This document shows, piece by piece, positions 1 through 64,000 of a stretch of 64,000 nucleotides of DNA. The DNA lies in contig DEIN01000003.1 in NCBI GenBank assembly GCA_002352465.1, positions 88,933 to 152,932 of the forward strand, written 5' to 3'. Each line of letters starts with the position of its first letter. The first letter of the stretch is position 1. This stretch comes from Patescibacteria group bacterium UBA2773. GTDB lineage: Bacteria; Patescibacteriota; Minisyncoccia; Moranbacterales; DUUL01. The notes below the pieces were generated by a model. That model saw only the letters and a program-made list of their open reading frames with translations. It searched no databases and was not told the origin of the DNA. Both the position numbers and the translations under genes were made by a program.

Positions 1-937
1 GATAAAGAATCTTAAAGATTAAAGCAGAGTCTCCAAATTCAATAAATTTTGCTCGACCAAAAATTGCGTCTTTTTCTGTTTTAACTATTTTTTCAATAAT
101 CCCTGGGATTTCTTTTAATTTCTTACTGCCCGTATTATAAGTAACACCCAAACGAAAACTAGATCTTCTTTTCTCTAATTTACTAAAATTTCGAACTCGA
201 GCTGAAGCAATATCGGTATTAGAAACAACCAACTCTTCTCCATTCAAAGTCGCAATCCGACTAGTTTTTATTCCCACTTTTTTAATAGTTCCTGATTCAG
301 TTCCGGCTTGAACATAATCTCCAACCTTAAAGGGTTGATCCAAAAAAATAGAAAAAGAAGCGAATAAGTCTCCTAAAATTCCCTGAAGAGCAAAAGCGAT
401 CGCGATACCACCAACTCCTAAACCAGCTACTAAAGAAGTGACATCTACTCCCAGATTAGAAAGAATCATCAAAAATCCGACCATCCACAAAACAACTTTG
501 ACAATTTGACTTAACAATTTTATCACTGCCTTTTTATTTTTAGCATCATCTTGACCTTCTATATTTTTTAATAATATTTTATTCAAAATATAATCAATAC
601 TCTTTTGAATAACTAAAATTGCCTGAAAAATCAAAACAACGATAAATAATCCAAAAATAATTCGGTGAATTAAGTCATTTAAACTCAAAGGATGAACTGC
701 TATGTAGAGAGCAACTAAAAGATAAAATGGCGGTTTAAGATCATTGATTACTTGAATCACAAAATCATCAACATCGTTTTTGGTTTTTTGAGATAAATGT
801 TTTAAACGAGCTAAAACAATAATTTTAAAAATTTTAAAAATCAACATTAATCCACCAAACCACAAAATAGCCTGAAAATAATCCCAACCGCTATTGCCGA
901 CTAATTGAAAATCTTTTAAATAATTTATAAGTTCCAT
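1..937 (-). CDS. Small-conductance mechanosensitive channel, MscS family (3' end runs off the window)
   Basis: The minus-strand reading frame starting at an ATG (complement of 935-937) translates as MELINYLKDFQLVGNSGWDYFQAILWFGGLMLIF... It has TM helices followed by 'GVDVTSLVAGLGVGGIAIAFALQGILGDLFASFSIFLDQPFKVGDYV', typical of the MscS pore helix and beta domain. Translated by hand; not in the supplied ORF track. Confidence 0.55.
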   Translation of the reverse strand, partial: MELINYLKDFQLVGNSGWDYFQAILWFGGLMLIFKIFKIIVLARLKHLSQKTKNDVDDFVIQVINDLKPPFYLLVALYIAVHPLSLNDLIHRIIFGLFIVVLIFQAILVIQKSIDYILNKILLKNIEGQDDAKNKKAVIKLLSQIVKVVLWMVGFLMILSNLGVDVTSLVAGLGVGGIAIAFALQGILGDLFASFSIFLDQPFKVGDYVQAGTESGTIKKVGIKTSRIATLNGEELVVSNTDIASARVRNFSKLEKRRSSFRLGVTYNTGSKKLKEIPGIIEKIVKTEKDAIFGRAKFIEFGDSALIFKILY

Positions 938-1228
938 CTTTTAAAGCTTATTTTTTAAAAAACACCTTCTCTATTGCCCTTTATTTTAAACTATTTTCAT
1001 TTATTTTCAACCCTCTTTCAAAAATATCTCCAACTCAAATAATCTTTTTATCATTTTATTAAACACACGCTATTGACTGGAACCTCTAAAAAGTCTATTA
1101 TAAGTTTATCTTTAAATTTTTTAACTGTGAAATAATACTTACAGTTAAATTTTGTTGCATTGAATTAATTCAATGTTTTAAAAATTGCAAAAGATACTCT
1201 TAATTTAAAAGAACTTAATTCAGCTTAT

Positions 1229-1699
1229 ATGAACCAGAAAATTATTGATTTTAACAAATCGCAGGTCAGAACTGACATCCCTGAAATTCGAACAGGAGAC
1301 GTTATTTGCGTTTATAAGAAGATTAAAGAAGGTGAAAAAGAACGAGTTCAAATGTTTAAAGGATTAGTAATTGCCATTAAGGGACGCCAGAGTTCTTCTC
1401 CAACCATTACCGTTCGAAAAGATTCTCAAGGGATTGGAGTCGAAATGGTTTTACCAATTTACCTTCCTTCCATTGAAAAAATAGAGGTCTTACGACACAG
1501 TAAAATTCGACAAGCCAAACTTTATTATATGCGAGAACGAGCTGGTCGATCAGCCAAGATGAAAATCAAAGATTTTTCCGAAAAAGAAAAAGCTGCTATG
1601 AAAGAAAAAAATAAGAAAGCTACTGCTCCAAAAGAAGTCAAACCAATCGAAGAAGCGATACCCAAAGATAAAGCTAAAAAAATTGAAGAAAAAAACTAA
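1229..1699 (+). CDS. rplS: 50S ribosomal protein L19 with a Lys/Glu-rich C-terminal extension
   Basis: ORF track 156 aa. The N-terminal ~115 aa match the L19 pattern (…RTGDVICVYKKIKEGEKERVQMFKGLVIAIKGR…), followed by a KEK-rich tail. Confidence 0.9.
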   Translation: MNQKIIDFNKSQVRTDIPEIRTGDVICVYKKIKEGEKERVQMFKGLVIAIKGRQSSSPTITVRKDSQGIGVEMVLPIYLPSIEKIEVLRHSKIRQAKLYYMRERAGRSAKMKIKDFSEKEKAAMKEKNKKATAPKEVKPIEEAIPKDKAKKIEEKN

Positions 1700-1717
1700 A
1701 TTCTTATAATACCCAAT

Positions 1718-1745
1718 AAACCGCTGACTCTTCAGCGGTTTTCTA
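1718..1745 (+). terminator. Rho-independent terminator after rplS
   Basis: Hairpin aaaccgctga-ctctt-cagcggttt followed by ttct. Confidence 0.55.
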
Positions 1746-2001
1746 ATAAAAAACTAGAAATATTCAACATTCAATAAACAACCCTCATTCAATATTTCAA
1801 CATTCAATAACTAAATATTAAAGAAGAAAAGACAAAATAATTTAAAGTTTTAGAGTTTGAATGTAATTTAATCCGTCTTTGCTGAAGCTACACCGAGAAA
1901 AAAATAATTTTGAGCAGTGAGTGAAATGTGCTTAATGGCACATTGAACGAATAGCGGAAAACTCGACAAAAAAGTACGCCAAATTCTAAAACGTAACTGA
2001 G

Positions 2002-2083
2002 GCCTCGATGGTGGAACTGGTATACACACACGGTTGAGGGCCGTGGCGTTTAACGCATGAGGGTTCAAATCCCTCTCGAGGCA
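2002..2083 (+). tRNA. tRNA-Leu (anticodon GAG), type II with long variable arm
   Basis: Acceptor stem GCCTCGA/TCGAGGC, discriminator A. Anticodon stem CACGG/CCGTG with loop TTGAGGG. Long variable arm. T-arm GAGGG-TTCAAAT-CCCTC. The 72-aa ORF 1868..2086(-) overlapping it is spurious. Confidence 0.8.
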
Positions 2084-2085
2084 CA

Positions 2086-2112
2086 AAAAAAATCCCCTGA
2101 GGGGATTTTTTA
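2086..2112 (+). terminator. Rho-independent terminator after tRNA-Leu
   Basis: aaaaaatcccc-tga-ggggatttttt hairpin with T-run. Confidence 0.7.
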
Positions 2113-2251
2113 ATTTTGAATTTCTAATTTTGAATAAATTTTTAATTACCTAATTATTTAATTTTCTAATTATAAAAATTTTATTTATAAATTGAAAAAT
2201 TAAATCATTCAAAATTGATTCAAAATTCAAAATTAGAAATTAAAAATTCGA

Positions 2252-3256
2252 TTACGCTCCTGCTCCCACTACCACTTTTTTCTCAATAATCACTTTTTTT
2301 TCAACTTCAATTTTCTTAATTTCTTTTTCTTTAACACCATCAATCATTTTCACCCACCAAATCAAAAGATCCATTTTCCAAAGAGCAAAAAAAGCGCTAA
2401 TTACTAATATACAACTAAAAAATATCGTAAAAGAAATAACCCCTAAAACGATAATAACACTTTCCATTAAAAAACCAAATCTAGTAATAAGTAAAAAATA
2501 AGAAGATAATCCTATAACTGCTATCAAAATAAAAATCACACTAATTATAGCTCCCTTAATCAAGCTAATGACAAAAGAAGTTAGACACAACTTAACAAGT
2601 TCTTTTATGTTATTTTTAATAATATTCCAGCTTTTTATGAAAGACTCTTTAATATCAAGATTCCCCAACAACAAAAGAACCTGCACAAAAAGTTTCAAAA
2701 TCGCCAAGCTTAATAAAATTAAACTTCCAACAAGAATGATCCCGCCAAGAATAAATCCAACCAATAATTTATTTTCAGCAAAATAAGCTAAAGCTATCGT
2801 TCCAGCAACAGCCAACAGAAAGGAAAAAACAATAGCTATTACAACCAAATCTAAATAAAATATTTTTTTAAATTTGCTTATACCAACTTCCCAGATTTTT
2901 TTAAAACCTAGAACATATTTTTTATTATTTTGTTTTTTATTTAGTTCTTCAATAACCCCGACTCTAGCAACAATTGAAATCAACCAAAAAATTATACCCA
3001 ACATCAAAGCGACCCCAACGGCCAACAATATCCATTGCCAATATTCAATAAAAAAATTATAGGCTTCTTCTTTGGATACTTGATTCTGTTTTCCCTTAGT
3101 TTGATTATGATTAAAACTCATCGCTCCAACAGAAATAAATATTCCCCAAAACCAGATTGATTTATTTTCCCAAATTCGCCAAAAACCAGCTTCGGCTGCT
3201 TCATAATATTTACTATTTTGAATTTTAGAAAAGAATCCTTGTTGATTGTTTTTCAT
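2252..3256 (-). CDS. Polytopic membrane protein of unknown function
   Basis: ORF track 334 aa with many hydrophobic segments and no recognisable catalytic motif. Confidence 0.45.
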   Translation of the reverse strand: MKNNQQGFFSKIQNSKYYEAAEAGFWRIWENKSIWFWGIFISVGAMSFNHNQTKGKQNQVSKEEAYNFFIEYWQWILLAVGVALMLGIIFWLISIVARVGVIEELNKKQNNKKYVLGFKKIWEVGISKFKKIFYLDLVVIAIVFSFLLAVAGTIALAYFAENKLLVGFILGGIILVGSLILLSLAILKLFVQVLLLLGNLDIKESFIKSWNIIKNNIKELVKLCLTSFVISLIKGAIISVIFILIAVIGLSSYFLLITRFGFLMESVIIVLGVISFTIFFSCILVISAFFALWKMDLLIWWVKMIDGVKEKEIKKIEVEKKVIIEKKVVVGAGA

Positions 3257-3272
3257 ATTTTTATATTTAAAT

Positions 3273-3656
3273 TTAAATCAAAATATTTTTAATTTCTTTT
3301 TTAAGCTCCTTTTTAAAACCAATCAAGTCAGCATATTTTTTTTGGACCATTTTTGAAACACCTTTTTCTCCGGCTCTTTTGTTATTAGCAATGGCATTAG
3401 AAATTGCAATTATTTTTTCAGGATTTATCCATCCTAAAATTGCTTGATGAAAATTTTTATTATCCAACGAATAATAATCCAGCAACACTAAATCAAATTC
3501 TTCAACTACAAAATTTTTCAAAAACTTCTCTGCTAATTCTCCTTCAGAAAAAATTGTCACCGCCATTTGACCCAATTCTGCTTCTAACTCATTCAAAACT
3601 TCCATTATCAATTTTAGAGCTTTTAAATTGTCTTCTAAAATCAGGATCTTAATCAT
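3273..3656 (-). CDS. Single-domain response-regulator receiver (CheY-like) protein
   Basis: 127 aa: MIKILILEDN…DLVLLDYY…IIAISNA…K has a receiver-domain acidic pocket and phospho-acceptor Asp pattern. No kinase is nearby. Confidence 0.5.
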   Translation of the reverse strand: MIKILILEDNLKALKLIMEVLNELEAELGQMAVTIFSEGELAEKFLKNFVVEEFDLVLLDYYSLDNKNFHQAILGWINPEKIIAISNAIANNKRAGEKGVSKMVQKKYADLIGFKKELKKEIKNILI

Positions 3657-3660
3657 TAAT

Positions 3661-4899
3661 TTAGTTTATAACTATTTTTCGAAAATCTTTTTTACCAACT
3701 TTCAAAATTTTACCGTCATACAATTCCTTACTCAAAATTAATACTCCTACGGATATTTTCTCTCCATCAATACTCACGCCACCTTGTTCAATTTTTCTTT
3801 TAGCGTCCGACTTGCTTTTAGCTAGACCGGCTGACACCATATAATTAATAACATTTTGATATGAATCAGTTGCATCTTCCCATGAAACAATACATTCTTC
3901 AATCTTTTCTGGTATTCCTTTTTTTGAAAAAGTATTCACAAAATCTTCTTGCGCTTTTTGTGCCCCTCCTTCTCCATGAAAAATTCTAGTAATTTCCAGA
4001 GCTAACCTCATTTTTAAGTCTCGAGGATTAACTTCTTCATTTTTCATTTGTTCTCTCATTCTTTCGATTTCGGCCAAAGGAACATCAGTTATCAATTCAA
4101 ATGTATTAGCAATAAATCCATCCGGCCAAGACATCACCGCTCCATAAATATTTTCTGGAGTTTGATCCAAGAAAACCGCGTTGCCTTCACTCTTACCCAT
4201 TTTTTTGCCAGTATCATCCGCTAAAATTTTCAGGGTTATCACAAACTTTTCTCGATTATTAATGGTTCTCTGTAAATCTCTCCCCCGCATCATATTAAAC
4301 ATTTGATCATTCCCACCAATTTCTAAGTCAACATCCATCGCCACTGAATCATAAGCCTGCGCCAAAGGATACAAAAATTCGTGAAGATAAATCGGCCTTT
4401 CTTCATCCATTCTTTTCTTGAACATATCCCGTTGAATCATCTGTTGAACCGTAAAATTTGAAGACAATTTAATTAAATCCCTGAAATTCATTTTGTCGCT
4501 CCATTCACTATTATATCGGACTTCAGCCGGATTTTCTCCTTCAAAATCCAAAAAAGCGCTGGCTTGTTTTTTGTAACCCTCGCAATTTTTTAAAATTTCT
4601 TCTCGAGTCAATTTTGGCCTGGTGGCTGATTTATCAGTCGGATCTCCAATCAAAGCGGTAAAATCTCCAATCAAAAAAATCACCTTGTGTCCCAATTTTT
4701 GAAATTCTCCAAGTTTTTTAATCGAAATAGCGTTTCCAATATGCAAAGACGGCGCTGTTGGATCAAACCCACAATAAAGCTTAATTTGCTTTTCAGACAT
4801 TAAAAGCTTTTTAAATTTTTCTTTTTCGTCCAAGACCTGTTCCACGCCCCTTGTCAAAACTCGCTCCACTAATTTTTCATCGGTTATGATTTTGCTCAT
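3661..4899 (-). CDS. tyrS: Tyrosine--tRNA ligase
   Basis: 412 aa with class I motifs HIGN (HIGH) and KMGKS (KMSKS), and a C-terminal S4-like domain. Confidence 0.9.
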   Translation of the reverse strand: MSKIITDEKLVERVLTRGVEQVLDEKEKFKKLLMSEKQIKLYCGFDPTAPSLHIGNAISIKKLGEFQKLGHKVIFLIGDFTALIGDPTDKSATRPKLTREEILKNCEGYKKQASAFLDFEGENPAEVRYNSEWSDKMNFRDLIKLSSNFTVQQMIQRDMFKKRMDEERPIYLHEFLYPLAQAYDSVAMDVDLEIGGNDQMFNMMRGRDLQRTINNREKFVITLKILADDTGKKMGKSEGNAVFLDQTPENIYGAVMSWPDGFIANTFELITDVPLAEIERMREQMKNEEVNPRDLKMRLALEITRIFHGEGGAQKAQEDFVNTFSKKGIPEKIEECIVSWEDATDSYQNVINYMVSAGLAKSKSDAKRKIEQGGVSIDGEKISVGVLILSKELYDGKILKVGKKDFRKIVIN

Positions 4900-4909
4900 T
4901 ATGAATTGT

Positions 4910-5413
4910 TTATTGTTTATTTTTGATTTTCAATGCTTCCCCAACGACCCTATTACTATTAATCGAATTATAAAATTTCAAATCTTTTACTTTTTCTATC
5001 TCAACCCATTCCGCTGAATCTTTATAATCTTTTTCTTCTTCACTAAAATTATCAACTGAAATTTTGCCACCAACTTTTTTGACCAAAAAATAAAAAACTG
5101 GCGCATTCCAATATTCATTTTTGTGTTTCTTCGAATGAGCTGGATGAAAGAAAAAAGTATCACAATAAACTATTTTTCCGACTTCAATCTTCAATCCAGT
5201 CTCCTCCTTGAATTCTCTTTTTAAAGTTTCCTCTAAAGTTTCCTGAACTTTTGCTCCTCCTCCCGGAAAATCATATCCATCCCACTGCTTTGACAATAAG
5301 ACTTTTCCGTCCTCAATTAAAACTCCATAAACCGACGGCCTAAAAATTAATTGTTCCGGTTTCACCTCTTTTTTATTTCCCCAAACATCATGACAAACAA
5401 TTTTCTTTATCAT
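4910..5413 (-). CDS. NUDIX hydrolase
   Basis: Nudix box GGGAKVQETLEETLKREFKEETGL (GX5EX7REUXEEXGU). Only 10 bp upstream of tyrS, so probably co-transcribed. Confidence 0.75.
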   Translation of the reverse strand: MIKKIVCHDVWGNKKEVKPEQLIFRPSVYGVLIEDGKVLLSKQWDGYDFPGGGAKVQETLEETLKREFKEETGLKIEVGKIVYCDTFFFHPAHSKKHKNEYWNAPVFYFLVKKVGGKISVDNFSEEEKDYKDSAEWVEIEKVKDLKFYNSINSNRVVGEALKIKNKQ

Positions 5414-5486
5414 TAATAAAAAAATTAAAATATTAAGTCATTCAAAATTGAATCAAAATTCAAAATTCAAAATTCAAAATTTTTCT

Positions 5487-7229
5487 CTACATCTTCTCTA
5501 GAGTTTCAATGCCTAATAAACCCAGTCCATTTTTCAAAATCTGACCCGTCGCCATCGCCAATACTAATCTCGACTTTTTTTGAACCTCATTTTCCGCTTT
5601 TTGAATCGAACAATTTTCATAAAATGAATTAAATTTCTGAGCCACTTCGTAAAGATAATTGCAAATAATATGCGGAGCAATTTCGATTCCAGCTCGCAAA
5701 ACCGTATCTGAATACATCAACAAAGCACTAGCTAATTGTTTTTCATGATCAGATTCAAATCTCAAATTATCGTCCCAACCCGAGACTGATCCACCTTTGG
5801 CAGATACTTTTTTTACTATCGAATTGATTCTAATGTATGAATACAAAATAAACGGTCCTGAAAATCCATTCAACTTAATAAATTCCTCCGGATTATAATT
5901 AATGTCCTTGTGAAACTCATGCGATAAAATCAAAAATTTTAATCCCGCTAAAGCTACCTTGTTAATTATTTCCTGTTTTTGTTCTGAAGAATAATCCTTA
6001 TCAATCGCAATTTTTTCTTTAGCTAATTGCATTGCTTCTGCAACAATATCAACGCACTTAATAGTTTTCCCCATTCTCGAGCTAGTCTTTTTTCCATTCA
6101 TCAAAAGCCAGCCAAATGGAACATGTTTGTATTTTCCTTCAAAATTTTTATCAATTTTTTCCAGTACTTTTATCACTGCTTTGAAATAATCTGTCTGTTC
6201 GACCGAAGTCGTCACAATTGCTAAATCCAAATCATATTCCGAAAACTTTTTAACTGCCAAGGCCAAATCCTTAGCTGAATAAGTTGGATTGCCTTCTTTA
6301 GTTAAAAACACCCAAGTATGTAAACCATCCTTTTTTCCTTTGTAAACAATCGCTCCCTGACTCTCCTCAAAAATTTTACCCTGATGTTGTTCTACGATTT
6401 TAATCGCATCTTGGTAGACTTCACTCTCTGGATATTGTCGATCATACTCAATTCCTAATTTCGCAAAAACCTCATTCTGATACTCGATGCTCCACTCTCT
6501 AATTTTTTGATACCATTGATAATTTTTATTATCCGTCTTGGCATAAATATCTTTATTAATCTTTCTAATTTCCGCTTCGGCTTGAGGATTATCCTTGAAG
6601 GCATTAGCTCCCTCAACATAAGCCTCATTAACAAATTCCATTTTCTTATCATTTTTCCAGTCCTCGAATTCACTCGGCAACTCTTTTTTTATCATCGCCC
6701 AAGTCGATTTAGCTACTTGCATCCCCACATCTCCAAAAAAATTAGCTCTTATCACTTCATACCCTAAAGCCTCAAACAATTTAACTACTGATAAACCAGA
6801 AACAGCACTTTTTAAATGACCGACTGTAATCGCTTTATGAGTATTCGGTTGTCCAAACTCCACCATCACTTTTTTCCCTTGCCCCAACTTAGAAAATCCA
6901 TATCGATCACCTTGTTTTAAAATATCAGCTAGAATTTTCTCATAAGCTTTTTGACTAAAATAGAAATTAATAAAACCCGGTTTGGCTACTTCTATTTTTT
7001 CGATCAAAGACTGCGCTACTGAATCAGTCGAAAGTTTTTCTTTAATTATTTCAGCTATTTCTAAAGGATTTTTCTTAACAATTCTCGCCAATTTCATCGC
7101 TACATTAGTTGAATAATCCCCAAATTTTTCTGGAGCCTTATTAATTTCAATTTCGCTTTTTTTCAAATCGTTTTTTTCCCAAAGATTATCAACAATCTTC
7201 AGAATTATTTTTCTAATTTGATCTTTCAT
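5487..7229 (-). CDS. argS: Arginine--tRNA ligase
   Basis: 580 aa, class I HIGH-type motif 'ITVGHLKS', ArgRS-like length and C-terminal anticodon-binding region. Confidence 0.88.
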   Translation of the reverse strand: MKDQIRKIILKIVDNLWEKNDLKKSEIEINKAPEKFGDYSTNVAMKLARIVKKNPLEIAEIIKEKLSTDSVAQSLIEKIEVAKPGFINFYFSQKAYEKILADILKQGDRYGFSKLGQGKKVMVEFGQPNTHKAITVGHLKSAVSGLSVVKLFEALGYEVIRANFFGDVGMQVAKSTWAMIKKELPSEFEDWKNDKKMEFVNEAYVEGANAFKDNPQAEAEIRKINKDIYAKTDNKNYQWYQKIREWSIEYQNEVFAKLGIEYDRQYPESEVYQDAIKIVEQHQGKIFEESQGAIVYKGKKDGLHTWVFLTKEGNPTYSAKDLALAVKKFSEYDLDLAIVTTSVEQTDYFKAVIKVLEKIDKNFEGKYKHVPFGWLLMNGKKTSSRMGKTIKCVDIVAEAMQLAKEKIAIDKDYSSEQKQEIINKVALAGLKFLILSHEFHKDINYNPEEFIKLNGFSGPFILYSYIRINSIVKKVSAKGGSVSGWDDNLRFESDHEKQLASALLMYSDTVLRAGIEIAPHIICNYLYEVAQKFNSFYENCSIQKAENEVQKKSRLVLAMATGQILKNGLGLLGIETLEKM

Positions 7230-7334
7230 TTAAAATTTTTAAGTTTATCCTTTAATCTCCTTCATTATACAAGCCCACCCTTAAAAAATCAAGCCAAGAC
7301 ATTGTTAAGTAATTAGTTACTTAACAACGAAACT

Positions 7335-7362
7335 ATTGACTAAACTCCAAAAACAACTAAAA
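7335..7362 (+). promoter_or_regulatory. Candidate sigma70-type promoter for tRNA-Asn
   Basis: TTGACT, 16-nt spacer, TAAAAT, about 45 nt upstream of the tRNA 5' end. Confidence 0.3.
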
Positions 7363-7407
7363 TATATGATGTTGAGAAGATGTTTAGTCTTCTTAATTAA
7401 TTTTTAT

Positions 7408-7480
7408 TCCCGGGTAGCTCAGTGGTAGAGCAATTGACTGTTAATCAATCGGTCGTCGGTTCGAATCCGACCCCGGGAGC
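7408..7480 (+). tRNA. tRNA-Asn (anticodon GTT)
   Basis: Acceptor TCCCGGG/CCCGGGA, discriminator G. D-arm GCTC-AGTGGTAGAGC. Anticodon loop CTGTTAA. T-arm GTCGG-TTCGAAT-CCGAC. Confidence 0.85.
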
Positions 7481-9084
7481 AGTATCGGATTTTGAGCAAA
7501 AAGAACCTTAATTTTTGCCTTATCCAAGCCACTTTTAACAGGTTCGAAGCTATCATAAATAGCTCTTACCTCTGGAACCGCTTCTTTTACTTTTAAGAGC
7601 GGTTTTTGTGCTTTAACAAAGAGTTTTCTGTCTTTTAACAAGAGGTTCGAATCTAGTGCAACCAATATCTCTTTCTTAATTTGCAAATTCCCCGTTTCGA
7701 ATCTGAATCTTGCATTTTCAGCAAATCCTAACAACAGAGAAACTTCTTCTAACCAATCGTCAATCCCCTTGTCACAATCATTTAACTTCTTTTTTATCTC
7801 CTTCTTCTCTCTTTTAAGTTCAAATTTCTTATTTTTAAACTCTTTCTCGTCGATTTCTTCATTGGCTCGCATATCAATTAAATTATCGATTCTCTTAATA
7901 CACGATTGATATTGTTTTTGATGATTTAAAATTATTCTATTCCTATCCCGTGATTCATTTTTATTCTCATCTCTTATCCAATCAAAAGCCCACTCCTTAA
8001 AAGTTTCTGGGACTTCTATTCCCTTCAAAACCTCCGCTATTTGTTTTTCAAGCTCTTTTTTCTCAATGGAAAGTTGAGAACATTTTTTACCGTCTTCAGT
8101 TCTTTTTTGTTTAGTGCAGTGATAATAAGTATAATTGTGTATATTCCCGTTTTTTTGATGTTTAACCTTATCTTCAGCAGTTATTAAAGCTCCACACTCG
8201 CCACAACGAATTAAACCAGTAAAAGCAAACTCGTGAGTTCTTGGTCTTGGTTTCGCTTTTTTGCCTAAAAATAACTGGATTCTATCATATTCATCCTTAG
8301 TTATCATTGGCTCGTGTTTGCCGATATACCAATTCCCGCTGTTTTTTGGATACTCAAACTCACCACAATAAAATGGATTAGAAAATAAATCATAAATCGT
8401 GCTTCTAGCAATTGGCTTTCCTTTAACATTCCTAAACTTCCATTTATTAGTTGCTATTTCTAAAATTTTAGGTGGTGTATAAGCCCCTGAAATCATTAAA
8501 TCAAACATTTTTCTAACCAATTCAAACCTTTCAGGGTCTTTCACAATTATTTTCATCCCTTTATTTTTATCAGGAGTATTTAAATAACCCAAACGAGCAG
8601 GAGCAGGATACCAACCAAGCTCTGCTTTATTTCTCAAGCCCCTTTGAGTATCAACACTTAAATCTTTGATGAATTGATTAGCCATTCCAAGTTCAACCGC
8701 CATAACAATAACATTATCAGTCGGATAATAGCTTCTTCCAAAAGTTTGAATATGTTGAATTACTCCTTGTTGAATCATCCAACTAACCTCTCCTCCGTCA
8801 ATTGGGTTTCTGGCTAACCGATTCAATTTCCAACAAATAATTCCTTGAGCCTCTCCCTTTTTAATCCTAGCCGTCATTTCATTGAAAACTTCTCTCCCAG
8901 GAGCTTTGGCAGATTTTGATTCAGAAAAAATTTTAACTATTTCAAATTTTTCTTGTTTAGCTATTTTTTCTAATTCTTTGATTTGAGATTCAATTGAAGC
9001 CATTTGCCTGTCTTCACTCTCGGAAGATTTTCTAGCATAAAGAAAGTATTTGATTTTTTCATCTTTGTTATTATGTCTATTCAT
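7441..9084 (-). CDS. Large serine recombinase (integrase)
   Basis: 547 aa. N-terminal resolvase-type catalytic motif 'YARKSSESEDRQ…SIESQ', a recombinase domain, Cys-rich zinc ribbon (CGECGALI…HCTK) and a coiled coil. The last ~13 codons are the antisense of the tRNA-Asn 3' half. Confidence 0.85.
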   Translation of the reverse strand: MNRHNNKDEKIKYFLYARKSSESEDRQMASIESQIKELEKIAKQEKFEIVKIFSESKSAKAPGREVFNEMTARIKKGEAQGIICWKLNRLARNPIDGGEVSWMIQQGVIQHIQTFGRSYYPTDNVIVMAVELGMANQFIKDLSVDTQRGLRNKAELGWYPAPARLGYLNTPDKNKGMKIIVKDPERFELVRKMFDLMISGAYTPPKILEIATNKWKFRNVKGKPIARSTIYDLFSNPFYCGEFEYPKNSGNWYIGKHEPMITKDEYDRIQLFLGKKAKPRPRTHEFAFTGLIRCGECGALITAEDKVKHQKNGNIHNYTYYHCTKQKRTEDGKKCSQLSIEKKELEKQIAEVLKGIEVPETFKEWAFDWIRDENKNESRDRNRIILNHQKQYQSCIKRIDNLIDMRANEEIDEKEFKNKKFELKREKKEIKKKLNDCDKGIDDWLEEVSLLLGFAENARFRFETGNLQIKKEILVALDSNLLLKDRKLFVKAQKPLLKVKEAVPEVRAIYDSFEPVKSGLDKAKIKVLFAQNPILLPGSDSNRRPID

Positions 9085-9211
9085 AACTTTAAAATAAAAC
9101 TAAAAGGACGGTTCTAGTCAATCCAACGCATTCGCTGAGAATTTGTCGGTAGAACCGCCCATTTAGTGGGACAAAAATACCTCAGTGAATATAAATTGTT
9201 GGATTGACAAT

Positions 9212-9433
9212 TCAATTTTTACTCATTTTCCTCAAATCGTCAACTCTCTGCTCTTTTTTCCATTCTAAAAAACTATTATATTCTTCAATACTTTTGAAAG
9301 ACTTATAAGCCAATTTCATTAAATTAAGAAAACTAACCGCTCTTTCAAAAGCTTCTTTCTTGCTTATCTTTTCACCAAATTCCTTTAGATAAAGCATTCT
9401 GAACTCTTCAATTTTTTCTTCGGTTAGCTTCAT
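9212..9433 (-). CDS. Small hypothetical protein (73 aa)
   Basis: ORF track, next to the recombinase. No recognisable motif. Confidence 0.3.
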   Translation of the reverse strand: MKLTEEKIEEFRMLYLKEFGEKISKKEAFERAVSFLNLMKLAYKSFKSIEEYNSFLEWKKEQRVDDLRKMSKN

Positions 9434-9445
9434 AATTAAAAAATT

Positions 9446-9715
9446 CTAGTTTCTATCTTTGACTTCAAAAATCATTCTTTTTAAATCTCTCATCCGATTA
9501 TTAAACTCCCTCGGTTCGACCTTTAGTTTTCCTTTCTGAAAATCTTCAATAATTTTTTCTGTCTTTTCTTCCATAGGAACAATAAAATATGCAATCCCAG
9601 CCCGTCTATCCCATTCAATTTTCTTTATTGAATGAGAAAAATAACTTAGAACAGTAGCAAGAACTAATTCTCTAGTTAAAAAATCCCTACCTGTTTGAAA
9701 ATAATCATCCTTCAT
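9446..9715 (-). CDS. Small hypothetical protein (89 aa)
   Basis: ORF track, 12 bp upstream of the 73-aa ORF, so possibly a two-gene module. Confidence 0.3.
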   Translation of the reverse strand: MKDDYFQTGRDFLTRELVLATVLSYFSHSIKKIEWDRRAGIAYFIVPMEEKTEKIIEDFQKGKLKVEPREFNNRMRDLKRMIFEVKDRN

Positions 9716-9811
9716 AAATATTATTTTAATTGTTAATTTTAATCTTTCTTTAGGTTGATATTAGTCTATTTGTTTTCCGAAGCATTTTTGGAACTTTTTG
9801 AAAAATAAAAA

Positions 9812-9835
9812 CGCCTCTTTCGAGACGTTCTAACT
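9812..9835 (-). terminator. Rho-independent terminator downstream of the 531-aa gene
   Basis: Minus-strand hairpin aacgtctc-gaa-gaggcgtt followed by tttattttt. Confidence 0.45.
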
Positions 9836-9854
9836 TGATATTTTTTAATAATAT

Positions 9855-11450
9855 TTAGGAATATAACTCTTTCTTGATTTTTTCCGCTAATAATTTTCTT
9901 GTTTTAAAAACAGCTCTTTTTCCCATTCCAAACTTTTCACCAATCTCTTCATCTGAATATCCTTCATAGTTTAACTTTAAAATTTTAAAATCACGTTTAA
10001 TCTTCTTTTTCTGAAAATTAGTTTCGGCTTTTTTGATTATTTTTTTCTTAATTAAAAATAAATCTGATTTAGTTATTTTTTCATTCAAAACACCATCTTC
10101 TCTCCCCAAGGTATCTTTTAATTTCAGCCCATTATTCCCGGAAAAATTAGTCTCTTTATCTAAGCTTATTTCTTTTTCTTTCTCTTTAATTAGCTCTAAT
10201 GGATTTGATTTATGGTTAAGCCAATTTTCTAATTCACTTTTAAAACTATAAACTAACCTCTTAAAATAATCTGGTTTTTTAAGCATCCCTTGGTTAAAAA
10301 AACATCCGATAGCTTCTATTGGAGAGAGTCCAGCTGATAATATAGGTAAGCAAGTCTTGGTTATATCATTTTCGATATCTTCAAATTTTAAACCGCCTTT
10401 TTCAAAAAATTTATAATCAAGAGCTATTTTTAATTTTTTATCCTCATAATCAACTTTTTTCAAATGCTCCAAAAAACCTCCCTTAAAATTTTCAACCAAT
10501 CTAAGCATTATTTTTTTGTTTATAGATTGTTCAGCTTTAAGGGCTAGCTCATTTTCCTTATCTAATTCTAAAAAATAATTTAATTTTTTAAAATTATTAC
10601 CAAACAAAACTTTTTCCATAATAGTATCTGTTGCTGTCTCAAGCAAGAAAATTTGTGTATCATCTAAAATTACTCCACTTTTAAATTTTTCTGGTAATTG
10701 CTCTTTAATAAATTTATTAGCCACTCCGTTGAAATATCCTCTCAAAATACTTTTGATTTTAGCTTTAACTTGAAAATCACCATCTTGACCTTTAGTCAAA
10801 ACATACAAACCAACGATTCTCTTTAAAGCATCCTTTCCTATAAAATAGCTTAAATCAAGTTCATTTAAAATTTTTTGTGAATATTCGTGAATACTGTAAT
10901 TCCGTAAAGGAGTTGTTATTTCAAATTTCGAACAAACATCATCCAAGTTTCCTCCCATTTTTTCTACTTCTTCGCACTTTCTTAAAAGATAACCCCTCAA
11001 GTCATTAACCTCTTCCCTAAAATCCTCCCCTCTAGAAAATTTTCCCAAGTTGACTTCTAGACAACTTTTTTCATCAAATATGCTTATAAAATCTTCATTT
11101 TCTTCTGAAACAATAAACTTAGAAATTTTTCCATTTCCAGCACTTCTATTTTCTTCAAAATTTAACCCATAATAGTCTTTATGCTCTAATTCTTCTATAA
11201 AAAGATGCTTATCAACTTCTAGTTGATATAAATTTGGTTTAACATCAAAATCGATTCTCTCTTCCCAAATTCCGTTTTCTCTCAAAGAGGTTATTAACAT
11301 TCTAAATTGCTTTTCAGCTCCACCTTTTTGATGTTTTTTATCAACTTCATCCATCGCCTGAATCAATTTAACAGCATTTTCTTTCAAATTTAAAAATATT
11401 TCAATTCTTTTTTTCAAATCCGACTGTCTTTGAGCTAAATTATTCTTCAT
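9855..11450 (-). CDS. Hypothetical protein with C-terminal sigma-70 region-4/LuxR-like HTH
   Basis: 531 aa. C-terminus 'LKLNYEGYSDEEIGEKFGMGKRAVFKTRKLLAEKI' resembles an ECF-sigma region 4 HTH. The N-terminal ~480 aa are unassigned. Confidence 0.45.
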   Translation of the reverse strand: MKNNLAQRQSDLKKRIEIFLNLKENAVKLIQAMDEVDKKHQKGGAEKQFRMLITSLRENGIWEERIDFDVKPNLYQLEVDKHLFIEELEHKDYYGLNFEENRSAGNGKISKFIVSEENEDFISIFDEKSCLEVNLGKFSRGEDFREEVNDLRGYLLRKCEEVEKMGGNLDDVCSKFEITTPLRNYSIHEYSQKILNELDLSYFIGKDALKRIVGLYVLTKGQDGDFQVKAKIKSILRGYFNGVANKFIKEQLPEKFKSGVILDDTQIFLLETATDTIMEKVLFGNNFKKLNYFLELDKENELALKAEQSINKKIMLRLVENFKGGFLEHLKKVDYEDKKLKIALDYKFFEKGGLKFEDIENDITKTCLPILSAGLSPIEAIGCFFNQGMLKKPDYFKRLVYSFKSELENWLNHKSNPLELIKEKEKEISLDKETNFSGNNGLKLKDTLGREDGVLNEKITKSDLFLIKKKIIKKAETNFQKKKIKRDFKILKLNYEGYSDEEIGEKFGMGKRAVFKTRKLLAEKIKKELYS

Positions 11451-11646
11451 CTTTTAATCTTAATCTTAATTTATCCTAAAGTGCTTTAGTATAGCCTAAA
11501 AACGAATAAAAATAAAGACAACAAAAAAACAATTACCTGATAATTGTCTAGTCTCAAAATATTTTTAAATTTTATAAACTCTTTATCTTCTCTATTCTAT
11601 CACGATAATCGGGCAATGCTTTTTAACCAATTGTCAAAATTTTCTC

Positions 11647-13119
11647 TCAACTTTTCAACTTTCTTAGTATCTCCACCATCGCCAAAGTATCTAACTCACA
11701 ATATTTAAGTAAATCTTTTCTAATTTTAGCTTTTTCATCCTCAGAAACATCGTCGAACATTGTCTTTCCCCAAGCTTCGATTGCCATTGTTCCATTTTGC
11801 ACTTCTAACTCTTTATAGGAAAGCTCAGGAACTAAAACTGGCAAAACTTTTTTAATAGAGGCACTGCCCTTGAAATCAGGATGAAGATAATCTTTTTTGA
11901 AAACCTTCATTAAATCAAAGACTCTCGAATTAACATCTTCTAGAAAATCTTTAAATTCAGGATGTAATTTCATCAATTCCTTGTTTCTTCCCTTTTCAAA
12001 AGATTCATACCAAACGACGACACTTCCGACTGGTCCAATCTGGCTTTTCATTGATTTTACCAAATCTCGAGTAGCATTTTCTAGATTATCAGCTAAATAT
12101 TCAAAATGTTGAAGTTTTCCGTCTTTGCCTAAAATATGCAATGAATATTGAAAAACTAGTTGTTGATTAGTTTTATAACCGTCTAAAAATGGGATTGGTT
12201 TTCCAAAAGTCTCGTAATCTAAAAAATAAATTGGATAAACCAACTCAGACAAAGTTTCCCGAACCGTTTCTTGATTGATTTGAGGAATGCCTGTCTTTTG
12301 AAGGTCAATTTTAATTCTTTGGATTTTAGTAGCTTCAAAATCCTCTGGAACATCTTTAACATCAAAAATATTATCATTAACTAGAGTTTCAAGCTTTTTA
12401 CCCTTAAAAATATGAGCTGTTGAATATTCTGGGACTTGCGGATTGAAAAGATTAAAACAATCACAACGCTGTCCGTGACTTCGGTAAATGCAACCGCAAC
12501 CCTTTAAATCAACATCATCAATTTTGAATGAATCTAAGGCTTTTTGGATTTCAATTTCTGTTTCTTCTTTAATATCAGCTATTTTATCTGAAACCTCGTT
12601 CAAAACAAATAACTGTTTCAAATCCAAATCACCGTTTTTAATATAGTCCTTGCTTAAATGCACAATAAAATTTTTTCCAACTTCAATTCCTGATTTTTCT
12701 AAAACTATTTTCTGAAAAGCAATGTCCTTAATATGATTATGAAATAAATCGGTCTTAATACTAGAACCTGATTTTACTTCATATAAGTTCCACTTTTTGC
12801 TCTTTTTATCAAATTCTAAAACATCAATCTTAGCAAAAAGTCCCTCTTCTGTTTCAAAAGTGGCTTGAAATATTGTCTTCTGTTGTATGATTAGCTCTTT
12901 GGTTTTTTCAATTAGTTCTTTTCTGCTACCGATATTTGAAAATCCACCGCTAAAAGTCTGTTGAAAACATTCTTCAACTTCATAACCGTCCTTAATCAAT
13001 TTTTTCAAGAAAGCCGAAAACTCCCCCTCAACATAATCCTCGGGTCTTTTCTTTTTTAGCCAAAGACATTTCTGGCAAATCAGAAATTCTTTAAAATCGG
13101 TTTTTGATAAATAAAGCAT
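11647..13119 (-). CDS. DUF2779-like Cys-rich PD-(D/E)xK nuclease-fold protein
   Basis: 490 aa. N-terminus 'MLYLSKTDFKEFLICQKCLWL' recalls the DUF2779 signature. 'NLYEVKSGSS' is an E-x-K motif. Cys cluster CGCIYRSHGQRCDC. Starts 18 bp after the Res gene. Confidence 0.45.
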   Translation of the reverse strand: MLYLSKTDFKEFLICQKCLWLKKKRPEDYVEGEFSAFLKKLIKDGYEVEECFQQTFSGGFSNIGSRKELIEKTKELIIQQKTIFQATFETEEGLFAKIDVLEFDKKSKKWNLYEVKSGSSIKTDLFHNHIKDIAFQKIVLEKSGIEVGKNFIVHLSKDYIKNGDLDLKQLFVLNEVSDKIADIKEETEIEIQKALDSFKIDDVDLKGCGCIYRSHGQRCDCFNLFNPQVPEYSTAHIFKGKKLETLVNDNIFDVKDVPEDFEATKIQRIKIDLQKTGIPQINQETVRETLSELVYPIYFLDYETFGKPIPFLDGYKTNQQLVFQYSLHILGKDGKLQHFEYLADNLENATRDLVKSMKSQIGPVGSVVVWYESFEKGRNKELMKLHPEFKDFLEDVNSRVFDLMKVFKKDYLHPDFKGSASIKKVLPVLVPELSYKELEVQNGTMAIEAWGKTMFDDVSEDEKAKIRKDLLKYCELDTLAMVEILRKLKS

Positions 13120-13137
13120 TATTTAAAATCTAATATT

Positions 13138-15879
13138 TTAAGAAAATATTTCAGAAACTTTTTCTACTCTTCGAAAATCAACCCCCTCTAATTCTCTGAA
13201 ATGAGCCTTCCCACAATCAATCTTATTTTGTTCACTTTCTCTAATTTCTCCAGGAGATTTAGTTTCCGCCACAAAGTAAACCTTTTCGTCATTCTCCAAA
13301 ACAATTGCCCAATCAGGATTATAATTACCAATCGGCGTTTTAATTTTAAACCACCCAGGAAGTTTAAAATAAAATTTAACTCTATCTATTGATTCAAGTT
13401 CTTTAGCAAACTCTGACTCTACCGCAGAATCAATCAAAACGTGGTCATAAAGAGTTTTATCTTGATTTTGAACCTTAACTACATTCTCTAAATAGCTCTC
13501 CAGCTCATTGCCTTTAAATAGCTCCATAGCGTAATAATTATTCTTGCCTTGAAGTCTCTCATATTTAATTCCATCGACAATCAATTTTTGCAAAGCCGAC
13601 CGAATCGAATCAACTGCTAAATCCATAAACTGCTGAGGATTTTTGGCAATCTCCATATCCTTGCCCGATTTTTTAATAATCTCAACTATTGTTTGTCTAG
13701 TTAATTTAGTTTTAGCTTGAATGTATCCCAAGATGTTAGGAATTGCTTTAAAATCATTTTCATACTCAACTTTTTTCTCGCTAATATTAGCCAAACCCGT
13801 CACTATTCCTTTTTTTGTAATATCTAATTTTCCTTTCAAACTAATAATTTTAGGCTCTCTAATTTCAGCATTGGCTAAAAATTCGCTAGATTCCTTTATC
13901 AAGTCTTCATTGCTAAAATTTACCTGGTATTTAGTTTTGTATTTAATTTTGTTCCAAAGCTCTTTAAAATCTTCATTTAATTTGTAGGCTTTAGTTAATT
14001 TAATTTTAGTCCTGTCTCTTTTTCTTTTTACTCTTTCACTAAAATCAACCCCACATTCATCTTCAATTTCAATTTGCAATTTTTTAGCAAATTCTTCATA
14101 ACTTTCATTAGCAATAACTGTCAAAACATTGATATTCTCATCAAACACCCTTTGCCCTTCTTGATTGACAGAAAGTCTCATTCCCCGACCAATTTCTTGA
14201 CGTTTTTTAATTTCACTTTGAGACCGACTAAGCGTGCAAATTTGAAAAACATTAGGGTTATCCCAGCCCTCTCTAAGAGCTGAGTGAGAAAAAATAAATT
14301 GCAAGGGCTCCTTGGTTGATAAAAGTCTTTCTTTATCTTTCATTATTAAACTATAAGTATCATCATCAGCCTTGCTGTTGCCTTTAGTATCTCGCCAATT
14401 TCCTTTTTTGTCTTGAGAAAAATATCCATTATGGATTTTTTCTACTTCATAAGGAATTAAATCAGTGAAGACTGGATTTTGTTTCAATTCTTCAAAAATC
14501 TCTTCAAACCACACGGCAATTTTTCCTTTTTTAATTAAGTCATTTTCATAACTTCGATAATTAGCTACTTTATCAATAAAGAATAATGACAAAACTTTTA
14601 TTCCTTTGTCTTTGAATTTTCTTGCTTTTTCAAAATGATTTAGAATAGTCTGGCGAATTTGAAATTTCATTATTTCATCGTTTAGCCCACCAATCGATTG
14701 ACCAACATAAATCATTTTACCATTAGAAAATGCAATTGATTGACCAATGACATCCGCCGAATCAACAACATAGCCCTTATAAACGCCTCTTTCTCCTGAA
14801 AGTTTGAACAGATTACATTCGCTTGCTCCTTTTGAAGATTTTCTAACTGTAATTATTTTTCGTTTAATTCCGTTATTGTCGCTTACGTCAATTTTGAGCT
14901 TAATGGCAATACTATTTTTTTGAGATTGAACTGATTCTAATTCAATAAACGGTTCATTTAAATTATTTTCTTCCAAAACTGAATCCACCTCAATTTTTTT
15001 AACCAAATTCAAATCATAAGCTCTAACAGGGTCTAGTCTATAAATTAAGTTATATGGATTTTTATGAGTTGCCGAATATCTCAAAGTAAAAAGCGGATTT
15101 AAATTCTCAATAGCTTTTTTTCTAATCGGAGTTTCCATATTTTGAGGTTCATCTATAATCACAATTGGACTAATATTTTTAATGTATTCAATCGGCACAC
15201 CCCAATCACTTTTCTGATAAATAATATTACCTTTTCTTTTCTCCTCGCTAAATTTAGCAAAAGAATCAATATTGATTACTAAAATTTGAAGACTATTGGC
15301 GGTTGCAAAATTTTTCAACAAACCTCTTTTTTTTGGGTCGTAAACGTGAAAATCCATTTCAGGATTATCATAAATAGTATCAAAATGCTCTTTGGTGATT
15401 TGAAGATTTTTAATCACACCCTCCTTAATGGCAATTGAAGGCACCACGATAATAAACTTTTTAAAGCCATATTTATTATGAAGTTCGTGAATTGTTCTGA
15501 GATAAACATAGGTTTTTCCTGTTCCAGTTTCCATTTCAAGAGAAAAATTCATTCCTTCGGCTAATTTCTGATGGCTTGCTCCCGCACCTATCATTTCAGT
15601 CCCAATCGCACCGACACCAATTCCACCGCCACTTTTTATTCCAGATTTATTCAATTTATTTTCCTCCTGAATATTATGAAGATTTTTAATTATCTCCTCT
15701 TGGCTAATCACCAAATTATTTCCAACTACAAAACCACTTTCAAGCAATTGTTGCCCTGTTTGTTTTTTAATTTCAATTTCAAAATCGCCTTTATTCAAAG
15801 GTTGCCCCTCAAAAAGACTAACTGTCGAATTTATGGCATCTAATTGGTATTTTTGGTTTGAATCAAATTGTAATTTCAT
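13138..15879 (-). CDS. res: Type III restriction enzyme Res subunit (SF2 helicase plus C-terminal PD-(D/E)xK nuclease)
   Basis: 913 aa. Helicase motif I 'ETGTGKTYVY', motif II 'IIDEPQN', and C-terminal 'NPDW…FVAETK' nuclease motif. Confidence 0.7.
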   Translation of the reverse strand: MKLQFDSNQKYQLDAINSTVSLFEGQPLNKGDFEIEIKKQTGQQLLESGFVVGNNLVISQEEIIKNLHNIQEENKLNKSGIKSGGGIGVGAIGTEMIGAGASHQKLAEGMNFSLEMETGTGKTYVYLRTIHELHNKYGFKKFIIVVPSIAIKEGVIKNLQITKEHFDTIYDNPEMDFHVYDPKKRGLLKNFATANSLQILVINIDSFAKFSEEKRKGNIIYQKSDWGVPIEYIKNISPIVIIDEPQNMETPIRKKAIENLNPLFTLRYSATHKNPYNLIYRLDPVRAYDLNLVKKIEVDSVLEENNLNEPFIELESVQSQKNSIAIKLKIDVSDNNGIKRKIITVRKSSKGASECNLFKLSGERGVYKGYVVDSADVIGQSIAFSNGKMIYVGQSIGGLNDEIMKFQIRQTILNHFEKARKFKDKGIKVLSLFFIDKVANYRSYENDLIKKGKIAVWFEEIFEELKQNPVFTDLIPYEVEKIHNGYFSQDKKGNWRDTKGNSKADDDTYSLIMKDKERLLSTKEPLQFIFSHSALREGWDNPNVFQICTLSRSQSEIKKRQEIGRGMRLSVNQEGQRVFDENINVLTVIANESYEEFAKKLQIEIEDECGVDFSERVKRKRDRTKIKLTKAYKLNEDFKELWNKIKYKTKYQVNFSNEDLIKESSEFLANAEIREPKIISLKGKLDITKKGIVTGLANISEKKVEYENDFKAIPNILGYIQAKTKLTRQTIVEIIKKSGKDMEIAKNPQQFMDLAVDSIRSALQKLIVDGIKYERLQGKNNYYAMELFKGNELESYLENVVKVQNQDKTLYDHVLIDSAVESEFAKELESIDRVKFYFKLPGWFKIKTPIGNYNPDWAIVLENDEKVYFVAETKSPGEIRESEQNKIDCGKAHFRELEGVDFRRVEKVSEIFS

Positions 15880-17992
15880 AATTTATGATTTCTTTAACTA
15901 ATGTTATAAGATATTCAAATTCATCCTTTTTTTTCTTTTTATTTTCGTCCTCTAGATAGTCTCTAATTTTTTTTAGAAAATTCAAAGCTCCCTCCTTATC
16001 GTGGCTAACATTTCCGCAATAAACTTCCAAACTTCCAGCTTCAAGTATGAATATTGGACAATTTATTTTTTTTATCTCTACTCCTTTCTTAAGTTCACTT
16101 AAAACATCTTCGAGATTATTTAAATTAAATTTTTTGTATTCTTTCATAAAATCGATTTCATCTAAAATTTTCTTATTATCCAAACTATTGTTAATCCAAA
16201 ATTTCAAAAATTTTTCATCCTTTTCGATAATTTTATTATTTTTTTGTAAACCATAAATTATTTTCAATATCCTAAGCCCGACATCTTTCTGAGTTAATTT
16301 TCTTTTTATAGACTTACTCTTAAAATAAGGTTCCAATAATTCCAAACTATTATTTTTCGTTAATTTTGTAATATTATCTTTTATCGGATTTAATAAAGTG
16401 ACTCCTTTCAATAAGCTACCCTCCCAAATATTATCCAAATCAGCAATAACAAAAGAATTAATTTTGAATTTATCTAAAAATTCTATATACTTTAAAAAAT
16501 TATTTTTTCCGTTAACTGATACGACCTCTATGCTCTTGTCTCCTTTATTGAATTTATCCAGCAAATAGCCAAAAATTATTTCGTCTGTCATACCCTCAAC
16601 AAGAATAATGTTATCTGCGAAAAAAAGCTTAGCACTATTTGAATAAGTAATTATATCAATTAAATCCTTTTGTTCCCCCAAAGAATTATTCCAACCAGAA
16701 TTTCTATTTTCTGGAATTAATTTCGTGAAACCATTCGATTTATAAATTCTAGTTATATTTTGAATCGTTTCTGAGCTTACAAAAAATGGCGAGTGCGTCA
16801 CTACCACAAATTGTAAATTTCGAATATTCGATACTTCATCATATAAACGAATCAACTTTGATTGCCATCTTGGATGCAGATGTATTTCAGGTTCATCGAT
16901 GATTAAAACTGCGTCTTTCAAGTCGAATGCTTCAATGGAAAAAATAAAATTAAAAATTTCTTTCTCTCCAGAACTCAATTTATTAAACTCAACTTGCCTT
17001 CCATCAGTCTCTATTATAAATTTAAACTTGTTATCATCTGCATTAGTCACTTCAACTTTAAAATCATAATTACCAACCAAATGCAATAGTTCTTTAACTC
17101 TTTTGACTTGCCCTATATCAGAAAACTTTTTTTTAACTGGCTTTCCTTTCTCTGTCAATAATTGATTCTCAGTTTTTAAGTCGTTAGATAATTTCGAAAA
17201 ATAATAAGTAAAATAATCAACGTCAGAAGAGGTTTTGTTTGATGTTTTTTCTTTTGATTGCCTAATTTTATCTGTTTTATTTTGTCCTGGCAAAGAAATT
17301 TCGAAACTTTGACCTTCGTGAAATCTATTTGGTGAAAAAAATTTCCAATTATATTTTAATTCTGAAATTTGATTGGTATTTCGAAATTTTTCATTATGCT
17401 TTTCTATTAGATACTTTATTTTTTCAAAATAATTTAAATATCTAAAAAATAATTTTTTATTATCAGAAAAACTATTATAACAATCGTCCGCTGTCTTAAC
17501 GTTGAGTAAGTGCTGAGAAAAACTAAATACTTGCTTAACTTCATTTTTCAATAAGTTGACATCTACCCTGGAAAACAAATCATTGAATGTTGTATAAATT
17601 TCGTTGCTTCCATTTCCAGAAAGCTCCCCTTCTATTTCAGATATTTTATCAAGATTGTTTTTAATAATTTTAATATTTTGTAAATCATTTTCACTAAATT
17701 CTAATTCAATTTCTAACTCTTGATTTACGTCATCTTTAATATTATCGTGTCTCGACAAATCAAAAAAATTATTGAGTTCTTTTCTTAAAAATAAAGTTTT
17801 AAAAGGCTCTTTATGCTCATTCCAATGCCAAATAAAAAAAGTATTCAAAGAAATATTTAAAATATCCATTAAATTACTTTTTCCTCCTCCATTCGGACCA
17901 ATCAAAATATTAGTCCCTTTTTTATTAAAAGAAATTTTAATCTTTTCTCCAATGCTTTTTATGTTTTGTATACTAATTGAATTTATTATCAT
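15863..17992 (-). CDS. OLD-family ABC-ATPase fused to a Toprim nuclease domain (GajA/AriAB-like)
   Basis: 709 aa. Walker A 'GPNGGGKSN', ABC signature 'LSSGEKE', Walker B 'LIIDEPEIHLHP', Toprim 'ILVEGMTDEIIF' plus DxD 'IADLDN'. Overlaps Res by 17 nt and starts 2 nt after Mod. Confidence 0.7.
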   Translation of the reverse strand: MIINSISIQNIKSIGEKIKISFNKKGTNILIGPNGGGKSNLMDILNISLNTFFIWHWNEHKEPFKTLFLRKELNNFFDLSRHDNIKDDVNQELEIELEFSENDLQNIKIIKNNLDKISEIEGELSGNGSNEIYTTFNDLFSRVDVNLLKNEVKQVFSFSQHLLNVKTADDCYNSFSDNKKLFFRYLNYFEKIKYLIEKHNEKFRNTNQISELKYNWKFFSPNRFHEGQSFEISLPGQNKTDKIRQSKEKTSNKTSSDVDYFTYYFSKLSNDLKTENQLLTEKGKPVKKKFSDIGQVKRVKELLHLVGNYDFKVEVTNADDNKFKFIIETDGRQVEFNKLSSGEKEIFNFIFSIEAFDLKDAVLIIDEPEIHLHPRWQSKLIRLYDEVSNIRNLQFVVVTHSPFFVSSETIQNITRIYKSNGFTKLIPENRNSGWNNSLGEQKDLIDIITYSNSAKLFFADNIILVEGMTDEIIFGYLLDKFNKGDKSIEVVSVNGKNNFLKYIEFLDKFKINSFVIADLDNIWEGSLLKGVTLLNPIKDNITKLTKNNSLELLEPYFKSKSIKRKLTQKDVGLRILKIIYGLQKNNKIIEKDEKFLKFWINNSLDNKKILDEIDFMKEYKKFNLNNLEDVLSELKKGVEIKKINCPIFILEAGSLEVYCGNVSHDKEGALNFLKKIRDYLEDENKKKKKDEFEYLITLVKEIINYEITI

Positions 17993-17994
17993 CT

Positions 17995-19884
17995 TTATAT
18001 TACCTTAAAATCAATATCTTCCTGTTCGGCTTGAAGTAAAATATTGGCTTTCAGTTCGTCATTATTTTGAAAAGCTCTTTCTAGACAAATTATTTTTTCT
18101 GGTTTTAAATTTTGAAAAAATTCACCCATTTCTTTAGAAATTTTATCGCCCAAATAAATAATCAATTTGCCATCACCCAAATTATAATATTTTTCCTTGC
18201 CCGAAGTAGCTTCAGCGGAGACTGGTCCTTTAAAATCTTTTTCCTGAATCAGAATATCCAAATCTAAACCACTTTTTAAAATAAGTTCATACAAAATATT
18301 TTTCTGAGTGCTTCCTGTTTCAAGATTATCAATAAAATCATCCAACGCTGAAAATAAATTCTTTCCGTCTTTGAATTTTCCTTGCCAAATCTTGAAATTA
18401 GATTTATCTAATTTAAAAGTTTTGAATCCTAAATCGACTTTATTTTCAGTCTCTTCTTTTATTTTTTTGCTTGCTCTTCTAATTCGTTCCTTGGCAATTT
18501 CAGCAATATTTTTATAGCCCGCCTTAAATGCTTCACTTTTTTCATTACATTTTTCTGGCAATTGAACACAAATCCATTTCCTATTTCCATTATCTTCAGC
18601 ATTTTGTTCCATTACTGCTTGAGCAGTCGGTCCTGAGCCAGCAAAAAAATCTAAAATTATATCTTCTTTGTTAGTAGAAAGAAATATTATCTTTTTTATC
18701 AATCTAACAGGTTTTGGGGTATCAAATGTTGCCACATCTTCAAAAAGTTTCTTCAATTCTTGTTTTGCTTCTTGATTATGTCCGACCTCTTTGTGCTTCC
18801 AAATAGTAGTACTAACTATTCCATCACTATTTTCAGATAAGAAAGTCTTAATTCTTGGCATATTACCACCGCTTTTTCCAAACCAAATTCTATTGTCTCT
18901 AACTAAATCATTAAATTTATTTAAAGACATAGACCAACTTCTTCCTTTGGGAGGAAGAGCCTCTCTGCCATTTGGCGTTTTTATTGGATAAATATCTTTT
19001 GGTGTAACTCTTTTTACTGTTAAGTCGCTAGATGCCCAAGAACCTCTTGAATCATTATCTGGATTAGAATATCTTTTATTGTTCTCATCAGTTCTTGGCA
19101 ATAAGTTTGGTTTCCAATTTTCCTTGTTTTTACAATAAAGTAAAACATAATCGTGATTATCAGATAAATACTTAGCATCATTTTGAGGAGAAAATTTCTT
19201 CTCCCAAATTATTTGTGCTACAAAATTCTCCTCACCAAAAATTTCGTTCATAATCATTCTTAAATTATGAACTTCGTTATCATCAATCGAAACAAAAATC
19301 ACTCCATCTTGCTTCAATAAATTTCTAGCCAAAAATAACCTTGGATACATCATATTAAGCCAATCGCTATGAAAATGTCCGTTACTGTCTTTTCTGTTAG
19401 CTGAAAGTCCGTCTGCTCTTGTCAAATCACCATTTTCATCCAATTCTCCGCTATCTTCCAATTCTTCTTTTCTGGTTTTTCTAAAATTATCATTATAAAT
19501 AAAATCATTTCCCGTGTTATAAGGCGGGTCAATATAAATACATTTGATTTTTCCATAATAAGAACGCTGTAAAACTTTTAGAACTTCCAAATTATCACCT
19601 TCGATAAAAGCATTGCCAGTTTTATCAAAATCAACGGATTCTTCCTCATTGGATTTTAATGTTGCTGTTGTTCCTTTTTGAATTTCTTCAAAACAACTAC
19701 TTTTTCCAGCCCAAGAAAGCCCGTAATGTTCATTGGCTAATTGATAATCTTCTCCCAAGGCTAATTTTAATTTTTCTGGGTCAATCTTTCCATCCGAAAA
19801 AACACTGGGAAAATTAACCTTCAATGCCTCGGCTAATTCTTTTTGAGAGATATAAGACCCTCCTTTTATTTTATGATTTTTCAT
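17995..19884 (-). CDS. mod: Type III (beta-class) DNA N6-adenine/N4-cytosine methyltransferase Mod subunit
   Basis: 629 aa. Motif IV 'IYIDPPYN' precedes motif I 'FFAGSGPTAQA' (beta-class order), with a TRD-sized insert between them. Confidence 0.75.
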   Translation of the reverse strand: MKNHKIKGGSYISQKELAEALKVNFPSVFSDGKIDPEKLKLALGEDYQLANEHYGLSWAGKSSCFEEIQKGTTATLKSNEEESVDFDKTGNAFIEGDNLEVLKVLQRSYYGKIKCIYIDPPYNTGNDFIYNDNFRKTRKEELEDSGELDENGDLTRADGLSANRKDSNGHFHSDWLNMMYPRLFLARNLLKQDGVIFVSIDDNEVHNLRMIMNEIFGEENFVAQIIWEKKFSPQNDAKYLSDNHDYVLLYCKNKENWKPNLLPRTDENNKRYSNPDNDSRGSWASSDLTVKRVTPKDIYPIKTPNGREALPPKGRSWSMSLNKFNDLVRDNRIWFGKSGGNMPRIKTFLSENSDGIVSTTIWKHKEVGHNQEAKQELKKLFEDVATFDTPKPVRLIKKIIFLSTNKEDIILDFFAGSGPTAQAVMEQNAEDNGNRKWICVQLPEKCNEKSEAFKAGYKNIAEIAKERIRRASKKIKEETENKVDLGFKTFKLDKSNFKIWQGKFKDGKNLFSALDDFIDNLETGSTQKNILYELILKSGLDLDILIQEKDFKGPVSAEATSGKEKYYNLGDGKLIIYLGDKISKEMGEFFQNLKPEKIICLERAFQNNDELKANILLQAEQEDIDFKVI

Positions 19885-19980
19885 TAGGTTTTTATTTAAA
19901 TTTTATAAAACACTATTGATAACAATTGGGTAATATACATATTTAAATATAGCCCTAGGTATCAAATAAGTAAAGAAATA

Positions 19981-21588
19981 TTATATTTTATCATTTACAA
20001 TTTTAATTGCTGTTGGTGGCTTTAAATAAAATGGCTCGCCAGCAATCTTTACAATCCCAATTTTTTCTTTTATTTCGCCAAGAACCAAACAAGGAATGTT
20101 AGTGCAACCCGCTTCTTTGTAGAAATAATAAGTATAATAGTCATCACTCATAATAAATTTTTTTCCTTTTTGATATACAGTTAATTCTGAATAATTTTTA
20201 TTTTTAAAATTTTCGGTAAAATATTTTTTTAAACTTTCATCGACAACTGGCTTATAATCGGTAAAAGGCTTTATAAATTCGCTCTTTATTAAGGCTCTCC
20301 TGCAAGTCAGCTCTTTCTTGTAGCAAGCACTCAAAAGCCTAATCAATTCTTCATCTTTTCTCTCATTGCTTTCTCCAAAATCACTTTTTATCTTAGAAAT
20401 ATCAATTTTACTAGGAATTTTATTTTTGTTATTCAGTAATTTCTTTGCTTCATTGATAATTTCATTAGGTGTAAAATGACAGCTAACCCAATAATCATCT
20501 GCTCCTAATTTAAGAGCTTTTTCAATACAATCCTTCTCTCCCATATTGCTATAAACAGCTATCCGAATATTGTTAAAATTCTTATTTTGACGAACTTTCT
20601 CAATGAACTCAATGCCGTCCATTTCTGGCATTACTATTTCAGTTATTATTAAATCAGGATTATAACTTTTGATTTCTTCAATCACATTTTTACCTGGATG
20701 AGAAAACTGCTTAATTTGAAAACTATTTTCTAAAAATTTTTTCTTAAATATCTCTCTAAGCATTGGGTCATTTTCAAACTGCATTATTTTAAAATTGTTT
20801 TTCCCTGTTTTTCTAAATTTTTCTATTTGAAAATTATCCAATTTATTTGTTAATTCAGCTCTTTTTCCTGCTTTTATAGCTTTCTCGGGAGTGTCAAAAA
20901 AAACATTACTCTTTCTTGAATCAAATAAATCAGCTTTACTAATATCTAAAAAATCTTTTCTTAATTTACTTGGCATTTTTTCTAAAACTTTGTATTCTTT
21001 TGAGATTTTTTCAGAAAATTCTTTATTTTTAGCCGTTGGCAAGACTGCCCCGTTTTTATCCCTATCAATTTTTTTCTCTAGACTTGAGACAAGATTTTCT
21101 CCTTTTGACTCTATTTCTTTTTTAGTTGAGTTTTTTTTATTATTTTTTTTGTATTTATTTATCAAAAGAAGAATCCCCACAGTTAGCAAAACATAAGTCA
21201 TTGATTTTAAATGAGCTTGAATTATTAAATCTCTTTCTTTAACGCACCATCCCAAGCCACCTCTTTTAACAATTCCAATACGAACCAAGTCTTGCACACT
21301 ATTTATTGAATAATAACAATAAGTTTTTCCACTAAAGCTATAATAATTAGAAGGAATCTTGATATTAAAAAAAATCAAATAAACGGCAAGTATCAAAATC
21401 AATTCTTGCCAATGGTTCTTGATAAAATTTTTAAACCAAATTTGTTGATTAAAAAATTTTACTAAATTTTCAAAAAAACTTTTTGTTTTATTCATAGCGA
21501 TATCAAACCGCTTAACGCAATAATCAAAAACAAGTAAAGTCAAAATTAAACCACTAATTACAGTAATCGCCAATAATATTTTGCTCAT
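19981..21588 (-). CDS. Membrane-anchored protein with a central response-regulator receiver domain and an unassigned C-terminal domain
   Basis: 535 aa. Three N-terminal TM segments, a receiver-like block 'LIITEIVMPEMDGIEF…IAVYS…LGADDY', and a ~150-aa C-terminus of unknown fold. Confidence 0.45.
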   Translation of the reverse strand: MSKILLAITVISGLILTLLVFDYCVKRFDIAMNKTKSFFENLVKFFNQQIWFKNFIKNHWQELILILAVYLIFFNIKIPSNYYSFSGKTYCYYSINSVQDLVRIGIVKRGGLGWCVKERDLIIQAHLKSMTYVLLTVGILLLINKYKKNNKKNSTKKEIESKGENLVSSLEKKIDRDKNGAVLPTAKNKEFSEKISKEYKVLEKMPSKLRKDFLDISKADLFDSRKSNVFFDTPEKAIKAGKRAELTNKLDNFQIEKFRKTGKNNFKIMQFENDPMLREIFKKKFLENSFQIKQFSHPGKNVIEEIKSYNPDLIITEIVMPEMDGIEFIEKVRQNKNFNNIRIAVYSNMGEKDCIEKALKLGADDYWVSCHFTPNEIINEAKKLLNNKNKIPSKIDISKIKSDFGESNERKDEELIRLLSACYKKELTCRRALIKSEFIKPFTDYKPVVDESLKKYFTENFKNKNYSELTVYQKGKKFIMSDDYYTYYFYKEAGCTNIPCLVLGEIKEKIGIVKIAGEPFYLKPPTAIKIVNDKI

Positions 21589-21778
21589 TTTATTTTTTTA
21601 ATTTTAATTTTTACCCTTTTTTTATTTTTAAAATTTTTAGCGAGAGGTCAAGAAACTTTAATTGAATCAAGGGGGGGTGGGGGTGGTTCGGTTTTTTCTG
21701 GTTGTTTTTTTAAATTCTTAACCTCTTTTTTATTTTTCTTTCTCTACTTCCTGTAATTACAATTATCGGAAGTTAAAC

Positions 21779-22012
21779 TTACCTTTCAATGAATTTTTCA
21801 TACAACCAGCTAATCAAAAGAAAGGGCATAAAACCGATTATTACTAGAAACGGAATACCCAACATCATTCTTAAAAGCTCCCAACCGTTTTCCCAACCCC
21901 AACTATGAAATATGTCTTGCATACTAATGTCTCCAATAGTGACAAACATAAAGGAATAAACCATTCCAACTAAAATTCCAAAGAAAAAGACTATTGGTTT
22001 CTTGAGCTTCAT
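21779..22012 (-). CDS. Small membrane protein (77 aa)
   Basis: Two hydrophobic helices. Overlaps the integrase stop by 4 nt. Confidence 0.3.
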   Translation of the reverse strand: MKLKKPIVFFFGILVGMVYSFMFVTIGDISMQDIFHSWGWENGWELLRMMLGIPFLVIIGFMPFLLISWLYEKFIER

Positions 22013-22989
22013 ATTTGTTTGTTAGTTATTTTTATATCTTCAAAGGTCTTATAAAATCTCGGTAAGTCCTCTTTAAGTTTAAGATTATCGTCATACACGA
22101 TTAACATCTCAAGACTTTTATGTCTTGAATATTTCTTAACATTTAACAAATCACCTTTATAGCTTCTGATTAGCTGACTAACAAAAAAATGTCTCGTGCC
22201 GTGAGTTGATTTATCAATACCTAATTCCCTGAAAAAGTCTTTGACTATTTTTCTTATTCCTCGCGTTGTAAGCCGTCCTGAGCGATGATTATTGCTTTGA
22301 CTAGTAAACAATGCTCCATCGGCGATTTTACTTGCTTTAAGATAAGTTTTGAGAGCCTGAGTAGTTTTAGGATGAAGATTGATTGCCTCTTTGTCGTCTG
22401 CTCCTTTTCCTTGAATAAAAGCTAGACTATTAACTAAATCCACATCTTTAATATCCAACCTAACTACCTCACATTGTCTCAAGCCCTGAAATAACAAAAA
22501 ACTCAAGATTACTTTCAATCTTAAGTTTTTTGGATTATCTTCTAATTGTTGTAGTTCTTTTGATAGTTTAGCCACTTCTTCCACATTCAAACCGCTTTTC
22601 TTATGTTTTCGACTCTGAGAGAAGACTTTGACATTTTGAGTGATATTAACTGGAATAAGCCCTCGTCGATTCAATTCATTTAAAAAAATCTTTGCAGTGA
22701 TTAAATACTTGTTCTTAGAGGAAACAGCTAGGTTATTTCTTCCTTTTAGGTATCTTTTGAATTTTAAAAAAGTATTATGATTAAGTCCTTGGCTTTTGGT
22801 AAATTCTAGAAACAATCTAATTCTTGATTGATAATCTTTCTTTGTGGCATCAGAAATATCTAATAAATCAAAGACTTGTTTCGCCTTCCCTTTCTCTTTT
22901 AATAATATTACCAGTTCTCCGCTCATAAAATTTATTAGTTTTATTGCGGGAACACAAAACCCCGCATCAGCTAGGTCTTGCGACCCCAT
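22009..22989 (-). CDS. Tyrosine recombinase / phage-type integrase
   Basis: 326 aa. Conserved R ('LRQCEVVRLD'), HxxR ('HGTRHFF') and catalytic Y ('HKSLEMLIVY'). The annotated N-terminus (MGSQDLADAGF…) lies in a GC-rich stretch, so the true start may be the internal Met (MSGELV…). Confidence 0.8.
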   Translation of the reverse strand: MGSQDLADAGFCVPAIKLINFMSGELVILLKEKGKAKQVFDLLDISDATKKDYQSRIRLFLEFTKSQGLNHNTFLKFKRYLKGRNNLAVSSKNKYLITAKIFLNELNRRGLIPVNITQNVKVFSQSRKHKKSGLNVEEVAKLSKELQQLEDNPKNLRLKVILSFLLFQGLRQCEVVRLDIKDVDLVNSLAFIQGKGADDKEAINLHPKTTQALKTYLKASKIADGALFTSQSNNHRSGRLTTRGIRKIVKDFFRELGIDKSTHGTRHFFVSQLIRSYKGDLLNVKKYSRHKSLEMLIVYDDNLKLKEDLPRFYKTFEDIKITNKQI

Positions 22990-23130
22990 ATCCCTTTCGA
23001 GATATAGCTCAACGAAGAGTTGCTAAACACGGGGTTTAGTATCTTCGTTGAGTCTTTTTTGCCATACCTTTGAATAAAAATTCAAAGGGTTAGGCGATTA
23101 AATAAATTGTATACAAACTATGCCATATGT

Positions 23131-23667
23131 TTAAAGTAAACCCAAATAATCCAATCCAACATATCCTACTTCTACATCTGTATTTTTTCCACCTTTTAAT
23201 AACTCCCTAAATTCTGAAAGAGGCATCAAAACTACTTCGGCAAATTCAGTTTTATCTAAGTTTTGTTCCGCAACTTTTTCACAATCAGTTATTACGACAC
23301 AGTGCCGATTCATTGTAGAGTAAGCGCAATCATAGGCAGTGGTTATAAATTTTGCTTTTCCTTTATAACCAGTTTCTTCTAAAAGTTCTCTTTCAGCTGC
23401 TTGTTCGGGAGTTTCATCTTTATCAACATAGCCGCCAGGAAGTTCATCTAAAATTTCCTTAGGTCCAGGACGAAACTGTTTGACTAATATTACTTGCTGG
23501 TCTTTGGTGAGAGCAAGAATTCCAACAGCAGGGCCTTCCTTTTTGATATAAAAATCACTAACTTTTCCATCAGGCAATTTAAAGTCAACCTTCTCCATCT
23601 TCTTTCCATATTTACTGAAAACTTCTTCTCTTGAAATTTCCTCCCATTTTTGTATTTTATTTGACAT
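23131..23667 (-). CDS. NUDIX hydrolase (ADP-ribose / NDP-sugar pyrophosphatase-like)
   Basis: Nudix box 'GGYVDKDETPEQAAERELLEETGY'. Confidence 0.7.
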   Translation of the reverse strand: MSNKIQKWEEISREEVFSKYGKKMEKVDFKLPDGKVSDFYIKKEGPAVGILALTKDQQVILVKQFRPGPKEILDELPGGYVDKDETPEQAAERELLEETGYKGKAKFITTAYDCAYSTMNRHCVVITDCEKVAEQNLDKTEFAEVVLMPLSEFRELLKGGKNTDVEVGYVGLDYLGLL

Positions 23668-23720
23668 ACTATATTATCTTTAAAAATTATTTAATTTTAT
23701 TATATAATATCTTTAAATCC

Positions 23721-23763
23721 AGAAAAAGTAAATGCCCTAGATTCAGTTAAATCTAGGGCATTT
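23721..23763 (-). terminator. Rho-independent terminator downstream of the IMPase-family gene
   Basis: aaatgccctagat-tcagttaa-atctagggcattt hairpin, followed on the minus strand by a U-rich tract. Confidence 0.5.
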
Positions 23764-23787
23764 TATGTTCCACCTCCTTTTTTAATT

Positions 23788-24612
23788 TCATTGAAGTTTC
23801 CTTAAAAGTTCATCATGACTACAAAAGCCATTAGTCGCAAGCCAACCATCCTTATGGATAATCTTCCGCTTACTAAATGGCATTGGTGAGCCATCCAACG
23901 AAGTCATTTTACCTCCAAACTCCTCAAGAAGTAAAATGGCCGCGGCATAGTCCCATATATTTGCAGACTTACCATCTTGGGGAAAATACATCCCAGCTTC
24001 AACTCTTTCCAAGAGAATAGAGACGATTTTGATAGTCAATGTAGAAACAGGAATGGGTTTTAATCCACTTTTTTTAATCCGAGTCTTAAATTCAGAAATT
24101 TGAATCTGCCTCGGACTAACCGCGATTTTATTTTTATTCCCAATCGGTTCCTTTGCAACCAACTCTTTCCCATTGCAAATCACGCCTGTTCCTCTGCAAG
24201 CCGAAAATCTCAAATTGTCCTGTGGCATAAGAAGCATACCGACTTGAGAACTAAGATTGTTAACAGCAGAAAGAGAAATTGACCATTCATGACTTCCTCT
24301 GGAAAATTCTGATGTTCCGTCAATTGGGTCAATAATAAACACCCAGCCCTCATGAGGAATAATATCTCCTTTATTGTAATGCTCTTCAGCAAGAACAGGA
24401 ATTTTTGGAAAGAACGAGGAGAGAAATCTGATGCAAATTTCCTCTACTTCCCTGTCAACTTCAGTGACTATTTCCTTGCTTCCATTGGCACCTGTCTTGA
24501 AAAACGCAGTCGCCATTATTTGACGTTCAAAGCTGAAATATGTCTCTAAAACATTAGCCAAAGCATGAAATGCTTCCAAAATTCTTTTTTCCATTTCCAT
24601 ATCACCTCCCAA
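23788..24612 (-). CDS. Inositol monophosphatase family phosphatase (SuhB/CysQ-like)
   Basis: 'WVFIIDPIDGTSEF' IMPase metal-binding motif and 'WD' motif near the C-terminus. Confidence 0.8.
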   Translation of the reverse strand: MGGDMEMEKRILEAFHALANVLETYFSFERQIMATAFFKTGANGSKEIVTEVDREVEEICIRFLSSFFPKIPVLAEEHYNKGDIIPHEGWVFIIDPIDGTSEFSRGSHEWSISLSAVNNLSSQVGMLLMPQDNLRFSACRGTGVICNGKELVAKEPIGNKNKIAVSPRQIQISEFKTRIKKSGLKPIPVSTLTIKIVSILLERVEAGMYFPQDGKSANIWDYAAAILLLEEFGGKMTSLDGSPMPFSKRKIIHKDGWLATNGFCSHDELLRKLQ

Positions 24613-25729
24613 AAATGAACAGTGATTCGTTTATAATTTTGCAGGTTTCCAACAATCCAAGTTCTCTTGGATTTGAAGGAATATTACTACTCTGCAATGC
24701 TTCCAAGGCAATTCTTTTCACAGACAGATTACCAAACAAAGAAAGATTGTTGGAAATTTCCTCCGCCATCCCTGACTCCTCAATGATTGAACGAATCCAT
24801 GAAAGCAATCCATCACCAGAAGGAAGGCCCATAACTTTTTCCGCCTCATAAAATGAAGCTTCGCAATCTGCCAAATTGAATTTCATTGAGGCCTCAAGAA
24901 ATGTTACTACCGCCAATCCGTGATGCATCCCTGTAAACGCTCCAAGTGGATGAGACAAAGCATGAGCAATACTCAAACCAGTTCTTGGATAAAGCAACCG
25001 TGCCGTAAAAGCAATAGATTGCAATTTTTCTAATGCAGAGATGTCTTTTTTCACCAAAGCATCTTCCAGTGGTTCACGAACAGAACAGAGAAGCCCTTTA
25101 CTCACAATCCTAGTCAAAGCTGTTGCCTTTCTAGATATGTGAGATTCTAAAATATGGGTGAATGCATCCATTCCAGTTGCGGCAATCATAACTTTATCAA
25201 GAGAAATCAATGACTGAGGGTCAAGAATAACAGCAGTAGGCATAAAGAAAATACTTTCTATGCCTCTTTTTTTAGGAATATTAGGGTCCATAATAACAGC
25301 AAACGGACTGCTTTCTGCTCCTGTTCCACATGTCGTCGGAATAGCCACAAGAGGCACCGATTGAATTTTTGCTTTTTTATCACGAAAATAATCTTCGGCC
25401 ACCCCACCATTGATAGCTGTTAAACCGATAATCTTTGCCAAATCAATAGCACTTCCTCCGCCAACAGCGATAATGGAGTCATATTTTTCTTTACGAAGAA
25501 GACAGGCTCCATTATTAACCTGCAAAAAAGTTGGATTTGTTCCAAAATCATCAAACGATTCTCCAAAAAAATCCTCAAAAATTCTTCCAAAGTTTGATTG
25601 TCTGACCTTTGGGTCTATAACCAAAAAAGGTCGCTTGAGATTCATCTCTGTCAAAAGTTCAGACAAACAGCTAACACTGCCATTGCCCGAAATCAATTTT
25701 TTCGGAGTTGCCATATTCCAGTTTATCAT
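24602..25729 (-). CDS. Iron-containing (group III) alcohol dehydrogenase family oxidoreductase
   Basis: 'GGGSAIDLAK' NAD-binding motif, and 'GMDAFTHILESH' and 'AHALSHPLG…HHG' metal-ligand motifs. Confidence 0.75.
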   Translation of the reverse strand: MINWNMATPKKLISGNGSVSCLSELLTEMNLKRPFLVIDPKVRQSNFGRIFEDFFGESFDDFGTNPTFLQVNNGACLLRKEKYDSIIAVGGGSAIDLAKIIGLTAINGGVAEDYFRDKKAKIQSVPLVAIPTTCGTGAESSPFAVIMDPNIPKKRGIESIFFMPTAVILDPQSLISLDKVMIAATGMDAFTHILESHISRKATALTRIVSKGLLCSVREPLEDALVKKDISALEKLQSIAFTARLLYPRTGLSIAHALSHPLGAFTGMHHGLAVVTFLEASMKFNLADCEASFYEAEKVMGLPSGDGLLSWIRSIIEESGMAEEISNNLSLFGNLSVKRIALEALQSSNIPSNPRELGLLETCKIINESLFIFGR

Positions 25730-27135
25730 CTTTCACCTCCATCAATTTTCTTAATGATTTCTTTCGTTGCTTCGGCAATTGCCAGGGCTTTTTCCTTGTT
25801 ACTGGACTCTGCATATATACGCAGAAGTTCTTCTGTTCCAGCAGCACGAATATTAACCCAATCTCCCGACTCAAAAAAAAGTTTCAATCCATCAACCTCT
25901 CTTATTTTTGAGACCACTTGACCAGCAAGTTTTTCTGGAACTTCTCTCTTGAGTTTTTTCATAACAACTGCTGGAGAAATGAGAGACTTTAAATTAAGTC
26001 TTGAAAATCCAGATTTTCCCGCTATTTTCTCTACCTCTTTGAGAATTCCACTGATTCCCCCTTTATAAATTATTTCAGCCTCAGAAAGCAAAATAGCCGC
26101 AAGAGTAGCATCTCTTTCTGGCAGATAAAAACCAAATCCTATTCCGCCATTCTCCTCGCCAGCAATGAGAACTTTCTCGTTTCTCATTATTTCACATGCA
26201 TTCCTAAAACCAATTGGGGTTTCTCTGTAAACAAATCCCAAATAATTTGCCAGATAAGACAAACGCTTGCTCATCGTTACACTTCCGATAACAATTCCAG
26301 TTTGTTTTCGCATTTTTGCCAAATACCACAACAAAACCACTGTCACATCATTCGGAGACAAATATCCTATCTCTGGAATAACCGCCATAATTCTGTCACC
26401 ATCTCCATCATGCGCGATTCCCAAATCACACTTTCCGCCTGATATGACCCCTTGGAGTTTTTGAGTGTTGCTTTCCATTGGTTCCGGAGCAATTCCGCCA
26501 AAGTATGGGTCAAAGTCAGTATGTATTTCTAACACCTCAGCCTTACTCCCCCGAAGCACTCCTTTAAGAATGCCTTTTGTTGTTCCATGCATGGTATCAA
26601 CAGCGATTTTCAAAGGACGACCATTAAATACTTCCCAATCAATTATTGTCCTTAATTTTTGACAATAACCATTAAAGGGGTCGTCTTTTTTCAAGTCACT
26701 GTTTTCACAAATAACTCTATTTGTTCGAGAATTCATCAGATTTTGAATATCCAGAGTGAATTCTTCGCTTGGCGCACCACCATAACCCATACGAACCTTT
26801 ATGCCATTATAATCATAAGGATTATGAGACGCGGTTATGGTAATACCACAAATCATTGCTTTCTGGTTTGTTCTAAATGAAACCATCGGCGTAGGAATAG
26901 GCTTTGAGCTGATAAAAACATTGAGTCCAAATTGACTCAATACCTGACCAGCTTGCTTAGCAAATTCAAAACTAAGAAAACGAGTGTCATAACCGACAAA
27001 TGTTTCCGTTCCGCCATGTCTTAAAATATAACTGGAAATAGCCGTAGCAACTCTTCCAACAAAATCAAATGTGAAAGAATCTGCTATTTTCCCTCTCCAA
27101 CCATCAGACGTAGAACGAAGACTAATCTTGTCCAT
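25726..27135 (-). CDS. Phosphoglucomutase/phosphomannomutase family protein
   Basis: Active-site 'TASHNP' and metal-binding 'HDGDGDR'. Confidence 0.85.
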   Translation of the reverse strand: MDKISLRSTSDGWRGKIADSFTFDFVGRVATAISSYILRHGGTETFVGYDTRFLSFEFAKQAGQVLSQFGLNVFISSKPIPTPMVSFRTNQKAMICGITITASHNPYDYNGIKVRMGYGGAPSEEFTLDIQNLMNSRTNRVICENSDLKKDDPFNGYCQKLRTIIDWEVFNGRPLKIAVDTMHGTTKGILKGVLRGSKAEVLEIHTDFDPYFGGIAPEPMESNTQKLQGVISGGKCDLGIAHDGDGDRIMAVIPEIGYLSPNDVTVVLLWYLAKMRKQTGIVIGSVTMSKRLSYLANYLGFVYRETPIGFRNACEIMRNEKVLIAGEENGGIGFGFYLPERDATLAAILLSEAEIIYKGGISGILKEVEKIAGKSGFSRLNLKSLISPAVVMKKLKREVPEKLAGQVVSKIREVDGLKLFFESGDWVNIRAAGTEELLRIYAESSNKEKALAIAEATKEIIKKIDGGER

Positions 27136-27898
27136 TTTTATTTCCTCCTTTAATCAGTTCGCCATAGATTGTTTTCAGAATCCACGAATTGTTTTTAAGA
27201 ATTTCGTATCTAGAAGGAATTCCGTAATCCAAAAAAAATCCAAGCCCATTATTGACTGCACCAACCATTTTTGACAATACCAAAGCTGGCAATATGTCCC
27301 TCTCAAGCGACGAAATACCAGAAGGAAATATTGATAGAACTGACGAGCATTTCAGAAAATAACACCCAGTGCTACTTCCCCGAAAGTGACTACCGCCATC
27401 AATTGGCTCCTTTGTCGCTTCACCTTCGCAAAACTCGGTTACAATTCCATCTTCGACAAAGACCGCTCCTTGGTTAGGAACTTCTTTGTTTAAAGTCAGC
27501 ATAGCCGTCACTGGCATATCCAAAACTTTGTGAATTTCATACAAACGAAAAAAATCCAGGGACACTACAGTGTCGCCATTGCAAAGAAAGACATTTTCAT
27601 TGGAACAATTTTGGCAAGCAAATCTTGTTGCTCCACCTGTTCCAAGTGGACTATCTTCTTTAACAATTTTTACACCTCTGGAGCTCCAAAAATTTGTTGC
27701 AAAAACAGACTCAATCTGATTGCTTAATTTTCCAGTTGAAATGATAATTTCATTTAATCCTAGGCCAATAAACCAACTAACCAAATACTGAAGAAATGGA
27801 TAGTCAGCAAATTGAAGCATCGATTTTGGCGTTCTTAGGCAAACTTCACCCATTCTTGTCGCCAAACCACCAGCAAGAATTACAGCTGTTATTTTCAT
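27122..27898 (-). CDS. Sugar-phosphate nucleotidyltransferase (NTP-transferase domain)
   Basis: N-terminal 'AVILAGGLATRMG…PK' nucleotide-binding signature. 258 aa. Confidence 0.75.
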   Translation of the reverse strand: MKITAVILAGGLATRMGEVCLRTPKSMLQFADYPFLQYLVSWFIGLGLNEIIISTGKLSNQIESVFATNFWSSRGVKIVKEDSPLGTGGATRFACQNCSNENVFLCNGDTVVSLDFFRLYEIHKVLDMPVTAMLTLNKEVPNQGAVFVEDGIVTEFCEGEATKEPIDGGSHFRGSSTGCYFLKCSSVLSIFPSGISSLERDILPALVLSKMVGAVNNGLGFFLDYGIPSRYEILKNNSWILKTIYGELIKGGNKNGQD

Positions 27899-28066
27899 TT
27901 TCCCTTCCTCCTTTGTATCTAATTTGGATTATGCAGAAAAATCCTATTTTAAAAAATCTATTAACTTGTCAAAGAACATTAAAGACTACCTCAATTTGAC
28001 ATAGAAGTCAATTAGATGTATTAAATATTTGGATTTTTTCCCTTTTAAGGATTGTGAACAAACTGC

Positions 28067-28531
28067 CTATTTTCTCAAATTATTTCTATCAATTCCCCAT
28101 AGCTTTCTTAAAGCAAAAATGTAAAAGTAGGGATTTTTAGCTCTTTCTCCCATTATTTCATAATAATAACCAACAAAATCTTTAAGCGTTGATACCACAT
28201 TACTGAAAGACTCATCATAGTTGTTCTTTCCATCTGGTCTTCCTCTCTGTAAATTTATCAATTGTCTTCTACTAGTATTCAAAACCAGGGATAATCCTGA
28301 AATGGTTATTGGTCTGCCATTTTCAATATTGCTCTTTAAATAACCTATTCCTCCCTCAGCTAACTCTTTTGGACTATTTTTATAGGGTCTCCCGCCTTTT
28401 TCCGTTATACTGCTTCTTTTATCAAAATCGTCATCTGCTATTTCATTCAATCTGTTTTCTAGAAGCTTTAAATCCTCTGAAAACATTTTCTTATCTTCTT
28501 CGGTTATAGCGGTATTATTAGAATTTTGCAT
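28067..28531 (-). CDS. Phage terminase small-subunit-like / HTH protein (tentative)
   Basis: 154 aa with two 'GRP' motifs and 'ITISGLSLVLNTSRRQL', as in TerS-type HTH proteins. The assignment is uncertain. Confidence 0.35.
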   Translation of the reverse strand: MQNSNNTAITEEDKKMFSEDLKLLENRLNEIADDDFDKRSSITEKGGRPYKNSPKELAEGGIGYLKSNIENGRPITISGLSLVLNTSRRQLINLQRGRPDGKNNYDESFSNVVSTLKDFVGYYYEIMGERAKNPYFYIFALRKLWGIDRNNLRK

Positions 28532-28713
28532 TTTACTTTAGCTAGAAGTTATTAGAATTAAAGCTATTATTAAAATATCGCTTAACATCATCACTTGAAT
28601 TAAGAGTAATTCTAACATTCTAAGTTTTTAGTTCTTAAATCGGGTATATAAAAATAACCCTGTCTTTCCCTGAAATAGGTTCTAATGTCATCCACTACGC
28701 GGAGCCCTAAAGG

Positions 28714-29013
28714 TTAATGTGCTGTTTCAAGTATTGTATTGAAAGGAGAACGCACGTCAAACACTAGCTTTTTGCCAGAGAGACGGCAGTTCTGAAGTAG
28801 TAAATTCAAGAGCTGTCGTTTTTCGTTTGGTTCCGAACGCTCAAAGATTTCTTGCGCTCGATTTGCCAAAGAAAAGACCGTATTTGCAATGATATGATAG
28901 TTTTCATCTGCTTGAGTATATTCTTCCATTTTCTGAGTAATAACATATTGCTCTTCTTTTAGTTCTTTCATCTTTTTGTCATAGATCTCGCTAGTAATCC
29001 GACGGCTTATCAT
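28714..29013 (-). pseudogene. 3'-terminal fragment of a large serine recombinase gene
   Basis: 99 aa with only a coiled-coil plus C-terminal tail. 'NEKRQLLNLLLQNCRLSGKKLVFDVRSPF' parallels 'KKEILVALDSNLLLKDRKLFVKAQKPL' at the C-terminus of the intact recombinase (7441-9084). There is no catalytic domain upstream. Confidence 0.5.
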
Positions 29014-29028
29014 TAAGTCGTTTTTATT

Positions 29029-29691
29029 ATGAAAAAAAATATAAATTTAAAACTGTTAATTCTTGTAATAATCACCCTATCTTTTTTTATAGTCCTCTAC
29101 TGGTTTATTATAAAACCTTACCAAATCAGAAAAAATTGCGCTTTCATCGAAATAAAATCATATACACAAAAAGAAAAAGAAGAGGCTAAGAAATACCTTA
29201 TTAAAAATTGCCCTATCGTATCTAACAACATTGCTGAAAGAGTTATTTTTAATTATAAGAATGAAATAACTCAAGAATGCAAAGACAAAAAATACATAGT
29301 AATGTATGCTCCGATAGGCGATAAAAATCAAAAAAGACCCGCTAAAGATAACGAATATTTCAAATGTCTCAGAGAAAACGGCTTGGAATATTATCAAGAA
29401 ACTAAAACTGAATTTACACAACCAATAGAAAATACACCTGGGAATAAACCAACCAAAGAATTTAAAAGTATTATTCCGTCTTCTGAAAAAAAGTCAGTGG
29501 AATCCGTGATAAATAATATTAAACAAGATCAAGCACAAAAATGCCAAGAAAATTTGAATAAATACAATATCTGTTTAAGCGAATATAATTCCAAAATGGC
29601 AGAATACAATTCATGCATAAACGGAAATGGCTATACATCATTTTGTTCAAAGCCTTCTAATCTTTGTTTTAAACCATCTTGTGCATATTAA
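29029..29691 (+). CDS. Cys-rich membrane-anchored/secreted hypothetical protein
   Basis: 220 aa with an N-terminal TM anchor and 12+ cysteines in the predicted extracytoplasmic part. Confidence 0.4.
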   Translation: MKKNINLKLLILVIITLSFFIVLYWFIIKPYQIRKNCAFIEIKSYTQKEKEEAKKYLIKNCPIVSNNIAERVIFNYKNEITQECKDKKYIVMYAPIGDKNQKRPAKDNEYFKCLRENGLEYYQETKTEFTQPIENTPGNKPTKEFKSIIPSSEKKSVESVINNIKQDQAQKCQENLNKYNICLSEYNSKMAEYNSCINGNGYTSFCSKPSNLCFKPSCAY

Positions 29692-29960
29692 ATATGAAAA
29701 ATGAACATCTAAAAATAGCTTTGGTTTCTATAGGCTTTGGTACAATAACTTATATGTTTAGAGAGAATTTACGAACCAGTCTTTGGATTAGTTTTTTTGT
29801 TCTTAATCTCTATTATCTACATGGAAATTATCTAAAACAAGATTATGATAATTTAAACGATAAAATATCCTCTGTTTCATGTCTTGCTTGTACAATTATT
29901 TTTTTCTCAACTATTTTCTCGCTCTTGGCATATGAAATAATAAATTCAATAAATAATTAA
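29679..29960 (+). CDS. Small membrane protein (93 aa)
   Basis: ORF track; hydrophobic. Confidence 0.3.
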   Translation: MCILNMKNEHLKIALVSIGFGTITYMFRENLRTSLWISFFVLNLYYLHGNYLKQDYDNLNDKISSVSCLACTIIFFSTIFSLLAYEIINSINN

Positions 29961-29966
29961 AATGAA

Positions 29967-30155
29967 ATGAAAAAATCAATCAACAATAAGAAACTATTTC
30001 TAACTGGACCGGGACTTTTAATTTTCAGCAGACTTATTTTCTTTGTCTGGGATAGCATGGCAAGCGCTACGATAACAGTTATCCTGGACTTTATCGCCTT
30101 ACCAATTCTAGCAATTAGTTTCTTAAGATATTTAATTGGTATATTTAAAAAATGA
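29967..30155 (+). CDS. Small membrane protein (62 aa)
   Basis: ORF track; hydrophobic. Its stop overlaps the next ORF's start (ATGA). Confidence 0.25.
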   Translation: MKKSINNKKLFLTGPGLLIFSRLIFFVWDSMASATITVILDFIALPILAISFLRYLIGIFKK

Positions 30156-30643
30156 AAATAAAATTCAAAAAACCAATCGAGATCGATTTTGATGAATCGC
30201 CCTATTTATTTATTGAAGATCCTCAAACAGTGGATTTAATTAAATTAAATTTAAGAAAAAAACTCTCCAAGAAAAAACTGGGGATAGTCGAAGCTACTTA
30301 CAAACTACATACTCCAAAACAACTTATTGAAATGATAGATAGTCTAAAAAAAGAAATGGATTCAAGATACAAAGTCCTAGAAACAAACCAGATCTGGAGA
30401 GATCCTATTTTAAACGCCAAAGCAAAATCTAAAATGCCCTATATATTCCTTTGCATAGAAGATTTAACAGACTTTCTAATCAACAAAGAAATTAGAAAAG
30501 AACTCGAAAACAAATTAATTCAAATTGCTGGACTAGGCCGAGGAGCTAAAATTCACCTAATCTTCTCATGTCTCCCGATGAAAAAACACATCTTCCCAGA
30601 GATTCTTTTTACCAATATTCAATATCCCCTTTCTTCAAACTAA
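30152..30643 (+). pseudogene. FtsK/SpoIIIE-family ATPase fragment (Walker-B to C-terminal portion only)
   Basis: 163 aa. 'PYIFLCIEDLTDFL' resembles the Walker B region and 'IAGLGRGAKIHLIFS…IFPEILFTNIQYPLS' resembles the FtsK C-terminal 'RAAGIHLILATQRP…NIPTRIAF' block. No Walker A N-terminal domain precedes it. Confidence 0.4.
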
Positions 30644-31537
30644 TTTTAATATTTTTTCCGACTTTTCAATATCTTCATCGGAAAATTTTCCTATCACTGG
30701 CATTAGCTTTTCTTCGATCATTTCACTTATATACATTTCTTCTATGTTTCCATCTTTTTCAATCTCTATTTTTTCTGGTAAATCAATCATTAAAATTGGT
30801 AATTTTTTCAAAAATAAATTCTCATCGCTTTTTATTTGATCTTGAATTTCAAATACAAATAAAAGATAAATAATCTTTTGTTTTATATTTTTCTCATTAT
30901 TGGATTTTTCTTTGAACAAATCCAAATCAACTTCGCTAATAACCTCTAAATCTTTTATGGAGAAATAATTTTCTTCAAACAAATTTTTAAAATCTCCTGA
31001 AATAAAACTTTTATCCCAGTTTTCTTCTATAAAAATCTGTAAAAATTTTGTTAACTCATGTTTTAGTTTTCCATGGATTTTTTTTACAAACTCAATTTCC
31101 TCTTTTATAAAGTATTCAATTTTCTCTTCAGTTTCATAGTAGATTCTTCCGCTTGCATGAGAACAATTATTTCTAACTTGAACATGATTTTTACAAATAG
31201 TTATATCATTTATGTGAAAACGAAGCGATCTAAGCAATTTTTCCAAACTTGTTTTTTCGCTTATTTGAGACAAATCGAATAAACTACTAAACACTTTGTC
31301 TGTTTGATTATTCAGAGATTCGATAATGCTTTGATTTCCTTGTTCCCTTAAAAACCACTTTGTTTTATAAATAAAAATCATATTTAACATGTGAAAAGCC
31401 GTAAAAGCAAATTGATATTTGCCTTTCTCAAAATTCTCTCTATATGCCTCACTCAAGTATTCAACAAATTCATTCGCTTCTAAATCTACAAATCGTATCG
31501 GCAAATAACTTGAGATTGATTCTAAATACTCTTCCAT
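30635..31537 (-). CDS. Hypothetical 300-aa protein co-transcribed downstream of the R-M-S fusion enzyme
   Basis: Starts 12 bp after the RMS gene stop. No recognisable motif. Confidence 0.4.
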   Translation of the reverse strand: MEEYLESISSYLPIRFVDLEANEFVEYLSEAYRENFEKGKYQFAFTAFHMLNMIFIYKTKWFLREQGNQSIIESLNNQTDKVFSSLFDLSQISEKTSLEKLLRSLRFHINDITICKNHVQVRNNCSHASGRIYYETEEKIEYFIKEEIEFVKKIHGKLKHELTKFLQIFIEENWDKSFISGDFKNLFEENYFSIKDLEVISEVDLDLFKEKSNNEKNIKQKIIYLLFVFEIQDQIKSDENLFLKKLPILMIDLPEKIEIEKDGNIEEMYISEMIEEKLMPVIGKFSDEDIEKSEKILKLV

Positions 31538-31549
31538 GATAACTAAATA

Positions 31550-34435
31550 TTATTTACCCCAAACAGAGTCTAATTTATTCTTAATTTTCCTTTCAAAAAT
31601 TCTTATAATTTTTTTATTCGAGTTAATGAGAGTTTGTTCACTTTGAATTATTTCAGTAAGGTTGTTTTGCACATCTATATCAGGAAGTATTACCTCTAGC
31701 TGTTCAAAACTTTTCTTCGAAATTTCCTTAAAGGTTCCCCCAGAAGCCATGCAATTCATATGACCCACAAGTTTAGTAAGGATAAAAGCTACAAAATTAC
31801 TATTTATATTTTCTTTGTCTTTTATTATTATATTTTTAAAACCTTGATTTGTAGCCAATTGATTCATAACAACGCCAATTCTTCCTATCGTTGCACGAGA
31901 AGACACGACAATTGTTCCTTTTGGTAATAATTTTGCGGAAGATTCATTCAATCCTTTTTTTGTAATCTTTCTTTTACTCGTTGATATCTCTGTCACAAAA
32001 TCAGCACTGGGTAGATCAGCAAGTGTAATCCAATTAATATTTCCGCTCCAATAGTCCTTGTTCCTTGAATCTGGTGTACCACCAGATTGAATCTCAAATC
32101 TTTTTCTATCGCCTAATTTAACTCTTTTCCATTCTTCTTTAATCTCAATATTTGGCTTATAATTTTCAATTACCATTTTTGCTCCGTCTACAACTTTTCG
32201 ATAACCATCCAGTTCTTCTACAATTTGTTTTTGTATTTCTAATGGAGGAATCGGGACTCTTAAATTTGAAATTTCGGATAAATTAAGTGATGGATAATTT
32301 TGATCTACCGTCAAATCTTTTGAATCTACATGACACAAAAGGTAAAACAAAAATCTCGACAAAACCTTGCTTTTATCTACTAGAATAGTTGCCAAATGGC
32401 TTGATACAAACCCATCAACACCCAAAATTGCCCTGTGATTTAAAAAAGTAGAAGCTCCGCTCTTGGGTATTAAAATCGTCCCTCTTGGTATCAATTTTAA
32501 ATTCTTAATACCTTTTTTATTAAGTTTATCTCTTGATTTTAAAAGATTTGTTGTTGTGTGCGATATCGCAACGTCGGAAGTCCTAAAAAATGGATATTCC
32601 CCTTCCTTAAAAAATTTTTGTTCTTGCGGTGCTGAATTTCCCGATCCAATAGTTGCAATGTCTGATATTTTTAAGACTTCCCATTCGACATTTCCATAAT
32701 CAAACATTTTTTTATAACGACTTCCGACAAGCACTAGATCATTTTCCCTTATGTCTTCCATTTTAATCTGAGAAAAACCAACTTTCAAAGCTCCTTTCTC
32801 ATCTTCATTTTTGGGATCTCTGTATTCTAAGAATTGCTGTAAGTCAGTTTTTCCTTCGAGTTTTTTTCTATGACTATCTAGACTATAGCCATCATTTTTT
32901 ACATCGAAATACCAAACTTTTTCTTGTTTTTTCTTTTTCTTTATATTAGTGCAATACAAAATGTTTGTTTTAACTCCTGTGTAAGGAAGAAAAACTCCCT
33001 GAGGAAGAGAGATGACACTTTTCAAAGTGCATCTATCAAGCAAATACTCTCTTGTTTTCTGTAAATCCTTGCGAAACAGAAAGCCTTCTGGCACCACCAA
33101 TGCCATTCTTCCCTTCTCACTTGCTTTATCAATTGCTTTTATACAATGTTGAATACAAACACTATCGCCATTAGTGCTGGGTAAATCATAATAAGCTCCA
33201 TATTCAGTTTTTTGAGAATATGGCATATTAGTAATAACAATATCGTATTTATCATCAACTGGATTTTTTAAACTATTCTGCTGTTGAATTCCGCTATGTC
33301 CATCACCAATCAATATCATATTCATTTTAGTAATTCTTGCAGTTGTAGTAATTTCATTTCCGAAAAGTGTCTTTTCTTTTAATTGATTCCAATTTACCTC
33401 TGTTCTTGCCATGTTATGAGAAATGTGCTTAAAACTTTCAATAAGCGTACCACCTGTACCGCAGAAAGGATCGTAAACTGTTTCTCCAATTTGTGGATTT
33501 AAAAGCTTAACCATTACTTTCACGATATGTCGAGGAGTAAAATACTCACCTAAGTCATTTTTTGTCGCCGTTGATTGCTTTAAAAAATATTCGAAAGAAT
33601 CGCCTTTGATATCGGAGTCAATATTAATAAGATTTAAAGGATCTAATTTGTCAATTATTTTTTTTAAAGTATTGGGACTTTTGATTGTTAGAGGCGTAAA
33701 GATATCTTTATCCTTATAAGATTCTCCAATTTCTGGTAAGACTATTTTATTTATATGCAAAAGCAAATCTTGCCCTGTTTTATTCTTCCAACTGCTCCAT
33801 CTCAGATGCTTATCTAGCATAGTTGTATCACCTTTTTTCTCTTTTAAATCCTCTAACTCTCCAATCAATTTCAAAAACAGAATATTTGAAAATTCTCCAA
33901 ACCTTTCTATCCCCGCCCTAGAACCTTCGTCTCTTAGCAAATCGTTAGAGTCTTCAAATATTTTTATAAGCCTTTTTCTGTCGTAAATAACCTCCTTGGA
34001 AATTGTATCGACTTCATTGTCTTCGAGAAATTTTATCGCTTCCAATTCTCTAAATAGTTCATCCACTTCTTCTCCATTTAAAAACAAAGGCTTGTGCTTT
34101 TTTACATGTAAGGTCTTATAATAAATACCGTCCGTCGCAAACACAATTGGCGCTCCCAAGGCTTCAGCATATTCATCGCCTTGCTTGATTGCTTCATCTA
34201 AGTTTGCGCCTGGTTTTTTAGTTTCTATTATTATAATAGGTTCTTTCCTAGCTGAATTTTTTGCATACAAGACATAATCGGGCCTTTTCCCTTTTAATTT
34301 TTTTCTTTCTTCAACCGTCCTTGGTTGTTCCTGAAAAACATTGCAACCTTTCCCTGCGGTAAGATTCCAATCTAAATTTTTAAGTTGTTCATCTACTAAC
34401 GTCCTGATGCTCTGTTCTGTTTTGAATGTTTTCAT
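31550..34435 (-). CDS. Single-chain Type IIB/IIG-like restriction-modification enzyme (N-terminal PD-ExK nuclease + gamma-class N6-adenine MTase + two HsdS-like TRDs)
   Basis: 961 aa. HsdR-N-like 'IIIIETKKPG', MTase motif I 'DPFCGTGGTL', motif IV 'NMPY', and a C-terminal half with two S-subunit-like target-recognition repeats ('IATIGSGNSAPQ…', 'GGTPDSRNKDYWSG…'). No helicase domain. Architecture resembles AloI/TstI. Confidence 0.65.
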   Translation of the reverse strand: MKTFKTEQSIRTLVDEQLKNLDWNLTAGKGCNVFQEQPRTVEERKKLKGKRPDYVLYAKNSARKEPIIIIETKKPGANLDEAIKQGDEYAEALGAPIVFATDGIYYKTLHVKKHKPLFLNGEEVDELFRELEAIKFLEDNEVDTISKEVIYDRKRLIKIFEDSNDLLRDEGSRAGIERFGEFSNILFLKLIGELEDLKEKKGDTTMLDKHLRWSSWKNKTGQDLLLHINKIVLPEIGESYKDKDIFTPLTIKSPNTLKKIIDKLDPLNLINIDSDIKGDSFEYFLKQSTATKNDLGEYFTPRHIVKVMVKLLNPQIGETVYDPFCGTGGTLIESFKHISHNMARTEVNWNQLKEKTLFGNEITTTARITKMNMILIGDGHSGIQQQNSLKNPVDDKYDIVITNMPYSQKTEYGAYYDLPSTNGDSVCIQHCIKAIDKASEKGRMALVVPEGFLFRKDLQKTREYLLDRCTLKSVISLPQGVFLPYTGVKTNILYCTNIKKKKKQEKVWYFDVKNDGYSLDSHRKKLEGKTDLQQFLEYRDPKNEDEKGALKVGFSQIKMEDIRENDLVLVGSRYKKMFDYGNVEWEVLKISDIATIGSGNSAPQEQKFFKEGEYPFFRTSDVAISHTTTNLLKSRDKLNKKGIKNLKLIPRGTILIPKSGASTFLNHRAILGVDGFVSSHLATILVDKSKVLSRFLFYLLCHVDSKDLTVDQNYPSLNLSEISNLRVPIPPLEIQKQIVEELDGYRKVVDGAKMVIENYKPNIEIKEEWKRVKLGDRKRFEIQSGGTPDSRNKDYWSGNINWITLADLPSADFVTEISTSKRKITKKGLNESSAKLLPKGTIVVSSRATIGRIGVVMNQLATNQGFKNIIIKDKENINSNFVAFILTKLVGHMNCMASGGTFKEISKKSFEQLEVILPDIDVQNNLTEIIQSEQTLINSNKKIIRIFERKIKNKLDSVWGK

Positions 34436-34636
34436 TAAATTTATTTTTATTTTGACCCTAACAACAATAAACTTTTAATCAATAAAAAGCATACTCTATT
34501 TTATAATTTAATTTTATCTCAATTCTTCCAAAAGAACAATGTAAATTAGGTTATATTAAAATTGTTCCAAATTAATTTTCTAAATTTTAAACTAAACAGG
34601 TTCTAACACCCTCTACCCAACGGAGCAAACGCTTTT

Positions 34637-34672
34637 AAATGCCTTATCCGCCAGCTGGCGAATAAGGCATTT
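34637..34672. repeat. 36-bp near-perfect palindrome (aaatgccttatccgccag|ctggcgaataaggcattt); probable bidirectional terminator or binding site downstream of the RND operon
   Basis: Read directly from the sequence; one mismatch in the arms. Confidence 0.4.
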
Positions 34673-34819
34673 TAGTAGTTTAGGTTAACTTTTTGACTAT
34701 TTAAAAATTTTCATCCAGCTTTTTTCTAATTCACAGTAGTCTCACAGATTGTAATAAATTTTCAATATCTATTCTCTGTCAACAAATATGCTAGAAATCA
34801 AACAAATTTACTTTTTTGT

Positions 34820-37800
34820 TCATTTTTTGTTTCCTATTTTTCCAAACTCCACATAAACTCTTCTCGAAAATCTTTCGACTAAACTATACACAACAGGAAT
34901 CACTATTAGGGTTAATACGGTTGACACCAGCAATCCACCAATCACGGCAATTGCCATCGGACGCATCATTTCTGAACCCTCCTGTTTAGCCAAAGCCATT
35001 GGCAATATCCCTAAAAGAGTGGTAATAGAGGTAATTAAAATTGGTCTTAATCGCGTAGTTCCGCCTTCCACTAAAGCATCAAATTCGCTCATTCCTTTTT
35101 TACGTAATTGATTAACATAATCAACTAAAACAATCGCATTATTTACCACAATGCCGGCTAACATAATTATACCCATAAAAGATGGCAAAGATAATGATTG
35201 CCCTGTTATAAATAATGCCAATCCAACGCCAATAAAAGCCAACGGCAATTCAAACATCACAATGAATGGATGAATTAATGACTCAAATTGAGAAGCCATC
35301 ACCATATAAACCAGCAAAACACCAAGCGCTAAAGCTAGGGCTAAAGTGCCAAAGGTATCTTGCATTTGCTTATACGAACCGCCATATTCAATAAAATATC
35401 CTGATGGCATGTCAAATTTTTCTAGCTTATCCTTGATATCTCCCACCACACTACCAACGTCTCGATCTAATATATTAGAAGTTACTGACGCTACTCTTAA
35501 TTGATTTTCTCGATTAATCTTAATTGGTCCCTGGTCATATGAAATTTTTGCCACCTGCTTTAACAAAATCTGACCACCAAAAGAAGAGTTAATTGTTAAA
35601 TTTTCTATCTTTTCAATACTATCTCTGTCTGCTTTGTTATACCTAACTCTTATATCAGTTTCTTCACCTCCTTGACGAAATTGGGTAGCTATTGATCCTT
35701 GCATTGAACTTTTTACTAAAGACCCGATCTGTCCTACTGTTAATCCCAAATGCGAAGCCCTTTCTCTGTCAATCGCAATTAACAATTCAGGTTTTCCTTG
35801 GCTTAAGGTTGTATTAATATCTCGCACTCCATCGATACCCTTTATTTCATTGGCAATATTATCAGAAACTTTTTGCAAAACTTCTAAATCTTTACCAAAT
35901 ATTTTAATTTCAATTGGAGTACTAGCTCCGCCCATCATAGCACCAGCCATATCCATCGAGTTAAGCTCTAAACCATTTATTGATGGCTTATTTTGTCTAA
36001 TAATTTCAATAATTTGAGCACCGGACATTTTTCTTTCTTTTTTATCTTTAAGTTTAATAAGTATCATTGCTTCGTTTATACCTCCGCCCATCCCCATTGA
36101 AGCACCTTCCGCCATATCATCACTTTGTCCAACAAAACTAGTAGCACTCACAATACTTTCACCTACTTTTTTTGCTATTATCTCCTCTGTTAATCGTGTA
36201 GCATTATCAGTTTGCTTTAAAGATGTGCCTACAGGCATTTCAATTTGTAAAATCATAATGCTTTGATCGCTTTCTGGCATAAATTCTGTACCAATGAAAG
36301 GAACCATCGCAATTGTAATAATTAATAAGCTTATTGTAACTAAAATTGTTTTAAGCCGATTTTTAAGAGACCAAATAAGAATTTTCTTGTAGCTATTTTG
36401 CAATTTAATAAAACGATTCTCCCCTGAAGCTTTTCTATAATCTTTTACTTCTTCTCGTTTTTTAAAAATTTTTGAAGCTATCATCGGAACAAGTGTAAGA
36501 GCTACAAATAATGAAGCCAGCAACGCGAAAATTATTGTTAATGATAACCCACGGGATAATTGTCCTGCAATTCCAGTGCCAAGAGACATTGGTAAAAATA
36601 CCGCAATAGTCGTCAAAGTGGCCGTTGTAATCGCTAATGCAATCTCATTAGAACCAATGATTGCTGCCTTTCGTCTTTTACCAATTTTTTCTAAATGTCT
36701 ATAAATATTTTCAATTACAACAACAGCGTTATCCACTAACATTCCAATTCCCAATGCTAAACCACCTAAAGTCATTAAATTTAAAGTGTACCCAACAACA
36801 TAGAGCGGGATAAAAGTCGCAATCAACGAAAGAGGAATAGCAAAAGCAATCGCTACTGTGGGTCGCCAATTTCTTAAAAATATATATATAATAATAATTG
36901 CTAACAGTCCGCCAATTAAACCACTTTGAGTTACAGATTTTGTGGATGTTTCAATTTGTCTGCTTTGATCCATTACTAAAGAAAATTCAGCGTCTTTAGG
37001 TAAAAATTCTTTTAATTTTGGCAGTTCTTTTTTTATTGACTTCGCAACCTCTGTGGTGTTTGCGCCAGATTGCTTACTAATCATTAGAAGTAAACTATCT
37101 TTTTTGTTTGTGCGACTATGTCCTCTTATCTCTTCGTGTGTATCAATCACATCGGCTACATCATATAAATAAATCGGCGTATCATTTCTAATAATTAATA
37201 CTGTATTTTTTATTTCATCTAAATTTTTAAATTCTCCAACAGTACGAATAGGTAATTCAAGTAATCCCTGCTCAATAAATCCACCAGATAAATTAATATT
37301 TTCTCCGCGTAAAATTTGCACAATCTGAGATTGAGTTAAGTTATATGACTCTAATAATTGCTTGTTTAATTTAATTAAAATTTCACGCTTTTGTCCACCA
37401 CGTATTTCCATTGTAGCGACTCCATCGAGTCTTTCTATCTTGTCTTTAATGTTATCTTCTAAAACTTTTTTTAGCTCTAAGGTATTAAGACTATCGCATG
37501 TAACACCGTAACCAAGAACTGGCATAGCCCCAACATCCATTTTTATAACTAATGGTTTATTGGCGTCTTGTGGTAAATAATCTTCTATTAAACCAATCTT
37601 GTCCCTAACATCTTGAGCGGCAAAATCTATTTTAGTGCCACTATTAAATTCAATCATTACAATTGACGCACTTTCTTGCGAAATAGATTTAATTGTTTTT
37701 GCATCTTTAACTGTGGCAACAGCATCTTCAATCGGCTTAGTAATAATATCTTCAATGTCTTTAGGTGCTACTCCATTATATGAAGTAACAATTGATACCA

Positions 37801-37930
37801 CAGGGAACTCAATATCTGGAAGCATATCCACTCCCAAACGACTCAGAGAGACAAAACCAAAAACAACAATGATTAAAACCATCATTGTTATAGTCACTGG
37901 TCTATCGACTGAAAACTTTGGTAAACTCAT
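34820..37930 (-). CDS. RND efflux transporter permease (AcrB/HAE1 family)
   Basis: 1036 aa with 12 TM segments, two large periplasmic loops, and typical AcrB start 'RPV…MMVL…GFVS'. Confidence 0.88.
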   Translation of the reverse strand: MSLPKFSVDRPVTITMMVLIIVVFGFVSLSRLGVDMLPDIEFPVVSIVTSYNGVAPKDIEDIITKPIEDAVATVKDAKTIKSISQESASIVMIEFNSGTKIDFAAQDVRDKIGLIEDYLPQDANKPLVIKMDVGAMPVLGYGVTCDSLNTLELKKVLEDNIKDKIERLDGVATMEIRGGQKREILIKLNKQLLESYNLTQSQIVQILRGENINLSGGFIEQGLLELPIRTVGEFKNLDEIKNTVLIIRNDTPIYLYDVADVIDTHEEIRGHSRTNKKDSLLLMISKQSGANTTEVAKSIKKELPKLKEFLPKDAEFSLVMDQSRQIETSTKSVTQSGLIGGLLAIIIIYIFLRNWRPTVAIAFAIPLSLIATFIPLYVVGYTLNLMTLGGLALGIGMLVDNAVVVIENIYRHLEKIGKRRKAAIIGSNEIALAITTATLTTIAVFLPMSLGTGIAGQLSRGLSLTIIFALLASLFVALTLVPMIASKIFKKREEVKDYRKASGENRFIKLQNSYKKILIWSLKNRLKTILVTISLLIITIAMVPFIGTEFMPESDQSIMILQIEMPVGTSLKQTDNATRLTEEIIAKKVGESIVSATSFVGQSDDMAEGASMGMGGGINEAMILIKLKDKKERKMSGAQIIEIIRQNKPSINGLELNSMDMAGAMMGGASTPIEIKIFGKDLEVLQKVSDNIANEIKGIDGVRDINTTLSQGKPELLIAIDRERASHLGLTVGQIGSLVKSSMQGSIATQFRQGGEETDIRVRYNKADRDSIEKIENLTINSSFGGQILLKQVAKISYDQGPIKINRENQLRVASVTSNILDRDVGSVVGDIKDKLEKFDMPSGYFIEYGGSYKQMQDTFGTLALALALGVLLVYMVMASQFESLIHPFIVMFELPLAFIGVGLALFITGQSLSLPSFMGIIMLAGIVVNNAIVLVDYVNQLRKKGMSEFDALVEGGTTRLRPILITSITTLLGILPMALAKQEGSEMMRPMAIAVIGGLLVSTVLTLIVIPVVYSLVERFSRRVYVEFGKIGNKK

Positions 37931-37934
37931 AAAT

Positions 37935-39056
37935 TTATTGATTTTTTACTATTACTTTTTCTCCCTCTTCTAGCTCATAAGTTCCTCTTATCACCACCTC
38001 CTCATTTCCTACTAATCCCTCAACCACTTTTAATTTATCTCCAAAAGACTCAGTTTTAATTGTGACTATCTTATTTCTCGAATCACTACCAACTAAATAT
38101 ACTTTTTCTGTGTCACCTTCCATAAAAACTGCTGTCTGGGGGATTATTATGACATTGTCTTGCTTGGAAATAACTATATCTATTTGAGCTACTATTCCAG
38201 CTTTTATTTTTCCGTCTGCATTATCTAATTGAATTTTAACTGGAAATTTTTTGTTCCCCGAATCGGCCACTGAACTAACATAATGAACCGTTCCAATGAA
38301 TTTTTCATTTGGATAAGCTGCTAAATTAATTTCTGCCTTCTGCCCAACGGACACTTTATTAATGTCAAATTCAGTTAACGCTAATTCAATTTCTATGCTT
38401 TCAGTATTAACAATGTTCGCCACCGGACTACTTGTTGTAACCATTTCTCCTACCTTAGCATATATCTGATCAATCACACCTGAAATAGGTGCCACAATTG
38501 TGGTATTGCTCAATTTTGCTTGAGCAGAATCCAACTGTCCCTGAGCAATTGCAATTTTCAATTCTGCACTTTTCTTAACGCTAGAATAATTCGCTTCAGC
38601 CTGATCTTCCTCGTCACCATCGGCTATTTCTACTGCAACTTTAGCTGCTTTTTTTTCTTTTTTCATAGCAGCGATAGTACTATCTAAAGTAACCTTAGCA
38701 TTGTCATAAGCCACTAATAAAGTTCGATCTCTTTCCAGCTGAATAATAACTTGTCCGGCATCAACCCACGTCCCTTCTTTAAAATAAATATTAGCAACAT
38801 TACCTGTCATTTTAGAATTAATTTTGGCTTCGCTTGATGGTTTGGTCACCGAAGAAGTAGAAATATATTGATTCACAGTTTCTGACAATACTTTTTTCGT
38901 TTGAACAGTTGTTAAATCTCTACTAGAAACAGACTTTGAGTCATCCGTTACGTCGCTAAATGTTTTGAACAAGGCAAAGCTACCCATAGCTACTAACACG
39001 ATTACTAAAATAACACCTGATAATTTTTTTCGGCTATCTGTAATTAAGTTTTTCAT
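37935..39056 (-). CDS. RND efflux periplasmic adaptor (membrane fusion protein, HlyD/AcrA family)
   Basis: 373 aa with an N-terminal anchor, coiled-coil/lipoyl/beta-barrel pattern ('…VVIRGTYELEEGEKV…'). Confidence 0.8.
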   Translation of the reverse strand: MKNLITDSRKKLSGVILVIVLVAMGSFALFKTFSDVTDDSKSVSSRDLTTVQTKKVLSETVNQYISTSSVTKPSSEAKINSKMTGNVANIYFKEGTWVDAGQVIIQLERDRTLLVAYDNAKVTLDSTIAAMKKEKKAAKVAVEIADGDEEDQAEANYSSVKKSAELKIAIAQGQLDSAQAKLSNTTIVAPISGVIDQIYAKVGEMVTTSSPVANIVNTESIEIELALTEFDINKVSVGQKAEINLAAYPNEKFIGTVHYVSSVADSGNKKFPVKIQLDNADGKIKAGIVAQIDIVISKQDNVIIIPQTAVFMEGDTEKVYLVGSDSRNKIVTIKTESFGDKLKVVEGLVGNEEVVIRGTYELEEGEKVIVKNQ

Positions 39057-39077
39057 AATTAAAATATTTAATAAGCT

Positions 39078-39629
39078 TTATAATAGAACCTCAACAATCT
39101 GATCAGCAACCTTATCAGACCTAATTTTCTTGTTTAAAAACGAATATTCCAAAATTAATCCGTCCATCGTCCCAATCAATAGAGAAACCAATAACTCTTT
39201 GTTGACTATTTTTTTCACTCTATTATCAGCAAACATTTCTTCGATTACTGGATAGATTAGATCAACCCGTTGTTTTTTTAATTGTACGATGTGCTTTCTT
39301 ATTTGAGTATTGGTTGGCGATAATTTTAACATCACAGATTTAACGAGATTTTTTTCTTTCAAGCCAAAATCCAAATAATTTTTGATGAGTTTGTGTAATC
39401 TTTTATCAACCGTTTTCTCATTAAAAACTTCGGAAACAGACAAGCTCAAATCCCCGAATGCTTCATTAAGTACTTCTGTGTAAAGTTCCACTTTGCCGGT
39501 AAAATGATAATAAAGAGCGGCCTTAGTGATATTAAGTTTTTTAGCAATATCACTCATAGAAACACCTAAATAGCTGTATTCAGAAAAAAGATTACGAGCT
39601 ACATCAATAATGTGTTTTCTTGTGCCCAA
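39078..39629 (-). CDS. TetR/AcrR family transcriptional repressor
   Basis: N-terminal HTH 'ARNLFSEYSYLGVSMSDIAKKLNITKAALYYHF'. Confidence 0.85.
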   Translation of the reverse strand: MGTRKHIIDVARNLFSEYSYLGVSMSDIAKKLNITKAALYYHFTGKVELYTEVLNEAFGDLSLSVSEVFNEKTVDKRLHKLIKNYLDFGLKEKNLVKSVMLKLSPTNTQIRKHIVQLKKQRVDLIYPVIEEMFADNRVKKIVNKELLVSLLIGTMDGLILEYSFLNKKIRSDKVADQIVEVLL

Positions 39630-39691
39630 AAAAATGTCTTTATCTATTTTTTTAATTTTATTTATGACCTTTTAGTTTAATTTTTTAGTCT

Positions 39692-39709
39692 ACTTACCGA
39701 TCGGTAAGT
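39692..39709. promoter_or_regulatory. Perfect 18-bp palindrome ACTTACCGATCGGTAAGT; candidate TetR operator
   Basis: Located 63 bp upstream of the tetR-family start codon in the tetR/fic divergent region. Confidence 0.5.
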
Positions 39710-40032
39710 TATTTTAGTATACCGGAGTGCAAATTTTTGTCAAGTAATGCAACACTATCATTCTGCTCTCAACTCGACTCAAAAAACTCATGCTTAAGCA
39801 TAGAAAAGATACATTGAATATCAAACAACATTATTATAATCAAGATTTATTAAGAATTCCCATAACTAAAGTTCCCAAGCACATCCACCAGGGGGGGAGC
39901 AAACGAAAAAATCACTTTCTTTATTTAGACAGTGATTTTTTTAATACTCTAAATCAAATTTTGAATTTATATTAACGATTTTTCTTAATATGGTATAATG
40001 CAAAGAATAATCTAAACCATATTAAGAAATTT

Positions 40033-40437
40033 ATGCAATATCTAAACAAAAAACTTCAAATAAGGATCGATGGGAAGCTAAAAAAACTTAACTCATTCCG
40101 TCCGCTTCCAGTTTCTGCTGTTAAAAAACTTAAAGAACAATTTGAAATAGAGATGACTTACAATTCCAATGCCATCGAAGGCAATAGTCTAACCCTAGAA
40201 GAAACCTATTTAGTAATAAATGAAGGACTAACCATAAAAGGAAAATCTCTCAAAGATCATCTTGAGGCAAAAAACCATCAAGAAGCCTTGGAATATTTAT
40301 ATGACCTAACTGAATTTAATAAAAAAAATACTCTTTCAGAAAATTTAATCAAATCGCTTAATCAAATAATTCAGCAAAGCATTGATGGTGTATTGAACCT
40401 TCCAGGAAGATGTTTCTTTCAGATAAATATTTTGTAA
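40033..40437 (+). pseudogene. fic: Truncated Fic/Doc-family gene (N-terminal region only)
   Basis: 134 aa containing 'MTYNSNAIEGNSLTLEETYLVINEG', the conserved Fic N-terminal block. The catalytic HPFx[DE]GNGR motif is absent and no frame continues it. Promoter with extended -10 'tggtataat' at 39991-39999, flanked by an 11-bp inverted repeat (39984-39994 / 40016-40026). Confidence 0.55.
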
Positions 40438-40567
40438 ATTTTGACGATTTTCATTTTACCCCAACAAATATGTTTTTTCTTAATTTTACAATTCTTTGTT
40501 CTTCAAGCTGAGTTATTTCCTTTCTTCTTGTCCGAAGTGGCACTTTTGATTTATCTTCCAATCGGCA

Positions 40568-40624
40568 AAGACTGGCTACTTCGATTAGATTTAAACCAGC
40601 CCAATCACAAGTTTGATCGATGAT
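40568..40624. repeat. 57-bp exact copy (degenerate to ~40650) of the 3' coding end of the GT-C glycosyltransferase gene
   Basis: Identical to 41557-41613. With the partner, it brackets the PEP-CTERM gene. Confidence 0.8.
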
Positions 40625-40773
40625 GATATCTTCTTTTAAGGCTTTAATTTAAATTACTTTTTTGAATTAAAGATATATTTTATCTAAAAAAAATCCAAAT
40701 TAAAATATTAAAAAAATCCTTCAGTTTTTAAAAAACTGAAGGATCTACTCTACTCAAATATTATCAAGCAGAA

Positions 40774-41304
40774 TTATTTTTTTAGAAAAGTTTTTTTCCT
40801 TCCTAGTGAGGCTACCCCCAATAGTCCGGCTCCAAACAAAAGCAATGTAGCTGGCTCTGGCACTGGAGAATGTCCAACCCTTTTCAGATCAGCCTGATAA
40901 AGATTAGTCGCAGTTGAGAGTAAAGGTCTTACATTCTCAATATTCCATTGCTTATTACCAATATGTTCTAACGTCGCTGCATCAACAATAACACCATCTA
41001 AAAAAGCAAAGAAATCTAATGTAAATAAAGAATCATCAGTAAAACCAAGCTGAAAATTCATGTTTGCAGTTTCTGGACCAGAGGCTGAAATGTAGTCAAC
41101 GGTATCAACGTCAGTGGCCCAACCTGAGGTTGTATACCCGCTAGAACCACTAAAGAATACCAATCCAGGCTCCATGAAAATATCCAACTGATCAAAATTA
41201 CCTACTCCAACTTCCTTAAACGTCTGCGACCAAGGTGAAGCCGTTGCATTCGAAACCAATACTAACATTACGATCGTAAAAAGAACTACTAAACTTTTTT
41301 TCAT
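40774..41304 (-). CDS. PEP-CTERM sorting-signal protein
   Basis: 176 aa with an N-terminal signal peptide and C-terminal 'VPEPATLLLFGAGLLGVASLGRKK' (PEP motif + TM + basic tail). Confidence 0.75.
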   Translation of the reverse strand: MKKSLVVLFTIVMLVLVSNATASPWSQTFKEVGVGNFDQLDIFMEPGLVFFSGSSGYTTSGWATDVDTVDYISASGPETANMNFQLGFTDDSLFTLDFFAFLDGVIVDAATLEHIGNKQWNIENVRPLLSTATNLYQADLKRVGHSPVPEPATLLLFGAGLLGVASLGRKKTFLKK

Positions 41305-41526
41305 TTTTACTTCCTCTCTCTATAAAAATTAACTAAAAAATAGACCCTGTAACTCATTTACAGGGCCAAATTACTATAGCAGATAAAAAGTTATTGTCAA
41401 GAGAACCTTCAGCTTTAAAAAGACAAAACTGTCTACTATGTCAATCGGAAAAATTAAAAAATATAAAATTTCCTCTCGAAGAAAATCTTCTTAACTTTTA
41501 ACTTCTATTTATCTTAATAGCTAACT

Positions 41527-42978
41527 TTATTTTTCTCGACAAATTTTTAAGTCTTTAAGACTGGCTACTTCGATTAGATTTAAACCAGCCCAATCACAAG
41601 TTTGATCGATGATAATATAGTTTTTCAAAGCTTGAATTTCCGCAATAGTTTGCAAGCGATTTTCGTTACCAACCACCACCCAACCAGAAAAATCTTCGGT
41701 GGGGTTAGCTTTGTGATGATATTTTAATTTTCCTAAACCAAGATAATAACGCATTGTAGTGTAATCGAAAGGACTGGTTGTAATAACATAATCATTTTCA
41801 ATAGAATTATTTTTTATTAGCTGACTAACTTGATACCACTGAGAATTATAAGCAATTGGCTTTAAGATTATTATTAAAAAAATAAAAACGATAAAAACCA
41901 CAAGCCACGCCCAAGCTTTTTTAAACATCGTCACTGTTATTCCAGCTAGAAGCAAATAAATCATTATGGCTGCTGGCATAAAATAACGAGAAACATAAAG
42001 CTTTAAATTAAAATGAGATAAAACAATCAAAAAAACTAAAGTTCCAAAAGAGAGTGCACTCAGGACAAAGAATTCTTCTCTTTTTATTTTCTTCTTCCAA
42101 GCAATTACTAACAAAATTATTGTAATTATTAAAATCAAAAGTCCAGCCGAACTTGCATCAAAAAAATATTTGAATTCATTGGCAGTCGGAACTCCGCCCG
42201 TACCCAACGGATGACCAAACAAAAATATTTGCAAAGTTTTCGGGATATCGCTTAAATAAGAGACTCCAATCCAACCCAAATTTCCGCCAGAAATATGAGA
42301 GATAAAATAGGGCAACCAACTAGCAAAAAAAACTGCGATAGTCCCCGTCCCTATCCAAAAATTCTTGGGCAACAAAATCGCTTTATAAAAAGACTTTTTA
42401 TGAAAATTATATTCATAAAAAACCGCCGTCCAAAAGAAAACAATAAAAAAGAACAAGGATAAATAATGAGTATAAAAAGCTAATCCACCAAAAATACCCC
42501 ACCAAATCCAATCTCGCCGTTCATTATATTTCAAAGCTCGATAGAAAAACCAAGTCGCCCAAATCATCAACAAACCAAATAAAGAATACATTCGAGCTTC
42601 TTGAGAATATTGGACAGCAAAAGGCGAAACAGCGGTTATCGAAGCCGCCAAAAGCCCACTTTTTTCGTTAAACATTCTTTTTCCGATCCAATAAACTGAA
42701 AAAATGGTCAAAATTCCCATCAAAGTTGAAAAAAATCGAATTCCGAAAGAAGAATAATCAAAAACAGAAGCCCAAGGTTTAAGTAACCAATAATACAAAG
42801 GCGGATGAACATCATCAAAAATCATTTGATTCATTTCGCCCCAAGGTTGTTTGATTAAAATTCCAGTAAAAGCCTCGTCATACCAAAAATCTCGTTGTTC
42901 TAAAACTGGACCCAACCTTAAAATTAATCCAGTTAAAACAATAACAGCTAAAAGCAATCCCAATATTGTTTTTTTCAT
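41527..42978 (-). CDS. GT-C fold glycosyltransferase (ArnT/PMT, GT39/83-like)
   Basis: 483 aa polytopic membrane protein with a 'WYDEAF' DE-motif in the first loop. Confidence 0.7.
   Translation of the reverse strand: MKKTILGLLLAVIVLTGLILRLGPVLEQRDFWYDEAFTGILIKQPWGEMNQMIFDDVHPPLYYWLLKPWASVFDYSSFGIRFFSTLMGILTIFSVYWIGKRMFNEKSGLLAASITAVSPFAVQYSQEARMYSLFGLLMIWATWFFYRALKYNERRDWIWWGIFGGLAFYTHYLSLFFFIVFFWTAVFYEYNFHKKSFYKAILLPKNFWIGTGTIAVFFASWLPYFISHISGGNLGWIGVSYLSDIPKTLQIFLFGHPLGTGGVPTANEFKYFFDASSAGLLILIITIILLVIAWKKKIKREEFFVLSALSFGTLVFLIVLSHFNLKLYVSRYFMPAAIMIYLLLAGITVTMFKKAWAWLVVFIVFIFLIIILKPIAYNSQWYQVSQLIKNNSIENDYVITTSPFDYTTMRYYLGLGKLKYHHKANPTEDFSGWVVVGNENRLQTIAEIQALKNYIIIDQTCDWAGLNLIEVASLKDLKICREK
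41557..41613. repeat. Partner copy of the 57-bp direct repeat (the authentic 3' end of the glycosyltransferase ORF)
   Basis: See 40568-40624. Confidence 0.8.
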
Positions 42979-43114
42979 TTTTTGTTTTTTTATTAAAATT
43001 CCACGACTATAATTATCAAAGGAAAATATTCAACAACAATCAACTAATATTAATTTAATTATAATTTCAAATCAACAAAATGTATAGTCTAAATTTTAAA
43101 ATTATTTACTTTAA

Positions 43115-43957
43115 CTAATTTTCATCGTTGTTATTATCAACTTCAATTTCAACATCAGTATTGTAAATAGCTTTGCCTTCGATCCGCAAATCAATATAAT
43201 TCAATTTTTCCTTCTCTTTATTGCTCAAACTAGATTTTAAGATTTCTTTTAGAAGCTCTACTTGACTATCAATATCGTTCTCAATATTAAAATAAACTTG
43301 CCAACCATTTAAAGTTTCAAAACGAATTTCCTTAGAAATCAAAGATGAGGTTTCGATCCTTCGTTCTACATCTAACCCAATTTTTTCTTTTAGCAATTTT
43401 TTAATTTCAAATAAAGATGAAACTAACTGACCATCCTCTATTACCTGATTGTTTTTAACCTCCAAATTACTTTTATCAATTAAAACTGGATAATTTTTAA
43501 ATCGTTTTTCTCGTTCTCCTGCTTGAAGTTGATAAAAAAGCAAACCAGTTTCATCCATTAAAAAACATTTTTCACTACTACACCAGATTATTAGCCCCTC
43601 TCGTTCTTCAATTTTAACGACAATAACATTAGGAAATTTATTTTCAAAAATCACTTCTCTAATTATTTTAAATCGTTCTTTTAATGTCTCGGCAAAAATC
43701 TTTCGAGGAAACAGAAAAAAATTATTTTTAGAACCATACCGAAACCAAAATTCTGCTCTATATTCATTTGAAATATCTTCAACTATTCTTTTTTCCAATT
43801 TTTCGGTAATAATTTCTAAATTTTGCAACTCAGTATAAGAAGAACAAAACAAAACCCAAATACTAGAACCCAAAAAAATAAAGAACAAGAAAGCTAAAAA
43901 TAACCTTTTTAAGAAAATACCCCAAGATTTTTTTTTCTTTTTTTTTCTTTTAAACAT
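43115..43957 (-). CDS. FtsQ/DivIB-like cell-division protein (TM anchor + POTRA-like + beta domain)
   Basis: 280 aa. After the TM, '…FPNVIVVKIEEREGLIIW…FLMDETGLLF…' resembles the FtsQ POTRA/beta pattern. The gene begins with an A9-G-A9 tract encoding KKKKKK. Confidence 0.45.
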   Translation of the reverse strand: MFKRKKKKKKSWGIFLKRLFLAFLFFIFLGSSIWVLFCSSYTELQNLEIITEKLEKRIVEDISNEYRAEFWFRYGSKNNFFLFPRKIFAETLKERFKIIREVIFENKFPNVIVVKIEEREGLIIWCSSEKCFLMDETGLLFYQLQAGEREKRFKNYPVLIDKSNLEVKNNQVIEDGQLVSSLFEIKKLLKEKIGLDVERRIETSSLISKEIRFETLNGWQVYFNIENDIDSQVELLKEILKSSLSNKEKEKLNYIDLRIEGKAIYNTDVEIEVDNNNDEN

Positions 43958-43959
43958 TT

Positions 43960-44709
43960 CTATTTTTTACTCCTCATAATTTTTTTGATTTCCGCTGATA
44001 CTACTTTAGCGGCCACCAAAGAATGGATATTATGCAAACCAAACAATTCTGTTTTAATATGATCTTTTTTACCATCTAGTTCTAAATCAAAAGTTTGTCC
44101 ATCAGAATTTTCCTCGATATTCTTAATCTTTCCCGCTGATTCTTTGTTTTTACCATAAAAAATAACTGGAGCCTTAGAATATTTTTCGAGAGCTTTGACT
44201 CGATCATGATCAATATTCAAAATTACTTTGCCTTTTTTCGGAACAGAAAAAACCAAATGAGCCATTTCATCATCCATTAAACTTTTATTATCTGAAAAAT
44301 TCCGACTAAGATCTGAAATCACTACCAACAATGGACTAACTATTGAAAGTAAATATTTCATATCACCCTTTTTTTGAATTCCCATTTCTAAAATTAAAAT
44401 TCGAGGAAAATTTCTTTGAAAAAATGAAATGTAGGTACCAGCCAATAGAACATCAACCCATTTGAAAAGAGAGCAAAAACCAGAAGGCAAAAACAGAACT
44501 GCTAGAGGCAAGCCGATCTCAGTATTAAAACTTCTAGGATTTCCTCGAACACCTTTTTCATTTTTAAGTTCTGCTAAAATCTGATCTTTAATAAAAGTTT
44601 TATTAGTTGACCCAGCCACTGCTACTACCAAGGGATTATGTCGATGAATTATGATTTTAGTCAAAAATTTTAAGTACCGTTCAACTATGAATTTAAATAT
44701 TTTTTTCAT
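43960..44709 (-). CDS. Short, divergent Mur-ligase-family protein (central domain only)
   Basis: 249 aa. 'VAVAGSTNKT' is a degenerate GxNGKT P-loop and 'ILEMGIQKKGDM' resembles MurF 'LEMGANHxGEI'. The N- and C-terminal Mur domains are missing. Confidence 0.4.
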   Translation of the reverse strand: MKKIFKFIVERYLKFLTKIIIHRHNPLVVAVAGSTNKTFIKDQILAELKNEKGVRGNPRSFNTEIGLPLAVLFLPSGFCSLFKWVDVLLAGTYISFFQRNFPRILILEMGIQKKGDMKYLLSIVSPLLVVISDLSRNFSDNKSLMDDEMAHLVFSVPKKGKVILNIDHDRVKALEKYSKAPVIFYGKNKESAGKIKNIEENSDGQTFDLELDGKKDHIKTELFGLHNIHSLVAAKVVSAEIKKIMRSKK

Positions 44710-44745
44710 AAATATTTTAGCTTAAATTTATTTTAAAAATAAATA

Positions 44746-45990
44746 TTAAATTGTCTTCGTTCTTCCCAAGTCCTTTGAATCTCCATATTTTTTATCAAGA
44801 TGTTCTTTTATTCTAACCATTACTCTCAAAATATCATCTTCGGAACGCCCAAAACACATTCTCACATGATTTTCACCAACTTCTCCAAAAGCTTGTCCAG
44901 GCACAACTGCTACCTTAGCTTCATATAACAGTTCCAAAGACAATTTCCAAGATAATGATTTTTTTTGATAATCTTTCAAATCATATTTTTTATTTTCCGA
45001 TTTTTCTTCTAAAACTTTGATCAATTTTTTAGAAAATTTAGGAAAAATGAAATAAGAAGAAGATGGTTTTTTATAACTAAACCATTTTTTCATCCCATCT
45101 AAGTGGCTACAAATCAAATCCCGTCTGTCCTTAAATTTTTCTTTAAAATACTGTCGGTCTTCACTGGCCATCTCGATCGCTGCCAAAGCTCCCCATTGCG
45201 AAACCACCGGAGCACAGGTTATTAAAACATCATGCCGAGCCAATATTCTTTCCGCCAAAGTTTTATCCGTCGCCAAAAAACCTACTCGCCAACCAGTCAT
45301 CGAATAAGATTTAGAAAAAGAAAAAATATAAATTATTCTCTTTCTAAATTTATAGAAACGACCAATCGAATAAAAATCTTGATTATTATAAATAAAATCC
45401 CGATAAACCTCGTCTACTAAAATATAGATATTATGTTTCTCGGCAATTTCTAAAATTTTTATTAACTGATCTTTGGAATAAATTGTTCCCGTTGGATTAT
45501 TGGGATTGCAAAACAAAATCGCCTTGGTTTTTTTAGTCACTAATTTTTCCAGCTTATTTTCATCGAAAGACCATTTTTTGTCTTCACATAACGGAATAAA
45601 TTTAGGAATTCCTTTGGCATTTTTAATCGCTTCTTGGTAAGAAGTATAAGTTGGGTCTGGAATCAAAACTTCATCTCCATCCTCAACTATTGTTAATAAA
45701 GTCGCTGTCACAGCTTCTATCGCTCCAGCAGTAATAATTATTTCATTTTCAAAATCATAATGAATTCCTCGTTTAGCTAAATCCACTTCAATCGCCTCTC
45801 GCAACTCCATAATTCCTGGTGATAGTGAATATTTCGAAGCATCTCCCGCTTGAATATGTTCAATAGCACAACGTTTGATGCACTCTGGAGTATCAAAATC
45901 CGCTACTCCTTGAGCCAATGAAACTGCTCCATAAACCCTAGAAGTTCTAATCTCCATCTCTTTAATCGGAGATAAAATCAATTCAGTCAT
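44746..45990 (-). CDS. Class I/II PLP-dependent aminotransferase
   Basis: 414 aa. 'FSFSKSYSMTGWRVGF' PLP-lysine region and 'NPNNPTG' motif. Confidence 0.8.
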   Translation of the reverse strand: MTELILSPIKEMEIRTSRVYGAVSLAQGVADFDTPECIKRCAIEHIQAGDASKYSLSPGIMELREAIEVDLAKRGIHYDFENEIIITAGAIEAVTATLLTIVEDGDEVLIPDPTYTSYQEAIKNAKGIPKFIPLCEDKKWSFDENKLEKLVTKKTKAILFCNPNNPTGTIYSKDQLIKILEIAEKHNIYILVDEVYRDFIYNNQDFYSIGRFYKFRKRIIYIFSFSKSYSMTGWRVGFLATDKTLAERILARHDVLITCAPVVSQWGALAAIEMASEDRQYFKEKFKDRRDLICSHLDGMKKWFSYKKPSSSYFIFPKFSKKLIKVLEEKSENKKYDLKDYQKKSLSWKLSLELLYEAKVAVVPGQAFGEVGENHVRMCFGRSEDDILRVMVRIKEHLDKKYGDSKDLGRTKTI

Positions 45991-46050
45991 ATAAATAGCT
46001 AGATTATTTTTAATAAAATTATTTTCAAAATTTAAACCAAAATTCAGAAC

Positions 46051-48828
46051 TTATTTCAAGACCACCCCTAAAAATCGATCTCGTTCTAAATTAGAATTAT
46101 ATTCCAATAAACCATTTTTCGCTTGTAATTCATCTGGATATTGCCAAAAAACCTCTTGTTCATCAGCTATTTTCAATTTTGTTTTCAAAACCGAAGTATT
46201 CATTCCAGACTGTTTTTGATATAAAACCGAGTAAGTATCCATTTTACCTCGTTCTAAATTTAAATCAAGTTTAAAAGGTAGTTTATACCGATAAGAAACT
46301 CGGACCTTCTCTTGAGGCGAAACATATACCCAATTAGCAAAAACTGTTTTCCCCTGTTCTTCCCAAATTTCTGTGCCGCTTTCTTTGTCAATTCTAATTG
46401 ATTTTTCTAATGCAACCACCTGCTCGTCCCGGTCAAAACCCAACTTATCATAATTCACCGGCGCATCAACTGTTTCTCGCGTAGAACCTTCTGCCGAAAG
46501 AAACTCACTTCCCTCAGGCACATAAACTCTCATATAATTCGCGTTAACTTTGTTCCACCATTCGTAAGAAGAACTACCCCCATTATGGGTTCTTTCAATC
46601 ACCACCGTATCAACCACCGAACCATCTTCCTCTATTTCAATTTGATGATTAATTTCTTGATCAATTACTCCATCTGTTTTATAACCATTAATATTAGAAT
46701 TAATCACCATTAAATAATCTTTAGAAGTGTCTAAAATTTCCCCCGACCAACCCAAATCAGAAATCAAAGACTGAATTTCTGAATTTTCTGAATAAAGCAA
46801 AATATGTTTTTCTGCTAAAGCTTCCGATAGAATTTGCAAAGTTTTTGGGAAATTATTCAAACCCTCTTTCGAAAAAACTTGCTCTAAAATCTTAGGAGTC
46901 AAATCAGCAATAAATTTTTTAGGCCGATTTTCTGTTTTATCATAGTCTTCTTCTACTTCAAATTGAGTAGCTTCAACAAAATTTTTCGAATCAACCGTGA
47001 CGCCATATTCAATCATTTCAATTGGCCCGGTAATTGTCAATAATTTTTCCATTACTGTAGGAGTGAGAGTAATAATTCCGTCAACAGTTGGCCCACCGGT
47101 TTTTTCGTAAAACCAAGCTATTTTTTCGGCTGAAGTTGGAAAATCAGGGAACCAATTAGCGTCATGGGTCGACCAATTAGTTGAAATTTTTTGGATTGGA
47201 CGAGGAGGCACCACTCGAGCCGATAACTGTCCGTCTGGATTAAAAATACCATCTATAAAAAGATTTTTGACATTTCCATTGTGAACATCCAGAACCCCAT
47301 AACTTCCGATAAAACCTCCCGTTGCTCGAAGTTCATGATTATTTTGAAATAAAAATAAATATTTCCGAGGACCACCATATCCCAACAAATCTCGAAAAAT
47401 AACTTGCTTCTGATTAAATTCAGTCAATAAACTCAAACCTTTGGGAAAATTTTCCTTCAAAGTCGCCACCCTCATTTGATATTCTTTTGGCAAATCAGCT
47501 ATGTCAACCGCTTCTAAGCTTTTTTGAGCCAATTTAAAATGATTTTCCGCTGAAATCAATTTTTTCTCCAAGCTCAAAAAGAAAACTCCCAAAGAAAAGT
47601 CTTGATTTTTTTCAAAATTCAATGGCTTTTCAATTTCAGAAAATTCTTCCGCTGATTGACTGATCAAAACCATCGCTTGGGCAATTTCGTTTCCAGCTTC
47701 CAAGACCTTCTTAGCGCTTCCGTAACGATCGACAAATGGCAATTTACTAATTATTTCCGGCAATCCTCCTTCCATTTGTTCCAAATCTTCATTAATAGAT
47801 CCGACTTCTTTTTGAATTTTTTGAAAATTAGAAACTATTTGAGAAAAATTTTTATCCTGAAAACTACTTTTAGCTTTTTCCAAGTCAGCCACTACGCTAG
47901 CCCCTTTAACAACCACCTGATCTTTTATTTGTATTCCATAGAAAAAAAATCGCAAAGAAAACATCACCATAAAAATGGCCAAACAACTCCCAGAAAAAGC
48001 CAAAGCCGGCTTCAAAAAGCCAAATCTTCCACTCAAATTGGTCGGTTTAGCCAAAAGATTTTGCTTAATTTGATTTATTTTTCGTTCTCTGCTTATCTTT
48101 CTTTTTAATCTCTCCTTAATTACTATCCCCCTTTTTTTATCTTTAATTAAAAACTTTTCTCTTCTTGCTTCTTCTTCTAATCGATATTTTAATTCAATTT
48201 CTCTTTGTTTTTGAATCTGAATTCTTTTCTTATTTTCTATTTGTTCTAATTGCAAAATTGACTCTTGCTTCAATTGCTCTTGCAAACTCTTTTCTTGAAC
48301 ATTTTTTTTCAATTCAAGCTCTTTACATTTTCGCTCTTCAATAATTCGCTCAAACGCTTTTTTCTGTAATTGTAAAAATTTCTCCGTTTCAAGCTGTTTC
48401 TGTCGTTTCAACTCTTCCGCTAAAGCCTTTTTCTCTACTTCTTCTTTCTCTAATTGAAATAATTTTTGAGCTTCAATTTTTTCTCGCTGTTTTTTTTCCA
48501 GATATTCTCTGCTAAATTTTTCCGAAACAATTTTAACTGGAATTTCTTCCTTGATAAAACTACGATTAAAATTAATACTGTTAAAAGAACAGGCTTCTTT
48601 TTTAATTTCCAATTCTCTGTTTTTTTGTGCTATTTTTTGCTCCTCTATTTTTAATAACTCCAAGTCCTCGTCTTCCCTTAATGCCTCTATTAAAAAACTT
48701 TCGTGCTCTGCTTGACTATCTTTTTTTAATTTTTCATTATTTTTGCCAAAACTAAAACCCCCCGAAAATCCATTCGGCTTGATATCAGACATTAATGGTT
48801 TTTGTTTGTTTTTTTTATTTTGAAACAC
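46051..48828 (-). CDS. DUF4012-family surface protein with a ~260-aa cytoplasmic E/K/Q-rich coiled coil and a single TM
   Basis: 925 aa. The C-terminal ~600 aa are paralogous to 51870-53306 ('…FPDFPTSAEK…GGPTVDGIITLTP…ITGPIEM'). Confidence 0.5.
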   Translation of the reverse strand: MFQNKKNKQKPLMSDIKPNGFSGGFSFGKNNEKLKKDSQAEHESFLIEALREDEDLELLKIEEQKIAQKNRELEIKKEACSFNSINFNRSFIKEEIPVKIVSEKFSREYLEKKQREKIEAQKLFQLEKEEVEKKALAEELKRQKQLETEKFLQLQKKAFERIIEERKCKELELKKNVQEKSLQEQLKQESILQLEQIENKKRIQIQKQREIELKYRLEEEARREKFLIKDKKRGIVIKERLKRKISRERKINQIKQNLLAKPTNLSGRFGFLKPALAFSGSCLAIFMVMFSLRFFFYGIQIKDQVVVKGASVVADLEKAKSSFQDKNFSQIVSNFQKIQKEVGSINEDLEQMEGGLPEIISKLPFVDRYGSAKKVLEAGNEIAQAMVLISQSAEEFSEIEKPLNFEKNQDFSLGVFFLSLEKKLISAENHFKLAQKSLEAVDIADLPKEYQMRVATLKENFPKGLSLLTEFNQKQVIFRDLLGYGGPRKYLFLFQNNHELRATGGFIGSYGVLDVHNGNVKNLFIDGIFNPDGQLSARVVPPRPIQKISTNWSTHDANWFPDFPTSAEKIAWFYEKTGGPTVDGIITLTPTVMEKLLTITGPIEMIEYGVTVDSKNFVEATQFEVEEDYDKTENRPKKFIADLTPKILEQVFSKEGLNNFPKTLQILSEALAEKHILLYSENSEIQSLISDLGWSGEILDTSKDYLMVINSNINGYKTDGVIDQEINHQIEIEEDGSVVDTVVIERTHNGGSSSYEWWNKVNANYMRVYVPEGSEFLSAEGSTRETVDAPVNYDKLGFDRDEQVVALEKSIRIDKESGTEIWEEQGKTVFANWVYVSPQEKVRVSYRYKLPFKLDLNLERGKMDTYSVLYQKQSGMNTSVLKTKLKIADEQEVFWQYPDELQAKNGLLEYNSNLERDRFLGVVLK

Positions 48829-49987
48829 TGTTATAAATATTTAATGTTTCTTGGGCCGTTTTATCCCAATCAAATTTTTTAATTATTTCCGTTATTTTTT
48901 TCATTTGTTTTTCATTTTTTCTCTTATTTCGAGTCTTAAAAACTTTATTCAAACAGTCCAATATCGATTTTGGATCTTCTGGACTAAAATACTCCACCGA
49001 TTCACCTAAAATTTCTGGCATTGAAGTTTTATTAGAACAAGAGACTTTTTTCCCATAAGCCAAAGCCTCTAATGGTGGAAATCCAAAACCTTCATATAAC
49101 GATGGATAAATAAACATTTCTGATTCTCTGAAAATTAATTCAAAATCAACCTGTTCAATAAAACCCGGGATAATAATATTTTTTATTTCTTCTTTTGCTA
49201 TTTTCTTTTCCAATCTTTGATAAAAAAAATCTCGTCCTCCAGCCAACACTAAGCTAACCTTAGAATTTTGTTTATTAAAAATCGAGAAAACTTCCGACAA
49301 CCGTTCTAAATTCTTATGAGGATAGGCGTTACCGACACACAATAGATACGGTTTTATTATACCATACTTTTTCAAAATAGTCTTAGCGTTTTGATTGGTT
49401 TTTTGAGATACAAAATTGCAACCTTGATAAACCACTTTTATCTTTTCTTCTGAAACTTTCAAGGTTTTAATCAAATCTTTTTTGGTAAACTCAGAGATAG
49501 CAATTATCAAAACCGCCTTGCGAACTGCCAAGTTGATTACCATTCGGTAAGCCAAAAGTTTGATTAAATAAAAAGCTTTATTTAGAGTTGAATTTTTGAA
49601 AGTTGGAAAATGGAATAAAATTAAATCATGAATTGTGACGATAGTTTTTCTGAAATACAAAACTGGCACATTAAAATGACCAAAATGCATTAAATCTAAT
49701 TTATATTTATTCAAGAAAAAAGGATAAATTAACTGCTCTTTCCAACCATACCACTGAAAATCAGCTACTACTTTATGAAAATTTTTCTTCTGAGGCTTGA
49801 AATCATCGAACCGGTCTTTTTTAAGAAAAATAAAAAAATGATGATCAGTTTCATTATTATTGCGTTCCAAACCTTCAACTAATTTTTGAACATAAACTCC
49901 CAAACCTTTTTCTTTCGGTCCAAAAAATCTAGCGTCAATTCCAATTCGCATATTTTTGTTTAAATGATATTGATTATATTTTAACAA
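48815..49987 (-). CDS. Glycosyltransferase family 4 (GT-B)
   Basis: 390 aa. 'EGFGFPPLEALAYGKKV' GT4 signature. Confidence 0.75.
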   Translation of the reverse strand: MLKYNQYHLNKNMRIGIDARFFGPKEKGLGVYVQKLVEGLERNNNETDHHFFIFLKKDRFDDFKPQKKNFHKVVADFQWYGWKEQLIYPFFLNKYKLDLMHFGHFNVPVLYFRKTIVTIHDLILFHFPTFKNSTLNKAFYLIKLLAYRMVINLAVRKAVLIIAISEFTKKDLIKTLKVSEEKIKVVYQGCNFVSQKTNQNAKTILKKYGIIKPYLLCVGNAYPHKNLERLSEVFSIFNKQNSKVSLVLAGGRDFFYQRLEKKIAKEEIKNIIIPGFIEQVDFELIFRESEMFIYPSLYEGFGFPPLEALAYGKKVSCSNKTSMPEILGESVEYFSPEDPKSILDCLNKVFKTRNKRKNEKQMKKITEIIKKFDWDKTAQETLNIYNSVSK

Positions 49988-50014
49988 AAAAAGACCAAAT
50001 TAAAAACAGATTCT

Positions 50015-51136
50015 TTAAATAAAAAAATTTCTTTTCTTCTCCGCAATTCGTTGCGCTTGTGCTTGACCTTTTTTGGAATATATTCGATAAATTTTTTCGT
50101 TTTTTAACAAAAGCTCTAACGCTAAACAAATTTCGAAAGATTGATAAGGATTAATCAAAATTGCCCCGTCACCCAAAACTTCCGGTATTGAAGAACAGTT
50201 TGAAGCAATGGTCGGAACCCCTGCAGCCATCGCTTCTAACGGTGGAAAACCAAAACCTTCATAGAAAGAAGGATAGACAAAAACCTTCGCCAAAGAATAA
50301 AACATCGGTTTATCTTTTTCTTCCACGAAACTGGTAAAAATTATATCCTCCGCCAACAAACTGTTCTCAGCTCTTTCAATAATCGACTCCCATAGCCAAC
50401 CTTTCTCACCAGCTATTACTAATTTGTAATCCCGAACCCAATCGTTACGCCGCTTGAAACTCTCAAAACCTTTAATTAAACCTTTAATATTTTTTCTCGG
50501 CTCAATCGTGCCTAAAAATAAAATAAATTTACTGGGCAACCGATATTTATCAATAATTTCTTGATTGCGACAACTGACTTGATTAAAGTTTTTGAAATTA
50601 AAAAAAGGATAATTAACAACGATTTTACTTGATTTAATTTGATATAAATTAATTAAATCTTGAGCAGTTGAATTCGATACTGCCCAAATTCGATAAGCTT
50701 CCTTCGTATTTTTTCTTGGATTAATAAAAAAATGCCACAACCTTCTTTTCCAAGAAAAAGTTTCCGGCATCCTTTCAAAAGACAAATCGTGAACAGTTAA
50801 AATTCGCCGACATTTTTTAGTTAATGCCAAAAAATGAAAATTAGGCGAAATAAAATAATCTAACCCACCCAAAAGATTGTCAATCTTGGGCCAATTCAAA
50901 AACAAAAAACAAAAATTTAATAGTTTATTAGGAATTCCAAATCTTTTTATTTGAACATTCTTATATTGTTCGAGCCAAGCAAAATCTTCTCTAATTCTTC
51001 CAAAAGCGTTCAAAAAAATGATAAACTGATCTTTATCATTTTCTTCGACTAGACGAAAAATTAAACCTTGAGCGTATTCTTCCACTCCTGTATTTCGACT
51101 ATTCTGCAAACACCTTCCGTCAATTCCTACTTTCAT
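50015..51136 (-). CDS. Glycosyltransferase family 4 (GT-B)
   Basis: 373 aa. 'EGFGFPPLEAMAAGVPTIASN'. Confidence 0.8.
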   Translation of the reverse strand: MKVGIDGRCLQNSRNTGVEEYAQGLIFRLVEENDKDQFIIFLNAFGRIREDFAWLEQYKNVQIKRFGIPNKLLNFCFLFLNWPKIDNLLGGLDYFISPNFHFLALTKKCRRILTVHDLSFERMPETFSWKRRLWHFFINPRKNTKEAYRIWAVSNSTAQDLINLYQIKSSKIVVNYPFFNFKNFNQVSCRNQEIIDKYRLPSKFILFLGTIEPRKNIKGLIKGFESFKRRNDWVRDYKLVIAGEKGWLWESIIERAENSLLAEDIIFTSFVEEKDKPMFYSLAKVFVYPSFYEGFGFPPLEAMAAGVPTIASNCSSIPEVLGDGAILINPYQSFEICLALELLLKNEKIYRIYSKKGQAQAQRIAEKKRNFFI

Positions 51137-51164
51137 CGGCTGAATTATTTAAAAATATTTTCAA

Positions 51165-51779
51165 CTATTTTTTTGGTACTTCCTCAAAATAATATCGTAA
51201 AAGCACTCCGAATATTCCTAATGAAAATCCTAAACAAATCGAGATCAATAAAATTAAATAAATACTGATGTTGTTTTTTTCAACCCGAACATCATCAATC
51301 ACCAATTTGAACCAGCCTTTGTCTCCTTGATTTGATTTTAATTGCTGAGTTTGTTGAATTAGATTATTCTCAAGAACCTTTCCAAAAATAGTTGCTGACT
51401 GAGAAGATTTAGATTGAAACTCAACTTTAATATAATTAGAAGACAATTGAGTGGCTTTTATTTTTGAAAGATCGCTCCAATCTCCTTTACGAACTTTTCC
51501 AAAATCTTTTCTATTCCTTTCCATTAAACCTGGATCGCTTACCCAGTTAACAACATTTTTACCAAATTTCTCATCCGCCTCCAATCGATAAAATTGATCG
51601 TACTGACAATCATTAATAATCGTCTTGTCTTCACGAGAAATATTAATTGCGATTGATCCTAGATAAATTTTTCTTTGTTGATTATAAATAATCAATCCTA
51701 AAAAAAATACTCCCAAAACAATCAAGCCAAAAGTAATTCGATATTTTTTGACTAAATTTAAAAATTCTTTAAGTTCCAT
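51165..51779 (-). CDS. Wzz-like chain-length-determinant N-terminal domain protein (tentative)
   Basis: 204 aa. N-terminal 'LKEFLNLVKKYRITFGLIVLGVFFLGLIIY' TM pattern typical of Wzz/Cap proteins, plus a C-terminal TM. Confidence 0.35.
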   Translation of the reverse strand: MELKEFLNLVKKYRITFGLIVLGVFFLGLIIYNQQRKIYLGSIAINISREDKTIINDCQYDQFYRLEADEKFGKNVVNWVSDPGLMERNRKDFGKVRKGDWSDLSKIKATQLSSNYIKVEFQSKSSQSATIFGKVLENNLIQQTQQLKSNQGDKGWFKLVIDDVRVEKNNISIYLILLISICLGFSLGIFGVLLRYYFEEVPKK

Positions 51780-51869
51780 TCTAATAATTTAATTATAATA
51801 TAAAAGGGCATCGGAAAAAATTCCAAAAGCCCTCCTGCTTTTTCTTAATTTAAAAAATTTTATTCTAAT

Positions 51870-53306
51870 TTATTTCTTTTCCGCTTTAGTTAATTCAAAT
51901 TTCAAATGATTTTTTAGAATACTCTTTTGGCTATAGTCTCCTTCAGCGGTTTTGACATTGATCGTCACTGGCACATCACCAACCCCAGATTGTTTCTGAA
52001 TCAAGAGTTTATAATTATCCTTAAGATTATCAGGCAAAGTATAAACAATCTTAGCTGGAGTTGTACTATTCATCACCGTGTGGCAAACAAACCCAAAGTA
52101 ATTTTTGCCACTTTCCTCTTGAATATTAGGATAACCCACCCAAGCTCTCGATAATAGATCAGTTCCCAAAGGTGTATAAACTCTCAAATAAGAATGATAA
52201 TCAGTCGTTCGCCAATCTCCATAAGTAGCATTATGAGTATAATTAATTTCTAGCGTCGCAGTTGGTTTTTCCAAAGTTAAATCAACACTATAAATCATTT
52301 CTCGATCCATATAATAATCGGATTTAAAAGCACCCAGATTAGCATCCACCATCATTAAATAATCTCCATCCCAATTTTGGTCAATTACTCCTGCCCAGCC
52401 AACACTCTTAGCCAAAGTTTGCAGTTCCGAATCCTCAAAATAAAATTGCACCTCCTTGTTTCTTAGCTCATCCAGAGCCAAGTCAGCAGTTTTCTTAATA
52501 TTTGACGGAATCATTAATCGATCAGCAATCGCTGGCGCTAGAACTTTCATTACTGCTTTTCTGTTTTGAGTATCTAAATCTTCGTTCAAAAGATATTTCT
52601 TTTCCACTTGCTCTTCTAATTTTAAAACCGCGTTTTCACCAGTAAAGACTCCATACGCTCCCAAATCAATTGGTCCAGTAATCTTCAAGAAATCATTCAA
52701 AACCGTAGCGTTAACTGCCATCACCCCATCAAAATCATCGTTCCCTCCACTTAAACGATAAAAATATTTAACCTTTTCAACCGTTGTTGGAAAATCAGGG
52801 AAAAAATTTGAATCTCTGAATTTCCATTTCTTAACTTCCATCATTTTTTCAAATGGATAAGGAGCTCTTACATCAGCCTTAATTCTTTGATCTAATAAAT
52901 TCGCATCTTCAATAAATAGAGTGGTCACTTCGCCATCCTTAAGTTTCAAAACAGCATACTGTCCCAAAAAACCACCAGCTGGTCGCAATTCCATATTATT
53001 TTGCAACAAAACCAAATATCTTCTTTCAATTCCGTCCTTAACGGTAAAAGCTTGCACAAATTTGTCGATAGCTTGAATTTCGTCTTTGGTGTTTTGTTCG
53101 ATTGGAAGAAATTGAGTGATCTTATCAATCGCTGTAATTGAATTAATTAAAATTTGAGTCTTCTTCACATCCTTAAAAAAATAAAAAGCACTAGCAATGC
53201 CAACAATTAAAATCAAAGTAATCCCAAAAAATATTTTCTTTTTCATCGCTCTTTTCTTTGTAAAAATTAAGTTAGAATAATCATTTAACACCCTCAAGCT
53301 TATCAC
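51870..53306 (-). CDS. DUF4012-family secreted/membrane-anchored protein
   Basis: 478 aa. Signal anchor, then 'FRDSNFFPDFPTTVEKVKYFYRLSGGNDDFDGVMAVNATVLNDFLKITGPIDL', paralogous to 46051-48828. Confidence 0.5.
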   Translation of the reverse strand: MISLRVLNDYSNLIFTKKRAMKKKIFFGITLILIVGIASAFYFFKDVKKTQILINSITAIDKITQFLPIEQNTKDEIQAIDKFVQAFTVKDGIERRYLVLLQNNMELRPAGGFLGQYAVLKLKDGEVTTLFIEDANLLDQRIKADVRAPYPFEKMMEVKKWKFRDSNFFPDFPTTVEKVKYFYRLSGGNDDFDGVMAVNATVLNDFLKITGPIDLGAYGVFTGENAVLKLEEQVEKKYLLNEDLDTQNRKAVMKVLAPAIADRLMIPSNIKKTADLALDELRNKEVQFYFEDSELQTLAKSVGWAGVIDQNWDGDYLMMVDANLGAFKSDYYMDREMIYSVDLTLEKPTATLEINYTHNATYGDWRTTDYHSYLRVYTPLGTDLLSRAWVGYPNIQEESGKNYFGFVCHTVMNSTTPAKIVYTLPDNLKDNYKLLIQKQSGVGDVPVTINVKTAEGDYSQKSILKNHLKFELTKAEKK

Positions 53307-53472
53307 AAATCTTTTAATTCAACAAATCTATTTTCAATAATAATTTTTTACTTTATAATAAATAATGTCGTTTAAAAAATAAACCGATTGAATTGGTTTT
53401 CAATTTATTCGTGTTAATTATTAATACGAAAAAAATTAAAATAAATTGCAAATAATAAATAAAAAATAAATC

Positions 53473-53856
53473 ATGCGAGACATCCAAGAGATTTTCAATG
53501 AGCTAGAAGAAGTCAAAAAAACTCAAAAAGAAATTCAAACTGAATATAAAGACGCTTTGCTTAATGCCAATGAATTTGAGGAAATTCAAGACAAAATTAA
53601 AGAATTAACCGAAAAAAGAAAAACCATACAAGGAATGGTTCAAGCGGAAATGGGACAAAGATTTCAAGACCTTGAAATGGCCAAAGATCAACAAAAAGAA
53701 TTAAAACAAATGCTCTCTGACATTGCCATGAGCAATTTAATGGATGGAAAATCGATTGAACTAAAAGATAATCACGATTCTGTTTACGAACCTCAATTTT
53801 CAGTCACATTCAAAAGAACTAATGCTAAAAGCATTGAAGAAGAAAGCACTAAATAA
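53473..53856 (+). CDS. Hypothetical coiled-coil protein (127 aa)
   Basis: ORF track. E/K/Q-rich. One of the few plus-strand genes. Followed by a strong terminator. Confidence 0.4.
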   Translation: MRDIQEIFNELEEVKKTQKEIQTEYKDALLNANEFEEIQDKIKELTEKRKTIQGMVQAEMGQRFQDLEMAKDQQKELKQMLSDIAMSNLMDGKSIELKDNHDSVYEPQFSVTFKRTNAKSIEEESTK

Positions 53857-53871
53857 AATTATTTCTTATTA

Positions 53872-53905
53872 AAAAAGCGTGTCTTATAGACACGCCTTTT
53901 TATTT
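53872..53905 (+). terminator. Rho-independent terminator
   Basis: aagcgtgtc-ttata-gacacgcc followed by tttttattt. Confidence 0.6.
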
Positions 53906-54064
53906 AAACTCTGTTTGCAAAATGTCAAAATCCAAATTACTCTAAATTACTCAAATCAAATTTTAAGGTCAAATTATCAAAAACCGACCTCTGGACGACT
54001 ATTCGGATTTTAGTTTTTAAAATTGATTTGGAATAATTTGGAATAATTTGAACTTTAGAATAAT

Positions 54065-54847
54065 TTAAAAATATTCTATCATTTTTATCCAATCTTCCAC
54101 CCCCAATTCCTGCGCTCTCGTAGTTCCTTTGAATCCAATTTTTATTAGAATTTTCTCCACGACTTTTTTTTTCAAGTCCAATCCAACTGACAAATTGTTG
54201 ACTAAAGTTTTCCTAGGGCTGGAAAAACCAACCTTAATCAGTCTGAAAAATTTTTTTTCTGCTTCTAATTCAAGTCGCCCCTCTTTTTTTATAACAATCT
54301 TGATTACCGCTGAATCAACATCGGGAGCTGGCTCAAATTTTTCTCGAGGAACAATTGTGACGATTTCTGGCTCGCCAAAATATTGAACCGACAAAGACAA
54401 AATTCCCAATTTTCCAGGTTTAGCACAAATCCTTTCAGCCACCTCTTTTTGCACCATCAAAACCAAAATTTGAGGTTGAAAAGAATTTTCCAAAAATAAT
54501 CGAAGAATTTTTCCAGTAATATAGTAAGGAATATTAGCAATCACTTTAAATGCCAAGAAATCTCTCTGATTTAAAACTTCTTTCCAATTAGTATCTAGAA
54601 CATCTCCTGTCAAAATCTCTAGATTATCAGCCCTTAAACTGTTTCGACAAAATCTGGCTAACTCTTCGTCTTTTTCGATTGCCAAAACTTTTTTGGATCG
54701 ACGAACCAAAGCTTTTGTTAAAAACCCTCGCCCCGGACCGATTTCCAAAACATTATCATCAGAATAAATTTCTCCCGCTTCAATAATTTTATCAACAACC
54801 GCAGTATCAATCAAAAAATTTTGCCCCAATGATTTTTTCGCTTTCAT
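54065..54847 (-). CDS. rsmA: 16S rRNA (adenine1518/1519-N6)-dimethyltransferase
   Basis: 260 aa. 'KKSLGQNFLID' and SAM motif 'VLEIGPGRGFLT'. Confidence 0.85.
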   Translation of the reverse strand: MKAKKSLGQNFLIDTAVVDKIIEAGEIYSDDNVLEIGPGRGFLTKALVRRSKKVLAIEKDEELARFCRNSLRADNLEILTGDVLDTNWKEVLNQRDFLAFKVIANIPYYITGKILRLFLENSFQPQILVLMVQKEVAERICAKPGKLGILSLSVQYFGEPEIVTIVPREKFEPAPDVDSAVIKIVIKKEGRLELEAEKKFFRLIKVGFSSPRKTLVNNLSVGLDLKKKVVEKILIKIGFKGTTRAQELGVEDWIKMIEYF

Positions 54848-54856
54848 AAAAAATAG

Positions 54857-55219
54857 TTAGACTTTTGATAACATCAAAATTCGCTGTTTAAAACCACCTC
54901 TTACTTTTCTTTTTTCTGCTTGCGCTTCACGAATTTTTTCCGAATCCAATTCATTTAAAATCAAAAGTTCATCGATGATTTCCATAACATCAGACAAATC
55001 TTCTATTAAATGTTTTTTATTCTTCGTATTGGCTAGTTCATTAGCTTCTTCTTCGATTTTTTTTAATAAAAAAGCCATGTAATCCTTATCATCTTTCAAT
55101 TTTTCTGTTTTAACTTTCTTTCCTTTATTTTTTTCTATAATTTCAGGGATCCTATCTCTAACTAATTTAGGATATTCATTCTCTTTTTTTAAATCTGTTT
55201 CAAAATGTTCAAAGCTCAT
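54857..55219 (-). CDS. MazG-like nucleotide pyrophosphohydrolase domain protein
   Basis: 120 aa. 'KLVRDRIPEII' all-alpha NTP-PPase signature with an EExxE-type acidic helix. Confidence 0.45.
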   Translation of the reverse strand: MSFEHFETDLKKENEYPKLVRDRIPEIIEKNKGKKVKTEKLKDDKDYMAFLLKKIEEEANELANTKNKKHLIEDLSDVMEIIDELLILNELDSEKIREAQAEKRKVRGGFKQRILMLSKV

Positions 55220-55370
55220 TTTTTTTATAATTACTCTAATTAAACGATTTTAAAAACTTAGATTTTTGAGTAAAATTCGAGGCTGATTTGAGTACCGAAT
55301 GAGGCGTACTAAATAGTACGACGAATGAGTGGCGGAAAATCCAACAAAGAAATTTACCAAAAATCTAAGT

Positions 55371-55688
55371 TTAAAGATATTTTTCTAGTAATTCTTTGAG
55401 TATGCCCTTCTCTCGTAAACCTGTCATATTCTCTTTAACCTCTCCATCTTTAAAAATCAACAAAGTCGGAATGCTCATTACCCCATATTCACCAGCCACA
55501 TCCTGAGAATTTTCAATATCTAATTTTCCGACCGTTGCCTTGTCTCCTATTTCCTTGCCCAATTCATCTACAATCGGACCTTGAACTTTACAAGGACCAC
55601 ACCACTCTGCAAAAAAATCTACTAAAACTGGTTTAGTTTTTGACATTTCAATCACTTCTTTTTTAAAATTTTCACTATTAAATTCCAT
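55371..55688 (-). CDS. trxA: Thioredoxin
   Basis: 105 aa. Active site 'WCGPC'. Confidence 0.88.
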   Translation of the reverse strand: MEFNSENFKKEVIEMSKTKPVLVDFFAEWCGPCKVQGPIVDELGKEIGDKATVGKLDIENSQDVAGEYGVMSIPTLLIFKDGEVKENMTGLREKGILKELLEKYL

Positions 55689-55699
55689 AACATTAATTA

Positions 55700-55942
55700 T
55701 TAATTATTATTTACAATTTCCTTAATTAATTTTTTGACTCGCTCCTTGTCTTTTTTAGTATTACCCGACAAACAATTTAAAGTGCTTTCCTCAATGATTC
55801 TATTTATCACTGAATTAATTCCTGATTTTGACGCCTTAAGCTGAGTCAAAACTTCAACACAGTCCTTTTCTGCCTTCACCATTCTTTTAATCCCCTCCAA
55901 TTGACCAATAATATTATTAATTAATTGCTCTGTATTTTTCAT
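55700..55942 (-). CDS. CsoR/RcnR/FrmR-family metal-sensing transcriptional repressor (DUF156)
   Basis: 80 aa. 'IIGQLEGIKRMVKAEKDCVEVLTQLKASKSGINSV' matches the CsoR-family helix pattern and has a conserved Cys. Confidence 0.55.
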   Translation of the reverse strand: MKNTEQLINNIIGQLEGIKRMVKAEKDCVEVLTQLKASKSGINSVINRIIEESTLNCLSGNTKKDKERVKKLIKEIVNNN

Positions 55943-56095
55943 TTAAAAAATTTAAATGTTTATTTTTTATTATCAAAAAATATTATCTGCTAATTTAATA
56001 TATCATACTGTCGATCAAAACCACAACCAAGAAACCATCCCAATAATTAAGTCTCAAATTCCTTACAAAAAACCGCTTCTATTTTTCCAATCTCC

Positions 56096-57055
56096 TTACT
56101 CCTCCTCAACGCATATTCCTCTTTCTGAAATAGCCACGATTGTTTTCATTAATAACCAAATTATTACCAAATTTAATATGACAAAAAATATCCAAGAAAG
56201 ATAATTAAACAAAATAATATCAGTCTCGTGAAACATCAAGATAGTAGCAATTGTTATCGCAGAAATAGGGAAAGAATAGGCCCACCAAGAAAGATAATAT
56301 TTTATTTTTCTAAATATTTTTATTTGAGAAAATAATAAAAACACTAGAAATAATCCAAAATAATATAATATTTTTGAAAACTCACTAGCCTCTCCAGTTA
56401 GTTTAACCAAAGAAATGAAACCAACGGCCGGAGGAGCAATTAAAATGAAAAGAGTCGGGATCAATTTTCTTGGCAAAGGACTATGAAAAATAATCCGATT
56501 AAAAAATATCACTAATAATATGATCCACAAAAATAAGCCGATACTATAGAAAAACCAGGATATTTCAAGAGAGAAAAAACTCACCCCTGCCACAGGAACC
56601 AAAATATTCCCAACCGCTGGAATAAACCAAGAAGGATTCATATGCTTAATTTCAAATTTTGTCTGCTGAATCCAAATTGATATTACTTTGATAGTAAGAA
56701 TAAAATGAATGATTGTTCCAGCTATCCACAGATATTTTGAAATAAATAAATTCACTGATAAAAATGCGATACTCAATAAAAGTAAGCTAATTGAAAAAGT
56801 AGGGAAAAAACTTAGTTTAACCGGATTATTAAATTCAACTTTCACTTCATCACTAAATAAAATTATTTTAAGAACATAAATAAGGGCGATAATTCCAAAA
56901 AGTGCCGAAGTCAAAATCAAAATAGATAAACTTAAATTAAATGGCATTTTTAAAATTTGCTCTGACTTTTGAAAAGCAATCGTAAACCCCGCCATTCCTA
57001 AAATTATTGAAAAAAATGACACAGAAAAATATTTTATTCTACATTCTTTCTTCAT
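56096..57055 (-). CDS. TehA/TDT-family membrane transporter (tellurite-resistance / dicarboxylate transporter-like)
   Basis: 319 aa with ~10 TM segments. 'FSIILGMAGFTIAF' and 'NPSWFIPAVGNILVPVAG' resemble TehA signatures. Confidence 0.5.
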   Translation of the reverse strand: MKKECRIKYFSVSFFSIILGMAGFTIAFQKSEQILKMPFNLSLSILILTSALFGIIALIYVLKIILFSDEVKVEFNNPVKLSFFPTFSISLLLLSIAFLSVNLFISKYLWIAGTIIHFILTIKVISIWIQQTKFEIKHMNPSWFIPAVGNILVPVAGVSFFSLEISWFFYSIGLFLWIILLVIFFNRIIFHSPLPRKLIPTLFILIAPPAVGFISLVKLTGEASEFSKILYYFGLFLVFLLFSQIKIFRKIKYYLSWWAYSFPISAITIATILMFHETDIILFNYLSWIFFVILNLVIIWLLMKTIVAISERGICVEEE

Positions 57056-57090
57056 ATTTTTAATTAAAAATTATAATTATTTTTTTCATT

Positions 57091-57537
57091 CTATTCTTTC
57101 ACTTTCATAACCGTTTCATCGACGATTTTTTTCAAAATAGCCATAACATTTTTTGACATTGAAGCGATATCAATTTCGGGAAACATCAACCCAACCATCC
57201 ACGGCTTCATTTGCATAAATCGCAAAACTACCTTATCACCTTCTTGTGCAATAGTGATAGCTTTGGGCATCATTATTCCCATGTCATAACTTATAGTGGT
57301 TAAGGCTTTATGAGATTTTTCGGCATTGCATAATTGAACAATCTGATACTGAAAATTTTTTTCTAAAGGCAATTTCGCTTTTTCAAAGGTTTTTCTTAAA
57401 TCGTGAATTGCTGGAATTGAAAAATTATTTTTTAAAATAGATTTTTTTAATGCTATCAAAACTTCCCCAAAAGGAGCCTCGACTGATTGCTTATAAACAA
57501 TCTCTCCCATCATCTTTCTCACTAACATCTTTTTCAT
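57091..57537 (-). CDS. DUF302-like small protein (tentative)
   Basis: 148 aa. Sits in a metal/metalloid-stress gene neighbourhood. Weak pattern similarity only. Confidence 0.3.
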   Translation of the reverse strand: MKKMLVRKMMGEIVYKQSVEAPFGEVLIALKKSILKNNFSIPAIHDLRKTFEKAKLPLEKNFQYQIVQLCNAEKSHKALTTISYDMGIMMPKAITIAQEGDKVVLRFMQMKPWMVGLMFPEIDIASMSKNVMAILKKIVDETVMKVKE

Positions 57538-57575
57538 TTTTTTTCAAATTATTTTATTACCCTCCAACCTTACCA

Positions 57576-57594
57576 CACACCCCCTAGGGGTGTC
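57576..57594. promoter_or_regulatory. Imperfect palindrome cacaCCCCTAGGGGtgt upstream of the DUF302-like/TehA-like genes; candidate operator
   Basis: Core perfect 10-mer CCCCTAGGGG at 57581-57590, located 40 bp upstream of the 57537 start codon. Confidence 0.35.
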
Positions 57595-57856
57595 AAGAGA
57601 GATTTCAATCTTTTTTTAAACAAAAACCTCGCAAACGAATTTTCTTCGTCTACGAGGGCCAAACAATCTATTAAACATTTAAAATTGCAACGGTCAAAAC
57701 TATCAGCTCGACCGCACCTACCCACCACGGAAGATGAATAGTTGAAAAATTAAACGGCATTTTTAACACCTCCTTTACTATTGATTCTTTAATTGACATT
57801 TTATGCCAAAACCCTGTTTTAAATCAGGGTTTTAAAAATTCAAAATAAAATTTATT

Positions 57857-59236
57857 TTAATAAAATTTAATCCACATGTATATCTGGGCGATAGCCACGG
57901 TGATTACCATAACAACTAATCCCACCTTCATAAAATCAACAAACTTAATCTTATACCCCGATTTCTCTGCCATTCCAGCTACTACCAAATTAGCACTCGC
58001 TCCCACCAAAGTTCCATTGCCTCCAAGACAAGCACCCAACGCCAAAGACCACCAAATCGGATTCAACCCTTCAGCGAAAACACCGTTCATTTGTTCCACT
58101 AAAGGAATCATCGTGGCTACAAAAGGAATATTGTCTACAAAAGCCGAGAAAAAAGCCGCTCCCCACAAAATCAAGATTGAAGTAATTTGAAAATCGCCTT
58201 GAGTTAATTCCAGCATTTTTTCTGCGGCCCAATTGATTGCACCAACATGTTCCAAGCCACCAACCAAAACAAATAATCCAATAAAAAAGAAAATTGTCAC
58301 CCATTCCACTTCTTCTAAAACTCGCTCTGGATTTTTTCCGTCCAAAAATAAGAGCAATCCGGCTCCAAACAAAGCAATAGTAGCAGCCTCCATCCCCAAC
58401 GCTCCATGAAAGAAAAACCCCAAAATCACCAAAGTCAAAGTGAATAAAGATTTTTTTAACAATGTTGGATTTTTAATACTTTCTTTTTCGTCTAACTGCA
58501 TTACTCGAGCCTTATTTTCCTCGCTAGTTTTAATTTTTTTACCATACCAAAACTTAAACAAAGGAATCAAAACAATTATCATAACAACAACCACTGGTGC
58601 TAAATTTTGAACAAACTCCATAAAAGTCAATCCCGCTGCACTCCCAATCAAAATATTTGGCGGATCCCCAATCAAAGTCGCGGTTCCACCGACATTACTC
58701 ATAAAAATTTCTACCAATAAAAATGGCATTGGATTAATCTTCAAATTATCGCAAATCACAAAAGTCATTGGCACCATCAAAAGCACAGTCGTCACGTTGT
58801 CCAATAAAGCTGAAAAAACCGCGGTAATAATAGCGAACATTAATAAAATTTTCCACGGATCTCCTTTGGCTATTTTCGCCGCTCGAACGGCTACGTATTG
58901 AAAAATTCCAGTATCTTTGGTGATTCCAACGATAATCATCATCCCCACCAAAAGCCCTACCGTATTAAAATCAATCGCTCCAACCGCCACGTGTTGACCA
59001 TAAAAACCCATCACTTCTCCAATAATTATCATCAAAGCTCCCCCAAAAATCGCCACAATTGTTCGATGAACTTTTTCTGAAATAATCGCTCCATAACTTC
59101 CCAAAAAAATCAACAAAGCTGCGGTCATCATTCCGCTCGTAATGTGAAATCCTTGGACTACCTCTTGTTCTACTCCATGCATAATAATAGTCGGCCTATA
59201 TTTTTGATGAATTTTACGTCTTGACTCGAACTTCAC
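57857..59236 (-). CDS. ArsB/NhaD-family anion permease
   Basis: 459 aa with 10-12 TM segments and the duplicated half-structure typical of the ArsB/NhaD/CitMHS superfamily. Confidence 0.7.
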   Translation of the reverse strand: MKFESRRKIHQKYRPTIIMHGVEQEVVQGFHITSGMMTAALLIFLGSYGAIISEKVHRTIVAIFGGALMIIIGEVMGFYGQHVAVGAIDFNTVGLLVGMMIIVGITKDTGIFQYVAVRAAKIAKGDPWKILLMFAIITAVFSALLDNVTTVLLMVPMTFVICDNLKINPMPFLLVEIFMSNVGGTATLIGDPPNILIGSAAGLTFMEFVQNLAPVVVVMIIVLIPLFKFWYGKKIKTSEENKARVMQLDEKESIKNPTLLKKSLFTLTLVILGFFFHGALGMEAATIALFGAGLLLFLDGKNPERVLEEVEWVTIFFFIGLFVLVGGLEHVGAINWAAEKMLELTQGDFQITSILILWGAAFFSAFVDNIPFVATMIPLVEQMNGVFAEGLNPIWWSLALGACLGGNGTLVGASANLVVAGMAEKSGYKIKFVDFMKVGLVVMVITVAIAQIYMWIKFY

Positions 59237-59334
59237 TCAAAACTATCGGCCTTTTTAGATTAATGATAATAATAAAACTTCCCCCAACAAAACAAAAAGC
59301 AACATCAATTGTTGCTTTTAACTTTTAGATAAGT

Positions 59335-59823
59335 TTATTTTCCAACTCCGTTATCCTTAGGATTGACTTGATTATCCTTAAAGAAAACATTGTGCAAAGC
59401 ATTTTTAATACAAGTCCGAGTAATCGCTCCAACTAACTTCTCTTCTTTATTTAAAACTGGCATAAACCTTTGTCGCCCTTTCAAAGCATAAGTCGCAGCC
59501 TCAATCATTGCATCGTCTTCAGATAAAGTATGAAAATCAGTATCCATAAAATCTTTCAACTTCAAATTTTTCAATTTATCAGCATATCGGTCGAAGGTTC
59601 CTTCAGCGCCAAACATTGAATTAGTAGGATCTTCTTCTAAATAACTAGGCACCACTTGTTTGATTAAAGTTCTTGAAGAAATCATCCCAACTGGTTTTTC
59701 ATTTTTGTCCACCACCACAATACTATTAGTTTTTTTCTCCACCATTTGCTTCACCACTTCTGGAAAAGTCTTCTCCTGAGAAATAGTATTAACCCAATCA
59801 CACATATAATTTTTTACAATCAT
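59335..59823 (-). CDS. CBS-domain pair protein
   Basis: 162 aa with two CBS-like repeats ('…VVDKNEKPVGMISSRTLIK…', '…MPVLNKEEKLVGAITRTCIK…'). Confidence 0.65.
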   Translation of the reverse strand: MIVKNYMCDWVNTISQEKTFPEVVKQMVEKKTNSIVVVDKNEKPVGMISSRTLIKQVVPSYLEEDPTNSMFGAEGTFDRYADKLKNLKLKDFMDTDFHTLSEDDAMIEAATYALKGRQRFMPVLNKEEKLVGAITRTCIKNALHNVFFKDNQVNPKDNGVGK

Positions 59824-60115
59824 TTTTTTGTTTAGCTATTAATTTAAAATTATTTAAAGTTTTTCAAAATAAAAACCCGCTAATAAAATTATAGCAGAGT
59901 TTAGATTTTTAGCACCTCCATATAATTATCCTTTTCAAAAAAATTGTCAAGCACAAACCGCCCATCAAAAAGTTCTTAAAGTCAAAAGTTTATAAAGTTA
60001 AAAATTCATAAAATTTTTAAAGTATTGCCATTTAATGGTTTTTCTGCTTTAATACTTCTTCAAACGAAGAACCTTAATATTATTATAGATAAACGCAAAA
60101 TCAAGGAGGTAAGGT

Positions 60116-60595
60116 ATGACTAATACTAATGATGGTGAATCTCGTTGTTCTTTTTGTGGAAAGGGTCAATCAGAAGTAAAAAAACTGATTGCTGGTCCTT
60201 CTGCTTACATTTGCAATGAATGTATAGTATTATGTGTTAAATCCGGCTCAGAAGATAAACCCGTTGTCTTTTGGCAAGGAGAATTAGAGGAACTCAGCTT
60301 AAAAGACATTCAAGAAAAAATGGGACTTGAAAAAGACGCCTTTCTTTCAAAAACTCTCAAAGAATTGATCCCGAAATGTCTGGATCTTCATAAAGGACAA
60401 CTCTTAGAAGATGCCCAAAACAAGCTTGAAGCATTAGAAGAAAAATTAGAGCAAACATCTTCTAATATTCAACAGAGCCGCCAAACAATCGAGGAGACAA
60501 AACAAACCCTAGAAAATTTCACAAATAAAGAAATATCATTAGAAACCGAGATTGAGATCACTAGAAAAATCATGCGCGAAATCTCAAGATCATAA
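60116..60595 (+). CDS. Stand-alone ClpX-type C4 zinc-binding-domain protein with a C-terminal coiled coil (no AAA+ module)
   Basis: 159 aa. '[30 protein letters not shown]' is near-identical in pattern to the ClpX N-terminal ZBD. Strong SD 'aaggaggt' 8 nt upstream. Confidence 0.7.
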
Positions 60596-60637
60596 TCGAT
60601 AATTCCCCTAAAAACAAACTGAAATATCATTTTCAAC

Positions 60638-60677
60638 AAGCCTGTTCAAGAATGGAAATCCTGCAGGCTTTTTTTAT
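60638..60677 (+). terminator. Rho-independent terminator after the ClpX-ZBD gene
   Basis: aagcctg…caggctt stem followed by ttttttt. Confidence 0.55.
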
Positions 60678-60795
60678 TTAAATTTTTAGAACATACTATA
60701 GAACGTTCTATTTTTAAAAATTATTTCGCCAGCTTTTATCGCAATAATCCCCGACTAGAAAGCTTTCTAACCGGGGATTAAATTCTTATGCTCTT

Positions 60796-61545
60796 TTATC
60801 TTTTATGTCTTCTGCTTCTTCTTACCATTCCTGAGAATGCGATGGTTCCCAGCCCAAAAAGAATAATTGTTCCTGGCTCAGGAACAGTTCTTGTCCCTTC
60901 CAACGTCACCGCAGAAAAAGGCACAAAAAATTCATCTGTCAACCGACCTCCAAAAATAATTGGTTCTATTCTGAAGGTTAAAGTATCTAAATTTTTCCCA
61001 ATTTCTTCCTGCCAAAAAGGAAACGCTGACAAATCAAATTCCCGCAAGGAATAGACTTCTCTATCAGAATTTAATGAACCATCTAACGGTTTACCGTCAA
61101 GATAAAGATTATATAATGCATTCAATCCTATCCCTCCGGTCACTACCGCAATCTTAATTCTGTTAATATCAAAACCGTTAGTTTCCGTCAAAAATCCTGG
61201 AATTTCCCATTCAAAAACCCCAGTTGCTCCAACCACTGTATCGGGGTCAAATGGTTGACCAATTAACGCCATTGCGTTTGGATTGCCAAAATAATGAGTA
61301 ACGCTAACGTTATCAAAATCGCCGCTTCCTCCTAATGGAATAGCCCCAACCAAATTTGGAAACAACAAAGATCCAATTAAAACCATTGACAATAATAAAC
61401 TTTTTTTCACGCTTCCTCTCCCTTTTTTAATCCCTATAATAAGGGAAATTAAAATTCGGCTACTATCAAAATTAGTTCCATAACTAACTCTGAATAATAA
61501 CCAAATCCAACAAAAAATAGAAAGTCTTCTTTCTATTGTTCTCAA
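60796..61545 (-). CDS. PEP-CTERM sorting-signal protein
   Basis: 249 aa. C-terminal 'VPEPGTIILFGLGTIAFSGMVRRSRRHKR'. Confidence 0.7.
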   Translation of the reverse strand: MRTIERRLSIFCWIWLLFRVSYGTNFDSSRILISLIIGIKKGRGSVKKSLLLSMVLIGSLLFPNLVGAIPLGGSGDFDNVSVTHYFGNPNAMALIGQPFDPDTVVGATGVFEWEIPGFLTETNGFDINRIKIAVVTGGIGLNALYNLYLDGKPLDGSLNSDREVYSLREFDLSAFPFWQEEIGKNLDTLTFRIEPIIFGGRLTDEFFVPFSAVTLEGTRTVPEPGTIILFGLGTIAFSGMVRRSRRHKR

Positions 61546-61643
61546 ACTCCAATTTAACCATAATTTAAAACATTTGGCAATAGATATCTTTTGAATTTTA
61601 TTTTAAAACTTAATTCGATTATTTTTTACAAAAAAAATTATTT

Positions 61644-62723
61644 CTATTTTGGCACCTTCTCCAAATCAAATCCATCCTCATCCCAATTCAAAACCGCCCA
61701 TTCACTTTGGCCGTCATCGTTGAATTTTCCAATCAAATAATATTGAACTCCATTTATGTTGACTTCTTCCCATTCGTGAGTTTCGCCATTGACTGCCACA
61801 ATTTGTTTTTCACTATTTTCTAAAATTTGACTGACCTTTTCTTGATTAGCAATTTTATAAAGTTTTCGTTTTCCTTGATATTCAAACAATGGATGATCCG
61901 AAAAAATTGCGACTTTCTCTTTTTCGGTTGCTTTCAAGTCATTTTCCAACCAACTTAATTGAGGCTCTAAAATTTCACCTCGATCTCTTTTGTTAATTTC
62001 TATTGATTGCGCTCCTTGACTTCGTATTCCGGCAAATTGTTTTTCGTAATAATCCCGCTCAGCAATCAACTTTTCCTTGGTAATATTATTCTCTGCTAAA
62101 TAGGCTTCCAGCTCAAATGGATTTTTCAACACATCCCGCCTATTTTGATAATTATTCTTAACTTTTTCGCACCATGATTCTGGCTGACAAAGCACATTCA
62201 AATCACCATCACCAGAAACAGTATCTAAAACTATAATATGAAAATTTTTCACATCAAAAGAATAATAAGTTTCTGGGGTTTTAGCAGTTTTTTTCCAATA
62301 TTCAAATGACTTATAATCATCAACATCGTGGTCGCTTAAAACATGATAAAGAGGTGCTTTAGTTTTTAAATTATCCATCATCCACGCCAATTCTTCCGGT
62401 GCATCATTGTCACACCCCTCTAGTCGATAGCGAATATTATCTCCTAGATCAACATTAAAATCAGTATTTCGAGTATCAACATCATCTACAAAAAGCTTTA
62501 TTCTCTCAGCCGTGATTTTCCCTGGACTTCGAAAATCACATTTATGGACATCAGTAATTATTCCAATTTGAATCGAGTTTAAAAAACTTTCCTCAAGTTG
62601 TTTTATTGATTCAGCAATACTTTCATCAGTTTGATCAATTTTAATTTCTTGAGAACCGAAAGAACAACCAGAAAAAATCAAGACCCCTAAACTCAAAACA
62701 ACTAGCCCTATTTTTTTATGCAT
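61644..62723 (-). CDS. Lipoprotein, possibly calcineurin-like metallophosphoesterase
   Basis: 359 aa. Lipobox 'LIFSGCS', then 'IGIITDVH' and 'DLGDN' resembling metallophosphoesterase motifs I and II. Confidence 0.4.
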   Translation of the reverse strand: MHKKIGLVVLSLGVLIFSGCSFGSQEIKIDQTDESIAESIKQLEESFLNSIQIGIITDVHKCDFRSPGKITAERIKLFVDDVDTRNTDFNVDLGDNIRYRLEGCDNDAPEELAWMMDNLKTKAPLYHVLSDHDVDDYKSFEYWKKTAKTPETYYSFDVKNFHIIVLDTVSGDGDLNVLCQPESWCEKVKNNYQNRRDVLKNPFELEAYLAENNITKEKLIAERDYYEKQFAGIRSQGAQSIEINKRDRGEILEPQLSWLENDLKATEKEKVAIFSDHPLFEYQGKRKLYKIANQEKVSQILENSEKQIVAVNGETHEWEEVNINGVQYYLIGKFNDDGQSEWAVLNWDEDGFDLEKVPK

Positions 62724-62735
62724 GAAGTCAAAATT

Positions 62736-62880
62736 AAAATTTACAATAAACCAATTTACAATTTACAATCAATTTTCAATGACTTAATTTTCAATTTTCA
62801 AAACCAAACAAGCGAAGCTTGTCATTGAAAATTTTTAAATTGAAAATTGATTGTAAATTGGTTTATTGTAAATTGTAAAT
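62736..62880. repeat. Long imperfect inverted repeat (~45-55-nt arms built from TTACAAT/ATTGTAA heptads) around a ~37-bp spacer
   Basis: The left arm 'tttacaataaaccaatttacaatttacaatcaattttcaatgac' at 62737-62783 pairs with the right arm 'gtcattgaaaatt…attgtaaattggtttattgtaaattgtaaatt' at 62821-62880. Confidence 0.7.
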
Positions 62881-62890
62881 TATTAAAAAC

Positions 62891-63907
62891 TCAATTACTA
62901 GAAATTTCCTCTATCTTTACGTCAATAACCCCTGCCCCTATACTCATTAATTCCGCAAACGCCACCTTATCCAAATCAATCACCTTCCCCGTCCCTGGAT
63001 CTGGTCCATAGTCATTAACTATCACAATAATTTGCTTTCCGTTGTCCTTACTCGTCACCCGAAGCCAAGTTCCTCTTGGATATTTGACCGACGCACAATA
63101 CATTCCACCTTTAAAAGCATACCAACTGGCCAAACCTTTTTGAGTGCTAGCCACTTCAATTTTCCGACCTTCCACTACAATTTTTGGTTGGGCTTCTTTA
63201 ATAATTTTTGTCACTAATTTTTTCTTACTAACTAATTTTCCATTTTTATAAACCACTTCATATTCAACTTCTTTTAAACCGTTTTCCCCTTCTTGTTTAA
63301 TTTTTTCTTTTTTCCATTCCACTTTTTTATCAGTCTTTACCACCGTTTCAAATTCAATCTCTTGCTCCTCTATTATATTCTTTTTTTCAATTCTTGTAAT
63401 TACAACTTCTGAATCATCTTTTACTAATGTTTTCAATTTTGGTTCAACTTTGTCAAAAAGATTTAAATTAATTCCCTCATCTTTTAATAATTTTTCAATT
63501 GTTCTTCTAATGGTGTTAATCTCCTTAGTCTCCCCATCCACTTTCACTGATAATTTTTTATTGCTAGTAATAAAAATGGTTGAATGAGGCTCAATCACTC
63601 TTTCTAAATCAGAACTAATCAAATCTTTCGAAGAGACAACTAATCCTTTTTCTTTTAAAAAATCACTCACACTCGAAACCTCCGTCATCGTTTGATATCG
63701 AAAACCATCAATCACCAGCTCCACCGCAATCGGATACTCAATTTCTAACTCTCGCGTTTCCCTCGAAAATTTTTGCCAAACTAAAAAACTGATCGATGCC
63801 AGAAAAAATAAAAATATTACTATTTTAAACCAAAGTTTAAATTTCATAGCTTTGTAAGAAGAAACAAGATACAAGAACACAAGAAACAAACAAATTAAAA
63901 ATCTCAA
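62891..63907 (-). CDS. G5-domain + RlpA-like double-psi beta-barrel (3D/DPBB) cell-wall protein
   Basis: 338 aa. N-terminal TM. G5-like 'EIEFETVVKTDKKVEWKKEKIKQEGENGLKEVEYEVVYKNGK'. C-terminal 'ASWYAFKGG…VNDYGP…GKVIDLDKVAFAEL' resembles RlpA/YabE. Confidence 0.6.
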   Translation of the reverse strand: MRFLICLFLVFLYLVSSYKAMKFKLWFKIVIFLFFLASISFLVWQKFSRETRELEIEYPIAVELVIDGFRYQTMTEVSSVSDFLKEKGLVVSSKDLISSDLERVIEPHSTIFITSNKKLSVKVDGETKEINTIRRTIEKLLKDEGINLNLFDKVEPKLKTLVKDDSEVVITRIEKKNIIEEQEIEFETVVKTDKKVEWKKEKIKQEGENGLKEVEYEVVYKNGKLVSKKKLVTKIIKEAQPKIVVEGRKIEVASTQKGLASWYAFKGGMYCASVKYPRGTWLRVTSKDNGKQIIVIVNDYGPDPGTGKVIDLDKVAFAELMSIGAGVIDVKIEEISSN

Positions 63908-64000
63908 ATTAAAACAACAGAACCTTGAAAAACCGTAAGTTTTTCGTTTTTAACTTAAGTTTTTTTAATTTCTAATTTGTTCATTCCCTTGTGTCCTTCT

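Follow-up and report, generated by a model that had tools for sequence, protein, structure and literature searches.

The window analysed here, a 64,000-nucleotide stretch of patescibacterial DNA, carries on its reverse strand a gene for a 961-aa single-chain restriction-modification-specificity protein (hereafter RMS; 31550..34435 (-)), delimited from the ORF list, domain matches in Pfam, PADLOC and NCBIfam, and invariant motifs. A 300-aa gene (30635..31537 (-)) follows in the same reading frame, separated from the RMS stop codon by a spacer of 12 bp (TATTTAGTTATC, 31538..31549 (-)). This arrangement raises the question of what the small partner gene does behind an enzyme whose single ORF provides endonuclease, methyltransferase and specificity (HSDR_N, N6_Mtase and two Methylase_S matches), and whether the two products act together.

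RMS begins with a PD-(D/E)xK nuclease domain of the HSDR_N type (aa 1-160, with D53, E71 and K73; 33956..34435 (-)), which matches Pfam HSDR_N_2 (1e-7) and HSDR_N (1.9e-7) over aa 46-115, as well as the NCBIfam model for the EcoAI-family R N-terminus (3e-9). There follows an HsdM-like gamma-class N6-adenine methyltransferase (aa 164-577; 32705..33946 (-)) that matches HsdM_N, N6_Mtase (aa 274-576, E 7e-55), PADLOC MTase_I (2.5e-83) and Type I HsdM structures in the PDB (1e-38 to 1e-30), with motif I DPFCGTGG at aa 322-329 and motif IV NMPY at aa 403-406. The remainder comprises two target recognition domains (TRDs), at aa 584-744 (32204..32686 (-); the PADLOC Specificity_I stretch, also matched by Pfam Methylase_S) and aa 767-943 (31607..32137 (-); the best Methylase_S stretch); Methylase_S matches in two stretches at E 2e-39, and the Type I S subunit 1yf2 matches at 2.5e-45. 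From the two TRDs we predict a bipartite target site. Searches of Pfam, PADLOC and NCBIfam for a helicase or ATPase returned no ResIII, Helicase_C or SNF2 match at E<=0.1.

The single-chain, helicase-less architecture of the original prediction is thus borne out, and the motifs it quoted are present and intact: IIIETKKPG, DPFCGTGG and NMPY all occur in RMS, and D53, E71, K73, DPFCGTGG and NMPY are invariant across 8 orthologues (59-79% identity), so the gene is no decayed pseudogene. Its assignment to the AloI/TstI/CjeI type overreaches, being based on architecture: the Type IIB enzymes AloI, TstI, PpiI and HaeIV likewise unite endonuclease, methyltransferase and bipartite recognition in one polypeptide with no translocase (PMC4027205). 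In the PDB comparison the nearest matches of the M and S modules are Type I HsdM and HsdS; RM.BsaXI, the only Type IIB enzyme with a solved structure and thus in that set, matches weakly (E 6e-10 over 117 aa, aa 392-508), and RMS is ~290 aa shorter than TstI (1251 aa; PMC4027205). Classical Type I systems, whose M and S modules it resembles by sequence, differ in having separate HsdM, HsdS and motor-bearing HsdR subunits in place of one fused, motorless chain.

The ORF positions, the 12-bp gap and a 9-bp convergent overlap had been given exactly, as judged from the ORF list. The overlap is with a 163-aa ORF (30152..30643 (+)) that converges on the partner gene and is weakly FtsK/SpoIIIE-like (PHROG 1.9e-12, NCBIfam EssC 2.9e-7, Pfam 0.015). 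In the interval that separates RMS from the RND pump gene upstream, a strong hairpin of 16 bp (34637..34672 (-); fold -28.2 kcal/mol, z = -5.55) is probably a terminator that sets RMS and its partner apart as a transcription unit of their own. A promoter-like site, TTGAGA-18-TAGAGT, lies 58 bp 5' of the RMS start (34493..34522 (-)); it is a consensus match only, and a weak one, because such sites in the region number below shuffle expectation. The 12-bp spacer, when scanned, contained no Shine-Dalgarno-like sequence, promoter or terminator pattern.

Members of the partner family are annotated as 'hypothetical protein' in every source, and the 300-aa protein of the window matched no Pfam, NCBIfam, PADLOC or PHROG model, including PF18735 (HEPN_RiboL-PSP) at E<=0.1, the curated HEPN models, and the ATPase families of Pfam, PADLOC and NCBIfam. 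Its relatives are more informative. Among 48 gathered via the partner's own family profile, 21 match PF18735 (best E 4.4e-6), with all matches below or near that model's gathering threshold of 28.4 bits; HEPN_MAE_28990, Swt1 and DZIP3 draw a few matches in the same set, making PF18735 the sole named family matched repeatedly. A precomputed PF18735 annotation is also present on 12 short-form relatives. This family, in the Abi2/AbiD/AbiF/Swt1 branch, shares with the partner an RNxxxH-type motif and an all-alpha make-up, whereas its type members lack the partner's extra C-terminal region of ~120 aa and occur as L-PSP endoRNase fusions or in ParB operons, not with R-M genes (PMC3710099).

Structure models of the partner are all-alpha and confident (pLDDT 91 and 95). 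Its conserved HEPN-like core (aa 1-178; 31004..31537 (-)), common to distant relatives of ~245 aa, reaches pLDDT 95.3 and pTM 0.90 in an AF2 domain model. Foldseek returned HEPN toxins as the best-probability matches; compact matches of appreciable probability were confined to HEPN proteins, namely HepT (7bxo, 6m6u), 2q00/2jpu and 2hsb. Family-profile matches span positions ~1-210, and the gut-clade partner matches positions 4-237 only. The subfamily-specific C-terminal region (aa 179-300; 30638..31003 (-)), made of helices and a beta hairpin at aa 256-269, is reduced or missing in distant relatives (~240 aa) and is a candidate for an RMS-docking or regulatory part.

Within the core lies a predicted catalytic motif, R122-N-N-C-S-H127, followed by A-S-G130 (Rx4H; 31157..31174 (-)), which has the HEPN hallmark Rx4-6H with a polar residue after the arginine. 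This dyad is invariant in the homologue sets A1, A2, A4 and A5 (40 close and 48-74 broad homologues), and the wider pattern R-[ND]-x3-H-x2-G is kept in 99/101 copies. Down to ~21% identity only three residues are invariant, and R122 and H127 are among them; we read this as a mark of catalysis rather than of scaffolding, and on motif, fold matches and relatives together we identify the partner as a divergent HEPN-superfamily protein and predicted RNase. It could instead be a non-catalytic accessory subunit, binding RMS or nucleic acid and adjusting oligomerisation or the decision to methylate or to cleave. Such control would be needed in enzymes of the TstI type, because TstI methylates and cuts unmodified sites at similar rates (PMC4027205); some HEPN domains are indeed non-catalytic, as in AbiA dimerisation (PMC13064643) and MtlR (PMC3710099), and one natural copy of the partner (L107) has K...R in place of R...H. 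The conservation of the dyad, and the intact appearance of the five RMS homologues that stand alone, nevertheless make this a very improbable account.

Both genes were surveyed for their neighbours, confirming the tight, operon-like linkage of the original prediction. Starting from RMS, the partner lies directly downstream in 70/75 homologues; starting from the partner, an intact M-S or R-M-S fusion gene lies upstream in the same operon in 26 of 27 loci, and in all 27 the partner has an M-S-type gene, whole or as a remnant, close by. The two genes are -1 to 49 bp apart in 92/96 loci (median 6.5 bp). This near-obligate, two-way linkage (93-96% adjacency) spans phyla and two genetic codes and is far beyond chance. 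Pairwise divergences of the two genes are strongly correlated (r = 0.98, Mantel p = 0.001), a value that partly reflects clade structure and that demonstrates joint inheritance, not contact between the products. The TRDs, by comparison, diverge freely (22-60% identity), and it is the nuclease-methylase core that the partner follows. This, with the lack of any TRD or HTH similarity seen in the partner, leaves unsupported two of the roles first suggested for it, specificity modulator and controller; the other two, abortive-infection partner and anti-restriction sensor, fit a HEPN protein.

Different genes flank the pair in every context, so that it travels as a module, and this compact pair is abundant in human-gut metagenomes. 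It lies beside a serine recombinase (L005), in a prophage-like stretch with AbiV-HEPN and putAbiC genes around it (L006), and next to a Tn7-like neighbour on Paracoccus plasmid pPZ02 (L111). Four partner relatives are fused to TIR domains, and locus L110 has an extra TIR gene, which points to immune effector logic. At one further locus (L012) an intact partner sits beside a destroyed R-M gene, of which a 179-aa TRD remnant persists next to an IS; this argues against a strict need for RMS in neutralising it.

These observations bear on two further explanations. The partner might be an independent abortive-infection or anti-phage RNase, akin to AbiD/F, RnlA/LsoA or ApeA, that senses phage itself and cuts phage or host RNA, sharing the operon through co-mobilisation and co-expression with no physical or regulatory coupling to RMS. 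Many solo HEPN Abi proteins do work alone (PMC3710099; PMC13064643), and the lone partner at L012 and the RMS homologues that lack one (5/75) are as this account would have it. We consider it unlikely, as adjacency at a median gap of a few base pairs across phyla and genetic codes, and divergence in such close step, are unusual for defence-island co-location, and the partner-side survey found no copy apart from an M-S-type gene or remnant. Less likely again is an addiction module, in which a HEPN toxin stabilises a mobile R-M cassette by post-segregational killing, with selfish maintenance and not phage defence as its primary role: a segregant that lost the cassette, or ceased to express RMS, would be killed by the longer-lived toxin thus freed. 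The module is clearly mobile, and toxin-antitoxin systems often use HEPN toxins (PMC3710099). R-M systems alone, however, already cause post-segregational killing, a cell can survive without the R-M gene while it keeps the toxin, as the remnant at L012 shows, the TIR fusions suggest an immune role, and neither an antitoxin gene nor an antitoxin RNA was found, nor is there a second conserved gene fit to be one.

The RNA searches also weigh on a Type III toxin-antitoxin arrangement of the AbiF/AbiV kind, in which a cis-encoded repeat RNA would neutralise the HEPN toxin and RMS would be irrelevant to control. The closest named clade, RiboL-PSP-HEPN, is distantly related to AbiD/AbiF (PMC3710099), and AbiF and AbiV each combine a protein with an RNA (PMC13064643). 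An RNA gene, however, could not be accommodated here: the spacer is 12 bp, gaps elsewhere are similarly short and the convergent ORF overlaps the 3' end. A repeat-RNA antitoxin next to the partner gene was found neither in the spacer, nor by a tandem-repeat scan (no array scoring above 39), nor by an Rfam search of 29800-35000 (no match at E<=0.5). We give this arrangement almost no credence.

EcoprrI, a Type Ic R-M system with the order hsdM-hsdS-prrC-hsdR, offers a close parallel in layout: there, as with the predicted RNase of the window, the R-M operon includes a HEPN RNase gene immediately behind the specificity module. The parallel has limits, in that PrrC carries an N-terminal ABC-ATPase regulatory domain that the 300-aa partner lacks, EcoprrI is a three-subunit, helicase-driven Type I system as against one helicase-less chain, and no sequence similarity between the partner and PrrC was detected. 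To have called the linkage unexpected was an overstatement, as HEPN genes in R-M operons are documented for at least 16 clades, in addition to the PrrC model, with a proposed logic in which restriction is the first line and a latent RNase the second, released once restriction is neutralised (PMC3710099).

Nearer relatives of the pair occur in Proteobacteria and Bacteroidota as operons of an R gene, an M-S fusion and a HEPN gene (e.g. L014, L111), with the same partner family in the same place after the M-S fusion. Their partners are 25-32% identical to that of the window over a core of ~210 aa and, at ~240 aa, are without its C-terminal extension, and their nuclease resides on a separate HsdR-like helicase subunit of ~850 aa; the R subunits of L014, L016 and L110 carry helicase families, unlike RMS. 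The HSDR_N-type domain of the window is related to these R subunits at the Pfam-family level only (pairwise E 0.005-0.013), and the window clade looks like a derivative in which such a nuclease was fused to the M-S protein and the motor is absent. At L014 (Novispirillum), alone among the loci, a gene for an AAA_21/SMC-type ATPase comes after the HEPN gene, an order reminiscent of PrrC/RloC, where ABC-ATPase and HEPN parts are combined. Neither AloI nor TstI is known to have a HEPN partner, and a literature text search for 'Type IIB' with 'HEPN' found nothing relevant.

The reading that we prefer is a two-layer defence operon, DNA restriction with a latent HEPN RNase as abortive-infection back-up, to which as a whole we assign a probability of roughly 0.5. 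Its broader component, that the HEPN RNase is functionally coupled to RMS in defence, is very probably right. In the first layer, a helicase-less chain built from Type I M and S modules and an HsdR-type PD-ExK domain would behave in a Type IIB-like manner, its two TRDs reading a bipartite site so that host DNA is methylated and unmethylated incoming DNA is cut. In the second, the partner would be a metal-independent endoribonuclease with its predicted active site at R122...H127, dormant as long as the cell is uninfected, most likely because it associates with RMS. Blocked or overwhelmed restriction, for instance by a phage anti-restriction protein, would unleash it, and the freed enzyme would abort the infection by cleaving RNA of the cell or of the phage. 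This specific guard-and-release step we put forward tentatively, at somewhat less than even odds. It is modelled by analogy on the anticodon nuclease PrrC and EcoprrI, and as the partner has no counterpart to the ABC-ATPase domain that controls PrrC, the analogy may fail mechanistically. A narrower version, 'guarded restriction', is possible but more doubtful: the HEPN RNase would dock on RMS via its C-terminal region, and a DNA-mimic anti-restriction protein of a phage in the DNA-binding groove of RMS would release it or switch it on allosterically.

The pairing of HEPN and R-M genes is known in principle, having been described in 2013; this partner family is undescribed. If guarded restriction is true, a restriction enzyme would also serve an abortive-infection effector as its sensor of infection, and the effector module would be one that relatives can exchange for, or supplement with, TIR. 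The PrrC-type guard hypothesis for R-M-linked HEPN proteins would then become directly testable with no multi-subunit Type I complex.

The RMS gene (31550..34435) and the gene for its 300-aa partner (30635..31537) lie on the minus strand with 12 bp between them, as originally predicted, and Pfam, PADLOC and NCBIfam searches confirm that the 961-aa product of the former is a single-chain restriction-modification-specificity (R-M-S) protein in which no helicase or ATPase family is matched. It carries an HSDR_N/HSDR_N_2 nuclease core (aa 46-115), an HsdM_N plus N6_Mtase methyltransferase (Pfam E = 7e-55; PADLOC MTase_I, 2.5e-83) and two Methylase_S target recognition domains (TRDs; aa 584-744 and aa 767-943), with the motif order of the gamma class: DPFCGTGG ahead of NMPY, and the TRDs C-terminal. 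When eight orthologues (59-79% identity) are aligned, residues D53, E71 and K73 are invariant, as are both methyltransferase motifs; because these catalytic motifs are undisrupted, we regard the gene as being under selection and not as the inactive pseudogene that was considered at the outset. Single-chain Type IIB enzymes methylate a bipartite site and cleave unmodified DNA near it (PMC4027205), and the RMS chain would act in the same way, forming the first layer of a putative two-layer defence.

The description of this enzyme as Type IIB-like holds for its architecture only, since by sequence the methyltransferase and specificity parts are Type I-like. Among PDB sequences it matches Type I HsdM/HsdS structures strongly (1yf2, 2.5e-45; HsdM structures, 1e-38 to 1e-30), whereas the match to the Type IIB enzyme BsaXI is far weaker (6e-10). 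A sister clade still encodes a separate HsdR motor subunit, whereas in the window's clade the nuclease is fused to the methyltransferase-specificity (M-S) chain and the motor is absent; judged by sequence, the latter looks like a Type I-derived system that has an HSDR_N-type nuclease fused to M-S and lacks the motor. In pairwise BLAST the nuclease domain matches the helicase-type R subunits of this distant sister clade with E of 0.005-0.013, a marginal kinship seen at the Pfam-family level only, mainly through shared HSDR_N matches.

The partner has no match in Pfam, NCBIfam, PADLOC, PHROGs or PDB sequences (phmmer), and searching the PDB with two partner-family profiles (A1 and A2, hmmsearch) gave nothing usable. 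Its relatives are "hypothetical" in every source, the family is absent from PADLOC v2, and no source names either window protein. A word-indexed search nevertheless recovered 98 clusters at E<=1e-19, nearly all of about 300 aa and 40-69% identical, and an exhaustive profile search extended the family to 377 representatives at E<=0.001, of which 195 reach E<=1e-10. Conservation across the wider set is confined to the N-terminal ~210 residues, and the majority of its distant members are ~240 aa long. R122, C125, H127 and G130 are invariant (RNxCSHASG) among 40 close homologues; across 48-74 sequences reaching down to ~21% identity, M53, R122 and H127 are the sole invariant residues. The pattern R-[N/D]-x3-H-x2-G is retained in 99 of the 101 partner copies at all loci, one of the remaining two being cut by a contig end. 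The other (L107, 4951-5742) is the only full-length copy without the dyad (VEDKNEMFRANG); K and R replace R and H, and this protein may be an inactivated or repurposed variant.

HEPN RNases have as their catalytic signature an Rx4-6H motif with a polar residue after the arginine (PMC3710099), and on this basis we read the partner as a divergent HEPN protein, with several further lines agreeing. Sub-threshold matches to PF18735 (HEPN_RiboL-PSP) arise from 21 of 48 relatives (best 4.4e-6), precomputed PF18735 annotation is present on 12 of the ~245-aa relatives, and HEPN_MAE_28990, Swt1 and DZIP3 are each matched by single relatives. AlphaFold confidently predicts an all-alpha protein, both at full length (pLDDT 91, pTM 0.88) and for the core at aa 1-178 (pLDDT 95, pTM 0.90), and the only compact Foldseek matches of appreciable probability in the PDB are HEPN proteins (HepT 7bxo and 6m6u, 2q00/2jpu, 2hsb and 5yep; probability 0.4-0.77, TMt 0.5-0.6).

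Linkage of the two genes was surveyed from both sides. On the partner side, six unrelated neighbourhoods (exact look-up) and 20 loci from named genomes were examined by tblastn and Pfam. In all cases among close relatives (WOR-3, Phycisphaerales, Flavobacteriaceae and Cloacimonadota MAGs), a 777-961-aa R-M-S fusion ends 4-25 bp upstream of the partner. Distant relatives (Massilia, Novispirillum, Pseudomonas, Caballeronia, Bacteroidales, Ignavibacteria and others) have the order HsdR-like nuclease-helicase (~850 aa), M-S fusion (645-850 aa), partner (~240 aa), which is shared by Paracoccus plasmid pPZ02, where RefSeq calls the three genes "DEAD/DEAH box helicase", "N-6 DNA methylase" and "hypothetical protein". 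The single exception to an intact M-S or R-M-S gene upstream is an Ignavibacteria MAG (L012, 2801-6837), in which the intact partner follows only a 179-aa TRD remnant. Upstream of the remnant are a SpoIIE phosphatase gene and a DDE-type IS transposase; here the R-M gene has decayed and its HEPN gene has survived. On the RMS side, scanning metagenome contigs with a nuclease-methylase alignment gave 80 loci at 55-85% identity, mostly from human gut, and the linkage was borne out: the partner lies directly downstream in 70 of the 75 loci with at least 700 nt of downstream sequence, and in the other five an apparently intact RMS gene is followed by unrelated genes. The RMS gene may thus stand alone; the partner essentially never does.

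The distance from RMS stop to partner start is -1 to 49 bp in 92/96 loci (median 6.5 bp). One of only four gaps above 200 bp, at L026 (4615-5749), holds a DUF3800 gene and a 172-aa ORF between M-S fusion and partner. Partner identities, taken pairwise, correlate closely with those of the N-terminal 580 aa of the RMS protein (r = 0.98, Mantel p = 0.001), and the genes flanking the pair differ in every context. This adjacency in both directions, the tight spacing, the co-divergence and the ever-changing flanks identify the pair as a mobile two-gene module. The TRDs vary freely (22-60% identity) and are uncoupled from partner identity; for this reason, and because the partner has no similarity to TRD or HTH domains, we reject its proposed roles as specificity modulator or controller, while an abortive-infection (Abi) partner or anti-restriction sensor, also among the initial suggestions, fits best.

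The settings of the module are diverse. About 60 loci (L040-L109) form a large human-gut metagenome clade, in which the RMS protein has ~980 aa (57-60% identity) and the partner ~260 aa. In one metagenome contig (L006, 2822-3454 and 8959-10047) the module has an AbiV-type HEPN gene on one side and a putAbiC gene on the other, a small defence cluster, in prophage-like or satellite-like surroundings (TerL, HNH, VapE-like primase). The operon of Paracoccus zhejiangensis pPZ02 (L111, 176993-191397) is on a mobilizable 214-kb plasmid and adjoins a Tn7-like TniQ/TniB/Mu-transposase set and a DUF6602 gene. Protein searches of plasmid and phage collections with the partner returned one distant match each, the phage match being an unannotated 9.7-kb fecal contig.

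The module has also crossed a genetic-code boundary. RMS orthologues 74-83% identical to that of the window contain 7-14 in-frame TGA codons (L003/L004, 5660-7993; L030, 161-3000; L031, 3014-5700), and because nearly all of these codons fall in alignment columns of invariant glycine, their hosts use code 25, of the Gracilibacteria/Absconditabacteria type. The window uses TGA as a stop, the partner ending ...KLV-TGA.

Within the window, co-transcription of the two genes is likely. The 12-bp spacer (TATTTAGTTATC) contains no promoter, terminator or Shine-Dalgarno pattern, a strong hairpin at 34637..34672 (-28 kcal/mol, z = -5.6) parts the pair from the upstream RND-pump gene, and a pattern scan finds a weak promoter-like site at 34522..34493. 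On the other side, the convergent 163-aa ORF (30152..30643, plus strand) does overlap the end of the partner gene by 9 bp and is weakly FtsK/SpoIIIE-like (PHROG 1.9e-12, EssC 2.9e-7, PADLOC SspH 7e-9). It belongs to a low-GC stretch (28067..30643, 27-29%) between housekeeping sugar-nucleotide genes and the module, whose other small ORFs are one of 154 aa, weakly terminase-small-subunit-like (PHROG 2.7e-4), one of 99 aa with a weak integrase-like match, and three hydrophobic ones; the stretch is probably mobile-element debris. Around 27500-35200 a search for element boundaries or flanking repeats found only AT-rich chance repeats, and neither the recombinase nor the small gene adjoining the module at L005 is related to the small ORFs at 28067-29013. 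Elsewhere in the window, a full-length LOOT RNA (Rfam RF03000; 22973..23096, minus strand) scores 85 bits, where the gathering score is 46. It sits immediately upstream of a 326-aa ORF of the Phage_integrase family (22009..22989, minus strand) and overlaps the start of that ORF. Every 1-kb bin of 1..64000 shows negative GC skew (cumulative -16), and the long ORFs lie mostly on the minus strand, as would fit a single replichore with a lagging-to-leading orientation bias.

We consider it highly probable that the partner is a HEPN RNase whose role in defence is functionally coupled to that of the RMS enzyme. As a second layer, a latent HEPN RNase would be held in check by, or signalled through, the R-M protein, in the manner of PrrC, and would abort infection once restriction is neutralised. 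Several observations favour this PrrC-type reading. The partner depends strictly on an M-S-type gene, which argues for it over an Abi effector acting independently, although the Ignavibacteria partner that persists without an intact R-M gene weakens it. The invariant catalytic dyad likewise favours an RNase over a non-catalytic subunit. No conserved antitoxin gene or RNA was found for the partner, which again supports the PrrC-type reading and speaks against an addiction module; a type III toxin-antitoxin system, in which the antitoxin is an RNA, was rejected after repeat and RNA-family searches. Partner-family members with a C-terminal TIR domain (P0113, P0133, P0134 and P0190) add to the case, one HEPN-TIR fusion lying in an operon (L110, 5224-7455) that runs HsdR-like gene, M-S fusion, 200-aa ORF, HEPN-TIR and a second, TIR-only gene. 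So does the 948-aa AAA_21/SMC_N ATPase gene after the partner in Novispirillum itersonii (L014, 6740-9586), which recalls the ABC-ATPase and HEPN pairing of PrrC/RloC, split over two genes; against the analogy, PrrC carries an ATPase domain and the partner does not. By this analogy the specific guard-and-release mechanism is plausible but falls somewhat short of even odds, and we place the combined two-layer statement at about 0.5.

To our knowledge, and in the literature searched, the experimental basis of the guard proposal is still essentially PrrC-EcoprrI. A text search joining "Type IIB" and "HEPN" found nothing relevant. HEPN genes occur in R-M operons in at least 16 clades, under a multi-pronged defence model (Anantharaman et al. 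2013, PMC3710099), and have since 2013 been proposed to encode suicide RNases that act as a second line and are guarded by the restriction complex. RiboL-PSP-HEPN domains are fused to L-PSP or share operons with ParB rather than R-M genes, and nucleases and helicases, but not methylases, are noted as fusion partners of HEPN domains (PMC3710099); here too, the HEPN protein is encoded separately from the methylase. The module is therefore of a known category, in which an R-M operon carries a HEPN effector as its second line, with a single-chain helicase-less R-M-S enzyme, no ATPase and no antitoxin as its variant features.

A family of about 200-400 sequence clusters that had no annotation is thereby given a name, and methylomes or restriction barriers should not be interpreted on the presumption that R-M-S enzymes of this architecture work alone. 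The pair, kept across many phyla, two genetic codes and the human gut, offers a simpler test case for the guard hypothesis, with one R-M-S polypeptide, one 240-300-aa HEPN protein, no ATPase and no separate antitoxin found. The finding would not surprise specialists; the system is clean, compact and widespread, and a long-standing guard hypothesis could be tested in it.
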